Assembly: GCA_007131435.1 (NCBI GenBank)
Contig: SLQM01000210.1
Span: 1-34,169, forward strand
Reading direction: 5' to 3'
DNA from: Syntrophomonadaceae bacterium
GTDB lineage: Bacteria; Bacillota; Dethiobacteria; DTU022
Length of the DNA: 34,169 nucleotides
Shown: in pieces, positions 1 to 34,169 of the stretch
Numbering within the stretch: position 1 is the stretch's first letter
Layout: every line of letters starts with the position of its first letter
Notes under the pieces: generated by a model
What the model saw: only the letters and a program-made list of their open reading frames with translations
Databases searched by the model: none
Told to the model about the DNA's origin: nothing
Position numbers and translations under genes: made by a program

Positions 1-1
1 C

Positions 2-529
2 CTACGTGAAAATATGCCTCCAGGCAGCAGGGTGGTTATTGATCAATTTATAGATTATACAAGGTCAAGGGCACTAACTTATTACGAAGGTGAAAATGGA
101 TTCGTAGTCCATACAGACTTTACCAATCCATATTGTCCGCAGGTAAGAAGAGAAATATTGCAAGCCGGCAGTATCCTCGGCCAGGATTTAGTAGATGGCG
201 GGTGCTATGTTTGTTGCGAGGGACCTCGTTTTGAAACCCCTGCGGAAGTAAAGATGATTTCCACCTGGGGAGGCGATCTTGTTGGCATGACAAACGTTCC
301 TGAAGTAGTTCTCGCACGTGAAGCAGGTCTTTGCTATGCAACTATTGCCTTGCCTACCAATTATGCGGCAGGGATATCTGTTACCCCCCTCACTCATGAA
401 GAAGTGCTGGAAGAGATGGATAAAACAAAGCCTGAACTTGATCGGCTGCTTGCCGGGTGTATAGAAGCGGTAACGGCAGAAAAAACATGCAGCTGCCGTG
501 AATCAGGAAAACACTGGCCTGGAGTATAA
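2..529 (+). CDS. mtnP: 5'-methylthioadenosine (or methylthioinosine) phosphorylase, C-terminal part; the 5' end lies outside the window
   Basis: The frame is open back to base 2, so the gene is cut by the window edge. The translation carries PNP/MTAP-family blocks (CYVCCEGPRFETPAE, WGGDLVGMTNVPEVVLAREAGLCYATIALPTNY). mtnA follows 4 nt downstream. Confidence 0.85.
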   Translation, partial: LRENMPPGSRVVIDQFIDYTRSRALTYYEGENGFVVHTDFTNPYCPQVRREILQAGSILGQDLVDGGCYVCCEGPRFETPAEVKMISTWGGDLVGMTNVPEVVLAREAGLCYATIALPTNYAAGISVTPLTHEEVLEEMDKTKPELDRLLAGCIEAVTAEKTCSCRESGKHWPGV

Positions 530-533
530 ATTT

Positions 534-1580
534 ATGGATAATAAAATTAAGACTTTATACTGGGATAAAGAGACATTATACTTACTTGATCAAAGATTTC
601 TGCCCAACCGGGTAGAATATCGTAGTTGCCGTAATTACCTGGAGATCATATCTGCGATAAAAGAGATGTCTGTACGGGGCGCGCCGGCAATTGGTATAAG
701 CGCTGCTTACGGAATGGCGGTTGCAGCACGTGAAGCCCTTCAGAAGGATTTTAATACGGTTCAAATGCTCTCGTACTTAGAGCAAGCTGCCTCTGAACTG
801 ATTAAGGCACGCCCAACTGCGGTCAACCTTTTCTGGGCTGTAAAAAGAATTGAAATTATTTTGCAGGATCACCTGGAATCTAAACCGGAGGAAATCTATA
901 GTATAATTCTCAAAGAGGCACAGCAAATCCACAAAGAGGATATAGAAAATAACAGGTTAATCGGCATGCATGGTAATAAGTTGATTCCGGAAAAGGCTTC
1001 AATACTTACACACTGCAATGCCGGGGCTTTAGCTACAGGAGGTTATGGTACAGCCCTTGGCGTTATACGTACAGCATTTGAAAATGGCAAAAATATTCAT
1101 GTATATGTAGATGAAACAAGACCGCTACTGCAGGGTGCCAGAATTACAGCGTTTGAATTATGCCAGGAAAAGATTCCTGCTACATTAATAACGGATAACA
1201 GTGCAGCTTTCTTAATGTCAAGGGGCGGTGTAGATCTGATCATTGTAGGCGCAGACAGGATAGCAGCAAACGGCGATGTGGCAAATAAAATAGGAACATA
1301 TAATCTTGCTATTCTTGCAACTTACCATGATTTGCCTTTTTATGTCGCTGCCCCAATTTCTACTATAGACCCTGAAATCGGTTCTGGCAGTGATATAATA
1401 ATTGAAGAGCGCTCCGGCAGTGAAATTACCGGAATTGGTGAAAACCTTATAGCACCAAAGGATATCGAAGTTACAAATTATGCCTTTGATATAACACCTG
1501 CAAGCTTAATCACTGCTATTATCACTGAAAAAGGAATAATTTCAAAACCCGGATACAGGGAGTTAAAAAAACTTTTATAA
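534..1580 (+). CDS. mtnA: S-methyl-5-thioribose-1-phosphate isomerase
   Basis: eIF-2B alpha/beta/delta-like MtnA blocks are present (LYLLDQRFLP, VRGAPAIGI, THCNAGALAT, VGADRIAANGDVANKIGTY). I chose the ATG at 534, just after the mtnP stop at 529. The ORF-track start at 498 would overlap mtnP by 32 nt. Confidence 0.9.
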   Translation: MDNKIKTLYWDKETLYLLDQRFLPNRVEYRSCRNYLEIISAIKEMSVRGAPAIGISAAYGMAVAAREALQKDFNTVQMLSYLEQAASELIKARPTAVNLFWAVKRIEIILQDHLESKPEEIYSIILKEAQQIHKEDIENNRLIGMHGNKLIPEKASILTHCNAGALATGGYGTALGVIRTAFENGKNIHVYVDETRPLLQGARITAFELCQEKIPATLITDNSAAFLMSRGGVDLIIVGADRIAANGDVANKIGTYNLAILATYHDLPFYVAAPISTIDPEIGSGSDIIIEERSGSEITGIGENLIAPKDIEVTNYAFDITPASLITAIITEKGIISKPGYRELKKLL

Positions 1581-1624
1581 AACAGCTGTATAATTTGCTA
1601 AGAATCTACTAGGAGGATGTTTAC

Positions 1625-2932
1625 TTGAGTAAAATACTGATTAAAGGAGCTATAATAGTAACCCTTGATGAGAGCAAACCTGACAGCTTTATTGGTGATA
1701 TCTTAATAAGCGGTTCGGTGATTGAATCAATTGCCGGGTATCCAGAAATTATTGATCCTTTATCTGCTGGAAAGATTATTGACGGAAGTAACTATTTAGT
1801 TATGCCCGGATTGGTCAATATACATGGCCATGCTGCTATGACCCTGCTCCGAAGCTATGCAGATGATTTGCCTTTAAAAGAATGGCTTGAAGAAAAGATA
1901 TGGCCCATTGAAGAACTTATGACGGGCGAGGACGTTTATTGGGGTACTAAGCTGGCTATTGCAGAAATGATAAAAAGCGGTACGACTACTTTCACTGATA
2001 TGTACATGGAGATGGATCGTGTTGCAGAAGCAGCAGACGACAGCGGTATCCGGGCAGTGCTATCAAGGGGTTTAATAGGCATTAGTGGTGGCGATGAGGG
2101 TCTTCTCGAGTCTGAAGAATTTATAAAAAACTGGCAGGGCGCAGCAAATGGCAAAATCTCAGTAACCCTTGGCCCCCATGCGCCATATACCTGTCCGCCT
2201 GAATATTTAAAGAAAGTGATCTCTTTAGCCGAAAAAACCGGAACATCTCTTCAAATCCACCTCTCTGAGACTAAGGGTGAAGTAGAAAGCTGCATAGATG
2301 AGTATGGTAAAACCCCACCTGCGCTTTTAGAAGATCTTGGTCTATTTAAAATAAGTACGCTTGCTGCACACTGTGTTCATCTTACTGAAAAAGATATCGA
2401 TATACTTGCAGAGTATAATGTAGGTGTTGCCCATAATCCCGGCAGTAATCTAAAACTTGGAAGCGGTATCGCCCCTGTTTCCCGGATGCTGGATAAAGGT
2501 ATCAATGTAGGTATTGGAACTGATGGAGCTTCCAGCAATAACAACCTCGATATGGTTGAAGAGCTGCGCCTTGCGGCTTTGCTGGGTAAAGGTATTGAAA
2601 TGAACCCGACTTTAATTGATGCAAAGACTGCCATAAAAATGGCTACAGTAACGGGCGCGAAAGCGCTTGGATTAAAGATGATTGGCGAGCTGAAGGAAGG
2701 ATATAAGGCTGATTTAATTGCCATGCAGATTGATAAGCCGCATTTTGTACCCATGCATGATCCCCTGGCAAATGTTGTATATTCATCAGCTGCTGCCGAT
2801 GTGGATCTTGTGATGGTAGATGGTAATATACTGCTTGAAGAAGGAAAGCTAACGACTATTGATGAAAAAGCCGTTATCAGCAAGGCTTCAGAGTGTACAG
2901 CTCGTTTGATCCAGAATAGAAAGGATATTTAA
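1625..2932 (+). CDS. mtaD: 5-methylthioadenosine/S-adenosylhomocysteine deaminase (amidohydrolase superfamily)
   Basis: Metal-dependent amidohydrolase motifs are present (NIHGHAAMTLLR, HLSET, AHCVH, GTDGASSNN). The start is TTG at 1625, 8 nt after AGGAGG (1611-1616). The gene sits next to mtnP and mtnA. Confidence 0.85.
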   Translation: MSKILIKGAIIVTLDESKPDSFIGDILISGSVIESIAGYPEIIDPLSAGKIIDGSNYLVMPGLVNIHGHAAMTLLRSYADDLPLKEWLEEKIWPIEELMTGEDVYWGTKLAIAEMIKSGTTTFTDMYMEMDRVAEAADDSGIRAVLSRGLIGISGGDEGLLESEEFIKNWQGAANGKISVTLGPHAPYTCPPEYLKKVISLAEKTGTSLQIHLSETKGEVESCIDEYGKTPPALLEDLGLFKISTLAAHCVHLTEKDIDILAEYNVGVAHNPGSNLKLGSGIAPVSRMLDKGINVGIGTDGASSNNNLDMVEELRLAALLGKGIEMNPTLIDAKTAIKMATVTGAKALGLKMIGELKEGYKADLIAMQIDKPHFVPMHDPLANVVYSSAAADVDLVMVDGNILLEEGKLTTIDEKAVISKASECTARLIQNRKDI

Positions 2933-2940
2933 AGGCACAA

Positions 2941-3744
2941 ATGAATAAACCGCATATCTTAATAACCAATGATGATGGAATTTATGCTGAGGGGATACAG
3001 AGTTTAACCAGGGTCCTGCATGAACAGTATGGGAAAAATTACAAAATATCAGTTATAGCACCAGACCGGGAAAGAAGTGCTGTAGGTCATGGAATTACAA
3101 TGCACAAACCTTTGAGGGTCGAAGAAATAGATTTTATTAATATACCTGGACTTTGCGGTTTGGCCGTAAATGGAACTCCTTCTGACTGTGTTAAGCTTGC
3201 CGTTGAGGCAATACTGGATAATAAACCTGACCTTGTAATATCAGGAATAAACCGCGGCAGTAACCTTGGTACTGATGTGCTCTATTCCGGTACAGTATCT
3301 GCCGCTGTTGAAGGCTTGTTAATGGATATCAATTCAATTGCCATATCTCTTACCGGGCGAGGTGACAGCAATAATTTTCTATATGCGGCTCGCTTTATTT
3401 CAGATTTTATACCAGAATTTATGGCCGTCAAGCAAAAACAACCCCTGCTTGTTAATATTAATGTTCCCAGGAATACGGATCGCATTAAAGGTGTTAAGGT
3501 AACAAGCCTGGGTGTGAGGCGCTATAAAAATGCTTTTGAACAGAGGGTCGATCCAAGGGGAATGCACTATTACTGGTTGGCTGGCGACCTGGTTGATGAT
3601 GATGAAATAGAAAATGCAGCGGATACTGACACAAGGGCAATTAAGGAAGGCTATATATCAATTACACCGGTACATTTCCAGCTTACGAACAGGGATGCAA
3701 TTCCAGGCCTGAAAGAAATTATCGAACTTATGAAATCAAGTTAG
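2941..3744 (+). CDS. surE: 5'/3'-nucleotidase SurE
   Basis: The N-terminal ILITNDDGIYAEGI and the GINRGSNLGTDVLYSGTVSAA block are typical of SurE. The length (267 aa) fits. Confidence 0.92.
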   Translation: MNKPHILITNDDGIYAEGIQSLTRVLHEQYGKNYKISVIAPDRERSAVGHGITMHKPLRVEEIDFINIPGLCGLAVNGTPSDCVKLAVEAILDNKPDLVISGINRGSNLGTDVLYSGTVSAAVEGLLMDINSIAISLTGRGDSNNFLYAARFISDFIPEFMAVKQKQPLLVNINVPRNTDRIKGVKVTSLGVRRYKNAFEQRVDPRGMHYYWLAGDLVDDDEIENAADTDTRAIKEGYISITPVHFQLTNRDAIPGLKEIIELMKSS

Positions 3745-3778
3745 CTGGCAGAAAACTGCCTTGAATCTGGAGGTTGCA

Positions 3779-5209
3779 GTGAATAAACTCGAGTTAAAAA
3801 GCAAGAACTGTTATTTCATGACACGCTGGGGTAATATGAATGCTGATATTGTTATTTTCCTAAACCAGCAGCTTTTTGAAGATCATTTTGAACAGCAGTC
3901 ACTGCAACAGCTGATTGATGCTGCCTCATTAAAAGGCGTAATAAACCCGGTTATTGGCATGCCGGACATCCACTCCGGTTTTGGTCTTCCAATCGGCGGG
4001 GTAATGGCAATGGACACTGAAAATGGATTAGTTTCAGCAGGTGCAGTTGGCATGGACATCAATTGCGGGGTTCGTCTGCTTAAAACTAATATCCCGGCAT
4101 CAGAGATAGACGGAAAGACTATACAAAAATTAATTTCTGCCATAGTGAAAAAGGTTCCCGGCGGAGTGGGGCAGAAAAGCAGGCATGCCGGCCTCATAAA
4201 ACAACATTTTACTGAGCTAGTTGAAAAAGGAGTGCCATACCTGGTTGAATTAGGCTATGGGCGCCCTGAAGACCCTCTGACTACCGAAGATGGTGGATGC
4301 ATGCCCGGAGCAGATTTGCGAAATGTTAGTGATAAAGCAAAAGATCGAGGCCTCCAGCTGTCAACGATCGGCGGAGGAAATCATTTTATTGAAATCGGTG
4401 TGATTGAAAGGATATATGATCGTACTACTGCGGACTTTTACAACCTAAGTGAAGGATATTTAACGGTTATGATCCACACCGGCAGCAGGGGCTTCGGCCA
4501 CCAAATCTGCACCGATTTTTCAAAAAGCATGAAAAAAGATGCAAAAAAGTACAACTTGTATATACCAAATTCTGGGCTTGCTTCAGTGCCGATTAATTCT
4601 AAAGAAGGTCGCGATTATTTAGGCGCTATGTCTTGCGCTGTTAATTTTGCTTATTGCAACCGCCAATGGATAACCGATGATTTGCGCAAAGCTTTTTCAG
4701 AAGTTCTTGGTGGCCACGATGCAGATTACGATCTCGGCCTGGTATATGACATTACTCATAACACGGCGCGGTTCGAAACAATTAAAGGTAAAAAAATACT
4801 TGTCCACCGAAAAGGTGCAACTCGAGCGCTTCCTGCAGGACACCCTGATAATCCTCCTGCATACATGGAAGTTGGCCACCCCGTTTTGATACCGGGAAGT
4901 ATGGGAAGCGCTTCTTATGTTGTTAAAGCTGAAAGTTCACTTGAGAATGTATTTAACTCTGTTAACCACGGGGCGGGAAGGGTTTTGTCAAGGACTGCTG
5001 CAAAGAAAACTATAGCTGTTGAAGATTTAAAAAGTAAGATGGGAAAAATTATTATATCAGGAACCAGTTATAAAGCATTTCTTGATGAAGCTCCCCAGGC
5101 CTATAAAAATATCGACCTTGTTGTAGATACTCTTGCAGACATTAATATGATTCGAAAAGTGGTCAGCCTGTTTCCTTTGGCTGTTATTAAAGGCGAAGAT
5201 AAAAACTAA
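3779..5209 (+). CDS. rtcB: RNA 3'-phosphate/2',3'-cyclic-phosphate ligase RtcB
   Basis: RtcB metal and GMP-His motifs are present (GMPDIHSGFGLPIGGV, DINCGVR, GGGNHFIE, HTGSRGFGHQ, HRKGAT, NHGAGR). I chose the GTG at 3779, 5 nt after GGAGG (3769-3773). The ORF-track TTG at 3761 is in the same frame and cannot be excluded. Confidence 0.88.
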   Translation: MNKLELKSKNCYFMTRWGNMNADIVIFLNQQLFEDHFEQQSLQQLIDAASLKGVINPVIGMPDIHSGFGLPIGGVMAMDTENGLVSAGAVGMDINCGVRLLKTNIPASEIDGKTIQKLISAIVKKVPGGVGQKSRHAGLIKQHFTELVEKGVPYLVELGYGRPEDPLTTEDGGCMPGADLRNVSDKAKDRGLQLSTIGGGNHFIEIGVIERIYDRTTADFYNLSEGYLTVMIHTGSRGFGHQICTDFSKSMKKDAKKYNLYIPNSGLASVPINSKEGRDYLGAMSCAVNFAYCNRQWITDDLRKAFSEVLGGHDADYDLGLVYDITHNTARFETIKGKKILVHRKGATRALPAGHPDNPPAYMEVGHPVLIPGSMGSASYVVKAESSLENVFNSVNHGAGRVLSRTAAKKTIAVEDLKSKMGKIIISGTSYKAFLDEAPQAYKNIDLVVDTLADINMIRKVVSLFPLAVIKGEDKN

Positions 5210-5272
5210 GTGGCAGGCGTAAAAGAGCCTAAATGATATAAAATTATTATTAGCCTAACGTTAGAATTTAGA

Positions 5273-6253
5273 ATGGAGGTTGGAACAATTTTATATTTAG
5301 ACAGGAAGGATATTATTAAAGCCGTTGAACCCGAAGAAGTAATGGATGTAATAGAGAACGCATATGCTATGGATCTTGAAGGGAATTATTATATGCCTCA
5401 CAGGATGCATGTTAACAAAGGCCCTAATACGCTCTTATATATGCCCTGCTTTACCGGTGATGTTTTCGGCACAAAAATCCTGTCGCTATTTCCTGGAAAT
5501 GCAAAACATGGTAAACCGGTAATTAGCGGGGTTGTTATATTAAATGATGCTGAAACGGGAACTCCCCAGGCTATTTTAGACGGCGCAGTTATAACAGGGC
5601 TGAGGACCGGTGCTGTTGGCGGAGTAGCAGTGCGCCATACTGCTCCAGATTATCTAGAATCTTTAGGATTAATTGGTTCAGGCGCCCAGGGTTTTTTCCA
5701 GGTCTATTTTGCCTGCAAGGCCCGTCCAACAATTAAAGAAGTTTTCTTATATGATCTTTCAACTAGCAAAATAAAGCTTCTGCAGGGTAAACTGAAGCAG
5801 GAATTCCCTGGTATCGCTTTTAAGTCAACAACTTCAAGCACTGAGTTGCTTTCTAAGACAAGCTTGATAATTACCGCTACTCCCTCCAATGAACCAGTTT
5901 TGCCTGACGATCCAAAACTTCTTCAAAACAAGCATTATATCGGGATAGGATCTTATAAACCCGATATGAGGGAGTATCCAAGGGCAATTTACAACCTGGT
6001 GAAAAATGTTTTTATCGATACTGAACATGGTTTTGAAGAATCCGGTGATATGATAATACCGTTAAGAGATAACTGGGTTGAGCAAGATTTCTTTGTAAAA
6101 ATGGGCGAGTTAATCAAAAATAAAGAACGATATGAAACAAAAAGGGGGACCACATTTTTTAAATCTGTCGGCATGGCTCTTTTCGATATCACAGTATCAG
6201 AGTATATTTACGAACAGGCTTTGATAAAAGGACTGGGCACAAAAATAAAATAA
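5273..6253 (+). CDS. Ornithine cyclodeaminase/mu-crystallin family NAD(P) oxidoreductase; could be a true ornithine cyclodeaminase or a Delta1-pyrroline-2-carboxylate reductase
   Basis: OCD/mu-crystallin hallmarks are present (ILYLDRKDI N-terminus, ITGLRTGAVGG, Rossmann GLIGSGAQG, KSVGMALFD). No Shine-Dalgarno (SD) sequence precedes the ATG at 5273. A TAGAAT -10-like hexamer lies at 5262-5267, so the mRNA may be leaderless, or the internal GGAGG (5276-5280) may serve a nearby non-ATG start. Confidence 0.8.
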   Translation: MEVGTILYLDRKDIIKAVEPEEVMDVIENAYAMDLEGNYYMPHRMHVNKGPNTLLYMPCFTGDVFGTKILSLFPGNAKHGKPVISGVVILNDAETGTPQAILDGAVITGLRTGAVGGVAVRHTAPDYLESLGLIGSGAQGFFQVYFACKARPTIKEVFLYDLSTSKIKLLQGKLKQEFPGIAFKSTTSSTELLSKTSLIITATPSNEPVLPDDPKLLQNKHYIGIGSYKPDMREYPRAIYNLVKNVFIDTEHGFEESGDMIIPLRDNWVEQDFFVKMGELIKNKERYETKRGTTFFKSVGMALFDITVSEYIYEQALIKGLGTKIK

Positions 6254-6272
6254 GGATGGGGAGTACCTGGAT

Positions 6273-7859
6273 ATGATAATAAGTCAACCTCCAAGTATTT
6301 TTAATGATGTAATGGGACCGGTTATGCGCGGGCCTTCAAGCTCACATACTGCCGCTTCAGTCAGGATAGGGAACCTTACCAAGCAATTTTTTAAATACGA
6401 CCTGGCTTCATTTAGCGTTGAATTTGAAAGCCAGGGTTCGCTGGCAACCACCTATAAAACCCAGGGATCTGATTTTGGTTTGATCGGCGGGCTTCTGTGG
6501 ATGGAGCTTGATGATGATCGGCTCTTAGAATCAGCAAAGATAGCAAACGAAAATAACATTGCGGTAAATTTTTCCGTGACCCGTTTTGATGCAGAACATC
6601 CCAATACTTACCGAGTAACTGCGATAGATCGGATCGGTAATAAATACTGTCTGATATTTATTTCCACAGGAGGCGGGATGTTTGAGCTAAAAGAAATTAA
6701 CGGAGCTCCTGTTTCAATTAAAGGTGACTTTTTCGAAACATTAATATTTATCGATGCATCAAATAAAGATGTACTAAATAAGCACATGGAACGAATCAAC
6801 AAATTATTTCCCGATCCTGATTACTGCATCGTTGTTGACGGTGATAGATTTATTTTAATCAATATTAAAACGGAAAGTGAACTGCCATCTTTTGTACGCA
6901 AGGTGATCGAACTATTTGAAAAGGTAAGCGCTATCGTTCATTTAAGCCCGGTTCTTCCAGTTCGTTCCAGGAAGGAGCTAAAGATGCCCTTCAGCGATGA
7001 AAACGATCTTTTAATAGTGGCAAACGAAAAAGAATTGGATCTTTGGAAAATGGCTGTTCATTACGAAATGGAGCGTGGTGGTATGCTCCCTGATGAAGTG
7101 ATACAGATGGCTAAACATATTTTACAAGCAATGGACTGTTCGGTTAGAACTGGCCTGGAAGGCAAAGAATATAAAAATCGCATGCTTGAACCCCAGGCAG
7201 TTAAAATATTCGAGTACGAGGGTAAAATTATCGGAGGGCAGGTTATAAAAAAAATCATTACTTACACTGCAGCGGTTATGGATGCCAAAAGTTCAATGGA
7301 AGTAATTGTTGCAGCACCAACTGCAGGCGCATGCGGAGTTATACCTGGAACTTTAATTGCAGTTGCGGAAGAAGAAGGTTTGGAAGAAGATTCAGCCCTT
7401 AAAGGATTACTGGCTGCTTCTGTCATCGGAATTTTCATAGCTAATAAAAGTACTTTTGCCGCAGAAGAATGCGGATGCCAGGTTGAATGCGGTTCTGCTT
7501 CAGCTATGGCTGCAGCGGGTTTAGTCCAGATGTTTGGCGGTACAGTTCAACAATCCCTTACAGCTGCTGCTATTGCCATACAAAATATCATGGGCCTGGT
7601 ATGCGATCCAGTTGCTGAAAGGGTTGAAGTTCCCTGCCTGGGGAAAAATATTCTGGCAGCTGTTAATGCGCTTGCCTGTGCCAACATGTCACTTTCCGGA
7701 TTTAGCAATGTAATTCCGCTTGGAGAAACCATTGATGCCTTTGACAAGGTTGGCAGAATGCTGCCTGCTGAGCTGCGCTGTACTGGTGGCGCGGGCTTGT
7801 CGAAAACGCCTTCGGCCCAAGCCTGGTTTAGAAAACTTGAAAATCAGATAGAGGATTAA
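6273..7859 (+). CDS. Fe-S-dependent L-serine-dehydratase-family protein, fused beta+alpha domains (528 aa); substrate uncertain
   Basis: The N-terminal beta-type motif VMGPVMRGPSSSHTAASVRIG is present. The alpha-domain cluster-ligand blocks are also present (APTAGACGVIPG, ECGCQVECGSASAMAAAG, GLVCDPVAERVEVPCLGKN). A GGATGGGGAG RBS precedes the start. The gene begins 19 nt after the OCD-family gene and is probably co-transcribed with it. Confidence 0.8.
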   Translation: MIISQPPSIFNDVMGPVMRGPSSSHTAASVRIGNLTKQFFKYDLASFSVEFESQGSLATTYKTQGSDFGLIGGLLWMELDDDRLLESAKIANENNIAVNFSVTRFDAEHPNTYRVTAIDRIGNKYCLIFISTGGGMFELKEINGAPVSIKGDFFETLIFIDASNKDVLNKHMERINKLFPDPDYCIVVDGDRFILINIKTESELPSFVRKVIELFEKVSAIVHLSPVLPVRSRKELKMPFSDENDLLIVANEKELDLWKMAVHYEMERGGMLPDEVIQMAKHILQAMDCSVRTGLEGKEYKNRMLEPQAVKIFEYEGKIIGGQVIKKIITYTAAVMDAKSSMEVIVAAPTAGACGVIPGTLIAVAEEEGLEEDSALKGLLAASVIGIFIANKSTFAAEECGCQVECGSASAMAAAGLVQMFGGTVQQSLTAAAIAIQNIMGLVCDPVAERVEVPCLGKNILAAVNALACANMSLSGFSNVIPLGETIDAFDKVGRMLPAELRCTGGAGLSKTPSAQAWFRKLENQIED

Positions 7860-7880
7860 AAGGGATATGTTTGTGTCAGC

Positions 7881-7886
7881 TATAAT
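7881..7886 (+). promoter_or_regulatory. Possible -10 hexamer (TATAAT) for the ABC transporter operon, implying a leader of about 360 nt
   Basis: A perfect TATAAT is preceded by GTCAGC, which resembles the GTCAGTG-TATAAT context of the strong promoter at 22869-22897. No convincing -35 element is present. Confidence 0.25.
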
Positions 7887-8245
7887 CTTCAGGTATAAAG
7901 ATATTGCCGTGTGAAATTAATATATATTACTTAAAAAATATGATAATGATAATATAAATTTAATCGATTCTTAAAGAGGAATAATAGCTCCGATAGCGAA
8001 TAAATAAGGTCGTGCAATGTATGGACTATTGGATAAAATAATATTCATAGTCGCCAATTTGTGTAAGGAGGTGAAATATTTTATATAGTCTTTCAGGCTC
8101 TTCCAATATTTAAAGCTTAGATAGGAAGTTTCAAAGGAAAGTTTTAGTTTTCTTTTTTAATTGCAAGGCTCTGCTCTTAACCTAAACCAACCAGTAATAA
8201 ATTAATGGTAAGGAGCAAAATTATTTAGAGGAGGTCATTAGCAAA

Positions 8246-9385
8246 TTGTTGAACAGTAAAAAGCTTTTTATCCTGTTTTTAGTTACAGCTATGATGGCTT
8301 TTGGTACATTTGGTTGTGGCGATGATGGACCTGCAGATGATGCAGATGGTGAAGTATTAATTGGGATCATGGTGCCAACCACAGGTTCTGAAGCTGCAGA
8401 CGGCATTGATATGGAAAATGCTGCCAAACTGGCAGTAGAAGAAATCAATGCCCGCGGCGGAGTACTGGGTCATAGAATAGTTACCACCACCGGTGACGAT
8501 GGATGCGATCCTTCCATGGCCACAGCTGCGGCAAGCCAGCTTGTATCAGAAGAAGTTATTGCGCTAGTCGGCGGTTACTGCTCTGGCGCGACTTTGCCTA
8601 CACTGGCTATATACGGTGATGCAGGCATTCCATTTGTCGTGGCTGCGTCTAACGCTACTTCGCTAATCGATGAAAACCCCGGCTGGGCTTTCATGATCAA
8701 CAGTACCGGCCTGGACCAGGCAGCAAGTGCAGTTGACAAGTTTATCGCTCTTGGCGTTGAAACAATCGGAGTAATTGACTCGGGAGATGCTTATTCTGCC
8801 GACCTGAAAGCACAGACCATACTGCAGTGGGAAGCTGCAGGTTACGAAGTTGTTGCTGATGATACAGTCCAGCGTGGAGAAGTAGATTTTTCTGCATTTG
8901 TAACAACTATCATGGCTAACCAGCCCGATGCTATTTACTGGACCGGTTACCAGGCAGAAGGCGCCCTCTTAATCCGCCAGTTACGTGAAGGTGGATATGA
9001 GGGAGTTATCATGGTTGGCGACGGTTCAAGTGCCCAGGAGTTAATTGATCTGGCAGGACCGGCAGCCGAAGGAGTGCTATGCACCGGGCCTCCGCTGACA
9101 GATTTCCTTCCCGCAGCACAAAGCTTTATTGAAAATTACGAAGCATCATTCCCCAGGGAACCTGGTGCTTATGCTGCCCTGATGTATGATGCAACAATGC
9201 TGTTGGCTGATGCAATTGAAAGAGCAGGTTCATTTGACAGCGCAGAAATCAGGGATGCCCTTGAAGCAACTGACGGGTTTGAAGGCCTGGCAGGGCCGAT
9301 CATGTTTACCGAGCAAAATACACTGGCAAGAAGTAACTTTGTTATTTTGGAAGCCAGGGATGGTAGATGGGCCCTGGTTGAGTAA
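8246..9385 (+). CDS. ABC transporter substrate-binding lipoprotein, LivK/LivJ-like (type I periplasmic binding fold); ligand probably an amino or imino acid
   Basis: The start is TTG, downstream of AGAGGAGG (8227-8234). The signal peptide ends in Cys (LVTAMMAFGTFGCGDD), followed by an acidic linker. The body matches the Leu/Ile/Val-binding-protein family (IGIMVPTTGSEAADG, GGVLGHRI, DDGCDP, GGYCSGA). Confidence 0.85.
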   Translation: MLNSKKLFILFLVTAMMAFGTFGCGDDGPADDADGEVLIGIMVPTTGSEAADGIDMENAAKLAVEEINARGGVLGHRIVTTTGDDGCDPSMATAAASQLVSEEVIALVGGYCSGATLPTLAIYGDAGIPFVVAASNATSLIDENPGWAFMINSTGLDQAASAVDKFIALGVETIGVIDSGDAYSADLKAQTILQWEAAGYEVVADDTVQRGEVDFSAFVTTIMANQPDAIYWTGYQAEGALLIRQLREGGYEGVIMVGDGSSAQELIDLAGPAAEGVLCTGPPLTDFLPAAQSFIENYEASFPREPGAYAALMYDATMLLADAIERAGSFDSAEIRDALEATDGFEGLAGPIMFTEQNTLARSNFVILEARDGRWALVE

Positions 9386-9405
9386 GCCGCCTGAATAAAA
9401 AGCAA

Positions 9406-9430
9406 GCAGGCCCGGTTTAACCGGGCCTGC
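9406..9430 (+). promoter_or_regulatory. Intra-operon GC-rich stem-loop between the binding-protein and permease genes (mRNA stabiliser or partial terminator)
   Basis: GCAGGCCCGG (9406-9415) and CCGGGCCTGC (9421-9430) form a perfect 10-bp stem with a 5-nt loop. No U-tract follows. Confidence 0.6.
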
Positions 9431-9451
9431 GCCTACTTGAGAGGTGAACAG

Positions 9452-10366
9452 ATGGCTTTACATGAAATTTTACTACAACAGCTATTTAACGGCTTACTGA
9501 TCGGGTCTTTTTACGGGCTTGTCGCCATTGGTTATTCCATGGTATACGGCATTATAAAACTCTTAAACTTTGCTCATGGGGATATTTACATGATCGGCGC
9601 GTTTTGCGGTCTAATATTCCTCACAATTGCCGCTCCGGTAATAGGAGCCGGGTGGCCATCACTGATCGTGGGCCTGCTGATCAGCATGACACTGGTAGGC
9701 CTTTTGGGGGTTGTTATCCAAAGAGTTGCTTACAGGCCAATGCTTAAGGCACCCAGACTTTCTATTTTGATTACAGCCCTGGCTGTATCAATGATTCTTT
9801 ACAATACTGTGATGATCTTATCTGCAGGCCGTTATCGCGTCTTTCCTGCAGAGGTTGGAACAGAAAGTTTCTTCATCGGCACACTTCGTTTTACTGAAAC
9901 CAGGATTATATTGATAGTAGCCGCTTTTACACTGATGTTTATATTGCACATGTTTATAACCCGGACCATGTACGGCAAGGCTATGCGCGCCATAGCCCTT
10001 GATCGCGACACATGCCAGCTAATGGGTATAGATGTTTACAAAATTATTGCCATAACCTTTTTTGTTGGATCTGCACTGGCTGCAGCCGCAGGGATCATGG
10101 CCGGTGTTTATTACGGCACCATTCACTTTTTTATGGGCTTCCTGATCGGTTTAAAAGCTTTTACTGCCGCGGTGATCGGCGGGATTGGTATAATACCGGG
10201 AGCAATGCTTGGTGGGCTGCTTCTGGGCCTTTTGGAGGCTTTTGGAACGCAAATACCTTTTATCGGAACGGTCTGGAAAGATGTCTTTTCATTTGCTTTT
10301 TTGATCCTGTTTTTAATTTTTAAGCCTAACGGCCTGCTGGGGCGTGCGGAAAGTGAGAGGATGTAG
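9452..10366 (+). CDS. livH: Branched-chain-amino-acid-type ABC permease (LivH family)
   Basis: This is a polytopic membrane protein with HAAT-family features (FAHGDIYMIGAF, C-terminal FKPNGLLG). The ATG at 9452 follows GAGAGGTG (9439-9446). The ORF-track TTG at 9437 is less likely. Confidence 0.88.
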   Translation: MALHEILLQQLFNGLLIGSFYGLVAIGYSMVYGIIKLLNFAHGDIYMIGAFCGLIFLTIAAPVIGAGWPSLIVGLLISMTLVGLLGVVIQRVAYRPMLKAPRLSILITALAVSMILYNTVMILSAGRYRVFPAEVGTESFFIGTLRFTETRIILIVAAFTLMFILHMFITRTMYGKAMRAIALDRDTCQLMGIDVYKIIAITFFVGSALAAAAGIMAGVYYGTIHFFMGFLIGLKAFTAAVIGGIGIIPGAMLGGLLLGLLEAFGTQIPFIGTVWKDVFSFAFLILFLIFKPNGLLGRAESERM

Positions 10367-10371
10367 CTACT

Positions 10372-11376
10372 ATGGCAGAAACAAAAATTAAACGCAAAGT
10401 AACTGACACTATAGATAGCGTCATCATAACCTTGTTCCGAATTTTCGACAACAAGGTTTACCGCTACACCTTCCTGTTTGCAGCAGCTGCTTTTTTGATA
10501 GTGCTGCCTAATCTTTCAAGTAGGTTCACTCAGGAGATTATGACAAATCTTTTTTTCTACGTGGTGGTTTGCCTGGGCCTGAATATAATAGTTGGCTATG
10601 CCGGTTTGCTGCATCTAGGCTATGCTGCTTTTTTTGCGGTCGGCGCGTACACTACTGGCATATTAAGCTCCAGGATGGGTATGGACTTCTGGTTAACCAT
10701 CCCTTTCAGCGTTTTTGCTGCGGTTTTGGCCGGCCTTGCCATAGGTTTTCCCACCTTGAGACTACGTGGTGATTACCTGGCCATTGTTACCCTCGGTTTC
10801 GGGGAAATAACCAGGTTAACAATCAGAAACTTAGATATCACCGGTGGCGCTGTAGGGTTAATCGGTATACAGCGGCCTGTTTTATTTGGTATCACCCTGA
10901 ACCAGATTTCTCATTTCTATTATATGTTTTTTATATTAGCAATCCTGGCTATATTTGTTTCATACAGGCTTCATGATTCACGGATGGGTAGATCATGGGA
11001 GTATATCAGGGAAGATGAAGATGCAGCAGCGGCTATGGGTATAAATGTTACTACTTCAAGACTATACGCCTTTGTAATTGGCTCTTCATTCGGAGCCGTG
11101 GCCGGCTCATTTTTTGCAGCCAAGATGACAGCTATATCGCCAGATTCATTCATGTTTATCCATTCGGTTATGTTCTTGATGGCCGTAGTTTTGGGAGGGA
11201 TGGGTAAAATCCCTGGCGTTGTCCTGGGCTGTATAATTGTAGTGCTTATACCTGAGATATCAAGGGATATCGGGCAATACAGGCTTTTGATATTTGCTGT
11301 AATGCTTTTGATCATTATGCTTTACCGACCGCAGGGTATATGGCCGGACAGGCCGACCATATCAGCCAAAGAATAA
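10372..11376 (+). CDS. livM: Branched-chain-amino-acid-type ABC permease (LivM family)
   Basis: This is a hydrophobic protein with LivM blocks (LGYAAFFAVGAY, LRGDYLAIVTLGFGEI, YRPQGIW). It starts 5 nt after livH. Confidence 0.88.
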   Translation: MAETKIKRKVTDTIDSVIITLFRIFDNKVYRYTFLFAAAAFLIVLPNLSSRFTQEIMTNLFFYVVVCLGLNIIVGYAGLLHLGYAAFFAVGAYTTGILSSRMGMDFWLTIPFSVFAAVLAGLAIGFPTLRLRGDYLAIVTLGFGEITRLTIRNLDITGGAVGLIGIQRPVLFGITLNQISHFYYMFFILAILAIFVSYRLHDSRMGRSWEYIREDEDAAAAMGINVTTSRLYAFVIGSSFGAVAGSFFAAKMTAISPDSFMFIHSVMFLMAVVLGGMGKIPGVVLGCIIVVLIPEISRDIGQYRLLIFAVMLLIIMLYRPQGIWPDRPTISAKE

Positions 11377-11390
11377 TAGGGGGTGTTTAA

Positions 11391-12170
11391 GTGGCACTGC
11401 TTGAAATAAAAGACTTAACTTTAAGATTCGGCGGGTTGTGCGCCGTAAATGCCCTCTCGCTGGAGATAGAAGATGGTTCAATAAGGAGTTTGATTGGCCC
11501 TAATGGTGCCGGCAAAACCTGTGTTTTCAATTGCTTAACCGGTTTTTACAAGCCCAGTGAAGGTGAAATGCTGTTCCAGGGGACTAGCCTGGTCAACAAG
11601 AAGCCCCACTATATAACTTATTTAGGGTTAGCCCGTACTTTTCAAAACCTGCGCCTTTTTAAAGAAATGACTGTGCTTGAGAATGTAATGTCTGGCATGC
11701 ACTGCCGAACGAACGCCGCATTCCTGACAACAGTATTAAGAACAAAAGGTCAAAAAGCAGAAGAAAAGCATATTCGTGAAGTGTCAGAAGAGTGTCTTGA
11801 CTTTGTTGGTATTCTTGACAAGAAGAACTATATGGCCAGGAACCTGCCTTACGGGGATCAACGCCGGGTGGAGTGGGCCAGGGCGTTGGCAACTCAGCCG
11901 AAACTGTTATTACTGGATGAACCTGCAGCAGGCCTGAATAAAGATGAGAAGGCAAGATTAATTAAATTAATGCACCGAATAAGGGACGAGCGAAGTATTA
12001 CTATATTCCTGATTGAGCACGATATGGGCCTGGTAATGAAAATCTCAGAAAAAATATTTGTAATTGATTATGGGGTGAAGATTGCCGAAGGAACAGCACA
12101 GGAAGTCCGTGACAATCCAAAAGTTGTGGAAGCTTACTTAGGAAAAGAGGAAGAGGAGGAGAGTGCATGA
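11391..12170 (+). CDS. livG: ABC transporter ATP-binding protein (LivG family)
   Basis: Walker A (GPNGAGKT), the signature-like LPYGDQRRVEWARAL and Walker B (LLLLDEPAAGL) are present. The start is GTG, after AGGGGGTG. Confidence 0.9.
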   Translation: MALLEIKDLTLRFGGLCAVNALSLEIEDGSIRSLIGPNGAGKTCVFNCLTGFYKPSEGEMLFQGTSLVNKKPHYITYLGLARTFQNLRLFKEMTVLENVMSGMHCRTNAAFLTTVLRTKGQKAEEKHIREVSEECLDFVGILDKKNYMARNLPYGDQRRVEWARALATQPKLLLLDEPAAGLNKDEKARLIKLMHRIRDERSITIFLIEHDMGLVMKISEKIFVIDYGVKIAEGTAQEVRDNPKVVEAYLGKEEEEESA

Positions 12171-12886
12171 GTCAACCAGTTCTTTCTCTAAATAACCTTG
12201 AAACCAGGTACGGACAAATTTATGCCCTGCGTGGAATAAACATTGAAGTAAAAGAAGGAGAAATTGTAGCCCTTTTGGGTGCAAATGGCGCTGGAAAGAG
12301 TACTACACTTAAAACTATTTCAAGCCTGATCCAGGCCTCTGCAGGAAATGTTGTGTTCCAGGGCCAGGATATTACCTATCATCACCCGCATACTATAGTA
12401 GAAATGGGCGTTATACATGTGCCGGAAGGCCGGATGATCTTTAAGGAGCTAACGGTAAAAGAGAACCTAGAGCTTGGCTCTTTCACCCTGCATGATAATG
12501 TTGAACGGAAAAAAAGAATGAAGCGAGCTTTCGAAATGTTTCCAAGGTTGGAAGAAAGGCAGCAGCAAATGGGTGGATTTTTGTCCGGTGGAGAACAGCA
12601 AATGCTGGCAATTGCCCGGGCCTTGATGACTGAGCCAAAAGTTCTGCTGCTTGACGAGCCATCCATGGGCCTTGCGCCAATTATTGTAAACAACATTATG
12701 GATATTATCCGGCAAATTAACAAGGAGCAGGGGACAACAATACTTCTTGTCGAACAAAATGCAAAGGCAGCTTTAAAACTTGCCCACAGGGGTTATGTAC
12801 TCGAAACGGGTGAAATTGTTATGGAAGGAAATGCGGAAGATCTGAGCAAAGACGAGAGTATTGTCAAAGCTTATCTTGGTGAATAA
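12167..12886 (+). CDS. livF: ABC transporter ATP-binding protein (LivF family)
   Basis: Walker A (GANGAGKST), the signature LSGGEQQMLAIARAL and Walker B (LLLDEPSMGLAP) are present. The start overlaps the livG stop as ATGA. Confidence 0.9.
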   Translation: MSQPVLSLNNLETRYGQIYALRGINIEVKEGEIVALLGANGAGKSTTLKTISSLIQASAGNVVFQGQDITYHHPHTIVEMGVIHVPEGRMIFKELTVKENLELGSFTLHDNVERKKRMKRAFEMFPRLEERQQQMGGFLSGGEQQMLAIARALMTEPKVLLLDEPSMGLAPIIVNNIMDIIRQINKEQGTTILLVEQNAKAALKLAHRGYVLETGEIVMEGNAEDLSKDESIVKAYLGE

Positions 12887-12917
12887 CTTAAGAATTTAAG
12901 GTTAAATATTTTATTCG

Positions 12918-12950
12918 GAAGAGGTTATTTTTATAACCTCTTCGTCTGTT
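12918..12950 (+). terminator. Rho-independent terminator of the ABC transporter operon
   Basis: GAAGAGGTTAT (12918-12928) pairs perfectly with ATAACCTCTTC (12933-12943) across a TTTT loop. The stem is followed by GTCTGTT, which is only a weak U-tract. Confidence 0.65.
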
Positions 12951-12993
12951 AAATGGTTATAAGTGTTCGATATCCAAGTATGAAGGAGCGATT

Positions 12994-14019
12994 ATGTTGA
13001 ACTGGAAACCACCGGATAACTGGCTTAGAATTAAGGCTATTGATGCACATACTGCCGGAGAACCGCTGCGCATCTATACAGCAGGTTACCCCGAACCACA
13101 GGGTAATACCATTTTAGAGAAACGCCGCTATGCTTTAGAGAATTTGGACTACCTGAGAACCGCGACAATGTGGGAACCGCGAGGGCATGCCGATATGTAC
13201 GGCTGCCTGATAACTGATCCTGTAACAGAAGATGGGGATATTGGTGTTCTTTTTTTGCACAATGAAGGCTATAGCAGTATGTGCGGTCACGGTATAATAG
13301 CTATAACAAAAGTCGGACTTGAAACAGGTTTGCTAAAAAACATAAAAGATAATAAAACAGTTCGAATTGATACACCCGCAGGCAGGGTAACTGCAACAGC
13401 GGCCTGGAAAGACGGTCTTGTCAGCGAGGTGTCTTTTAATAACGTTCCATCATTTCTCCAGGAATCTGACCAGGAAATTGATCTGCCTGGCTTAGGCATA
13501 GTTAAGTACGATCTGGCCTTTGGTGGTGCCTACTACGCACTGGTCAAGGCTGAAGATTTACAGGTCGGGCTTTCAGCTTCCAGTTTTCGCCGTTTAATAG
13601 AGCTTGGGATAAGCTTGAAACAGGCCATTGCCGGCAGTAGAGAAATTGTTCATCCTTTTGAAAAAGATCTTGGATTTCTCTATGGGGTTATTTTTATTGG
13701 CGATCCGGAAGATAAGAATAATCACAGCAGAAATGTTTGTGTCTTTGCGGATGGAGAAGTGGATAGAAGCCCAACCGGTACCGGTGTCAGCGCCAGGGCA
13801 GCAGTGCATTACAGCCGCGGTGAAATAGATCTAAACCAGCCATTTACAGTTGAGTCAATCCTCGGAACATGCTTTAGAGGGGAAGCGATAGAGGAAATCC
13901 AATACGGGCCTTACCGGGCTGTAATTCCGAAAATTACCGGTTCAGCCCATATCTGCGGTTTAAACACTTTACTTATCGATCCTGAAGATTCTCTTAAACA
14001 CGGGTTTATTTTGCGTTAA
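12994..14019 (+). CDS. Proline racemase superfamily protein with a Cys/Thr catalytic pair: predicted trans-3-hydroxy-L-proline dehydratase
   Basis: The first catalytic motif, SSMCGHG, has a Cys at codon 97 (13282-13284). The second motif reads DRSPTGTG, with Thr at codon 261 (13774-13776), where racemases and epimerases have DRSPCGTG. A GAAGGAG RBS precedes the ATG. Confidence 0.8.
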   Translation: MLNWKPPDNWLRIKAIDAHTAGEPLRIYTAGYPEPQGNTILEKRRYALENLDYLRTATMWEPRGHADMYGCLITDPVTEDGDIGVLFLHNEGYSSMCGHGIIAITKVGLETGLLKNIKDNKTVRIDTPAGRVTATAAWKDGLVSEVSFNNVPSFLQESDQEIDLPGLGIVKYDLAFGGAYYALVKAEDLQVGLSASSFRRLIELGISLKQAIAGSREIVHPFEKDLGFLYGVIFIGDPEDKNNHSRNVCVFADGEVDRSPTGTGVSARAAVHYSRGEIDLNQPFTVESILGTCFRGEAIEEIQYGPYRAVIPKITGSAHICGLNTLLIDPEDSLKHGFILR

Positions 14020-14974
14020 AGCCGCTTCCCACGGTGACCGGGATATTTTTGCTTTTGCTGTTCATACCGGCAGATATTGCTTCAAGTTCCCGTGTAGTGT
14101 GCGTAGCCAATGTTGAACAGTTATAAACCTGGCCTAAATGATCGTAAGTTTCGCTGCCCAAACGGTGGTATGGCAGAAGTTCAATTAGTTTTACCTTTGG
14201 AAGCTTTTCTACAAACTGCAGTGTTCCCATCAGGTTTTGCATATCGTCATTAAAACCCTTGATCAGGGGTATACGGATCACCAAGCTAAACGGATTAGGG
14301 CTTGACGAAGTTTTTAGTAAGTTGTCCAAGATAATTTCATTACCTTCACCAGTCCACTTCTTGTGAACTTTACTGTTTATATGTTTTATATCCACGTAGA
14401 GTAAATCAAGCAGAGGCAGTATTGTATAAATTATTTGTGAATCAGCAAAAAAACAGCTCTCCATTGCCGTATGAATTCCTGCTTTTTTAGAGCTCTTGAG
14501 GATCGCAGCAGTAAATAAAGGCTGCGCAAGTGGTTCTCCACCGCTGATGGTAATGCCTCCGCCGGAGTGATAATAGAATATTTCATCCTTTGCGATTTCT
14601 TCCATCACCTGGTTAACCGTCATCCGGTAGCCATATTTTTTAACAGCCCCGTTTAGGCAGGCATCTGCACAACTAAAGCATAATGCACATTCATGATTCT
14701 TATAGGTAACCTTATCTCCTGTGCTGCAGGTGGAAAGAGCTCCAGAAGGACATATATTAACGCACCTTCCACATGCGCTGCATAAACTCCTGATATAACC
14801 TCTTTCCATGCCGGAATCCCTGGACTCAGGGGTAGAGCACCAGGGGCAATTTAAAGGGCATCCTTTTAAAAATATTACTGTCCGTAACCCCTGGCCATCA
14901 TGAATCGAGGATCTTTCAAACCTGAGGACATTACCTGCCAGGTGGCCTGTGTTGGTAGTACCGTTAATAGACAT
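14006..14974 (-). CDS. Glycyl-radical enzyme activating enzyme (radical SAM) for the upstream GRE
   Basis: The radical SAM motif CPLNCPWC is preceded by IHDGQGLRTVIFLKGC. A ferredoxin-like insert has two Cys clusters (CSACGRCVNICP, CALCFSCADAC), and a GGGITISGGEPL SAM-binding block is present. The start lies 3 nt after the GRE stop, with an internal GGTGGGA RBS. Confidence 0.9.
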   Translation of the reverse strand: MSINGTTNTGHLAGNVLRFERSSIHDGQGLRTVIFLKGCPLNCPWCSTPESRDSGMERGYIRSLCSACGRCVNICPSGALSTCSTGDKVTYKNHECALCFSCADACLNGAVKKYGYRMTVNQVMEEIAKDEIFYYHSGGGITISGGEPLAQPLFTAAILKSSKKAGIHTAMESCFFADSQIIYTILPLLDLLYVDIKHINSKVHKKWTGEGNEIILDNLLKTSSSPNPFSLVIRIPLIKGFNDDMQNLMGTLQFVEKLPKVKLIELLPYHRLGSETYDHLGQVYNCSTLATHTTRELEAISAGMNSKSKNIPVTVGSGFNAK

Positions 14975-14977
14975 ACA

Positions 14978-17392
14978 TTATCCCACCGATATGCCATGCT
15001 GGACGGTGCGCCCTATTATTTCATCCTGCACATCTTTACCCAATTCAGAAAAATAGGCGGTATATCCTGCAACACGAACTAGCAGGCCCTTGTATTGTTC
15101 AGGATTATTTTGAGCATCGATTAAAGTCTTTTGGTCTATTACATTAAACTGCACATGGTAAACTCCCAGGCTGCACATGCTTTTTAGAAGGGCCATCAGC
15201 TGGCTTATGCCATTTTCTGTTTGAAGCATGGCCGGTTCAACTTTTAAATTTAACAGGGTTCCCTGCACAAAGCGTCCATGAGGAAGATGGGCTACTGATT
15301 TCAAGACAGAGCCCGGGCCGTTTAAGTCAGTACCACCACTTGGACTTACACCATCAGCCAAAGGCTGCCAAGCTTTTCGTCCTGAAGGGAGCGCTCCCAC
15401 TTCCAGCCCAAATGGGGTATTCCCGGATACAGGCAAGATACCTGGCGTCATCCTGCCATACTTGCCTTCATATTTCTCAATTTCATCTGCTATAAAGGTA
15501 AATACTTCTCCTGCAATATGATCAACAAAGGGATCATCATTACCATACTTGGGAGCTTCCCTGCAGAATTTATGAATTTCTTCATACCCTTCGAAATCTT
15601 TATTTAAGGCGTCAATTAACATATCCATTGCAACTTTGCCAGTTTCAAATACAAGGTACTTTACAGCAGCCAGGCTGTTGACCAGGTCTGCAACACCGAT
15701 TAATATTATTCCGTTCCCCGCGTTATATTTCGCGCCTCCCCAGGCATAATCTAAGGCATTTTCAATACAATCTTTAAAGGTTAAAGAGAGCGCCGGGCAG
15801 GGGCGGCCAAGGCATATTTCATCAATAACATGACTTCCGGCGACTACTGCCTTTACAACATGGGCGAACTGTTTTTTAAATGCGTTAAAAAACTGATCGT
15901 AACTTTTAAATTCATTAACATTTCCTGAATCTGTGCCGATATACTGGCCGCTTTTCTGACTACGGCCATTAAACATGGTAAGCTCTACAACTGACCCCAG
16001 GTTAATATCTGCAAGGGCGGTATACTGCCGCATGCGCCCTTCCAGGTTGGTTTCAACACATCCGCAGGGATTCCAATTGTAGGCTTCTTTTAACGGCACG
16101 CCCTTATTCATCAGCATAATTATTCCCTGGTCATCATTATGAAAGGCTGGAAAACCGGTGCCAAGGCTGATTAGTTCAACAATTTTGCGCAAGAAGCTAT
16201 TCGGATTTTTTGCCAGGCTGTAACGGACTGACAGAGAAGGCTGGTAGAGCTGCACATCCATGGTAGACTGCAAGATCATGTAGGAAAGTTCATTAACGGC
16301 ATCTTTACCCGTATTGTCTACACCGCCAACACAGACATTTTGGAACATGGGGTAACCTGCAGCAAACTCGGCTGTCAGGGCATCCTGGAAAAGACAGGGT
16401 TCGCTAAATTTAACCCAGAGACAATTTAACAGTTCCTGCGCCTCATCTTTAGTGATCTTCCCATCCATGATATCTGCATGGAAGTAAGGAAAAAGGTATT
16501 GATCCATCCTGCCGGGGTTATAGCTGGCAGCATTTTGTTCCATAAAGATTGCAACCTGGTAGAAGTAGACGGACTGAAGGGCTTCGTGAAAAGTCCTGGC
16601 AGGGTTTAAGGGCACATGGCTGCATACTTCGGCTATACTCAACAGCTCTTTTTTACGCTTCTGATCATGTTCAATGGCTGCAAGTTTTTTTGCTTCTTCG
16701 GCATACCTTTCTGCCAACCTCACGATCCCCTCAGCTGCCAGGGTTAACGACTGCAGGTAACAATCTTTTTCATAATCTCCAGGTCTTGTAATATCAAGGT
16801 TTGCCCTTCTGCGGTTAATAGTATCAATAATACCCTTAATACCGGCTTTTAGCAGCCATTCATAACCCGCTGTTGTTTCTCCCCAACCGCGCACTGCTTT
16901 GCGATCGATATACACAACTCCGTTGTCACGAAGAGTTTTTGTGTTATCAGGTATCTGGGCCAGCCATTCTTCATAATTTGAGCGTCCCTGCCAGTACGGT
17001 TTTATTTCACTAAGAAATAAGTCGCGATCATCCGGTTTGAGGTAAAAGGGATCGTAAGGCCTGCTGCTGATTGTATCTAACTCACGGTCAAGAACTGACC
17101 AGCAGGAATCGGCACAAAGGATTCCTCCCCGGATTTTGCTTCCAGGGCAGCCAACTATCAGTTCATCGTCCCATATTTTAATAGTTTTTTCAAAACACTG
17201 CTTTTTAAAAGCACTTGCTTTTCGGATAACCAGCGGTTTTCCCTCAGATTCTCTAAAACCTTTAGTCAGCAGGTATGCATTTTCAAGATCCATTTCAGGG
17301 CTGGTTTTTAATACCCGTTTCTTTAAACGCTTAATTCTATCAGTGTATGCAGGCATATAATCCTGAGCAGGCTCATTTATGTCATAATCCAT
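14978..17392 (-). CDS. Glycyl radical enzyme, 1,2-eliminase (PFL2/glycerol-dehydratase-like) class, unknown substrate; not HypD-like in its active-site blocks
   Basis: The Gly-radical motif LLVRVAGYTAYF has its Gly at codon 776 (15065-15067). The Cys loop NPCGCVET has Cys445 and Glu447 (16052-16060). The protein is 804 aa, and an AGGGGG RBS lies 7 nt upstream of the ATG at 17392. Where HypD has APGHTV and WDAFCPGR, this protein has RGWGETTAGY and NAASYNPGR. Confidence 0.9.
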   Translation of the reverse strand: MDYDINEPAQDYMPAYTDRIKRLKKRVLKTSPEMDLENAYLLTKGFRESEGKPLVIRKASAFKKQCFEKTIKIWDDELIVGCPGSKIRGGILCADSCWSVLDRELDTISSRPYDPFYLKPDDRDLFLSEIKPYWQGRSNYEEWLAQIPDNTKTLRDNGVVYIDRKAVRGWGETTAGYEWLLKAGIKGIIDTINRRRANLDITRPGDYEKDCYLQSLTLAAEGIVRLAERYAEEAKKLAAIEHDQKRKKELLSIAEVCSHVPLNPARTFHEALQSVYFYQVAIFMEQNAASYNPGRMDQYLFPYFHADIMDGKITKDEAQELLNCLWVKFSEPCLFQDALTAEFAAGYPMFQNVCVGGVDNTGKDAVNELSYMILQSTMDVQLYQPSLSVRYSLAKNPNSFLRKIVELISLGTGFPAFHNDDQGIIMLMNKGVPLKEAYNWNPCGCVETNLEGRMRQYTALADINLGSVVELTMFNGRSQKSGQYIGTDSGNVNEFKSYDQFFNAFKKQFAHVVKAVVAGSHVIDEICLGRPCPALSLTFKDCIENALDYAWGGAKYNAGNGIILIGVADLVNSLAAVKYLVFETGKVAMDMLIDALNKDFEGYEEIHKFCREAPKYGNDDPFVDHIAGEVFTFIADEIEKYEGKYGRMTPGILPVSGNTPFGLEVGALPSGRKAWQPLADGVSPSGGTDLNGPGSVLKSVAHLPHGRFVQGTLLNLKVEPAMLQTENGISQLMALLKSMCSLGVYHVQFNVIDQKTLIDAQNNPEQYKGLLVRVAGYTAYFSELGKDVQDEIIGRTVQHGISVG

Positions 17393-17462
17393 GTTAACGC
17401 CCCCTATGATCAGCGGTAAAGCTTAATTTAATATATTTAGTATAACATATGAATTAATTATT

Positions 17463-17471
17463 TGTTATAAT
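17463..17471 (+). promoter_or_regulatory. Extended -10 promoter (TGtTATAAT) for the activase/hypD operon, within a 102-bp divergent control region
   Basis: TGTTATAAT at 17463-17471 matches TGnTATAAT exactly, about 24 nt upstream of the GTG start at 17495. The -35 element is weak (TAACAT). Confidence 0.5.
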
Positions 17472-17494
17472 TAGTAATGAGGTGTACATAACTG

Positions 17495-18391
17495 GTGAAA
17501 AAAGGCCTTATTTTTAACATTCAACGATACTCACTGCATGACGGTCCCGGAATCAGGACCACGGTATTTTTTAAAGGCTGCCCTTTAAAGTGCCAATGGT
17601 GTCAAAACCCTGAAGGAATTGATACTGACGTTGAACTGTTCAGGCACAATCAAAAATGTATTCACTGTGGTTCTTGTATGACTCATTGCCATGAAAAAGC
17701 AATTGACCTTACTGACAGCGGCCCCCTGGTAAACCGTCAGGCCTGTAATCGCTGCATGGAGTGTGTGGATATCTGCCCCACTGGCACGTTAGAAATGGCG
17801 GGAAAAGAATACAGTGTAAATGAAGTTGTTCAGGCAGCGTTAAAGGATATTCTTATCTATGAAGAATCGGGGGGAGGAGTAACCATATCTGGTGGTGAAC
17901 CCCTCCTGCAATATGAATTTCTATTAGAACTTCTGTTAGCTCTAAAAAAGCTGAATATCCACACTGCCATTGAAACAAGCGGCTACTGCAGTTGGGAAAA
18001 AATAAAAGAGATCAGCAAGATTACTGATTTGATATATTATGATTTAAAATTAATAGATGATAATTCCAGCAGGATATTTACCGGAGCCTCAAATATTTTA
18101 ATTATGGATAACCTGGAACGTTTAGTAATAAGCGGAGCTAATATCGTGGTTAGAATGCCGCTTATACCATCCGTTAATGACACCCGGGATAATATTGAAC
18201 ATACTGCCGGGTATTTAAGTTCAATCGGTGTTAAATGCATTGAACTTCTTCCTTACCACAATTTAGGCAGTGTAAAGTATGAAGGGCTTGATTTAGAATG
18301 CCCTTTTAATTACAGGCCCAACAGTGAACTTATTCGTCAAGCTTCTGTAATATTCGAAGCGAATGGAATATATATAACAAGCGAGGGATAA
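17495..18391 (+). CDS. Glycyl-radical enzyme activating enzyme (radical SAM), HypD activase
   Basis: The N-terminus reads IFNIQRYSLHDGPGIRTTVFFKGCPLKCQWCQNPE (CX3CX2C). Two extra Cys clusters (CIHCGSCMTHC, CNRCMECVDICP) and the GGGVTISGGEPL block are present. The start is GTG, after GAGGTG. Confidence 0.92.
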   Translation: MKKGLIFNIQRYSLHDGPGIRTTVFFKGCPLKCQWCQNPEGIDTDVELFRHNQKCIHCGSCMTHCHEKAIDLTDSGPLVNRQACNRCMECVDICPTGTLEMAGKEYSVNEVVQAALKDILIYEESGGGVTISGGEPLLQYEFLLELLLALKKLNIHTAIETSGYCSWEKIKEISKITDLIYYDLKLIDDNSSRIFTGASNILIMDNLERLVISGANIVVRMPLIPSVNDTRDNIEHTAGYLSSIGVKCIELLPYHNLGSVKYEGLDLECPFNYRPNSELIRQASVIFEANGIYITSEG

Positions 18392-18394
18392 CTT

Positions 18395-20776
18395 ATGGTC
18401 GTTGCTGAGAGAGGTATAACTGAGCGAGTAAAAAAATTACGGCATCAGAGCGAGAATACTGCCCCATCAATTACAATAGAAAGAGCCCAACTGGTAACGG
18501 AAGCATACCGTGAAAATGCTGATTCAGTTTCTGCGCCCGTATTGCGTGCACTAACTTTTAAGCATCTAATGGAGAATAAAGCTGTTTGCATCAATGAAGG
18601 GGAATTGATCGTGGGCGAGAGGGGACCAAAACCTCAATCTGCACCAACTTATCCCGAACTGTGCTGCCATACTGTAGAAGATCTTGATTTAATAAGTAAG
18701 CGAAATAAAATTGCTTTCCAGGTAAGCGATGAAGTGAAGAATGCGCAGGAAAAAGAGATAATTCCTTTCTGGAAAGGGCGTTCCATGCGTGATAAAATTT
18801 TTAAACGCATGAATAACAATTGGCATGCCTGTTATAAAGCTGGAATATTTACCGAATTCATGGAACAACGGGCGCCAGGCCATACAGTGGCCGGGGATAA
18901 AATATACAAGCTGGGCATGCTCGATATTAAAGAAGAGATCAATGCTGAGCTTCTGGCTATGGATTATACAAACGACCAGGATGCTTATGCCAAAGCTGAG
19001 CAGCTTAAGGCTATGGCAATTTGTGCTGATGCATTAATCACCTATGCCCGCAGACATGCCGTAAGGGCAAGAGAAATGGCCGCTGTCGAAAGTTCTGCAG
19101 AAAGAACAAGGGAACTTGAGCAGATTGCTACAATTTGTGATCGCGTTCCCGCTGCTGCACCGGAAACTTTATGGGAAGCATTGCAGTATTACTGGTTTGT
19201 TCACCTGGGGGTAATAACTGAGCTTAATACGTGGGATGCATTTTGCCCTGGCAGGCTTGATCAACATTTAGAGCCCTTCTATCAGAAAGATTTAAAAGAA
19301 AGCAGGCTCACAACATATTCTGCTAAAGAGCTGTTGCAGTGTTTTTGGATTAAATTCAATAACCAGCCGGCGCCACCTAAAGTTGGCATTACTTTGAAAG
19401 AGAGCGGTACTTACACGGATTTTGCTAATATCAACCTTGGCGGATTACGCCCCGATGGTAAAGACGGCGCAAATGATGTCACTTACCTTCTCCTTGAAGT
19501 TATTGATGAAATGCGACTCTTGCAGCCCAGCTCCAATATCCAGGTCAGCAAAAAGAACCCCGATCTGTTTATTAAGAAAGCAGCGCATATTATCCGGAAG
19601 GGTTGGGGGCAACCATCTGTTTTTAATGTAGAAGCAGTAATTATTGAGCTATTACGGCAGGGTAAAACACTTGTTGACGCCCGCAGCGGTGGAACCAGCG
19701 GTTGTGTTGAAACTGGTGCGTTCGGTAAAGAAAGTTATATACTAACCGGTTATTTTAACCTGACCAAGGTTTTGGAAATCACCCTGAATAACGGGGTTAA
19801 CCCGGCAGATGGAACTCTGCTTGGCATTGAAACAGGCAACCCAAGATATTTTAAAAACTTTGATCAACTGCTATCAGCGTTTGAGAGGCAGTTGAACTAC
19901 TTTATTAATATTAAAATAGAAGGAAATCAAATTATTGAAAAGCTTTATGCAGATCAAATGCCTGCGCCTTTCCTATCGTTAATCATTGATGATTGCATAA
20001 AAAATGCCAGGGATTACAATGCAGGCGGAGCGCGCTACAACACAAACTATATCCAGGGTGTGGGTATAGGAACAATTACAGATTGCCTCTCAGCAATTAA
20101 ATATCATATTTATGACCAAAAAAGGTTTAACTGGGATGAAATGATGTACTGTTTAGATAAGAACTTTGCTGCTAACGAAGTTATGCGGCAGATTTTATTA
20201 AATAAAACACCCCGTTACGGTAATGATGATGATTATGCAGATTCTATTATGCAGCAGGTATTTAAAATCTTTCATGGACTTATTGATGGGCGCAAATCAA
20301 TTAGGGGCGGCACTTATCGTATAAATATGCTTCCTACTACCTGCCATGTTTATTTTGGGTCGGTTATTGGAGCAACTCCGGACGGTAGATTTGCAGGCAA
20401 ACCACTTTCTGAAGGTATTTCACCGGTCCAGGGGGCCGACTTTAAAGGACCTACTGCTGTAATAAAATCTGCTTCGAAGATGGACCACCTTCTAACCGGC
20501 GGTACACTGCTTAACCTTAAATTTTCTCCCGCCGTTCTTGAAGGGGAGAAAGGGCTTAACAGCCTTGTGCATTTAATCAGGAGTTACTTCAGGATGGATG
20601 GACATCATATCCAGTTTAACGTGGTAGATGCTGATACTTTAAGAAAGGCACAAAATAATCCTGAAGAGTACCGCAACTTAATTGTGAGGGTAGCCGGTTA
20701 CAGTGATTATTTCAGCAATCTTAACGAGGAGCTACAAAATGAAATAATAGCTAGAACTGCTCATGCTAAATTGTAG
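18395..20776 (+). CDS. hypD: trans-4-hydroxy-L-proline dehydratase (glycyl radical enzyme HypD)
   Basis: Long blocks match my recollection of Clostridioides difficile HypD (FTEFMEQRAPGHTV, NTWDAFCPGRLDQH, FNNQPAPPKVGITLKESGTYTDFANI, GGTSGCVETGAFGKESYILTGY, MLPTTCHVYFG, DGHHIQFNV). The Gly-radical motif LIVRVAGYSDYF has its Gly at codon 768. Cys437 and Glu439 are offset by +3 from the C. difficile numbering. Confidence 0.92.
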   Translation: MVVAERGITERVKKLRHQSENTAPSITIERAQLVTEAYRENADSVSAPVLRALTFKHLMENKAVCINEGELIVGERGPKPQSAPTYPELCCHTVEDLDLISKRNKIAFQVSDEVKNAQEKEIIPFWKGRSMRDKIFKRMNNNWHACYKAGIFTEFMEQRAPGHTVAGDKIYKLGMLDIKEEINAELLAMDYTNDQDAYAKAEQLKAMAICADALITYARRHAVRAREMAAVESSAERTRELEQIATICDRVPAAAPETLWEALQYYWFVHLGVITELNTWDAFCPGRLDQHLEPFYQKDLKESRLTTYSAKELLQCFWIKFNNQPAPPKVGITLKESGTYTDFANINLGGLRPDGKDGANDVTYLLLEVIDEMRLLQPSSNIQVSKKNPDLFIKKAAHIIRKGWGQPSVFNVEAVIIELLRQGKTLVDARSGGTSGCVETGAFGKESYILTGYFNLTKVLEITLNNGVNPADGTLLGIETGNPRYFKNFDQLLSAFERQLNYFINIKIEGNQIIEKLYADQMPAPFLSLIIDDCIKNARDYNAGGARYNTNYIQGVGIGTITDCLSAIKYHIYDQKRFNWDEMMYCLDKNFAANEVMRQILLNKTPRYGNDDDYADSIMQQVFKIFHGLIDGRKSIRGGTYRINMLPTTCHVYFGSVIGATPDGRFAGKPLSEGISPVQGADFKGPTAVIKSASKMDHLLTGGTLLNLKFSPAVLEGEKGLNSLVHLIRSYFRMDGHHIQFNVVDADTLRKAQNNPEEYRNLIVRVAGYSDYFSNLNEELQNEIIARTAHAKL

Positions 20777-20822
20777 TTATTTAAATATTTAACTTAAAAT
20801 TTGCATACAATTATTTAAATAA
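20777..20822. repeat. Two copies of TTATTTAAATA, 34 nt apart, that can form an AU-only 11-bp hairpin; possible weak hypD terminator or protein-binding site
   Basis: Copy 1 lies at 20777-20787 and copy 2 at 20811-20821. The core ATTTAAAT is self-complementary, so 20777-20787 can pair with 20812-20822. AAGATTTTT follows. Confidence 0.3.
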
Positions 20823-20856
20823 AAGATTTTTAGAAGCATACGAGGGGTTATTGAGA

Positions 20857-20885
20857 TTGACAACCAGGTGTAAATAACATAAAAT
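20857..20885 (+). promoter_or_regulatory. Sigma-A type promoter of tRNA-Trp
   Basis: TTGACA (20857-20862), a 17-nt spacer and TAAAAT (20880-20885). The tRNA 5' end lies about 10 nt downstream. Confidence 0.7.
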
Positions 20886-20895
20886 AGCACTGAAA

Positions 20896-20971
20896 AGGGG
20901 AGTAGCTCAACTGGCAGAGCGGCGGTCTCCAAAACCGTAGGCTGCGGGTTCAAGTCCTGTCTCCCCTGCCA
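20896..20971 (+). tRNA. trnW: tRNA-Trp (anticodon CCA), with a genome-encoded 3' CCA
   Basis: The hand-folded cloverleaf has acceptor AGGGGAG/CTCCCCT, D arm GCTC-AACTGGCA-GAGC and anticodon stem GCGGT/ACCGT with loop CTCCAAA. The T arm is GCGGG-TTCAAGT-CCTGT. Discriminator G and CCA occupy 20968-20971, giving 76 nt in total. Confidence 0.9.
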
Positions 20972-20980
20972 TTGATCAAT

Positions 20981-21020
20981 ATGAGATGCTGCAATAAACT
21001 CGCAGCATCTCATTTAAATA
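20981..21020 (+). terminator. Rho-independent terminator after tRNA-Trp
   Basis: ATGAGATGCTGC (20981-20992) pairs perfectly with GCAGCATCTCAT (21002-21013) across a 9-nt loop. TTAAATAT follows. Confidence 0.75.
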
Positions 21021-21277
21021 TGAAATAAAACTTGAAATGCAAAGCCTGGTGGCCGGGTAAAACAATTTGGGCTTAAAAGAATTAGCTTCGAAAAATATAT
21101 TTAATTGCAGTTCTTATAATGTTGGAATATCTAATAAAGTGTTATAAAATATAGAAAGAAAATAGAGAACCACTTAATTGATAATTAAGCTGAACTCAAA
21201 TGCTGCTGGCCGGATTGCAATTGATGCTGCCGGCCTGATTAATGTGGGCATAATAATATAAAGGGAGTGGCTTTTAA

Positions 21278-22468
21278 ATGTCTTCTACAAAAAATATTCT
21301 TGAATTGACAGAAAAACACAGTGCGAGAAATTATATGCCTTTGCCGGTTGTGCTTTCGCATGGTCAAGGTGTTTGGGTTACAGATCCTGAGGGCAACCGC
21401 TACATGGACATGCTTAGCGCTTATTCCGCAATGAATTTCGGCCACCGTCATCCAAGGATTATTGCAGCGCTCAAAAAACAAGCTGACAAAATGACTGTTA
21501 CTTCCAGGGCTTTTCACAACGACCAACTGGGAGAGTTTTGTCAAAAATTATCTGACATGACCGGTAAAGAAATGGTTTTACCAATGAATACAGGCGCTGA
21601 AGCGGTAGAGACTGCTATCAAAGCGGTTCGACGTTGGGCTTACAGGAATAAAGGCATACCAGCAGATCAGGCAGAAATTATTGTTTGTAAAGGTAACTTC
21701 CATGGCAGAACTATTACAATTGTTTCCTTCACTTCAGATACAGCTTACAAGTCTGATTTTGGGCCATTTACACCCGGCTTTAAATTAATAGAATATGGCA
21801 ATATTGAGGCCCTGAGAGAAGCAATTACTCCAAACACAGCAGCATTTTTAGTGGAACCGATCCAGGGCGAGGGAGGTATTATTATTCCTCCGAAAGGCTA
21901 TTTGAAAGAGGCTTATACTTTATGTCACGATAATAATGTAATTTTTATGGCTGACGAAATACAGACCGGATTCGGCCGTACAGGTAAAATGTTTGCCTGT
22001 GACTGGGAAGATGTAACACCTGATATTTATATTCTCGGCAAAGCGTTAGGTGGTGGCGTAATACCAATTTCAGCTGTAACTGCTGACGAGGAAATACTGG
22101 GTGTTTTTGAGCCTGGTTCCCATGGTTCGACATTTGGAGGCAATCCTTTGGCCTGTGCAGTTTCGATTGAAGCAATGAATGTTTTGGTAGAAGAAAAACT
22201 TGTTGAAAAATCTGCCAAACTTGGCTCCTATTTTGTCGAACAGTTAAAAACTATAAATAACCCTGTTATAACTGAAGTCAGGGGCAAAGGCCTGATGGTG
22301 GGAATAGAACTAAAAGGAAAAGCCAGGCCCTATTGTGAAAAATTAATGGAATTAGGCGTCCTGGCCAAAGAAACTCATGAAAATGTTATTCGACTTGCAC
22401 CACCACTTGTTATTAGCAGTGAAGATTTGGAAAAAGCCCTTACCTTAATTAGGGCGGTTTTTGAATGA
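21278..22468 (+). CDS. rocD: Ornithine--oxo-acid aminotransferase (ornithine delta-aminotransferase)
   Basis: The protein is near-collinear with my recollection of Bacillus subtilis RocD ([95 protein letters not shown]). An AAGGGAG RBS is present. Confidence 0.93.
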
Positions 22469-22502
22469 ACTAAACTAAATTAAAAAAATATTACAAAATG
22501 TA

Positions 22503-22531
22503 TTGACAAGTCTAAATAGATGATCAATAAT
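22503..22531 (+). promoter_or_regulatory. Candidate promoter for the structured intergenic RNA
   Basis: TTGACA (22503-22508), a 17-nt spacer and AATAAT (22526-22531). The predicted start site lies a few nt before the 5' arm of the closing helix at 22539. Confidence 0.45.
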
Positions 22532-22538
22532 ACCTTTA

Positions 22539-22825
22539 CCAGGTTCCGAGAGACTGGACTACAAGCCGGATTTGCATCAACGGGTAAACCGAAGTGGAGG
22601 AAGGGCTTACCGAAATCCGTGTAAGGATTATCCCGGGTGGCAAATCGCAAAAGGGCAAGATTTGGAAGGACCCCAGGGTTTGGAAAAATTGAGCCCGGAT
22701 GAACGGGGATTAGTAGCGATCTGGAGGTTGAGTGAAGGCCATCCGGAGGTGGTGGTGGAAGCTCAGCTGTAGATGGAGTCGTGAAGAAGTTCCGTTGGCG
22801 AGTGGAAAGGCCTGTTGGAACCTGG
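22539..22825 (+). ncRNA. Unassigned structured RNA of about 290 nt (G-rich and GGA-rich, closed by a terminal helix); class unknown and strand tentative
   Basis: CCAGGTTCC (22539-22547) pairs with GGAACCTGG (22817-22825). Internal helices include CGGATTT (22567-22573) with AAATCCG (22613-22619), and CAAATC (22641-22646) with GATTTG (22659-22664). A third, GGTTGAG (22726-22732) with CTCAGCT (22762-22768), contains G.U pairs that would be C.A mismatches on the minus strand. The segment is GC-richer than the flanking AT-rich spacer, and no credible ORF lies inside it. Confidence 0.45.
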
Positions 22826-22868
22826 ATTTATTATGTACAATTATAAATGCTTTATTAATAGCGGTTAA

Positions 22869-22897
22869 TTGACACTGAATACCTGTCAGTGTATAAT
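22869..22897 (+). promoter_or_regulatory. Consensus sigma-A promoter of the NuoEF-like/dehydrogenase operon, with an embedded inverted repeat (candidate operator)
   Basis: TTGACA (22869-22874), exactly 17 nt, then TATAAT (22892-22897). The arms ACACTGA (22872-22878) and TCAGTGT (22886-22892) form a perfect 7-bp inverted repeat separated by 7 nt, overlapping both hexamers. Confidence 0.75.
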
Positions 22898-22973
22898 TTT
22901 AAAGGTGTGAAATTGCTATCTATATTAAATAACAGATGACGGTTGACTCCTAAAAAACTGACGGGAACTGGTA

Positions 22974-25358
22974 ATGGCAAAAACAGAACTTATTGAATCA
23001 ATAATCAGTCGGCACAATTTTGACACTGCAAACCTGATTATGATTTTACAGGATACGCAGGAAGTTTTTAACTACTTACCACCGGATGCTTTAGAATATA
23101 TTTCAAACAGATTGGAAATCCCCAAGTCACAAATATATTCAATAGCTACATTTTTTAAGTCATTCTCCTTAACACCCCGGGGAAAGCACAAAATAGATAT
23201 ATGTGAAGGCACTGCCTGTCATATCAGGGGTGCCTCTCTTTTGTTAAGCTCCGTTACGGAGGAGTTTAACATTAAAGAGGGGGAAACTTCCCCCGATGGT
23301 TTGTTTTCCTTAAATTCTGTGCACTGTGTGGGCGCTTGCGCTATGGGTCCTGTAGCAATCATTGATGGCGAGTATCATGGTAATATAACTTCTTCCAGCC
23401 TGGTTAAAAAAATAAAACAATGCTGCGCCGAAGAACATTGCGTTGAAAATAAATCGAAGCAATTATCCAGCCAGGAAGTGGTACCAGAAAACAGGGATCT
23501 GCTAACCGGGGTAAAAAGTTTTGATGACTATAACAAGCTTAGAGAAAAGTTGACAGCAAAGTATAAAGCAATAAATAACAGGATCCTGGTTTGTACCGGA
23601 ACAGGTTGCCTGGCAAAGGGAAGTATCAAGGTGGCTCATGCCCTGACCAGGGAACTTGATAGTAAAAATTTTAATATTCCGGTTCATATCGGGGTAAAAA
23701 AAGTTGGCTGTCACGGATTATGTGAGCAGGGACCGCTAGTAATCATACATCCTGAAAATATTTGCTACACAAAGGTCAATGAAAAAGATGTTAAAGAAAT
23801 TATTGAAGAAACTTACATTAACAAAACAGTTGTTGAAAGACTCTTATATCGAGATTCAGCCGATTCACCGGCGATTGAAAAATACACTGATATACCATTT
23901 TATTCCAGCCAGGTGAAAATTGCCCTACGTAACGTGGGGGAAATTGATCCTGCAAACATTGCTGACTACATAGCTTGTGGAGGATACGGCGCTCTAAAAA
24001 AAGTTTTACAGGATATGCAACCCGAAGCCGTAATTGACAAAATTGACAAGTCCGGCCTGAGGGGCAGGGGTGGAGGCGGTTTCCCGGCAGGTAAAAAATG
24101 GCGAACTGCTGCTGCAGTAAATTCTGATCTAAGATATGTGATCTGCAACGGTGATGAGGGAGACCCCGGTGCCTTTATGGATTGCAGCATAATGGAAGGT
24201 GATCCACATGCTGTTCTGGAAGGTATGGCAATATGTGCATACGCCATCAGGGCAGAGCAGGGATACATATATGTTCGTGAAGAATACCCCCGTGCATTAA
24301 TCCGCATGCAGCAGGCAATTGAACAGGCACTGGAAAGTGGTTTCCTGGGCGACAATCTATTTGGCACAGATTTTTCTTTTAAAGTAAAGATAAATAGGGG
24401 TGCAGGAGCTTTTGTTTGCGGTGAATCAACTGCCTTAATGCAATCTGTAGAGGGTAAAGTAGGAGAGCCAAGGGCAAAATATATCAGGTCAGCAGAGCGG
24501 GGGCTTTACGATAAGCCTACAGTGCTTAATAATGTTGAAACATTTGCAAATGTCCCCATTATAATAGATAAAGGTGTACAGTGGTTTAGAAGCTACGGAT
24601 CTGACAACAGTAAAGGAACCAAAGTTTTTTCTGTTGTCGGTAAAGTAAAAAATACCGGCCTTGTTGAAGTGCCGATGGGCACAACGTTAAGAAATATTAT
24701 TTATGATATTTGTGGAGGCATTATTGATGGTGGAAGATTTAAGGCCGTGCAAACAGGAGGCCCTTCAGGAGGCTGCCTGCCGGCTGAAAAACTTGATCTA
24801 CCTGTTGATTTCGACAGCCTGACCCGGGAAGGTTCGATGATGGGTTCCGGCGGGATGATCGTTATGGACGAACACACCTGCATGGTAGATGTGGCTAGAT
24901 ATTTTACTGATTTTTTGACCAGTGAATCCTGTGGCAAATGCGCCGCCTGTCGACTTGGGCTTGAACAAGTCCATGCTATCCTCGATCGTATCTGCAAGGG
25001 AAAAGGTGTTGCAGGTGACCTTGATAATATAGAAAAACTACTGCACACATTACAGCACGGATCTTTATGCGGCCTGGGAAAATCGGCGCCCAATCCGGTT
25101 CGGAGCACATTGGACCATTTTAAAGATGAATACATAGCACATATTGAAGAGAAAAAATGTCCTGCCGGTGTATGTCGCGAGTTAATTTCTTATAAAATAG
25201 AAGATAGCTGTACAGGCTGCCGGAGATGTGCCAGATCATGCCCCCAGGGTGCAATTAGTGGCGAGAAGAAATTGTTGCATATTATAGACCAGGATTTATG
25301 CAACCGCTGCGGCATCTGCATAACTCTGTGTAATTTTGATGCTATAACAGTTGATTAA
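22974..25358 (+). CDS. Fused NuoE-like/NuoF-like NADH-binding flavoprotein (HydC+HydB-like, BfuBC-type) with a C-terminal 2x[4Fe-4S] ferredoxin domain
   Basis: A NuoE-type [2Fe-2S] domain is present (CEGTACHIRGA ... CVGACAMGP), followed by a second thioredoxin-like [2Fe-2S] domain (VCTGTGCLAKG ... GCHGLCEQGP). NuoF FMN and NADH motifs follow (GLRGRGGGGFPAGKKW, CNGDEGDPGAFMD), then the N3 cluster motif ESCGKCAACRLG. The C-terminus carries CTGCRRCARSCPQGAI and CNRCGICITLCNFDAI. Confidence 0.88.
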   Translation: MAKTELIESIISRHNFDTANLIMILQDTQEVFNYLPPDALEYISNRLEIPKSQIYSIATFFKSFSLTPRGKHKIDICEGTACHIRGASLLLSSVTEEFNIKEGETSPDGLFSLNSVHCVGACAMGPVAIIDGEYHGNITSSSLVKKIKQCCAEEHCVENKSKQLSSQEVVPENRDLLTGVKSFDDYNKLREKLTAKYKAINNRILVCTGTGCLAKGSIKVAHALTRELDSKNFNIPVHIGVKKVGCHGLCEQGPLVIIHPENICYTKVNEKDVKEIIEETYINKTVVERLLYRDSADSPAIEKYTDIPFYSSQVKIALRNVGEIDPANIADYIACGGYGALKKVLQDMQPEAVIDKIDKSGLRGRGGGGFPAGKKWRTAAAVNSDLRYVICNGDEGDPGAFMDCSIMEGDPHAVLEGMAICAYAIRAEQGYIYVREEYPRALIRMQQAIEQALESGFLGDNLFGTDFSFKVKINRGAGAFVCGESTALMQSVEGKVGEPRAKYIRSAERGLYDKPTVLNNVETFANVPIIIDKGVQWFRSYGSDNSKGTKVFSVVGKVKNTGLVEVPMGTTLRNIIYDICGGIIDGGRFKAVQTGGPSGGCLPAEKLDLPVDFDSLTREGSMMGSGGMIVMDEHTCMVDVARYFTDFLTSESCGKCAACRLGLEQVHAILDRICKGKGVAGDLDNIEKLLHTLQHGSLCGLGKSAPNPVRSTLDHFKDEYIAHIEEKKCPAGVCRELISYKIEDSCTGCRRCARSCPQGAISGEKKLLHIIDQDLCNRCGICITLCNFDAITVD

Positions 25359-25377
25359 TAAATTGGAAGGACCACAT

Positions 25378-28300
25378 ATGACCGAATATATAACTCTAAG
25401 TGTTGACGGGCGTATCCTAAAAGCTGAGAAGGGAACAATGCTGCTCAATATTTTAAACGATAATGAAATATTTATTCCCCAATTATGCAACCATCCGTCA
25501 CTACCACCGAGCGGATCATGCAGGTTGTGCTCAGTAGAAATTACAAAGGATGATTGGAATGGAAATTCAAAAATAGTAACATCATGTCTCTACCCTGCTG
25601 AAGATAAGCTGAAAATATCAACTCGTTCAAAAGATGTGCTTGAGTTACGAAGAAGCCTCCTCGGGCTATACATGGCTCGCTGCCCGGATTCAGAGACAAT
25701 TAAGGACCTGGCCCGCTTAGAGGGAGTAGACGAAACTCCGTATACCTTAAAAGAGGGTGGAGATAATTGCATTCTTTGCGGTCTCTGTACAAGGGTATGC
25801 CAGGATAGCGGCCCGGGAGCTATTTCGACACTGAGCCGGGGCATAGAAAAAATTGTGGGACCAGATATAACTACAGTTGCTGATCAATGTACAGGTTGTC
25901 GGGCATGTACTCATATATGCCCTACCGATGCAATACCTTTTACCCAGGAAAACAAAGTTTATGAAATATGGAACCGCAAATTTGAAATTCCCGTTTGCTC
26001 TGTTAACCCTGATAATTGCCGGGGTTGCGGGATTTGTGAAGAAGTATGCCCTTACAGCATACCACGTGTAACACTATACAAAACAGGTTTGAGCACTGCA
26101 ACTATTTCCGAAACTGCCTGCACAGGTTGTGGCATTTGTGCCGGCAGCTGCCCGACCGGCACAATAGAACAAAGCATCACGGACAACCTCGATCATTATT
26201 ATGATTTGTTTTTTAAGACCGACTTATCCGGTAAAACGGTTGTTTTCAGTTGTCCCAGGTCTCCAATGCCCGTTGAAGAGGAGACAGTTGTTCAAGTCAG
26301 CTGTATCGGGAATGTTGATCTTTCCATGATCCTTTACCCGCTGGCTGCAGGGGCCAGGGCAGTAGGGTTAATGTGCAGGGATAAACTTAGCTGCCCCTAT
26401 ATGCTTGGGGGAAATCTTGGAGAAGAAAAAATAGGCGTTGCTAAAGAACTGCTCTCCTACTGCGGGCTTGATGAGGATAGAATAGCCCTGCTTAACCCAG
26501 ACTATGGCCAGGATGGTCCAAAAAAGGCGTGGAATGATTTTCTGAAAAGAGCGCAGCTTTTATCTCCAACTGTGATTGATATATTTCCTGTCAGTAACAA
26601 TCAAGAGCGAGGACTGGATTTTGCTTTAAGTATTGTAAATTGGTTAAAAAGCGGTAAGGAATCTGAACCGGTTATACCGGATGAACTTAAAGTACTTTTT
26701 ACCAAGGACGATTTGCAGAGCACAGCTATTCTATACCTCGATAATCTTCCTGAAATACATCTGATGCTTCCTTTATTAACAAATGAAAAGCTTGTTTACG
26801 ATTATTTAAGATTCGCATCAGATGCTTTAAAACAGCTGGACATAAAGGTCAAACCTGCTTGCAGTGAAAAGGAAGTTGAAGAAAGCGAAATAACCAAAGT
26901 TATCGCTTTTAATCCTTATCCCGAAGGAAAAATGGAAAGCGGTAAAAAATATATTTCAATAAATGAACTGGCTGGAGTTAAAGACAAAGTAAAAGAAACA
27001 ATCCGCTTTTCTTTTAGCCTGGATCATGTCGAACGTAAAAAATTGATTGATCAGTTAATTGCCAGCGACGATGTGCTGTTTGTAAACAATCTTAGCCTTT
27101 ACCTGCAGTATGGACTGCTAATGCGTGAGGGTGCGTGGCAGCAAACACATAAAAAGTACCTTGTGCCAAAGTTTGCCTCAGCAACTAAAGATTTCAAGGG
27201 TGAAGAAATCAGAATTGGTAAGTCACTGCGCATAGATAATCATCCAATCCTTCCTGATATGGCAAAAAAAGAACTTTCTTTTTCATTTAACGGTTCACAT
27301 TTCAGCGCATGGGAAGGCGAAGTAATTACCTCTGCTCTATATGCAGCGGGTGTAACAGTTTTTGGCCATCATCACCGCGATGGCGGTGCCCAGGGAATAT
27401 ACTGCGTGAACGGGCAATGTTCCCAATGCATGGTAATTGCTGATGGTAAACCGGTCAAAGGATGTATGACGCCGGTAATTGAAGGCATGCAAGTTGAAAG
27501 CGTTGAGGGTTTGCCAAGGTTAAGAGACGATAGCCCTTTGCAAAATTTTAAACCGTTACCGGAAGAATACGAAGTAGAGGTCCTGATCATCGGCGGAGGA
27601 CCTGCCGGTATAAGTGCCGCAATTGAGTTGGGAACTGCAGGCGCTGATGTATTGGTGGTTGATGATAAGCAGGAACTTGGTGGAAAGCTGAGTCTACAGA
27701 CCCACAACTTTTTCGGTTCTGTAAAAGACTGTTATGCAGGAGATCGCGGAATTGATATCGGCTATACACTGGCAGATAAAATGCTTAAACAGCCAACTGT
27801 TGAAACCTGGCTCAATGCAACGGTAGTTGGTGTCTACAGTGATGGAAAATTCGGTGTTTCTATAAACGGATCTTACAGACTCGTAAAAGCTGCAAAAATA
27901 CTCTTCAGTACAGGAGCGCGTGAGAAAACGCTGTCAATACCTGGGTGCGACCTTCCCGGAGTGTACGGCGCAGGAGCTTTTCAAACTCTTGTGAACAGGG
28001 ATCTGGTTAAATGTGCTGAAAAGCTTTTTATAATTGGCGGCGGCAATGTCGGTTTAATCGGCGCTTATCATGCCTTGCAGGCAGGGATAGATGTTGTCGG
28101 ACTGGTTGAAGCCCTTCCCCAGTGCGGCGGCTACAAAGTGCACGAAGATAAAATTAAACGTTTAGGCGTTCCTGTTATGACATCACACACAGTTTTGCGA
28201 ATTGAGGGCAAAGAAAAGGCTGAAAGAGTTATTATTGCTGCTGTAGACAAAAACTTTATTCCTCAGCAGGGAACAGAAAGAATATTTGATGTTGACACGG

Positions 28301-29322
28301 TTTTGATGGCTGTAGGTTTAAGCCCGGTAGATGAACTCTATGAAAAGGCTAAAGAATACGGTCTGGATGTTTATGTTGCTGGCGATGCTGAAGAGATTGC
28401 AGAAGCTTCGGCAGCAATTTTTTCCGGCAAAATAACAGGACGAAAAATTGCCCAGTCCCTGGGTTATGATTTCCCAATCCCAGGTAATTGGGAGGAATTT
28501 GGCGAAATCTTAAAACATCACTCTACAGAGATTGAAGAGTTTAAAGCAAAACATATAGATCAAGATGTTTACCCAATCATCCGATGCGTCCAGGAAATAC
28601 CCTGTAACCCCTGTACAGAGGCCTGTCCGAAGAACTGCATTACTATGAAAAATTCTATCCTGGATATTCCAGAATTCGGTGAAGAATGCATCGGCTGCGC
28701 AAATTGTCTTTTAGCCTGCCCCGGCCTGGCTATTAACCTAATGGTTGAAGATTTTGATCCGTTAAAAGAAAGCTCCTTGATAATCATGCCTTATGAATTT
28801 CACATTAATAATATACCTCTTGGCCAGGAAGTAATCACTGCCGGCTTTGAAGGAGAAGTTATCGGTAAAGGGCGGGTTTTAGCTTACAAGCAAAGAGGAA
28901 GTCAAAATAAAAGGGCCCTGGTTTTACTGGAAGTTCCTTATGAAGACAGGTTAAAAGTAGCCGGCTTTAAAATCAGGGATGAAGACCAGGGCCGCCCGTA
29001 TACCACTGATTTACCTGAAGATGATCCAATTGTATGCCGCTGCGAGAGGGTAAGAAAAAGTGAAATAGTCAATGCTATACGAAGTGGGGTTAAAGATCTG
29101 AACCAGCTCAAAGCACAAATCAGAACAGGGCTTGGAGGTTGCAACGGCAAAACCTGTTTTGATCTTATCCTCAGAATTTACAGGGAACAGGGGATACCAC
29201 TTTCAGAATTAACTATGCCCACTCACAGGCCATTGGTAGCAGAAGTCCATCTTGGTGATTTTATTTCTGCCGATTCAACAAGAATAGCTGTTGACGCAGG
29301 GGAGGCAGACAATGCCAGTTAA
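25378..29322 (+). CDS. 1314-aa multidomain Fe-S flavoprotein combining [2Fe-2S], polyferredoxin, MvhD-like, an unknown domain of about 255 aa, and a proline-dehydrogenase/opine-oxidase/HcnAB-like alpha module
   Basis: I chose the ATG at 25378, after GGAAGG (25366-25371). The ORF-track TTG at 25351 overlaps the upstream stop. Motifs in order:
- plant/NuoG-type [2Fe-2S] (CNHPSLPPSGSCRLCSVE ... SC);
- four Cys clusters (CILCGLCTRVC, CTGCRACTHICP, CRGCGICEEVCP, CTGCGICAGSCP);
- an MvhD-like block (VVFSCPRS ... VSCIGNVDLSMILYPLAAGARAVGLMCRDKLSCPY);
- a HcnA/SoxA-type [2Fe-2S] (GIYCVNGQCSQCMV ... GC);
- FAD and NAD Rossmann folds (VLIIGGGPAGISAA, LFIIGGGNVGLIGA);
- CNPCTEACPKNC and CIGCANCLLACP;
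- a BFD-like [2Fe-2S] (CRCERV ... GGCNGKTC). Confidence 0.85.
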   Translation: MTEYITLSVDGRILKAEKGTMLLNILNDNEIFIPQLCNHPSLPPSGSCRLCSVEITKDDWNGNSKIVTSCLYPAEDKLKISTRSKDVLELRRSLLGLYMARCPDSETIKDLARLEGVDETPYTLKEGGDNCILCGLCTRVCQDSGPGAISTLSRGIEKIVGPDITTVADQCTGCRACTHICPTDAIPFTQENKVYEIWNRKFEIPVCSVNPDNCRGCGICEEVCPYSIPRVTLYKTGLSTATISETACTGCGICAGSCPTGTIEQSITDNLDHYYDLFFKTDLSGKTVVFSCPRSPMPVEEETVVQVSCIGNVDLSMILYPLAAGARAVGLMCRDKLSCPYMLGGNLGEEKIGVAKELLSYCGLDEDRIALLNPDYGQDGPKKAWNDFLKRAQLLSPTVIDIFPVSNNQERGLDFALSIVNWLKSGKESEPVIPDELKVLFTKDDLQSTAILYLDNLPEIHLMLPLLTNEKLVYDYLRFASDALKQLDIKVKPACSEKEVEESEITKVIAFNPYPEGKMESGKKYISINELAGVKDKVKETIRFSFSLDHVERKKLIDQLIASDDVLFVNNLSLYLQYGLLMREGAWQQTHKKYLVPKFASATKDFKGEEIRIGKSLRIDNHPILPDMAKKELSFSFNGSHFSAWEGEVITSALYAAGVTVFGHHHRDGGAQGIYCVNGQCSQCMVIADGKPVKGCMTPVIEGMQVESVEGLPRLRDDSPLQNFKPLPEEYEVEVLIIGGGPAGISAAIELGTAGADVLVVDDKQELGGKLSLQTHNFFGSVKDCYAGDRGIDIGYTLADKMLKQPTVETWLNATVVGVYSDGKFGVSINGSYRLVKAAKILFSTGAREKTLSIPGCDLPGVYGAGAFQTLVNRDLVKCAEKLFIIGGGNVGLIGAYHALQAGIDVVGLVEALPQCGGYKVHEDKIKRLGVPVMTSHTVLRIEGKEKAERVIIAAVDKNFIPQQGTERIFDVDTVLMAVGLSPVDELYEKAKEYGLDVYVAGDAEEIAEASAAIFSGKITGRKIAQSLGYDFPIPGNWEEFGEILKHHSTEIEEFKAKHIDQDVYPIIRCVQEIPCNPCTEACPKNCITMKNSILDIPEFGEECIGCANCLLACPGLAINLMVEDFDPLKESSLIIMPYEFHINNIPLGQEVITAGFEGEVIGKGRVLAYKQRGSQNKRALVLLEVPYEDRLKVAGFKIRDEDQGRPYTTDLPEDDPIVCRCERVRKSEIVNAIRSGVKDLNQLKAQIRTGLGGCNGKTCFDLILRIYREQGIPLSELTMPTHRPLVAEVHLGDFISADSTRIAVDAGEADNAS

Positions 29323-30487
29323 CAAAAATATATACGATGTGATTATCATAGGCTGTGGAAGTGTAGGTAACCCGACAGCATATCAGTTAGCTGAAGCGGG
29401 ATTAAGTGTTTTGGCAATAGACAGGCGCTCATCAGCAGGACAGGGTGATAATAAGACCGCGATTGGCGGTGTAAGGGCCACACACTCAGACCCAGGGAAA
29501 ATATCAACCTGCCTTTATAGTATTGACATATTCTCCTCATGGAATGAAAAATACGGGTTTGATATAGGATGGAAGCCTGGCGGTTATTGCTTCCCTGTAT
29601 ATGACCAGGATATTGAAAGTACATTAAAATCTCTGATACCCTACCAGAAAGAATGTGGGATGAAAATAGATTGGGTAGATGCTGAAACAATTAAAAATAT
29701 TATCCCCGGGATAAATGAAAATGATCTCCGCGGTGGAACTTATTCACCGGATGACGGCCAGGTTTCATCGATCCTGGCACCAATCGCATTTCAAAAGGAA
29801 GCTGAAAAGAACGGTGCAGTTTATCTATTTAATGAGCGGGTAACAGGTTATGAGCGTAAGGGGGATAGAATCGTAGGAGTTATTACCGACAAGGGTAAAT
29901 ATTATGCAGAATGGGTGGTTCTGGCTGCCGGATCAGACGCCGCAGAACATGGGCCGATGCTTGGAATAGATATACCGGTTACACCTGATGCGCATGAAGC
30001 TGGAATTTCTGCCCCTGTTGAACATTTTTTAGCTCCGCTGATTGTTGATCTGAGGGCAGGTGTGGATGGTAAAACCTCTAACTTTTATTTTGGGCAAAAC
30101 AAGGAAGGCCAGATAATATTTTGTTATACACCAAAAGATCTGTTTATCGGTACAGACAGGGAATCATTATCTGAATTTTTACCAATTCTTGCCCGACGCA
30201 TGGTTTCATTGATTCCGAGGTTAAAAAACCTTTTAATCAGAAGAATATGGCGCGGATGCTACCCGATGAGCCCGGATGGGGTTCCTATAATAGATTATGC
30301 ACCAGGTATCGAGGGATTAATCTTAGCAGTGGGAATGTGTGGACAGGGCTTAATGCTCGGCCCTGGTGTGGGCAAGAATATAACATCAATGATAACCAGC
30401 GGCTGTTCCTGCATCAGTTCTGAAGCACAAAACTGTTTTAGGTACGACAGGGATTTCTATCAAAAAGAGACTGAAACCCTCAAGTAG
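29312..30487 (+). CDS. FAD-dependent amine/imino-acid oxidoreductase (DAO family; sarcosine-oxidase-beta / L-proline-dehydrogenase-beta / D-hydroxyproline-dehydrogenase-like catalytic subunit)
   Basis: The N-terminal dinucleotide fold YDVIIIGCGSVGNPTAYQLAEAGLSVLAIDR and a C-terminal GMCGQGLMLGPGVG block are present. I chose the ATG at 29312, 6 nt after GGGGAGG (29299-29305). It overlaps the upstream stop by 11 nt, which suggests translational coupling. The ORF-track start is 29291. Confidence 0.85.
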   Translation: MPVNKNIYDVIIIGCGSVGNPTAYQLAEAGLSVLAIDRRSSAGQGDNKTAIGGVRATHSDPGKISTCLYSIDIFSSWNEKYGFDIGWKPGGYCFPVYDQDIESTLKSLIPYQKECGMKIDWVDAETIKNIIPGINENDLRGGTYSPDDGQVSSILAPIAFQKEAEKNGAVYLFNERVTGYERKGDRIVGVITDKGKYYAEWVVLAAGSDAAEHGPMLGIDIPVTPDAHEAGISAPVEHFLAPLIVDLRAGVDGKTSNFYFGQNKEGQIIFCYTPKDLFIGTDRESLSEFLPILARRMVSLIPRLKNLLIRRIWRGCYPMSPDGVPIIDYAPGIEGLILAVGMCGQGLMLGPGVGKNITSMITSGCSCISSEAQNCFRYDRDFYQKETETLK

Positions 30488-30546
30488 TATAATCTCCTAA
30501 CATCACTCGAGTTTATAGTCTTACAATTATTAAATTAATGAGTTTA

Positions 30547-30580
30547 AAAGCCTGTTTTAGCAGAACAAACAGGTTTTTAT
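30547..30580 (+). terminator. Rho-independent terminator of the dehydrogenase operon
   Basis: CCTGTTT (30551-30557) pairs with AAACAGG (30567-30573) across a 9-nt loop. AAAAG lies upstream and TTTTTATTAT follows. Confidence 0.75.
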
Positions 30581-30585
30581 TATGC

Positions 30586-30614
30586 TTGCATTAAAATATT
30601 GATTCATATAGAAT
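30586..30614 (+). promoter_or_regulatory. Sigma-A type promoter upstream of proC
   Basis: TTGCAT (30586-30591), a 17-nt spacer and TAGAAT (30609-30614), about 36 nt upstream of the proC ATG. Confidence 0.55.
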
Positions 30615-30650
30615 ACTTTCTAAGATCCTGTAAGAAAGAAGGGACAGATT

Positions 30651-31457
30651 ATGGATAATATCGGGTTAATCGGATGTGGAGCAATGGGTTCGGCCCTGGC
30701 AAAAGGAATGGTATTGAGAGGAGGCATTAAGCCGGACAATATCTACTTGTTTGACTTGAATAAAGAGCGCCAGGAACTTCTGTCAAATGAGCTTAATACG
30801 CATTCCGCAAGTGACTATTCGGAACTGGTTAAAAACTGTAAACATATTTTTATCGCAGTAAAACCACAGGATAGTGAAGGGCTGCTTTATTCTATTAAAC
30901 CTGGTATAGGAAATGAACATATATTAATATCAATTGCAGCTGGCATTACAATTAATTTTATTGAGAGCTGTTTATTTCCGGGGGCTAAAATAATTCGGCT
31001 TATGCCGAATACGCCATGCCTGATTGGCGAAGGAACAATTGTTATCAGCACCGGAGACACAATATCTGATCAGGAATTCAAGGCGGTTAATAAGCTTTTA
31101 AAACCTCTTGGTTTGGCTATTCGGATGCCTGAATACTTGATGGATGCCGCAACAGGTCTAAGCGGTACAGGACCTGCATATGTTTTTCTGTTTATCGAAA
31201 CGATGATCGATGCCGGGGTGGCTGTAGGAATCAGGCGCGATGTTGCCTCACGACTTGTTATTCAAAATGTAATTGGTTCGGCACGCATGCTGGAAGAAAA
31301 CATTACCCATCCTGCAGAGCTTAGAAATACTGTTACTTCTCCTGCCGGTACCACATCGACTGCAATGCAGGTTTTAGAAGAGAATGGATTTCGAAGCTGC
31401 CTGCTAAAAGCCGTAATTGCTGCTACTAAACGTTCTGAAGAACTGCGTCGTGGATAA
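30651..31457 (+). CDS. proC: Pyrroline-5-carboxylate reductase
   Basis: The Rossmann motif IGLIGCGAMGSALAKG is present, with P5CR blocks (AVKPQD, RLMPNTPCLIGEG, LSGTGPAYVFLFIE, VTSPAGTT). Confidence 0.93.
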   Translation: MDNIGLIGCGAMGSALAKGMVLRGGIKPDNIYLFDLNKERQELLSNELNTHSASDYSELVKNCKHIFIAVKPQDSEGLLYSIKPGIGNEHILISIAAGITINFIESCLFPGAKIIRLMPNTPCLIGEGTIVISTGDTISDQEFKAVNKLLKPLGLAIRMPEYLMDAATGLSGTGPAYVFLFIETMIDAGVAVGIRRDVASRLVIQNVIGSARMLEENITHPAELRNTVTSPAGTTSTAMQVLEENGFRSCLLKAVIAATKRSEELRRG

Positions 31458-31493
31458 CTTTTATAGGCATACTAACCTGGGAGGCTGATAAAA

Positions 31494-32678
31494 ATGAAAA
31501 GGTTCCATGAAGCTTTAGCTGGCGATTTACCAATGCTGGTTGATACAACACTGAGAGATGGGGAGCAGACAGCCGGAGTTGTATTTTCAAACCGGGAAAA
31601 ATTAAGAATAGCAAAAATGCTGGATAATCTTGGTGTTCACCAGATAGAAGCTGGCATTCCCGTCATGGGGGGCGACGAAAAAGAAGTTATAAAAGAGCTT
31701 GTATCTTATAAATTGAAAGCCAGTATAATGGCCTGGAACAGGGCAAACATCGAAGACATCAAGCATTCTATGGACTGTGGTGTAGATGCAGTTGCCATAT
31801 CTATTTCTACTTCGGACATACATATCACCCACAAATTAAAAACATCGAGAGAATGGGTCCTGGATAATATGACCAAGGCAGTAGAATTTGCTAAAAAACA
31901 GGGTTTTTATATATCTGTAAATGCAGAAGATGCATCGCGCAGTGATTTTGATTTTTTAGTAGAATTTGCTAACCGTGCGAAGCAAGCAGGTGCAGACAGG
32001 CTTAGATTTTGTGACACCATTGGAGTATTAGAGCCTTTTAAAACTTACCAGGTAATCACTGACTTGATCAAAAATACCGGTATAGCTGTAGAAATGCACA
32101 CGCATAATGACTTTGGTATGGCTACAGCAAATTCGCTTGCCGGTCTTAAAGCGGGAGCCCGTTTTATTGGCGTAACTGTAAACGGCCTCGGTGAACGAGC
32201 AGGCAATGCTGCGCTTGAAGAGGTTGCCATGGCCTTAAAGCATTTATTCGGGGTTAATCTTGGTGTAAACACAAAAGACTTCCGTAACTTATGTGAATAT
32301 GTAGCCAGGGCTTCCGGCAGGCAGCTTTATCCATCAAAACCGATCGTTGGAACGAATACTTTTGCCCATGAATCTGGAATTCATGCCGATGGGGTTCTAA
32401 AAAACCCGGAGACATACGAGGTATTCAGCCCTGAAGATGTTGGCCTGGAAAGACAGATAGTAATCGGAAAACATTCTGGTTCAAAAGCAATAAAGATGAA
32501 ATTTGTCGAATACGGTATAGATCTATCCGATGAAGAAGCAGCAGACTTGCTGGCAGCAGTAAGATCCGTAACGGTAGATCTAAAGCGAACACTCTTCGAT
32601 AAGGAGCTTATGTATATTTATGAAGACTATCTTTATGAAAAGAAACTTGCTCCATCCACCAGTAAGGAGGAAACTTAA
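31494..32678 (+). CDS. Homocitrate synthase / short citramalate-isopropylmalate-synthase family enzyme (NifV-like, DRE-TIM metallolyase, no LeuA regulatory domain)
   Basis: Family blocks are present ([66 protein letters not shown]). The protein is 394 aa. A GGGAGG RBS is present, and no terminator separates it from proC. Confidence 0.8.
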
Positions 32679-32690
32679 TTTGAAAATTAC

Positions 32691-32699
32691 TGGTATAAT
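32691..32699 (+). promoter_or_regulatory. Extended -10 element (TGgTATAAT) upstream of the ROK kinase gene
   Basis: TGGTATAAT at 32691-32699 matches TGnTATAAT, 37 nt before the ATG at 32736. The -35 element is poor. Confidence 0.4.
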
Positions 32700-32735
32700 C
32701 TTATAAAAGCCCATTTCCAAAAAGGAGAGCGGCAG

Positions 32736-33695
32736 ATGGATAAGAAGTTTTATTGTGTTATCGATATTGGCGGCACAAAAATATTAATGCTTCTGATTGA
32801 TGCTGAAGGCAGAGTGCTTTTTAAAGAGAAACATTCTACCCCTGTTCCCAAACTGCCTGAACTTATCATCGGAACTATTAAAAGCTTACTTGTAAAAGGT
32901 AAGGCAAAGGCAGGAGTTGATACAGACGCTGCTGCTGAAGGGATTGGCCTATGTATAGCCGGCTTTATTGATCATCGAAACGGTATAGTGTACCAATCAC
33001 CTAACCTGGACTGGCAAGACCCAGTCAAGGTATGCAAGATGTTGGAAAAAGTAACTGGCTGTCCAGTAATAATCGAAAATGACGCAAATGCAGCAGTGCT
33101 TGGAGAGGTGCACTTTGGAGCTGCCAGGGGACATAAAGATGTAGTCTATATAACCATAAGTACAGGTATAGGCGGTGGACTTTTCCTTGACGGCCAACTA
33201 TATCGGGGTAGCAGCGGCTTTGCCGGTGAAATAGGCCATATCAAACCATTTGGCAGGGGAAGAGGATGTAAATGTGGCGGCAATAACTGCCTGGAAGCCT
33301 GGGCATCAGGAACCGGCCTCAGCCGCAGCGCAGAAGAACTTTGGAATAAAAATGAATTAAATAACGGCCGGATAACAGCAGAAAAACTATTTATGATGGC
33401 AGACGAAGGCAATACACTGGCTCTCGAGATTGTAAATCATGCCGCAGAAAATCTTGGCTATGGCTTATCAAACCTTGTAAATCTTTTTAATCCTACCTGC
33501 ATCGTCCTCGGTGGGGGAATTGCCGGTAACAGGAATGATTTTATCAAAAAGATCGAAAATAAAGTCTTTGCTGAAGCAATTTATCCTTCCACCAGGATCA
33601 CCAGGCTGTTCATAAAAAAGGCCGAGCTCGAACCAGAAGCAGGTATTTGGGGGATGTATGCATTATTAACCAATAAAGTGGTGGATAACGATTGA
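32736..33695 (+). CDS. ROK family sugar kinase (glucokinase-like)
   Basis: The N-terminal ATP motif VIDIGGTKI, the block ENDANAAVLGE and the ROK zinc motif GHIKPFGRGRGCKCGGNNCLEAWASG are present. An AAGGAGAG RBS is present. Confidence 0.88.
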   Translation: MDKKFYCVIDIGGTKILMLLIDAEGRVLFKEKHSTPVPKLPELIIGTIKSLLVKGKAKAGVDTDAAAEGIGLCIAGFIDHRNGIVYQSPNLDWQDPVKVCKMLEKVTGCPVIIENDANAAVLGEVHFGAARGHKDVVYITISTGIGGGLFLDGQLYRGSSGFAGEIGHIKPFGRGRGCKCGGNNCLEAWASGTGLSRSAEELWNKNELNNGRITAEKLFMMADEGNTLALEIVNHAAENLGYGLSNLVNLFNPTCIVLGGGIAGNRNDFIKKIENKVFAEAIYPSTRITRLFIKKAELEPEAGIWGMYALLTNKVVDND

Positions 33696-34169
33696 AAGGT
33701 ATAGAACAGATAGAAACTCTTGAACCCCTGGAACCTGTATATGACATTATAGAAATGCTTATCAGCCGTTATGGCGCCCTGGGTATAGGTGCAGCAATGT
33801 TTGCTGAAAGCGCAGGCCTGCCTTTTGCTTCTGCAATAGTTTATTTAACTGCCGGAACCATGATTTTACGGGGCAGTGTATCTTTCTGGTCAATTTTCTG
33901 GTATTCAACCATTGGGATAACCATGGGCTCCGTAGTAAGCTATGTTATAGGTTTAGTGGGTAGTATAGCAGGAAAAGCTGTTAAAAACAGTATATTTCAT
34001 ATAAAACACAATCCTGGAACGGCTCAAATTTCATCTAAAAAAACCAGGATGGCTACACTTTGGGATAAATATGGGAATTTTTCTATATTTATGGCTCAGT
34101 TATGGGGTTTCACCCGTACTTTCGGATCATTTCCTGCTGGAGCGATGAAAGTAAATTTCCTTTTTTTTA
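33692..34169 (+). CDS. DedA/SNARE-associated family membrane protein, N-terminal part; the 3' end lies outside the window
   Basis: This ORF is not in the supplied track because it is open to the window end. My own translation from the TTG at 33692 (a TTGA overlap with the ROK stop) gives KGIEQ...MFAESAGLPFASAIVYLTAG...WDKYGNFSIFMAQLWGFTRTFGSFPAGAMKVN. That matches the DedA motifs (F.ES...P.P and the YG....F..R..P..R....AG region). An in-frame TAA at 33686-33688 limits the start. Confidence 0.7.
   Translation, partial: MKGIEQIETLEPLEPVYDIIEMLISRYGALGIGAAMFAESAGLPFASAIVYLTAGTMILRGSVSFWSIFWYSTIGITMGSVVSYVIGLVGSIAGKAVKNSIFHIKHNPGTAQISSKKTRMATLWDKYGNFSIFMAQLWGFTRTFGSFPAGAMKVNFLFF

Follow-up and report, generated by a model that had tools for sequence, protein, structure and literature searches.

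The stretch of DNA analysed here, a contig of 34,169 nucleotides from a Syntrophomonadaceae bacterium (the window), encodes the glycyl radical enzyme (GRE) HypD, trans-4-hydroxy-L-proline dehydratase, and beside it a second GRE, termed GRE2 below, whose reaction and substrate are the question raised by this locus. An earlier, sequence-only reading had proposed a hydroxyproline-type imino acid as the substrate of GRE2, and had entertained a new specificity for it. The comparisons presented here uphold the predicted type of substrate and argue against novelty: GRE2 and the adjoining gene probably encode an HpyG-type N-methyl-hydroxyproline dehydratase and its dedicated radical-SAM activase.

The GRE2 gene occupies positions 14978-17392(-) and encodes 804 amino acids, and the activase gene occupies positions 14006-14974(-) and encodes 322 amino acids, both exactly as first read. 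The activase ATG lies 3 nt past the GRE2 stop codon, and the two genes are therefore probably translationally coupled. At its 3′ end, the activase gene overlaps by 14 nt with a convergent gene of the proline racemase family at 12994-14019(+), which is of the trans-3-hydroxyproline dehydratase type; an assignment of this gene as an N-methyl-hydroxyproline 2-epimerase was ruled out by its Cys/Thr dehydratase pair, which is not Cys/Cys. On the other side, the GRE2 start at 17392 lies opposite the start of the hypD activase gene (hypD-AE, 17495-18391(+)), which belongs to the paralogous system, so that the head-to-head partner of GRE2 is hypD-AE, followed by hypD (18395-20776(+)). The tail-to-tail and head-to-head arrangements described previously are thus both present. 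A Liv-type ABC importer, made up of two permeases, two ATPases and a substrate-binding protein encoded at 8246-9385 (Pfam and NCBIfam), is located at 8246-12886(+), and ProC, pyrroline-5-carboxylate (P5C) reductase, at 30651-31457(+) (TIGR00112, 265.7 bits; cut-off 196.75). The companions of GRE2 in the window, namely HypD, the trans-3-hydroxyproline dehydratase type, a Pyr2C-reductase type, OAT and a proline-dehydrogenase-like complex, are genes for unmethylated hydroxyproline and proline.

Between the divergently oriented GRE2 and hypD-AE genes lies their control region (17393-17494). It contains two back-to-back extended -10 boxes of the TGTTATAAT / TGTTATACT type, one per direction, with promoter-like sites at 17442-17471(+) and 17468-17439(-). 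Both boxes are conserved across 10-11 aligned syntenic loci, and this conservation alone is informative, as the counts from promoter and terminator scans were not above shuffled expectation. An AGGGGG ribosome-binding site precedes the GRE2 ATG. An Rfam scan of the window returned a single tRNA and no riboswitch near the operon.

Motif searches by script located GCVE at residues 444-447 of GRE2, giving Cys445 and Glu447, and RVAGY at 773-777, giving Gly776, as well as AVRGWGETTAGY at 166, EQNAASYNPGRMDQY at 285, GCVETNLEGRMRQYTA at 444 and YTALA at 457. Of the family models, GRE2 passes only that of the subfamily, TIGR01774 (703.8 bits against a cut-off of 678.2), which together with the RVxG glycine and the CXE Cys loop places the protein in the PFL2/glycerol dehydratase subfamily. 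GRE2 scores below the equivalog models for CutC (TIGR04394, 691.5 vs 1050 bits), HypD (NF043068, 639 vs 1100 bits) and HpsG (624 vs 1000 bits); NCBIfam release 20 holds no model for HpyG or HpzG. The product of 14006-14974(-) matches TIGR02494 (309.3 bits; cut-off 174.35) and carries the CX3CX2C motif of the SAM cluster (C39x3C43x2C46), followed by two auxiliary ferredoxin-type CxxCxxCxxxC clusters (C65-C75 and C96-C106), as befits a cognate radical-SAM activase. In nearly all related loci, the activase gene lies directly 3′ of the GRE gene. The earlier assignment of GRE2 to the eliminase class, together with an activase dedicated to it, therefore stands.

The gene at 18395-20776(+) encodes a true HypD, with 1374.9 bits against the NF043068 cut-off of 1100 and 13 of 13 HypD contact residues kept, and it contains the HypD blocks that had been cited for this paralogue. 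In HypD, the ring NH2+ is bound by Asp278 and, via a water molecule, by Asp339, and Ser334 is an essential carboxylate ligand (PMC7077986). These residues are replaced in GRE2, where His160, Asp278, Ser334, Asp339, Tyr450 and Thr645 of HypD correspond to Glu, Ala, Ala, Met, Asp and Val, respectively. A duplicate of HypD was accordingly rejected, in agreement with the earlier reading, on the grounds of these contact residues, the failed equivalog and an identity of 34% between the two neighbours.

HpyG and HpzG were published in 2024 by Jiang et al. (ACS Catal 14:4407). The structure of HpyG is available as PDB 8ID1, and that of HpzG, the D-isomer enzyme, as 8IOF (reviewed in PMC13450708). The best match of GRE2 among solved structures is HpyG, with 1226 bits and 66% identity over 783 amino acids without a gap, although in the GRE family this identity is no guarantee of the same substrate, since HpyG and HpzG are themselves 50% identical and differ in stereospecificity. 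HpzG is the second relative in the PDB (940 bits, 52% identity), followed by CutC (668 bits); CutC, GD, PD and HypD all lie far below HpyG and HpzG, and HplG lies far lower still. High identity to a characterised GRE was the very observation that the sequence-only reading had named as speaking against a novel enzyme, and HpyG provides it. The three non-HypD blocks listed in that reading are likewise all common to HpyG, AVRGWGETTAGY and EQNAASYNPGRMDQY being identical and the third near-identical (GCVETNL-G).

Substrate contacts described for HypD (PMC7077986) were used to align the pocket residues, which in GRE2 are by homology R164, R168, E172, A289, Q336, A344, M349, F350, D462 and V655. Of the positions that correspond to HypD contacts, a list that derives from HypD and not from the 8ID1 coordinates, 12 could be aligned, and GRE2 has the HpyG residue at 11 of them; the sole mismatch is Ala344, which is Ser in HpyG. 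Ala289 and Met349, at the positions of HypD Asp278 and Asp339, are the same in HpyG and invariant in 27 of 27 members of the GRE2 clade, and their replacement of the two aspartates is consistent with room for an N-methyl group in the pocket. An AlphaFold2 model of GRE2, built from a 24-sequence alignment, was too poor for use (mean pLDDT 58.7, below 50 in the barrel core).

In the HpyG structure, Cys435 is close to C5, and the substrate forms a hydrogen bond with Glu437 (PMC13450708). The course of the reaction in GRE2 may be outlined from what the family would predict. Reductive cleavage of SAM by the activase would generate a 5′-deoxyadenosyl radical that takes a hydrogen from Gly776, and the glycyl radical would in turn convert Cys445 to its thiyl radical. 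Water would be lost from C4, whose hydroxyl would be hydrogen-bonded to Glu447, and return of the hydrogen to C4 would yield N-methyl-pyrroline-5-carboxylate. This product would then be reduced to N-methylproline by a P5C-reductase-type enzyme, here probably ProC, which is a candidate reductase for the (N-methyl-)pyrroline-5-carboxylate arising from both GRE2 and HypD. The ABC importer, for its part, is a candidate uptake system for hydroxyproline-type substrates.

The genomic setting of GRE2 departs from that of HpyG. In HpyG-clade loci, the GRE gene is accompanied by genes for an MttB-family methyltransferase, a P5CR-like protein and an MFS transporter; this description comes from our own inspection of loci with 71-81% identity to 8ID1, and is not a published definition. 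This arrangement is not found at GRE2: MttB is absent from the window and from beside the GRE gene in every inspected member of the GRE2 clade, and ProC, although encoded in the window, lies 13 kb from GRE2. A P5CR-like reductase is nevertheless linked to the GRE and its activase in both clades. Linkage to hypD is a feature of the GRE2 clade, with hypD divergent from GRE2 in at least 10 MAG loci, and in Desulfosporosinus a co-directional order of ABC-GRE2-AE-AE-hypD. The ABC importer is syntenic with GRE2 in Syntrophomonadaceae MAGs, and in Desulfosporosinus it is directly upstream of GRE2-AE-AE-hypD; the hydroxyproline/proline supercluster is conserved in both groups. Desulfosporosinus, Ca. 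Formimonas and Desulfitibacter are cultured carriers. Because the gene context of GRE2 differs from that of the HpyG clade, its exact substrate is assigned here as probable, and the reductase partner, the role of the ABC importer in uptake and the origin of the N-methylated compound are likewise inferred. A search of the literature on hydroxyproline betaine/MttB and on cis-4-hydroxy GREs yielded nothing further.

This difference in context lends some weight to a second and rather unlikely reading, namely that the GRE2 clade (Syntrophomonadaceae, Desulfosporosinus and relatives) consists of radical dehydratases of the HpyG/HpzG family with a shifted physiological substrate. Candidates would be unmethylated cis-4-hydroxy-L-proline, a compound with a different N-substituent or another stereoisomer; the adjacent ABC system would take the compound up, and GRE2 would act alongside HypD to channel it into P5C and proline. 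The consistent absence of an MttB neighbour and the tight, conserved linkage to hypD both point in this direction, as do changes in and near the pocket. Ala344 for Ser, at the position of the HypD carboxylate ligand Ser334, is the one fixed difference between the GRE2 and HpyG clades, and segments near the pocket differ at 459-463 (ALADI in GRE2, SYADY in HpyG), 562-563 (IL/DA) and 709 (V/N). Against a shifted substrate, GRE2 has every polar or charged pocket residue in common with HpyG, and the hydrophobic Ala289 and Met349 are kept, which would argue for an N-alkylated ring. Moreover, the non-HpyG states at 460 and 463 also occur in HpzG-type sequences, and the alternation of Ser and Ala at 344 is seen within the HpzG pair as well, that is, in N-methyl-hydroxyproline enzymes. 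If this reading is true, the GRE hydroxyproline dehydratases would gain one more specificity, and a multi-substrate anaerobic ‘hydroxyproline supercluster’ would be defined.

A function for GRE2 as an HpzG-type enzyme is very improbable, even though HpzG is its second-best characterised relative at 940 bits and 52% identity. Of 65 columns at which HpyG and HpzG can be told apart, GRE2 shows the HpyG state in 49 and the HpzG state in six. Within the pocket, it agrees with HpyG at R164, A289, F350 and D462, where HpzG has K, S, T and E, respectively. In a neighbour-joining tree, likewise, the GRE2 and HpyG clades are sisters to the exclusion of HpzG, and so both tree and column states group GRE2 with HpyG rather than HpzG. 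A Cys/Cys 2-epimerase is also absent from among the window ORFs of at least 100 amino acids.

A choline trimethylamine-lyase (CutC) has next to no probability: several homologues 76-78% identical to GRE2 bear this label at JGI and CutC is the third-best structural family, but its equivalog score of 691 bits falls well short of the required 1050, the HpyG score is about twice the CutC score, and the window annotation shows no microcompartment or cut genes nearby. An HplG-type trans-4-hydroxy-D-proline C-N lyase, an option raised by the sequence-only reading and favoured by general hydroxyproline context only, is effectively refuted, as HplG (7VUA) ranks 28th among the PDB matches with 376 bits, far below HpyG, HpzG, CutC, GD, PD and HypD, and as neither OrtAB-like genes nor a 2-epimerase occur among window ORFs of at least 100 amino acids, the latter absences having been noted by that same reading.

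The preferred reading of GRE2 as an HpyG-type dehydratase would give a widespread clade a settled annotation. Databases contain over 100 clusters at 74-86% identity that at present go only by ‘glycyl radical protein’, ‘pyruvate formate-lyase’ or the mistaken ‘choline trimethylamine-lyase’, and the last of these labels would inflate estimates of trimethylamine potential. It would also mean that HpyG-type enzymes exist outside a gut-type, MttB-linked setting. GRE2 is fixed beside hypD, in a conserved cluster that would join several routes from hydroxyproline to proline and P5C in syntrophic and sulfate-reducing Bacillota. The chemistry itself is not new; what the locus would contribute is a useful setting in which to view the anaerobic turnover of imino acids and osmolytes.

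Each of the known systems shares some features with GRE2 and differs in others. HplG is also a GRE that acts on a hydroxyproline isomer, but its chemistry is that of an isomerase with ring opening, and it depends on OrtAB and an epimerase, which are lacking around GRE2. CutC shares the eliminase reaction and the CXE loop, but it cleaves a C-N rather than a C-O bond and has a different pocket, and no cut/microcompartment context surrounds GRE2. HypD (6VXE) is the conserved genomic neighbour and has in common with GRE2 the GRE 1,2-eliminase fold, the CXE and Gly motifs and, by prediction, abstraction at C5, loss of the C4 hydroxyl from a proline ring and a pyrroline-5-carboxylate product; it differs in the contact residues listed above and in Trp277, which is a deletion in GRE2. 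HpzG is of the same family and reaction type and shares Glu172, Gln336, Met349, Val655 and the CXE loop, but not the four pocket residues already given, and it lies outside the clade of GRE2 and HpyG. HpyG (8ID1) is the closest, with the GCVE Cys loop and the RVAGYTAYF Gly loop in both enzymes, identical AVRGWGETTAGY and MEQNAASYNPGRMDQY blocks and a dedicated activase directly downstream. The differences from HpyG are Ala344, the ALADI segment after the Cys loop and other peripheral changes, and above all the setting: the nearest relatives of 8ID1 are of gut type (Lactonifactor, Enterococcus, C. fessum) and are accompanied by MttB, an MFS transporter and an HTH-cupin regulator, whereas GRE2, without these neighbours, belongs to an environmental member of the Bacillota and is embedded in a supercluster of hypD, trans-3-hydroxyproline and proline genes with an ABC importer.

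The glycyl radical enzyme (GRE) GRE2 is encoded at 14978-17392(-) (804 aa), and its radical-SAM activase (AE) at 14006-14974(-) (322 aa), with a start 3 nt past the GRE2 stop. GRE2 carries a Cys loop (GCVE, residues 444-447, with Cys445 and Glu447) and a Gly loop (RVAGY, residues 773-777, with Gly776). Among NCBIfam models it passes TIGR01774 alone, which is of subfamily rank (703.8 bits; cut-off 678.2), and it falls below every equivalog, including CutC (691 bits for a cut-off of 1050), HypD (639 for 1100) and HpsG (624 for 1000). The activase matches the GRE activase model TIGR02494 (309 bits; cut-off 174) and contains the cysteines C39x3C43x2C46 and two ferredoxin-type cluster motifs. These ORFs, motifs and model passes bear out the GRE and activase pair proposed in a sequence-only reading, and the three sequence blocks which that reading had listed for GRE2 are all in place. 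The HypD encoded at 18395-20776(+) is genuine (NF043068, 1375 bits; cut-off 1100) and keeps 13/13 HypD contact residues. GRE2 is just 34% identical to it and, as the same reading had maintained, is no duplicate of HypD.

The solved relatives of GRE2 were ranked by a sequence search against all PDB chains. The N-methyl-hydroxyproline dehydratase HpyG came first (8ID1, 1226 bits), followed by its D-isomer counterpart HpzG (8IOF, 940 bits), CutC (several entries, 668 bits or lower), glycerol dehydratase (1R8W, 532 bits), propanediol dehydratase (5I2A, 531 bits), HypD (6VXC, 519 bits) and HplG (7VUA, 376 bits). GRE2 and 8ID1 align without gaps over 783 residues at 66% identity; GRE2 and 8IOF are 52% identical, and 8ID1 and 8IOF about 50%. 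Both structures are identified in a review on glycyl radical enzymes from 2026 (PMC13450708); the primary paper is by Jiang et al. (ACS Catal 2024, 14:4407). HpyG and HpzG dehydrate their substrates to N-methyl-pyrroline-5-carboxylate, and in their active site C5 lies near Cys435 and the substrate is hydrogen-bonded to Glu437 (PMC13450708). Judged by sequence, GRE2 is an orthologue or near-orthologue of HpyG, from another lineage and in another gene context.

Substrate contacts in HypD are made by Phe152, Arg156, His160, Trp277, Asp278, Lys326, Ser334, Asp339, Phe340, Cys434, Glu436, Tyr450 and Thr645 (PMC7077986). Mapped by homology to HypD through a 51-sequence alignment, the corresponding positions in GRE2 are R164, R168, E172, a deletion at Trp277, A289, Q336, A344, M349, F350, C445, E447, D462 and V655; an AlphaFold model of GRE2 (pLDDT 58.7) was unusable. 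HpyG matches GRE2 throughout, save for Ser in place of A344, whereas HpzG shows four differences, with K, S, T and E replacing R164, A289, F350 and D462. The ring nitrogen in HypD is hydrogen-bonded by Asp278 directly and by Asp339 through water (PMC7077986). Since these two positions are Ala and Met in GRE2 as in HpyG, and invariant in 27/27 members of the window clade, we infer that the N-methyl pocket is retained. Following the family description of HpyG and HpzG, the activase would put a radical on Gly776 and Cys445 would turn into a thiyl radical; the C4 hydroxyl, held by Glu447, would be eliminated and hydrogen returned to C4, and the N-methyl-pyrroline-5-carboxylate product would be reduced by pyrroline-5-carboxylate (P5C) reductase.

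A shifted substrate within the same family is rather unlikely. It would accord with a gene context that differs from that of the HpyG clade and with Ala344, the single column fixed differently between the window clade (Ala) and the HpyG clade (Ser). The same S/A alternation recurs between two HpzG-type sequences, and positions 460/463, which are Tyr in HpyG, are aliphatic in both the window clade and HpzG; because HpzG types share these states, none of the differences clearly argues for an altered substrate class. Against the new specificity that had been thought possible stand the close full-length match of GRE2 to HpyG, a characterised GRE, and the active-site residues, as mapped from HypD, that the two have in common; such an outcome was what the sequence-only reading had itself named as refuting a new specificity. 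HpzG is the second-best characterised relative, and there is a slim chance that GRE2 is of this D-specific type; the HpyG clade and the two HpzG-type sequences, each uniform within itself, differ from one another at 65 columns, and of these GRE2 agrees with HpyG in 49, with HpzG in 6 and with neither in 10. By its rank in the similarity search, the cut-offs missed and the lack of partner genes, HplG, an option raised in the sequence-only reading, is excluded, and CutC is left with an equally negligible probability; a HypD duplicate is excluded on the same grounds.

In a neighbour-joining tree of 791 columns, a simple distance tree, HypD types are outermost, followed inward by two distant GREs, the HpzG pair, a Desulfobacterales clade and two sister clades. 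One of these comprises 8ID1, Lactonifactor, Enterococcus, Clostridium fessum and similar genomes, and the other GRE2, Syntrophomonadaceae, Desulfosporosinus and other Bacillota MAGs. Homologues 74-86% identical to GRE2 are abundant in databases, under generic names or the JGI name 'choline trimethylamine-lyase' (P0011, P0013, P0017, P0021, P0060, P0061 and P0100, 75-78% identical). Given the clear failure to reach the cut-off of the CutC equivalog, the latter labels are probably wrong, and cutC would be overcounted in metagenome surveys as a result. As NCBIfam release 20 lacks a model for HpyG/HpzG and 'CutC' is a label in current use, the chief value of assigning GRE2 lies in annotation, with the conserved hydroxyproline supercluster second.

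Gene contexts were compared by ORF calling and BLAST/Pfam hits. HpyG-clade loci combine GRE-AE with a P5C-reductase-like gene, an MttB-family methyltransferase, an HTH-cupin or AraC regulator and an MFS transporter; no MttB gene adjoins GRE2-type genes among the window-clade loci inspected. An uncultured Ruminococcus contig (L029) encodes two GREs, each with an activase, at 5508-7892(+) and 15672-17888(-), one HpyG-like (59% identical to GRE2) and one HpzG-like (67% identical to 8IOF); with an MttB-family gene between them, this suggests that the organism uses both stereoisomers. In one window-clade arrangement, a GntR regulator, a P5CR-like NADP oxidoreductase or both come after GRE-AE (L002, L008, L010, Ca. 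Formimonas). A variant context occurs at L007 13385-16271 in one Bacillota MAG, where GRE2-AE precedes an Ldh_2-family dehydrogenase, a short unannotated ORF, a GD_AH-type dehydratase, a GntR regulator and a TctC receptor. Among Ldh_2-family enzymes are both pyrroline/piperideine-2-carboxylate reductases and dehydrogenases of N-methyl-amino acids.

The other arrangement, that of the window, recurs at no fewer than 10 MAG loci from Syntrophomonadaceae or Bacillota. It consists of a Liv-type ABC importer (8246-12886), a proline-racemase-family gene (12994-14019(+)), AE-GRE2 on the opposite strand and a divergent side with hypD-AE, hypD, tRNA-Trp (CCA; 20896-20971(+)), ornithine aminotransferase (OAT), a NuoE/F-like fusion, a 1323-aa Fe-S flavoprotein, a DAO-family protein and ProC; in Desulfosporosinus, ABC-GRE2-AE-AE-hypD all run in one direction. 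At five loci (L004 6889-7917, L012 8252-9280, L020 8584-9612, L033 13377-14414, L041 13408-14436) the proline-racemase-family gene, which has a Cys/Thr catalytic pair in the window, gives way to another Pro_racemase homologue of about 30% identity that runs in the direction of GRE2-AE. Its first and second catalytic positions, Ser (MSGSN) and Thr (DRSPTGTG), fit neither the racemase/epimerase nor the known dehydratase type, and it adjoins a 395-413-aa membrane protein without Pfam hit (e.g. L004 7912-9099).

Between GRE2 and hypD-AE lies a divergent 102-bp region (17393-17494) with two overlapping extended -10 boxes (TGTTATAAT type) in opposite orientation, which form an imperfect palindrome, TATAACA-N15-TGTTATA. 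Because both boxes are kept across about 10 syntenic loci, GRE2-AE appears to be a separate transcription unit; no regulator gene adjoins this region in the window.

At 14-2932(+) are an MTA-phosphorylase-like ORF, whose listed 171 aa align to the C-terminal part alone of MTAP models (from model position 93), MtnA (methylthioribose-1-phosphate isomerase) and an amidohydrolase related to 5'-deoxyadenosine/MTA deaminases. They possibly salvage radical-SAM by-products; any tie between them and the two GRE activases would be speculation.

Three co-directional genes at 22974-30487(+), kept beside hypD-OAT in Syntrophomonadaceae MAGs, encode the NuoE/NuoF-like fusion (794 aa), the 1323-aa fusion and the DAO-family flavoprotein (398 aa). 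The 1323-aa protein begins with NuoG/HydA-like Fe-S, polyferredoxin and MvhD/FlpD domains, followed by Fer2_4, Pyr_redox_2 and BFD domains; its C-terminal half and the DAO protein have their best matches in the alpha and beta subunits of Pyrococcus horikoshii L-proline dehydrogenase (1Y56). The set has the look of a proline or N-methylproline dehydrogenase that is coupled to NAD/ferredoxin and possibly bifurcating, and we know of no characterised equivalent with such a fusion.

Thus, from the identities of its neighbours, the locus gathers routes from hydroxyproline to proline or P5C, to which GRE2 would be one further entry. The 3-hydroxyproline dehydratase label earlier given to 12994-14019 is reasonable, with scores below NCBIfam equivalog cut-offs. 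The same holds for the scores of the OCD/mu-crystallin-family gene at 5273-6253(+), best matched by a pyrroline-2-carboxylate reductase structure (6T3E). Together, these two genes resemble the trans-3-hydroxyproline-to-proline route of Thermococcus.

What the first reader, a model, noticed from the sequence alone, without database searches (positions are those of the whole stretch)
22503..22897. Unassigned G-rich structured RNA of about 290 nt, with its own promoter, between rocD and the dehydrogenase operon
The 505-bp spacer is not simple AT-rich filler. Bases 22539-22825 are much more GC-rich than the flanks. On the + strand they are strongly G-rich and C-poor, with 16-17 GGA trinucleotides and three GGAGG motifs by my hand count.

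The segment is bracketed by a perfect 9-bp terminal helix, CCAGGTTCC/GGAACCTGG, extendable to 11 bp with G.U pairs. Several internal helices can be drawn, and alternative pairings exist around ATCCCGGG (22630-22637), GAGCCCGGAT (22691-22700) and CGGGGAT (22704-22710).

A TTGACA-17-AATAAT promoter sits just upstream. A separate consensus promoter for the downstream operon sits just downstream. The element could therefore be an independent sRNA, a cis leader or riboswitch read through from the first promoter, or a protein-sequestering (GGA-loop) RNA.

No protein regulator is encoded anywhere in the window, which makes an RNA-based control element for proline/hydroxyproline genes attractive. It did not match the conserved cores I remember for T-box, glycine, cobalamin, lysine, M-box, SRP, 6S, RNase P or tmRNA.
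Basis: seen in the sequence. Interest (0 to 1): 0.7.

Follow-up and report, generated by a model that had tools for sequence, protein, structure and literature searches.

The report
New structured RNA beside proline genes
A roughly 290-nucleotide RNA gene with its own promoter sits inside a proline/hydroxyproline/ornithine gene cluster of uncultured soda-lake bacteria; it folds into a complex shape supported by compensatory mutations and matches no known RNA family, and its function, probably regulatory, is still unknown.

Summary
Window 22539-22826 (+) is a GC-rich, G-rich island whose ends form an 11-bp helix. It folds far better than shuffles (z = -5.1). It lies 7 nt downstream of a TTGACA-17-AATAAT promoter.

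Full-length homologues occur in 16 distinct lineages (59-99% identical) of uncultured 'Syntrophomonadaceae'/Bacillota MAGs and metagenome contigs. All share a four-way-junction fold. On the MAFFT alignment, 92.7% of pair cells are canonical, against 23-49% for slid controls. Twenty-nine of 70 pairs show compensatory double changes. Five invariant G·U pairs fix the strand as +.

There is no Rfam 15 hit, no conserved ORF, and no copy in viral contigs.

The RNA is always co-oriented with the HypD/rocD/(aldehyde dehydrogenase)/NuoEF-FeS-DAO/proC island. It is absent from the same NuoEF operon in four other genomic contexts.

A second, near-consensus extended -10 promoter separates it from the NuoEF gene in all 12 lineages where that gene follows and the spacer is held. 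A U-rich tail follows the closing helix in all 16.

Best reading: an independently transcribed, new-family structured ncRNA, probably a regulator of the island centred on pyrroline-5-carboxylate (P5C). A read-through riboswitch is the main rival. The GGA/CsrA-type idea is not supported.

The parts
22503..22531 (+). Promoter of the RNA gene: TTGACA (22503-22508), 17-nt spacer, AATAAT (22526-22531). The predicted start, about A22538, is 0-1 nt before the closing helix.
   Evidence: scores it 11 of 12. TTGACA is invariant in 16 of 16 lineages. The -10 element and its 7-nt distance to P1 are conserved, as are extra positions (GTATTGACAAaTC ... GATCAATAAT).
22539..22826 (+). The structured RNA itself (about 288 nt), a four-way-junction fold with helices P1 to P11.
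   Evidence: MFE z = -5.1. Consensus structure. Covariation counts. CM R1 scores 226-302 bits in every homologue. No Rfam hit.
22539..22555 (+). 5' strand of closing helix P1 (22539-22549) plus P1a/P1b (AG 22551-22552, CT 22554-22555). The block CCAGGTTCCGAGAGACTGG is nearly invariant.
   Evidence: P1 has one compensatory G-C to A-U change (L022) and U-A/U.G alternation. The rest is invariant, so the P1a/P1b pairing is inferred only.
22809..22825 (+). 3' strand of P1b/P1a/P1 (GG 22809-22810, CT 22812-22813, TTGGAACCTGG 22815-22825), within the invariant block AAGGCCTGTTGG.ACCTGG.
22559..22568 (+). 5' strands of P2 (22559-22562) and P2a (22565-22568). They pair with 22802-22805 and 22796-22799 and close the four-way junction.
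   Evidence: helix 2: 6 of 8 pairs show changes on both sides and 90% of cells are paired.
22569..22646 (+). Variable 5' arm: P3 (22569-22575 with 22640-22646) carrying P4, P5 (22595-22598 with 22616-22619) and a small GG/CC hairpin.
   Evidence: P3 has 5 of 7 pairs with double changes and P5 has 3 of 4.
22658..22691 (+). Second arm: P6 (22658-22664 with 22686-22691) capped by P7 (22669-22672 with 22677-22680). The conserved junction CUGAAAGAG precedes it (GCAAAAGGGCA in this window, 22647-22657).
   Evidence: P6 has 4 of 6 pairs and P7 has 3 of 4 pairs with double changes.
22704..22794 (+). Long, highly conserved 3' arm. From base to tip:
- P8 (22704-22707 with 22791-22794).
- An AGUA/GAA internal loop (22708-22715 and 22783-22790) that resembles an S-turn.
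- P9 (22716-22722 with 22775-22782).
- P10, GGUUGAG/CUCAGCU (22726-22732 with 22762-22768).
- A GA-rich 5x5 internal loop.
- P11, GCCAUC/GGUGGY (22738-22745 with 22750-22756).
   Evidence: P8 and P9 covary. P10 is invariant. P11 shows a compensatory C-G to U-A change in L042. The S-turn reading rests on sequence resemblance only.
22826..22838 (+). U-rich tail (AUUUAUUAUGUAC) directly after P1; the probable 3' end or terminator tract.
   Evidence: the 12 nt after P1 average 65% T in 16 of 16 lineages, against 38% in the next 48 nt.
22869..22897 (+). Separate promoter of the downstream NuoEF-like operon: TTGACA-17-TATAAT, here with the palindrome ACACTGA-N7-TCAGTGT in the spacer. It is not part of the RNA but defines its 3' boundary.
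   Evidence: scores it 12 of 12. The equivalent site in the other 11 NuoEF-linked lineages is TTGACA-N18-TATAAT, usually preceded by TG. RNA-less operons L040 and L041 carry a similar site, TTGACA-N18-TATACT.

Best explanation
Window 22539-22826 (+) is the gene for a previously undescribed, highly structured non-coding RNA of about 290 nt.

Shown:
- It has a dedicated sigma-70-type promoter whose predicted start coincides with the first base of the closing helix.
- It folds into a four-way junction: P1/P2 closing stem, two variable arms (P3-P5 and P6-P7), and a long, almost invariant arm (P8-P11). The long arm carries an AGUA/GAA internal loop and a GA-rich internal loop.
- The fold is maintained by compensatory mutations across 16 lineages.
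- The RNA is always co-oriented with, and embedded in, a gene island whose enzymes all make or consume pyrroline-5-carboxylate (P5C). These are HypD, RocD, an aldehyde dehydrogenase, a NuoEF/FeS-flavoprotein/DAO complex, and ProC.

Inferred:
- Transcription ends at the U-rich tract that directly follows the 3' strand of P1. The RNA is therefore a discrete, stand-alone transcript, and the downstream operon is driven by its own strong promoter.
- The RNA acts as a regulator of the island. Its conserved core would bind a pathway metabolite or a protein and so affect expression in trans.
- This arrangement is comparable to EutX/Rli55, a ligand-sensing ncRNA embedded in the eut locus. It differs from a classical 5'-UTR riboswitch.

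The partner and the target remain unknown.
For: Structure and selection:
- z = -5.1 on the + strand against -2.4 on the - strand.
- 18 sequences from 16 lineages, 59-99% identical (median 67%), with 89 invariant columns of 301. The flanking spacer does not align.
- On the MAFFT alignment, 92.7% of pair cells are canonical against 23-49% when partners are slid. Twenty-nine of 70 pairs have changes on both sides, against 8-13 when slid. None of 500 shuffles reaches the observed value on any measure.
- The CM-based alignment gives 31 covarying pairs, including a C-G to U-A swap in the otherwise invariant P11.
- Invariant G.U pairs at five positions fix the strand.

Independent transcription unit:
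- The promoter is conserved in 16 of 16 lineages at a fixed 7 nt from P1.
- A U-rich tail follows P1 in 16 of 16.
- A near-consensus promoter (TTGACA, 17-18 nt, TATAAT, mostly with an upstream TG) lies between the RNA and the NuoEF gene in all 12 NuoEF-linked lineages whose spacer is held. The same operon carries a similar promoter in L040 and L041, where the RNA is absent.
- In L038 a canonical hairpin plus T7 terminator separates the RNA from the proC promoter.
- The spacer between the RNA and the second promoter varies from about 31 to 105 nt and is not conserved, so no expression platform is evident.

Link to the island:
- The RNA is present in every locus where rocD, HypD or the aldehyde dehydrogenase precedes NuoEF or proC, including three rearranged versions.
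- It is absent from four NuoEF operons elsewhere (L012, L015/16, L040, L041).
- Pfam and NCBIfam find no transcription factor in the 34-kb window.
Against: - No transcript data exist. The 5' and 3' ends, and the RNA's existence as a discrete species, are predictions.
- P1 encloses about 265 nt, which is not a conventional terminator hairpin, and the tail is only moderately U-rich. Substantial read-through into the operon is possible.
- All lineages are fairly close relatives with conserved synteny. Constant orientation and position may partly reflect inheritance rather than function.
- No partner is identified. No ligand was tested, no RNA-binding protein is encoded nearby, and duplex predictions to the 24 translation-initiation regions in the window are no better than background.
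- The trans-acting regulatory role is inference by analogy only.
Confidence: 0.5

Rival explanations
1. Cis-acting riboswitch or leader. The RNA is a large metabolite-sensing aptamer (candidate ligands: P5C, proline, a hydroxyproline isomer, ornithine). Its closing helix P1 together with the U-tract forms the terminator. Ligand-dependent formation of P1 would set how much transcription from the upstream promoter reads into the NuoEF-FeS-DAO operon or proC, adding to the output of the second promoter.
For: - The RNA is always co-oriented with, and 90-250 nt upstream of, a pathway gene: NuoEF in 12 lineages and proC in L028 and L038.
- Its architecture is aptamer-like, with an invariant core and junctions and covarying peripheral helices.
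- A U-tract abuts P1 in 16 of 16 lineages.
- Except in L038, there is no other terminator between the RNA and the downstream gene.
- No protein regulator is encoded in the window.
Against: - A near-consensus promoter lies between the RNA and the NuoEF gene in all 12 lineages where NuoEF follows and the spacer is held. The same operon has a similar promoter where the RNA is absent. This is not how known riboswitch-controlled operons are built.
- L038 has a canonical terminator after the RNA.
- No conserved alternative (anti-terminator) pairing was found.
- At 290 nt it is larger than almost all known aptamers.
Confidence: 0.27
2. A structural, ribonucleoprotein or catalytic RNA whose job is unrelated to the neighbouring genes, like OLE, raiA, ROOL or GOLLD. 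Its position in the island would be inherited synteny in a narrow lineage.
For: - Its size, four-way junction and long invariant arm with protein-site-like internal loops resemble large orphan ncRNAs.
- Both strands of P1 are invariant, which suggests a bound partner.
- All carriers belong to one group of uncultured haloalkaliphilic Bacillota.
- No base-pairing target was found in the window.
Against: - The RNA stays in the island through three independent rearrangements: an aldehyde dehydrogenase inserted upstream, the NuoEF-DAO genes missing, and rocD missing.
- It is missing from the same operon in other contexts.
- No candidate partner protein co-occurs in the loci examined.
Confidence: 0.18
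3. A CsrB/RsmZ-type sponge that titrates a GGA-binding protein through many GGA loops.
For: The window copy has 17 GGA against 9.9 +/- 2.5 expected.
Against: - GGA counts vary from 7 to 17 among homologues, and GGAGG is not enriched.
- The conserved fold is a junctioned structure, not repeated GGA-loop hairpins.
- No CsrA-like gene is in the window.
Confidence: 0.03
4. Not an RNA at all: a decayed coding remnant, a MITE with terminal inverted repeats, or a DNA-level operator pair.
For: - Mechanical ORFs of 56-66 aa exist, and one assembly called a 67-aa gene in the L014 copy.
- The element is bracketed by a 9-bp inverted repeat.
Against: - There are stops in all frames in several homologues, indels are not multiples of three, and Pfam finds nothing.
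- Compensatory changes occur in 29-31 pairs, and invariant G.U pairs would be A-C mismatches on the other strand.
- Each locus has a single copy at a syntenic site, and viral contigs have none.
Confidence: 0.02

Closest known systems
raiA motif RNA (Rfam; PMC10861870) and other large orphan ncRNAs of Bacillota (OLE, ROOL, GOLLD)
   Same: An independently transcribed, highly structured ncRNA of 200 nt or more. It has multi-stem junctions, invariant internal loops and strong covariation, its biochemical function is unknown, and it is found in anaerobic or extremophilic Bacillota.
   Different: There is no sequence or structure match to any of these Rfam models. The distribution detected so far is much narrower, one group of soda-lake MAGs. 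It is tightly tied to one metabolic island. It lacks a separate terminator hairpin, and its closing helix abuts the U-tract.
EutX/Rli55 (ligand-sensing ncRNA inside the eut locus that sequesters the ANTAR regulator EutV; PMC5821096, PMC5449094)
   Same: A stand-alone ncRNA with its own promoter, embedded in and co-oriented with a catabolic gene cluster, and proposed to couple a metabolite signal to expression of that cluster.
   Different: EutX contains a recognisable AdoCbl riboswitch and ANTAR-binding hairpins. Here no known aptamer is present and no ANTAR or other RNA-binding regulator is encoded in the window. The analogy concerns arrangement only.
Large cis-acting riboswitches (cobalamin, lysine, T-box, M-box, glmS)
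   Same: Conserved junction core with covarying peripheral helices, a closing P1 helix, an AGUA/GAA internal loop that resembles the S-turn/loop E motif (a resemblance from my own recall of lysine riboswitches and T-box Stem I, not tested), and a position upstream of amino-acid-metabolism genes.
   Different: No model matches even at E<=10. An independent strong promoter lies between the RNA and the regulated genes. No terminator/anti-terminator alternative was detected. There is no T-box bulge or specifier loop: the triplet before GAA is base-paired and covaries.
CsrB/RsmZ family sponges
   Same: G-rich, with many GGA triplets in the window copy.
   Different: GGA enrichment is not conserved (7-17 copies). 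The fold is not a series of GGA-loop hairpins.

Membership tests
Any Rfam 15 family (including T-box, cobalamin, lysine, glycine, M-box, SRP, 6S, RNase P, tmRNA, raiA, OLE, ROOL, GOLLD, HEARO) | Covariance-model score at or above the family's gathering threshold | tested here: not met
   In one search the whole window gave only tRNA-Trp. In one search, positions 22400-23000 at E<=10 gave only chance hits of 8-20 bits against gathering scores of 50-120, and none lay on the element's core in a meaningful way.
Structured functional RNA (generic) | Conserved secondary structure maintained by compensatory substitutions, with strand asymmetry | tested here: met
   One search gives 92.7% of cells paired against 23-49% when slid, 29 pairs with double changes, and 0 of 500 shuffles reaching the observed values. 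One search gives 31 covarying pairs. Invariant G.U pairs are present. z = -5.1 on + against -2.4 on -.
Cis-regulatory riboswitch | Lies in the 5' UTR of the regulated gene with no intervening promoter | tested here: not met
   A near-consensus promoter (TTGACA, 17-18 nt, TATAAT, mostly with an upstream TG) lies between the RNA and the NuoEF gene in all 12 NuoEF-linked lineages whose spacer is held. A promoter-like site also precedes proC in L028 and L038.
Cis-regulatory riboswitch | Expression platform with mutually exclusive structures (terminator/anti-terminator or SD sequestration) | tested here: inconclusive
   P1 followed by a U-rich tail could act as a terminator, but no conserved competing pairing was found. 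The spacer downstream is unconserved.
Cis-regulatory riboswitch | Direct, specific ligand binding | not testable with these tools
   This needs in-line probing, ITC or DMS-MaP with proline, hydroxyproline isomers, P5C, ornithine and glutamate.
Stand-alone sRNA/ncRNA gene | Own promoter positioned to start at the RNA's 5' end | tested here: met
   TTGACA-17-AATAAT matches 11 of 12. It is conserved in 16 of 16 lineages, with the -10 element 7 nt from P1. This is a consensus prediction, not a mapped start site.
Stand-alone sRNA/ncRNA gene | Own terminator and a discrete transcript | tested here: inconclusive
   A U-rich tail follows P1 in 16 of 16 lineages. A canonical hairpin terminator is seen only in L038. 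No transcriptome data are available.
CsrB/RsmZ-type protein sponge | Many conserved GGA motifs presented in hairpin loops | tested here: not met
   GGA counts are 7-17 across homologues and GGAGG is not above chance. The consensus fold is a four-way junction.
MITE / mobile element with terminal inverted repeats | Multiple dispersed copies at variable insertion sites | tested here: not met
   There is one copy per window or locus, always at the syntenic site. Viral contigs have none.
Protein-coding gene or pseudogene | Conserved reading frame or similarity to a protein family | tested here: not met
   Several homologues have 5 or more stops in all three + frames, and the longest ORFs shift frame and strand between homologues. 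Pfam finds nothing for the 66-aa and 56-aa ORFs.
EutX/Rli55-type riboswitch-sRNA | Contains a known aptamer plus binding hairpins for a cluster-encoded ANTAR regulator | tested here: not met
   No known aptamer is present. No ANTAR or other RNA-binding regulator is among the 24 window proteins scanned.

The most novel reading that the evidence does not exclude
The RNA is the first metabolite-sensing RNA for the proline/hydroxyproline/ornithine node, with P5C, proline or a hydroxyproline isomer as ligand. It would be an unusually large four-way-junction aptamer whose own closing helix, abutting a U-tract, serves as the terminator. Ligand binding would decide whether a discrete ncRNA is released or transcription reads on into a putative electron-bifurcating proline-dehydrogenase operon.
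Probability: 0.2. Interest if true: 0.8.

Novelty: categorically new. Interest (0 to 1): 0.62.

Why it matters
Large bacterial ncRNAs (200 nt or more) with complex folds are rare, and several of them (RNase P, tmRNA, glmS, OLE, raiA) have revealed new biochemistry. This one is new at the family level: none of 4227 Rfam models matches it and I found no description in the literature searched.

It has unusually clean comparative support for so few sequences. It is also tied to one well-defined metabolic node, the P5C-centred island with HypD, RocD, ProC and a NuoEF-linked DAO/FeS flavoprotein complex. That link gives a short, testable list of candidate ligands and phenotypes.

No riboswitch or dedicated ncRNA for proline or hydroxyproline catabolism is known to me. 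If this RNA regulates the island, it would fill that gap. It would also add an unusual design, with tandem promoters and the closing helix acting as terminator.

Caveat: the label 'categorically new' applies to the RNA family. The broad functional category (regulatory ncRNA or orphan structured RNA) is familiar, and the known distribution is narrow.

Tried and rejected
1. Known families. Rfam cmscan at gathering score over the whole window and at E<=10 over 22400-23000 gave nothing relevant. A weak SpF51 'hit' at 22431-22476 (-) is just the hairpin at the end of rocD.
2. T-box idea, prompted by AGUA/GAA, GAGAGA and GGUGG. It was rejected. There is no RF00230 signal. The triplet before GAA is paired and covaries. 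GGUGG is the 3' strand of P11, not a bulge. P1 joins the 5' and 3' ends, unlike a T-box.
3. Coding remnant. There is no conserved frame and no Pfam hit.
4. GGA sponge. GGA enrichment is not conserved.
5. Mobile element or viral origin. Each locus has a single syntenic copy, and a 19-mer scan of viral contigs found 0.
6. Base-pairing sRNA. RNAduplex of the RNA against 24 translation-initiation regions of the window gave -19 to -39 kcal/mol, no better than random 60-nt windows (mean -34.8, 5th percentile -44.9). This is a crude test with no accessibility model.
7. Possible switch between CCAUC/GGUGG (P11) and CCAUC/GAUGG. The alternative is not conserved in L006 or L039.
8. Literature. Searches for rocD, proline or hydroxyproline riboswitch candidates, Dethiobacter plus riboswitch, and ornithine aminotransferase plus structured ncRNA found nothing describing this element.
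9. Chance matches to the search patterns. Two Spiroplasma loci (L017, L019) and four metagenome loci (L027, L033, L034, L037) are not homologues.
Full report

Yes.
- The upstream promoter is TTGACA (22503-22508), a 17-nt spacer, and AATAAT (22526-22531). The promoter scan scores it 11 of 12.
- The terminal inverted repeat is CCAGGTTCC (22539-22547) and GGAACCTGG (22817-22825).
- A second, perfect TTGACA-17-TATAAT promoter lies at 22869-22897.
- GC content rises to 0.51-0.55 inside, against 0.28-0.33 in the flanks, and GC skew reaches +0.49.
- The 288-nt core has 103 G and 51 C, 17 GGA and 3 GGAGG.
- Folded as RNA, the + strand gives -111.8 kcal/mol against -88.0 +/- 4.7 for dinucleotide shuffles (z = -5.1, 0 of 200). 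The - strand gives only z = -2.4.

**2. Known families**

cmscan against all 4227 Rfam 15 models finds only tRNA-Trp (20896-20968) in the window at gathering score. At E<=10 on 22400-23000 it finds only chance matches of 8-20 bits. That excludes T-box, cobalamin, lysine, glycine, M-box, SRP, 6S, RNase P, tmRNA, raiA, OLE, ROOL, GOLLD and HEARO as currently modelled.

**3. Gene context**

Pfam and NCBIfam show a large proline/hydroxyproline/ornithine island.

| Window coordinates | Gene |
|---|---|
| 5273-6253 | ornithine cyclodeaminase family |
| 8246-12886 | amino-acid ABC transporter |
| 12994-14019 | proline-racemase family |
| 14006-17392 (-) | second glycyl-radical enzyme with activase |
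| 17495-18391 | HypD activase |
| 18395-20776 | HypD (1375 bits against NF043068) |
| 20896-20971 | tRNA-Trp |
| 21278-22468 | rocD |
| 22539-22826 | the element |
| 22974-25358 | NuoE/NuoF fusion |
| 25351-29322 | 1323-aa Fe-S flavoprotein (Fer2_4, FlpD, Pyr_redox_2, BFD) |
| 29291-30487 | DAO-family oxidoreductase |
| 30651-31457 | proC |
| 31494-32678 | homocitrate-synthase-like |
| 32736-33695 | ROK-family protein |

None of the 24 proteins scanned is a recognisable transcription factor or RNA-binding regulator.

**4. Homologues**

*How they were found.*
- I fetched contigs that encode relatives of the NuoEF protein.
- I ran one exact-pattern scan of GTDB genomes with GGAGGTTGAGNGAANGCCATC.
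- I ran one scan of JGI metagenomes with AGGNGGTGGNGGAANCTCAGCTG.
- nhmmer and a covariance model (R1) then confirmed full-length copies.

*What was found.*
- There are 18 sequences from 16 distinct lineages, 59-99% identical (median 67%).
- All named genome hits are uncultured 'Syntrophomonadaceae' or Bacillota MAGs.
- Two Spiroplasma loci and four metagenome loci were chance pattern matches.
- A viral-contig scan found nothing.

*Caveat.* The two big scans required exact matches in the P10/P11 core. The apparent invariance of that core and the narrow distribution are therefore partly ascertainment effects. L042, found by synteny instead, carries changes there.

**5. Structure and covariation**

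RNAalifold gives the same architecture on the MAFFT alignment A3 and on the CM-based alignment A5.
- P1 (window 22539-22549 with 22815-22825) is extended by two short invariant segments.
- P2 and P2a close a four-way junction.
- A variable arm holds P3 to P5 (22569-22646).
- A second arm holds P6 and P7 (22658-22691).
- A long conserved arm (22704-22794) holds, in order: P8; an AGUA/GAA internal loop; P9; P10 (GGUUGAG/CUCAGCU); a GA-rich 5x5 loop; and P11 (GCCAUC/GGUGGY).

Pair counts on the structure-blind MAFFT alignment:

| Measure | Observed | Control |
|---|---|---|
| Pair cells that are canonical | 92.7% | 85.8 +/- 0.5% column-shuffled; 23-49% with 3' partners slid 1-3 columns |
| Pairs with changes on both sides (of 70) | 29 | 8-13 slid |
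| Shuffles reaching the observed value, any of five measures | 0 of 500 | n/a |

- P2, P3, P5, P6, P7, P8 and P9 each carry several compensatory pairs.
- P1 has one G-C to A-U swap (L022).
- P11 has one C-G to U-A swap (L042).
- Five G.U pairs are invariant. They would be A-C mismatches on the other strand, so the + strand is the functional one.
- P10 and the P1a/P1b segments never vary, so their pairing is neither supported nor contradicted.

No reading frame is conserved. Several homologues have five or more stops in all three forward frames, and the longest ORFs change frame and strand. Pfam finds nothing in the window's 66-aa and 56-aa ORFs. The element is therefore a genuine, selected, structured RNA.

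**6. Transcription-unit anatomy**

- *Upstream promoter.* TTGACA is invariant in 16 of 16 lineages. The -10 element ((A/C)ATAAT, once AATACT) is always 7 nt from the first base of P1. Additional positions are conserved (GTATTGACAAaTC ... GATCAATAAT).
- *3' tail.* The 12 nt after P1 average 65% T in all 16 lineages, against 38% in the next 48 nt. Consensus: UUUAUUAUGUAC.
- *Second promoter.* In all 12 lineages where the NuoEF gene follows and the spacer is held, TTGACA, 17-18 nt, TATAAT lies between the RNA and the gene, mostly preceded by TG (an extended -10). A very similar promoter (with TATACT) precedes the same operon in L040 and L041, where the RNA is absent.
- *Spacer.* The stretch between the RNA and this promoter is 31-105 nt and does not align.
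- *proC-linked copies.* In L038 the RNA is followed by a canonical terminator (CTGCA-TTTACC-TGCAG-T7) and then a promoter-like site for proC. In L028 a promoter-like site for proC (TTGCAC-17-TATAAT) starts about 10 nt after P1.

Together these features point to a separate transcription unit rather than a 5' UTR. They remain consensus-based predictions.

**7. Association with the island**

The RNA is always on the same strand as its neighbours. Four arrangements occur:
- rocD-RNA-NuoEF: window, L002, L013, L022, L024, L026 and L042. L020 and L023 show rocD-RNA, but the held DNA ends before a NuoEF match can be scored.
- rocD-aldehyde dehydrogenase-RNA-NuoEF: the L006 group, and probably L039.
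- HypD-RNA-NuoEF without rocD: L032.
- rocD-RNA-proC without the NuoEF-DAO genes: L028 and L038.

L036 has rocD-RNA followed by no recognisable gene. NuoEF operons of similar identity (64-67%) in other contexts lack the RNA. These are L012 after AFOR/ThiS, L015/16 after BenE, and L040 and L041. The RNA thus travels with the P5C-centred island rather than with the NuoEF operon as such. However, all carriers are related, so part of this constancy may be inherited synteny.

**8. What it most likely is**

*Shown.* It is a new-family structured RNA, on the + strand, with a dedicated conserved promoter, a U-rich tract after the closing helix, an independent promoter for the downstream operon, and linkage to the island.

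*Inferred.* The RNA is released as a discrete transcript of about 290-300 nt. It regulates the island by binding a metabolite or a protein through its invariant P8-P11 arm and/or P1. This is an arrangement analogous to EutX/Rli55 in eut loci (PMC5821096, PMC5449094). I give this 0.5.

*Rivals.*
- Read-through riboswitch (0.27). P1 plus the U-tract would form a ligand-controlled terminator feeding extra transcription into the operon. Orientation and aptamer-like conservation favour it. The intervening strong promoter, the L038 terminator and the lack of any conserved alternative pairing count against it.
- RNP or catalytic RNA unrelated to its neighbours (0.18).
- GGA/CsrA-type sponge (0.03). 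GGA counts vary from 7 to 17 among homologues.
- Non-RNA explanations (0.02).

A crude duplex screen against the 24 translation-initiation regions of the window found nothing above background.

**9. Comparison with known systems**

It works most like the large orphan ncRNAs of Bacillota (raiA, OLE) in size and complexity. In genomic logic it resembles EutX/Rli55. It is a member of none of them: every Rfam membership test failed. It meets only one of the defining features of a cis riboswitch, a conserved structured core. The 5'-UTR criterion is not met, the expression platform is inconclusive, and ligand binding is untestable here.

**10. Novelty and interest**

Literature searches found no description of it. 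As an RNA family it is new. Its broad functional category is probably familiar.

Interest is moderate to high (0.62). Points in favour: it is a rare, large, well-supported structured RNA tied to a defined metabolic node with a short list of testable ligands. Points against: its function is unknown and its known distribution is narrow.

Noticed in passing
window 22869-22897; equivalent sites in L002, L006, L013, L020, L022, L023, L024, L026, L032, L039, L042, and in RNA-less L040 and L041: The NuoEF-like operon carries a remarkably conserved near-consensus promoter (TTGACA, 17-18 nt, TATAAT, usually with an upstream TG). In the window and in L002 the spacer holds a perfect palindrome, ACACTGA-N7-TCAGTGT. 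L024 has a different palindrome (TTGAGGATCCCTCAA). This may be an operator for an unidentified repressor.
   Followed up: partly
window 22500-22531 and all homologues: The RNA's promoter is conserved well beyond the two hexamers (GTATTGACAAaTC ... TGATCAATAAT). TATTGA and TCAATA form an inverted repeat spanning the -35 and -10 elements, which could be a protein-binding site that regulates the RNA.
   Followed up: no
window 22974-30487 (also L002, L006, L012, L015, L040-L042): The operon has three genes: a NuoE/NuoF fusion (794 aa), a 1323-aa protein (2Fe-2S, polyferredoxin, MvhD/FlpD-like, Pyr_redox_2, BFD), and a DAO-family subunit. It looks like a proline- or hydroxyproline-dehydrogenase or HcnABC-type oxidoreductase fused to a module that resembles those of flavin-based electron-bifurcating enzymes. 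I found no paper describing such an enzyme. The mechanical TTG start of the second ORF at 25351 overlaps the first gene; another assembly calls the start about 27 nt later (L001 2779).
   Followed up: partly
window 12994-17392: A second glycyl-radical enzyme (804 aa, 14978-17392, - strand) with its own activase (14006-14974) lies next to a proline-racemase/hydroxyproline-epimerase family gene. It falls below the equivalog cut-offs for HypD (639 against 1100) and CutC (691 against 1050). It may act on another hydroxyproline isomer, for example as an HplG-like C-N lyase (from my own recall, not tested).
   Followed up: no
window 20896-20971; L032 about 385-561: A tRNA-Trp (CCA) gene sits between hypD and rocD inside the catabolic island. 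L032 has an unannotated stretch in the same place between hypD and the RNA, which I did not scan for tRNA genes.
   Followed up: no
window 22431-22476: A hairpin GCCCT-N10-AGGGC followed by TTTTT overlaps the last codons and the stop codon of rocD. It is a likely rocD terminator, and it is what produced the spurious SpF51 match on the minus strand. It is not obviously conserved in other lineages.
   Followed up: partly
L001 (starts at RNA position 63) and L010 (starts at RNA position about 210): Two independent metagenome assemblies break their contigs inside the RNA gene. This may reflect strain microdiversity or coverage effects at the GC-rich element. L011 differs from the window by 2 nt within the RNA.
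   Followed up: no
L006/L007/L008/L009 1940-3487; L039 about 5500-7350: In two lineages a 515-aa aldehyde dehydrogenase, possibly a P5C/GSA dehydrogenase like RocA, is inserted between rocD and the RNA. The RNA and its promoter stay immediately upstream of the NuoEF operon's promoter.
   Followed up: partly
window 31494-33695: A homocitrate-synthase-like gene (above the TIGR02660 cut-off) and a ROK-family protein (319 aa, with no room for an N-terminal HTH domain, so probably a kinase) are conserved at the end of the island, also in L028 and L035. Their role in proline or hydroxyproline metabolism is unclear.
   Followed up: no

Follow-up and report, generated by a model that had tools for sequence, protein, structure and literature searches.

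A predicted three-gene complex combining a HydABC-type NADH/ferredoxin core with a proline-dehydrogenase-like flavoenzyme

Overview of the Operon

In the window (the whole 34,169-nt stretch of DNA analyzed here), three genes are predicted to encode one soluble multi-cofactor complex, in which a HydABC-type NADH/ferredoxin core is combined with a proline-dehydrogenase-like flavoenzyme, a combination undescribed until now. The complex probably connects P5C derived from hydroxyproline and ornithine with NADH as well as with ferredoxin. The reading we prefer, tentatively and with slightly less than even confidence, is a new HydABC-like Bfu subtype that would act reductively on the P5C/L-proline couple: 2 NADH + Fd(ox) + P5C -> 2 NAD+ + Fd(red) + proline.

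Three ORFs were confirmed on the plus strand, at 22974–25358 (794 aa), 25378–29322 (1314 aa) and 29312–30487 (391 aa). Genes 1 and 2 are 19 nt apart, and genes 2 and 3 overlap by 11 nt (ATGCCAGTTAA). The start of gene 2 was an ATG downstream of a GGAAGG ribosome-binding site. A conserved, covarying RNA of ~290 nt, without a match in Rfam, lies directly upstream of the operon. The sigma-70 promoter (TTGACA-17-TATAAT; 22869–22897, +) matched 12/12 consensus positions, and both hexamers of TTGACA-N17/18-TATAAT were invariant in 10 aligned related loci, with flanks only 42% identical. It was found wherever the operon follows the upstream RNA, with the sole exception of one locus (L089), and was absent in 10/10 loci with proC directly after the RNA. 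As far as sequence can establish it, genes 1–3 were confirmed as one co-transcribed unit, in agreement with the sequence-only reading that had proposed it. The terminator proposed at 30547 received only partial support. At 30549–30585 (+), a hairpin with A/U flanks (GCCUGUUU...AAACAGGU) precedes UUUUAUU and folds at -13.2 kcal/mol (z = -2.1), but it was not called by a consensus scan and remains a plausible but weak intrinsic terminator.

The BfuBC Core

Pfam and NCBIfam assignments indicated that gene 1 is a BfuC-BfuB fusion, predicted to form the NAD(H)/FMN and ferredoxin-reactive core. The BfuC part (22974–23453, +) is a HydC/NuoE-like thioredoxin-like [2Fe-2S] domain, matching PF01257 (2Fe-2S_thioredx) over residues 7–149 (4e-56) and carrying the ligands of cluster C1 (Cys77, 82, 118, 122). 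The BfuB part (23574–25355, +) contained a second [2Fe-2S] ferredoxin domain at ~211–291, with B5 ligands Cys207, 212, 246 and 250, then Complex1_51K (357–528), which spans the FMN/NAD site, SLBB, NADH_4Fe-4S (639–723) and a 2x[4Fe-4S] domain (741–792). The B1 [4Fe-4S] ligands were Cys653, 656, 659 and 699, the B2-site ligands C636, C674, H723, C729 and C734, and the B3/B4 clusters fell within residues 746–786; in solved homologs, these two C-terminal clusters are the site of ferredoxin docking.

Residues 202–791 aligned end to end with eight full-length solved bifurcating HydB/BfuB proteins at 644–726 bits, against about 390 bits for the non-bifurcating FdsB and Nqo1. All B1–B5 and C1 ligands were retained; in contrast to respiratory NuoF, gene 1 has every cofactor ligand distinguishing bifurcating HydB/BfuB, including the B2-site His that non-bifurcating homologs lack. 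The earlier assignment of gene 1 to a HydB/HydC type with extra Fe-S domains, rather than to respiratory NuoEF, was upheld by these ligands and by the bit scores, which set it with the bifurcating proteins. Among 34 homologs (48–83% identity), the cluster ligands were invariant except for C674 and the C1 cysteines. Position 674, the known C/T-variable B2 position, was C in 29, T in 3, A in 1 and V in 1, while the C1 cysteines were conserved wherever the BfuC domain is fused, the exception being homologs with BfuC as a separate gene. Gene 1 is thus the predicted BfuBC core, with an FMN/NAD(H) site, a B1-FMN-C1 centre and B3/B4.

The 1314-Residue Fusion and the DAO-Type Subunit

Gene 2 (25378–29322, +) was resolved by Pfam, NCBIfam, phmmer and motifs as a fusion of BfuA, further electron-transfer domains and gamma-alpha-delta-BFD parts of the proline-dehydrogenase type. 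Pfam/NCBIfam matches comprised Fer2_4 (5–100), FlpD/MvhD (303–373), a further Fer2_4 (631–710), Pyr_redox_2 (734–991) and, toward the C-terminus, Fer4 (~1070–1121) and BFD (1218–1267). Four CxxCxxCxxxC motifs were present between residues 131 and 258, and all Fe-S cysteines of residues 1–720 were invariant in 58 family members.

The N-terminal module (25378–26004, +) contained A1 [2Fe-2S] (Cys37, 48, 51, 70) and two [4Fe-4S] clusters (131–141, 171–181); no His-ligated cluster was found in it. It matched 9mqx_A, the BfuA of bifurcating WOR, in phmmer (1e-36), and its AF2 model matched the same chain in Foldseek (E = 3e-16, TMt 0.75, rmsd 2.1 Å, 34% identity). On this sequence and fold evidence, the gene 2 N-terminus is BfuA, which makes the operon a complete BfuABC set, with the domains of the published BfuB, BfuC and BfuA definition (PMC9304861). 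Domain assignment bore out the MvhD-like domain, the Fe-S stretch and the cofactor set recognized in the sequence-only reading, which had nevertheless overlooked the BfuA whose fold the AF2 model supports.

Following BfuA, at 25996–26496 (+), were an HdrA-C-terminal-type 2x[4Fe-4S] ferredoxin domain (214–258) and an MvhD/FlpD-like domain (Cys292, 309, 333, 339), with NCBIfam HdrA2 positions 572–746 matching residues 207–371 and PF02662 matching residues 303–373. The nearly Cys-free connector domain (aa ~374–630; 26497–27267, +) had no Pfam family match. Its AF2 model showed a confident alpha/beta fold (pLDDT 87.5, pTM 0.85), and this 260-aa fold was unmatched in the PDB (best E = 0.11, TM ≤ 0.22). 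The proline-dehydrogenase-type electron-transfer half (27268–29178, +), assigned by Pfam, phmmer and collinearity with locus L083, comprised a gamma-like [2Fe-2S] motif (C676-x4-C-x2-C-x11-C696), alpha FAD/dinucleotide domains (730–1030), a delta-like 2x[4Fe-4S] (1070–1114) and a BFD-like [2Fe-2S] (C1220, 1222, 1255, 1260). The alpha part matched 1y56_A (8e-18) and SoxA 2gag_A in phmmer, the former, from Pyrococcus L-proline dehydrogenase, being among its closest solved relatives. Beyond BfuA, gene 2 is predicted to be a wire of about ten more Fe-S clusters and an alpha-type FAD. It fell below every curated NCBIfam cut-off (soxA 131 vs 1164 bits, HdrA2 87 vs 1100) and is therefore not a routinely named enzyme; the opposite result would have overturned the original proposal.

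Gene 3 (29312–30487, +) encodes a DAO-fold beta subunit with a predicted substrate FAD site, a GxGxxG at 14–19 and an R311-x-W313 FMN motif; PF01266 (DAO) matched residues 9–359 (1e-55). Its best solved relative was 1y56_B, the L-proline dehydrogenase beta of P. horikoshii (2e-42, 149 bits; next best 1e-19); enzymes acting on sarcosine, dimethylglycine or glycine did not exceed 74 bits. No NCBIfam equivalog cut-off was reached by gene 3. All motifs defining the heteromeric alpha-beta-gamma amine dehydrogenase family (PMC4575208) were present in genes 2 and 3, and with 1Y56_A and 1Y56_B as relatives, the archaeal L-proline dehydrogenase-type set proposed earlier was recovered in full. Nor did the beta subunit clearly cluster with enzymes for unrelated substrates, which would have spoken against that proposal. 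Gene 3 is a predicted DAO-type FAD subunit, the site of C-N bond oxidation or reduction.

Genomic Context and Homologs

Upstream of the operon are HypD activase and HypD (trans-4-hydroxy-L-proline to P5C; 17495–20776, +; NF043068, TIGR02494) and rocD, an ornithine aminotransferase yielding glutamate semialdehyde/P5C (21278–22468, +; NF003145 688 bits, cut-off 656). The P5C reductase gene proC (30651–31457, +; TIGR00112 266 bits, cut-off 197) follows the terminator with its own promoter region. HypD scored 1375 bits on NF043068 (cut-off 1100); its activase, at 340 bits, stayed under the 425 cut-off of NF043069, the model specific for HypD activases, and passed only TIGR02494, which covers glycyl-radical activases in general (339 vs 174). 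The hypD, proC and rocD named in the sequence-only reading were thus all above their model cut-offs, and its 3-hydroxyproline dehydratase was substantiated as far as a proline-racemase-family protein whose Cys and Thr residues (SMCGHG ... DRSPTGTG) form the pair typical for trans-3-hydroxy-L-proline dehydratase. An OCD/mu-crystallin protein is also encoded. No P5C dehydrogenase (rocA/putA) is encoded in the window or related loci, which leaves proline as the only encoded fate of P5C, and nothing for opine, betaine or sarcosine was seen among the neighboring genes.

In most related loci, rocD lies upstream of the RNA and operon, and the insertion point of the operon falls precisely between rocD (plus RNA) and proC; proC was immediately 3' of the RNA in 10 loci without the operon. 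The adjacency of operon and proC is partly inherited synteny. Among RNA-anchored loci, the HypD island occurred in 13/14 with the operon vs 0/5 without it (p = 5e-4; related genomes, no phylogenetic correction). The unit was found to co-occur with hypD, rocD and proC. HypD, rocD and proC were, however, missing from the vicinity in about 40% of the long-flanked Bacillota loci, whose neighboring genes were AFOR and a sigma-54 activator, or a BenE transporter. At L083, which has no HypD island, the neighbors were arginase, an SSF symporter, a second canonical proline-dehydrogenase-type operon and proC.

About 90 homolog clusters exist, and the 80 retrieved genome loci were all from metagenome-assembled genomes. 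Many homologs came from soda-lake sediment genomes; the source organism of the window is itself an uncultured soda-lake anaerobe. Wherever a Bacillota locus was long enough to include all three, genes 1–3 occurred together; unfused versions were present in other phyla, including an operon of BfuB, BfuC, BfuA-like/MvhD, CCG protein, alpha and beta. The C-terminal domains of gene 2 were collinear with five separate genes at L083 (alpha parts 40% identical), a genome with a second beta subunit only 27% identical. Outside Bacillota, the alpha-beta pair (55–60% identical) adjoined an OadA-like carboxylase subunit and POR genes, a context that is not proline-related. One physical complex is inferred because BfuA is covalently fused to alpha, genes 2 and 3 overlap, genes 1–3 are kept together and an unfused operon exists.

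Substrate, Direction and Alternative Explanations

The P5C/L-proline couple, or a close pyrroline-carboxylate, is an inferred substrate, without biochemical data for any group member; P5C was chosen because it is the product of HypD and RocD, encoded directly upstream. The P5C/proline couple has a potential of about -120 mV, roughly 200 mV above NAD+/NADH. NAD+ and ferredoxin together cannot take electrons from a couple at this potential, and it is therefore inferred that the complex should run reductively, P5C to proline, in vivo. NADH would transfer a hydride to FMN, from which one electron would travel to the high-potential imine via B1 and the BfuA chain and the other to ferredoxin via C1, B3 and B4. 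If the BfuA branch ends in a high-potential acceptor, NADH at FMN would lie between the one-electron exits B1 and C1 known from a Bfu structure (PMC11829005), which we infer to be the canonical bifurcation geometry. If true, the ~38 kJ/mol wasted by ProC would be conserved, and the enzyme would be reversible enough for ferredoxin-driven proline oxidation. Against this preferred reading, resemblance to the archaeal L-proline dehydrogenase leaves the substrate undecided, since an opine dehydrogenase beta subunit, though a neighbor of L-ProDH in the clustering, does not act on proline (PMC4575208), and the adjoining ProC already reduces P5C.

A plain sink from NADH and reduced ferredoxin to P5C is permitted equally with the NADH-donor bifurcation scheme. 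Such a confurcating reaction (NADH + Fd(red) + 2 P5C -> NAD+ + Fd(ox) + 2 proline), unlikely in our judgment but still to be reckoned with, would keep complex, substrate and known electron topology unchanged, with NADH at FMN, Fd(red) entering via B4, B3 and C1, and four electrons passing down the BfuA chain. P5C from hydroxyproline or ornithine would then reoxidize both pools without hydrogenase or Rnf, an advantage at a pH of ~10, which strongly disfavors proton reduction, and one in keeping with the soda-lake origin of many homologs. Schut et al. read the predicted Nuo-Bfu (menaquinone) and Rub-Bfu (H2O2) in this way, although both are without biochemical tests; moreover, >300 mV would be lost on the ferredoxin branch, wasteful for energy-limited anaerobes, and with NADH to P5C being downhill, nothing obvious forces ferredoxin coupling. 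We give little credence to a physiologically oxidative enzyme, a dehydrogenase acting anaerobically on proline (or hydroxyproline), whose uphill electron transfer from proline to NAD+ would be pulled by the oxidation of Fd(red) (Pro + Fd(red) + 2 NAD+ -> P5C + Fd(ox) + 2 NADH), analogous to lactate oxidation by Ldh-EtfAB. Already put forward in the sequence-only reading, it is the exact reverse of the preferred reaction, with a net standard free energy estimated from standard potentials at about -13 to -19 kJ/mol, and it would explain a dehydrogenase-type beta subunit in place of a ProC-type reductase; yet there is no rocA/putA in the window or related loci to take P5C to glutamate, and the neighboring genes make P5C or proline, none consuming proline.

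It is rather unlikely, but conceivable, that the same architecture serves another third substrate, such as cis-4-hydroxy-D-proline, D-proline/Pyr2C, an opine, glycine betaine-derived sarcosine or dimethylglycine, or glycine. The alpha-beta-gamma family spans D-hydroxyproline dehydrogenase, opine dehydrogenases and HCN synthase, and exchange of beta subunits switches specificity (PMC4575208). The failure of gene 3 to pass an equivalog cut-off and the non-proline contexts beyond Bacillota weigh against the preferred reading and toward this one. The Bacillota loci lacking HypD, rocD and proC weigh against the preferred reading. Further points for another substrate are the divergent second beta subunit at L083 and, in the window, the OCD/mu-crystallin protein and the 3-hydroxyproline dehydratase-type enzyme (yielding Pyr2C). 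The bit scores of gene 3, however, clearly favor L-proline dehydrogenase beta, the operon lies between rocD and proC and its presence follows that of HypD, and genes for opine, betaine or sarcosine were not seen in the vicinity. Most doubtful is a non-bifurcating NADH-linked enzyme, whose Bfu-like core would only feed NADH electrons to the imine, the ferredoxin-type domains being structural inheritance, or whose electrons would be taken to NAD+ by some other driving force. Transfer from NADH to P5C is downhill by itself and the sequence criteria for bifurcation are correlative, but the NAD(P)H-only reaction is already covered by a simple ProC, and characterized non-bifurcating homologs have lost the B2–B5 sites (PMC9304861), whose retention in the 34 homologs implies purifying selection on the ferredoxin branch.

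Comparison With Known Systems

No Bfu enzyme described in the literature carries a module for amino or imino acids, consistent with the earlier statement that no enzyme of this architecture had been characterized. Every Bfu enzyme validated by biochemistry uses NAD+ as its high-potential acceptor, with the third substrate (H2, formate, NADPH, aldehyde) serving as the donor at mid or low potential (PMC9304861, PMC11829005), whereas the preferred reading would make NADH the mid-potential donor, which is unprecedented for the family. In the C-terminal half of gene 2, four parts of archaeal L-proline dehydrogenase (gamma, alpha, delta and BFD-like) that a related genome encodes as separate genes are fused into one chain. 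Where other Bfu enzymes carry a hydrogenase, formate or NADPH module, this operon is predicted to carry a heteromeric flavoenzyme of the proline-dehydrogenase type instead.

Organization of the three-gene operon

The predicted products of the operon comprised a complete BfuABC set physically fused to a putative proline dehydrogenase-type enzyme, with the BfuA, BfuB and BfuC tests all met by gene 1 and the N-terminus of gene 2. The three open reading frames were located on the forward strand at positions 22974–25358 (gene 1), 25378–29322 (gene 2) and 29312–30487 (gene 3). A gap of 19 nt, containing a GGAAGG ribosome-binding site, separated gene 1 from gene 2, and genes 2 and 3 overlapped by 11 nt, which verified the single three-gene unit described in the sequence-only reading. 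That reading had also placed a consensus promoter at 22869, and 12 of 12 consensus positions were matched there. Both hexamers were invariant across ten related loci that were aligned, while the surrounding spacer was just 42% identical. A regular-expression survey recovered the operon promoter at all loci in which the operon follows, with the exception of homologous locus L089, and at 0 of the 10 loci in which proC follows instead. The claimed terminator corresponded to a hairpin and U-tract, but the hairpin was only modest (-13.2 kcal/mol, z = -2.1). The domains listed earlier were all recovered with Pfam and NCBIfam, and the three-gene observation was confirmed.

Gene 1 encodes a fused BfuC and BfuB

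Residues 7–149 of the gene 1 product matched PF01257 (4e-56), a NuoE/HydC-type thioredoxin-like [2Fe-2S] domain (C1) fused N-terminally to BfuB, and the C1 ligands Cys77, 82, 118 and 122 were kept in all 29 of the fused homologues. The BfuB domain set was complete, with PF01512 at residues 357–528, PF10531 at 551–600, PF10589 at 639–723 and Fer4/Fer4_7 at 741–792. The BfuB and BfuC domain sets follow the family definition of Schut et al. 2022 (PMC9304861). Residues 202–791 could be aligned, without large gaps, with B subunits from bifurcating complexes of solved structure. The bit scores were 726 for A. woodii HydB (7q4v_B), 724 for A. mobile NiFe-HydB (7t2r_B), 712 for T. kivui HydB (8a6t_B), 709 for the WOR-Bfu B subunit (9mqx_B), 684 and 649 for NfnB (9bov_B and 9n5u_B), 646 for T. 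maritima HydB (7p5h_B) and 644 for StnB (8oh5_B), compared to 391 and 387 for the non-bifurcating FdsB and Nqo1. Gene 1 was therefore nearer to the bifurcating (644–726 bits) than to the non-bifurcating NuoF-type subunits (∼390 bits), as judged from bit scores and not from a tree of the 57 clades.

The residues C636, C674, H723, C729 and C734 of gene 1 corresponded to the B2-site residues C438, C476, H525, C531 and C536 of A. mobile HydB. The cysteines of B1, B3, B4 and B5, and the B2 His/Cys, were invariant in the 34 gene 1 homologues that were linked to a proline-dehydrogenase alpha gene; C674 alternated with Thr, as in most BfuB sequences. The B2–B5 sites, including the near-universal His, are missing from non-bifurcating homologues (PMC9304861). 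In later structures Zn occupies the B2 site and the minimal bifurcation center is B1-FMN-C1 (PMC11829005); conservation of the B2 ligands is valid whether the site holds a cluster or Zn. A respiratory NuoF/NuoE was rejected, as the scores with TIGR01959 (469 bits, cut-off 559) and NF008436 (364 bits, cut-off 749) were too low, the protein had extra N- and C-terminal cluster domains, and the window contained no nuo genes. The initial assignment of gene 1 to the bifurcating Bfu type, as opposed to respiratory NuoEF, was thus upheld by both the scores and the retention of all B-site ligands.

Gene 2 joins BfuA to the alpha part of the catalytic enzyme

The first module of gene 2 (residues 4–209) was BfuA, with a phmmer match of 1e-36 to 9mqx_A, the 247-aa BfuA of the bifurcating WOR. 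The AF2 model of this module (pLDDT 84.5) aligned to 9mqx_A in Foldseek with a TMt of 0.75 and an rmsd of 2.1 Å. Its clusters consisted of the A1 [2Fe-2S] and two [4Fe-4S], none of them His-ligated, a Type 2-like content. BfuA was followed by 2x[4Fe-4S] and MvhD-like domains, which jointly matched the C-terminal end of HdrA2. Gene 2 had been described as an Fe-S mega-fusion, and its polyferredoxin and MvhD-like parts were found as described, but BfuA had gone unnamed.

A connector of ∼260 residues (aa 374–630; window 26497–27267) was predicted by AlphaFold (AF2) as an alpha/beta domain with a pLDDT of 87.5 and a pTM of 0.85. It matched no Pfam family, and Foldseek against the PDB gave nothing below E = 0.1. 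A hidden flavin or nucleotide domain, which would provide a second bifurcation site, was sought in the connector by Foldseek, and no known fold was found; searches with the whole N-terminal half of gene 2 gave BfuA/NuoG-type matches only. The connector was the least conserved stretch of the protein, while all Fe-S cysteines in the aligned N-terminal 720 residues were invariant in 58 family members.

The C-terminal half of gene 2 contained, in order, a gamma-type [2Fe-2S], the alpha FAD/dinucleotide fold, a delta-like 2x[4Fe-4S] and a BFD-type [2Fe-2S]. Five separate collinear genes encoded the same elements and a DAO beta subunit in the homologous locus L083, with the alpha parts 40% identical to those of the window and the beta subunits only 27%. 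It had been proposed that the hypothesis would fail if gene 2 were a routinely named enzyme. This refutation was not realized, as every NCBIfam match for glutamate synthase, Hdr, sarcosine oxidase or NuoG was far under its cut-off. For an HdrA/MvhD heterodisulfide reductase, only the C-terminal ferredoxin and MvhD-like parts matched (HdrA2, 87 bits vs 1100, over model positions 572–746 only), and no CCG-domain genes were present in the window.

The amine dehydrogenase half

Gene 3 had the DAO fold (PF01266, 1e-55), and its closest solved relative was 1y56_B, the beta subunit of L-proline dehydrogenase from Pyrococcus horikoshii (2e-42, 149 bits), compared to 1e-19 or worse for dimethylglycine, sarcosine and glycine enzymes. 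It carried G14-C-G-S-V-G19 (GxGxxG) and R311-I-W313 (R-x-W, FMN), and reached no NCBIfam equivalog cut-off. The alpha part of gene 2 matched 1y56_A and SoxA, with Pyr_redox_2 at residues 734–991 and the motifs GGGPAG and GGGNVG. The gamma-type motif C676-x4-C681-x2-C684-x11-C696 was invariant in 58 sequences, and the BFD-type motif C1220-x-C1222-x32-C1255-x4-C1260 coincided with a match to PF04324 (BFD, 5.5e-8).

The alpha-beta-gamma family is characterized by two GxGxxG motifs, C-x4-C-x2-C-x11-12-C, C-x-C-x(15-20)-C-x4-C and R-x-W (Watanabe et al. 2015, PMC4575208). All of these were found in genes 2 and 3, although the BFD-type spacer (x32) exceeded the published x15-20. Together with the matches to 1y56_A and 1y56_B, this substantiated the proline dehydrogenase-type cofactor set first proposed for the two genes. 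A heterotetrameric sarcosine oxidase (SoxABDG) was rejected, since the soxA model TIGR01372 scored 131 bits against 1164, the soxB model TIGR01373 scored 99 against 529, and no soxD or soxG genes were present. The opine dehydrogenase clade that adjoins L-ProDH does not use proline (PMC4575208).

Distribution and unfused forms

Full-length homologues of gene 2 formed about 92 clusters at 90% identity and were 51–80% identical. The ∼90 clusters bore generic names, either 'sarcosine oxidase alpha' or '2Fe-2S cluster-binding protein', and no cultured host was found among their members, which came only from metagenome-assembled genomes. The best 80 genome loci were metagenome-assembled throughout, mostly from 'Syntrophomonadaceae'/Bacillota, and many were from soda-lake sediments. 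Genes 1–3 were adjacent in every Bacillota locus of sufficient length, while other phyla had the alpha-beta pair only, or unfused versions.

One such unfused operon (locus L082, 7687–17529), from an uncultured bacterium of another phylum, encoded in order BfuB, BfuC, a BfuA/GltD-like FAD/MvhD protein of 1027 aa, an HdrD-like CCG-domain protein, an alpha subunit of 711 aa and a split DAO beta. Because the same parts occurred unfused in another phylum, the link between Bfu and proline dehydrogenase extends beyond the fused form of the Bacillota. With its additional FAD and CCG proteins, this operon hints at a more Hdr-like variant. A gene for an OadA-like carboxylase subunit was located upstream of it. 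Elsewhere, a stand-alone homologue of the N-terminal half of gene 2 (protein P0094) had no adjoining Bfu or DAO genes.

Genomic neighborhood and the substrate

The window encoded HypD (1375 bits vs a cut-off of 1100), its activase, which passed the generic glycyl-radical activase model only, rocD and proC, as well as a Cys/Thr-type 3-hydroxyproline dehydratase, an OCD/mu-crystallin protein and an amino-acid ABC transporter. The order HypD-rocD-[operon]-proC was kept in related loci, in which the proteins were 55–80% identical. A metagenome scan anchored on the conserved structured RNA upstream of the operon revealed two locus states, rocD-RNA-operon(-proC) and rocD-RNA-proC. The operon is therefore an insertion/deletion polymorphism placed exactly between the genes of the enzymes that make and reduce pyrroline-5-carboxylate (P5C). 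Among loci with at least 4.5 kb of upstream sequence, the HypD island (HypD and activase upstream of rocD) was present in 13 of 14 that contained the operon and 0 of 5 that did not (Fisher p = 5e-4, without phylogenetic correction). In these related loci the fusion co-occurred with hypD, rocD and proC.

The sequence-only reading had held that the surrounding genes point to proline. This stood for the position of the operon between rocD and proC, but not for all loci, since ∼40% of Bacillota loci with long flanks lacked these neighbors and had AFOR with a sigma-54 activator, or a BenE transporter, instead. L083 lacked the HypD island, and arginase, an SSF symporter, a canonical proline dehydrogenase-type operon and proC were nearby. 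In other phyla the contexts consisted of an OadA-like carboxylase subunit, POR, CCG and two-component genes, with no proline genes seen; they neither support nor replace the proline assignment. ORF calling was noisy in two high-GC loci (L053 and L039). Overall, genomic context supports proline as the putative substrate, with specificity for L-proline being inferred.

In locus L034 (3078–7088) a tungsten-type aldehyde:ferredoxin oxidoreductase and a sigma-54 activator were directly upstream of the gene 1 homologue, and in L083 (1–160) an AFOR fusion was a few kb upstream; both loci lacked the HypD island. These AFORs could supply reduced ferredoxin or provide a link to glutamate semialdehyde. 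In the stretch of L083 compared with the window (5374–7150), the RNA and the operon came immediately after IF-2B, amidohydrolase, SurE and RtcB genes. In the window, ∼17 kb (∼5270–22470) separated RtcB from the RNA, and held OCD, a serine-dehydratase-like gene, a Liv-type ABC transporter, both glycyl-radical systems, tRNA-Trp and rocD. The stretch looks like a hydroxyproline/ornithine utilization island with an internal tRNA-Trp.

The second glycyl-radical enzyme, of 804 aa, and a separate activase for it were encoded at 14006–17392 (-), convergent with the 3-hydroxyproline dehydratase-type gene. The one model that the enzyme passed was that of the generic PFL2-3 subfamily (704 bits), while CutC (692 vs 1050) and HypD (639 vs 1100) were below their cut-offs. 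It also adjoined HypD in related loci, and might conceivably be a lyase for a hydroxyproline isomer such as HplG. The proline-racemase-family protein at 12994–14019 (+) had the catalytic Cys (SMCGHG) and Thr (DRSPTGTG) that form the signature of trans-3-hydroxy-L-proline dehydratase, in agreement with the 3-hydroxyproline dehydratase assigned earlier, with a top NCBIfam match (365 bits) under the cut-off. An OCD/mu-crystallin homologue at 5273–6253 (+) could be a matching Pyr2C reductase, and the two would form a second route to proline. The NifV/homocitrate-synthase-type gene at 31494–32678 (+) scored 527 bits with TIGR02660 (cut-off 463) and encoded the most conserved protein in the neighborhood (83–94% identity), with no nitrogenase context. 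It may be a Re-citrate-synthase-type housekeeping enzyme, and its position beside proC and ROK looks like inherited synteny.

A structured RNA upstream of the operon

The conserved structured RNA of ∼290 nt was located at 22538–22838 (+), with its own promoter at 22503–22531. Rfam gave no match to it, either with the gathering score or with E ≤ 1 as the limit. The minimum free energy was -111.8 kcal/mol (z = -4.2), and in 44 sequences 56 pairs were 95% paired, 30 of them with compensatory changes. This covariation was reached by 0 of 500 shuffles, and slid controls were 29–50% paired. The promoter, TTGACAA-N-GATCAATAAT, was at a fixed distance from the first base of the closing helix in nearly all loci. 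The RNA was nearly always 3' of rocD, and 5' either of the Bfu operon or of proC without an intervening promoter. A T-box was rejected, as there was a 5'-3' closing helix and no terminator/antiterminator. The RNA may serve ornithine/proline genes as a leader or regulatory element, and is a separate lead on their regulation.

Direction, coupling and significance

For architecture, family membership and genomic association the interpretation has support from predicted proteins and gene order, while substrate, direction and coupling are hypotheses, there being no enzyme assay data. The P5C/proline couple lies near -120 mV. The potentials given in PMC9304861 are -320 to -280 mV for NADH and about -450 to -500 mV for ferredoxin. 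Because proline is above both, passing its electrons to NAD+ and ferredoxin is not feasible, and the complex should therefore be inferred to run reductively, from P5C to proline.

Two ways of working could be considered for a reductive complex. In the favored one, NADH would be the hydride donor at FMN, one electron would pass via B1 and BfuA to the imine, and the other via C1, B3 and B4 to ferredoxin. Such a scheme would have the canonical bifurcation geometry, would conserve energy and would account for the coexistence with ProC; it is preferred on physiological grounds and is without precedent in the Bfu family. The published Bfu topology, in which NADH and reduced ferredoxin both donate to the BfuA branch, fits the architecture and is the predicted working of Nuo-Bfu and Rub-Bfu (PMC9304861). 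In all validated Bfu members the potential of the third substrate is between or below those of NAD and ferredoxin, although this is not in the formal definition (PMC9304861). If the substrate is P5C/proline, it would fall outside that range, a position shared only with the predicted Nuo-Bfu and Rub-Bfu. Favored as the scheme with NADH as donor is, it remains doubtful that this is the first Bfu enzyme to use NADH as a mid-potential hydride donor, with FMN/B1/C1 splitting the electrons between the P5C imine and ferredoxin.

The Bfu mechanism is unsettled, and a member with a third substrate ∼200 mV above NADH would be a natural experiment. Either NADH is the donor and FMN/B1/C1 can act like a classical bifurcating flavin, or the core is a double-input sink, and each outcome constrains models that rest on no other substrates than H2, formate, NADPH and aldehydes. 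If the favored scheme is true, alkaliphilic anaerobes would conserve energy when they convert hydroxyproline/ornithine to proline, and the reverse reaction would be an anaerobic, quinone-independent route for proline oxidation. The enzyme would also add imine (amino-acid) reduction to the few fermentative reactions that generate or consume ferredoxin, and widen the range of the HypD hydroxyproline pathway, known from gut Clostridia, to include uncultured haloalkaliphilic Bacillota.

Comparison with known systems

Literature searches for a Bfu, HydBC or NuoF enzyme tied to proline, hydroxyproline, sarcosine or an amino-acid dehydrogenase returned no relevant match, in line with the initial statement that no enzyme of this architecture had been characterized. 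The third substrates in the 2022 Bfu catalogue are H2, formate, NADP, F420, CO, pyruvate, aldehydes, aryl-CoA, H2O2 and quinone, with 17–18 clades left unassigned; proline, sarcosine and D-amino acids are absent from it (PMC9304861), and later structural papers add none.

The BfuABC family, with the [FeFe] and [NiFe] hydrogenases HydABC, the transhydrogenase NfnABC/Stn and the aldehyde oxidoreductase WOR-Bfu (7q4v, 7t2r, 8a6t, 7p5h, 9bov, 9n5u, 8oh5, and 9mqx), shares with the window the BfuB/BfuC domains, all cluster ligands and encoding in a single operon. The Type 2 BfuA of WOR-Bfu was nearest to that of the window (34% identity), which has A1 and two [4Fe-4S]. However, in the window BfuC and BfuB are fused in one chain, and BfuA is fused to the HdrA-type ferredoxin, MvhD-like and unmatched connector domains and then to the alpha part of the catalytic enzyme. 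The third-substrate module is a DAO/proline dehydrogenase-type flavoenzyme whose inferred couple, about -120 mV, is far above NADH, whereas validated members all use couples of about -380 mV or lower.

Among solved proteins, the alpha part and beta are most closely related to the archaeal L-proline dehydrogenases PDH1 (alpha4beta4, 1Y56) and PDH2 (alpha-beta-gamma-delta) of Pyrococcus/Thermococcus, which have in common with the window GxGxxG, the gamma-type and BFD-type [2Fe-2S], the R-x-W FMN motif and the delta-like ferredoxin module. They are stand-alone, dye-linked enzymes without a NuoF/Bfu core, while in the window BfuA and all of the accessory subunits form one chain; sequence identity is low (beta 149 bits), and proline specificity of the window enzyme is inferred. 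The bacterial LhpBEF (D-hydroxyproline dehydrogenase), OdhABC/OoxAB (opine dehydrogenases) and HcnABC (HCN synthase) have the same alpha-beta-gamma architecture and cofactors (2 FAD, FMN, [2Fe-2S]), and LhpBEF, like the window operon, is tied to hydroxyproline catabolism. Nevertheless, these enzymes are from aerobes, pass electrons to the respiratory chain or dyes, act on other substrates and are without an NAD(H)/ferredoxin module.

Bcd-EtfAB, caffeyl-CoA reductase-EtfAB and Ldh-EtfAB follow the logic of the favored scheme, with NADH at mid potential, ferredoxin at low potential and an organic partner at high potential, but belong to an unrelated protein family in which the bifurcating FAD is in Etf, and not in a NuoF-type FMN/Fe-S core. 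In C. difficile and gut Clostridia, HypD and its activase make P5C, which is then reduced to proline, and the genes are clustered, as here. Those bacteria use a simple ProC homologue that depends on NAD(P)H as the reductase, whereas the window has, between HypD/rocD and proC, a three-gene complex of 2,499 residues with ∼17 Fe-S sites and up to four flavins.
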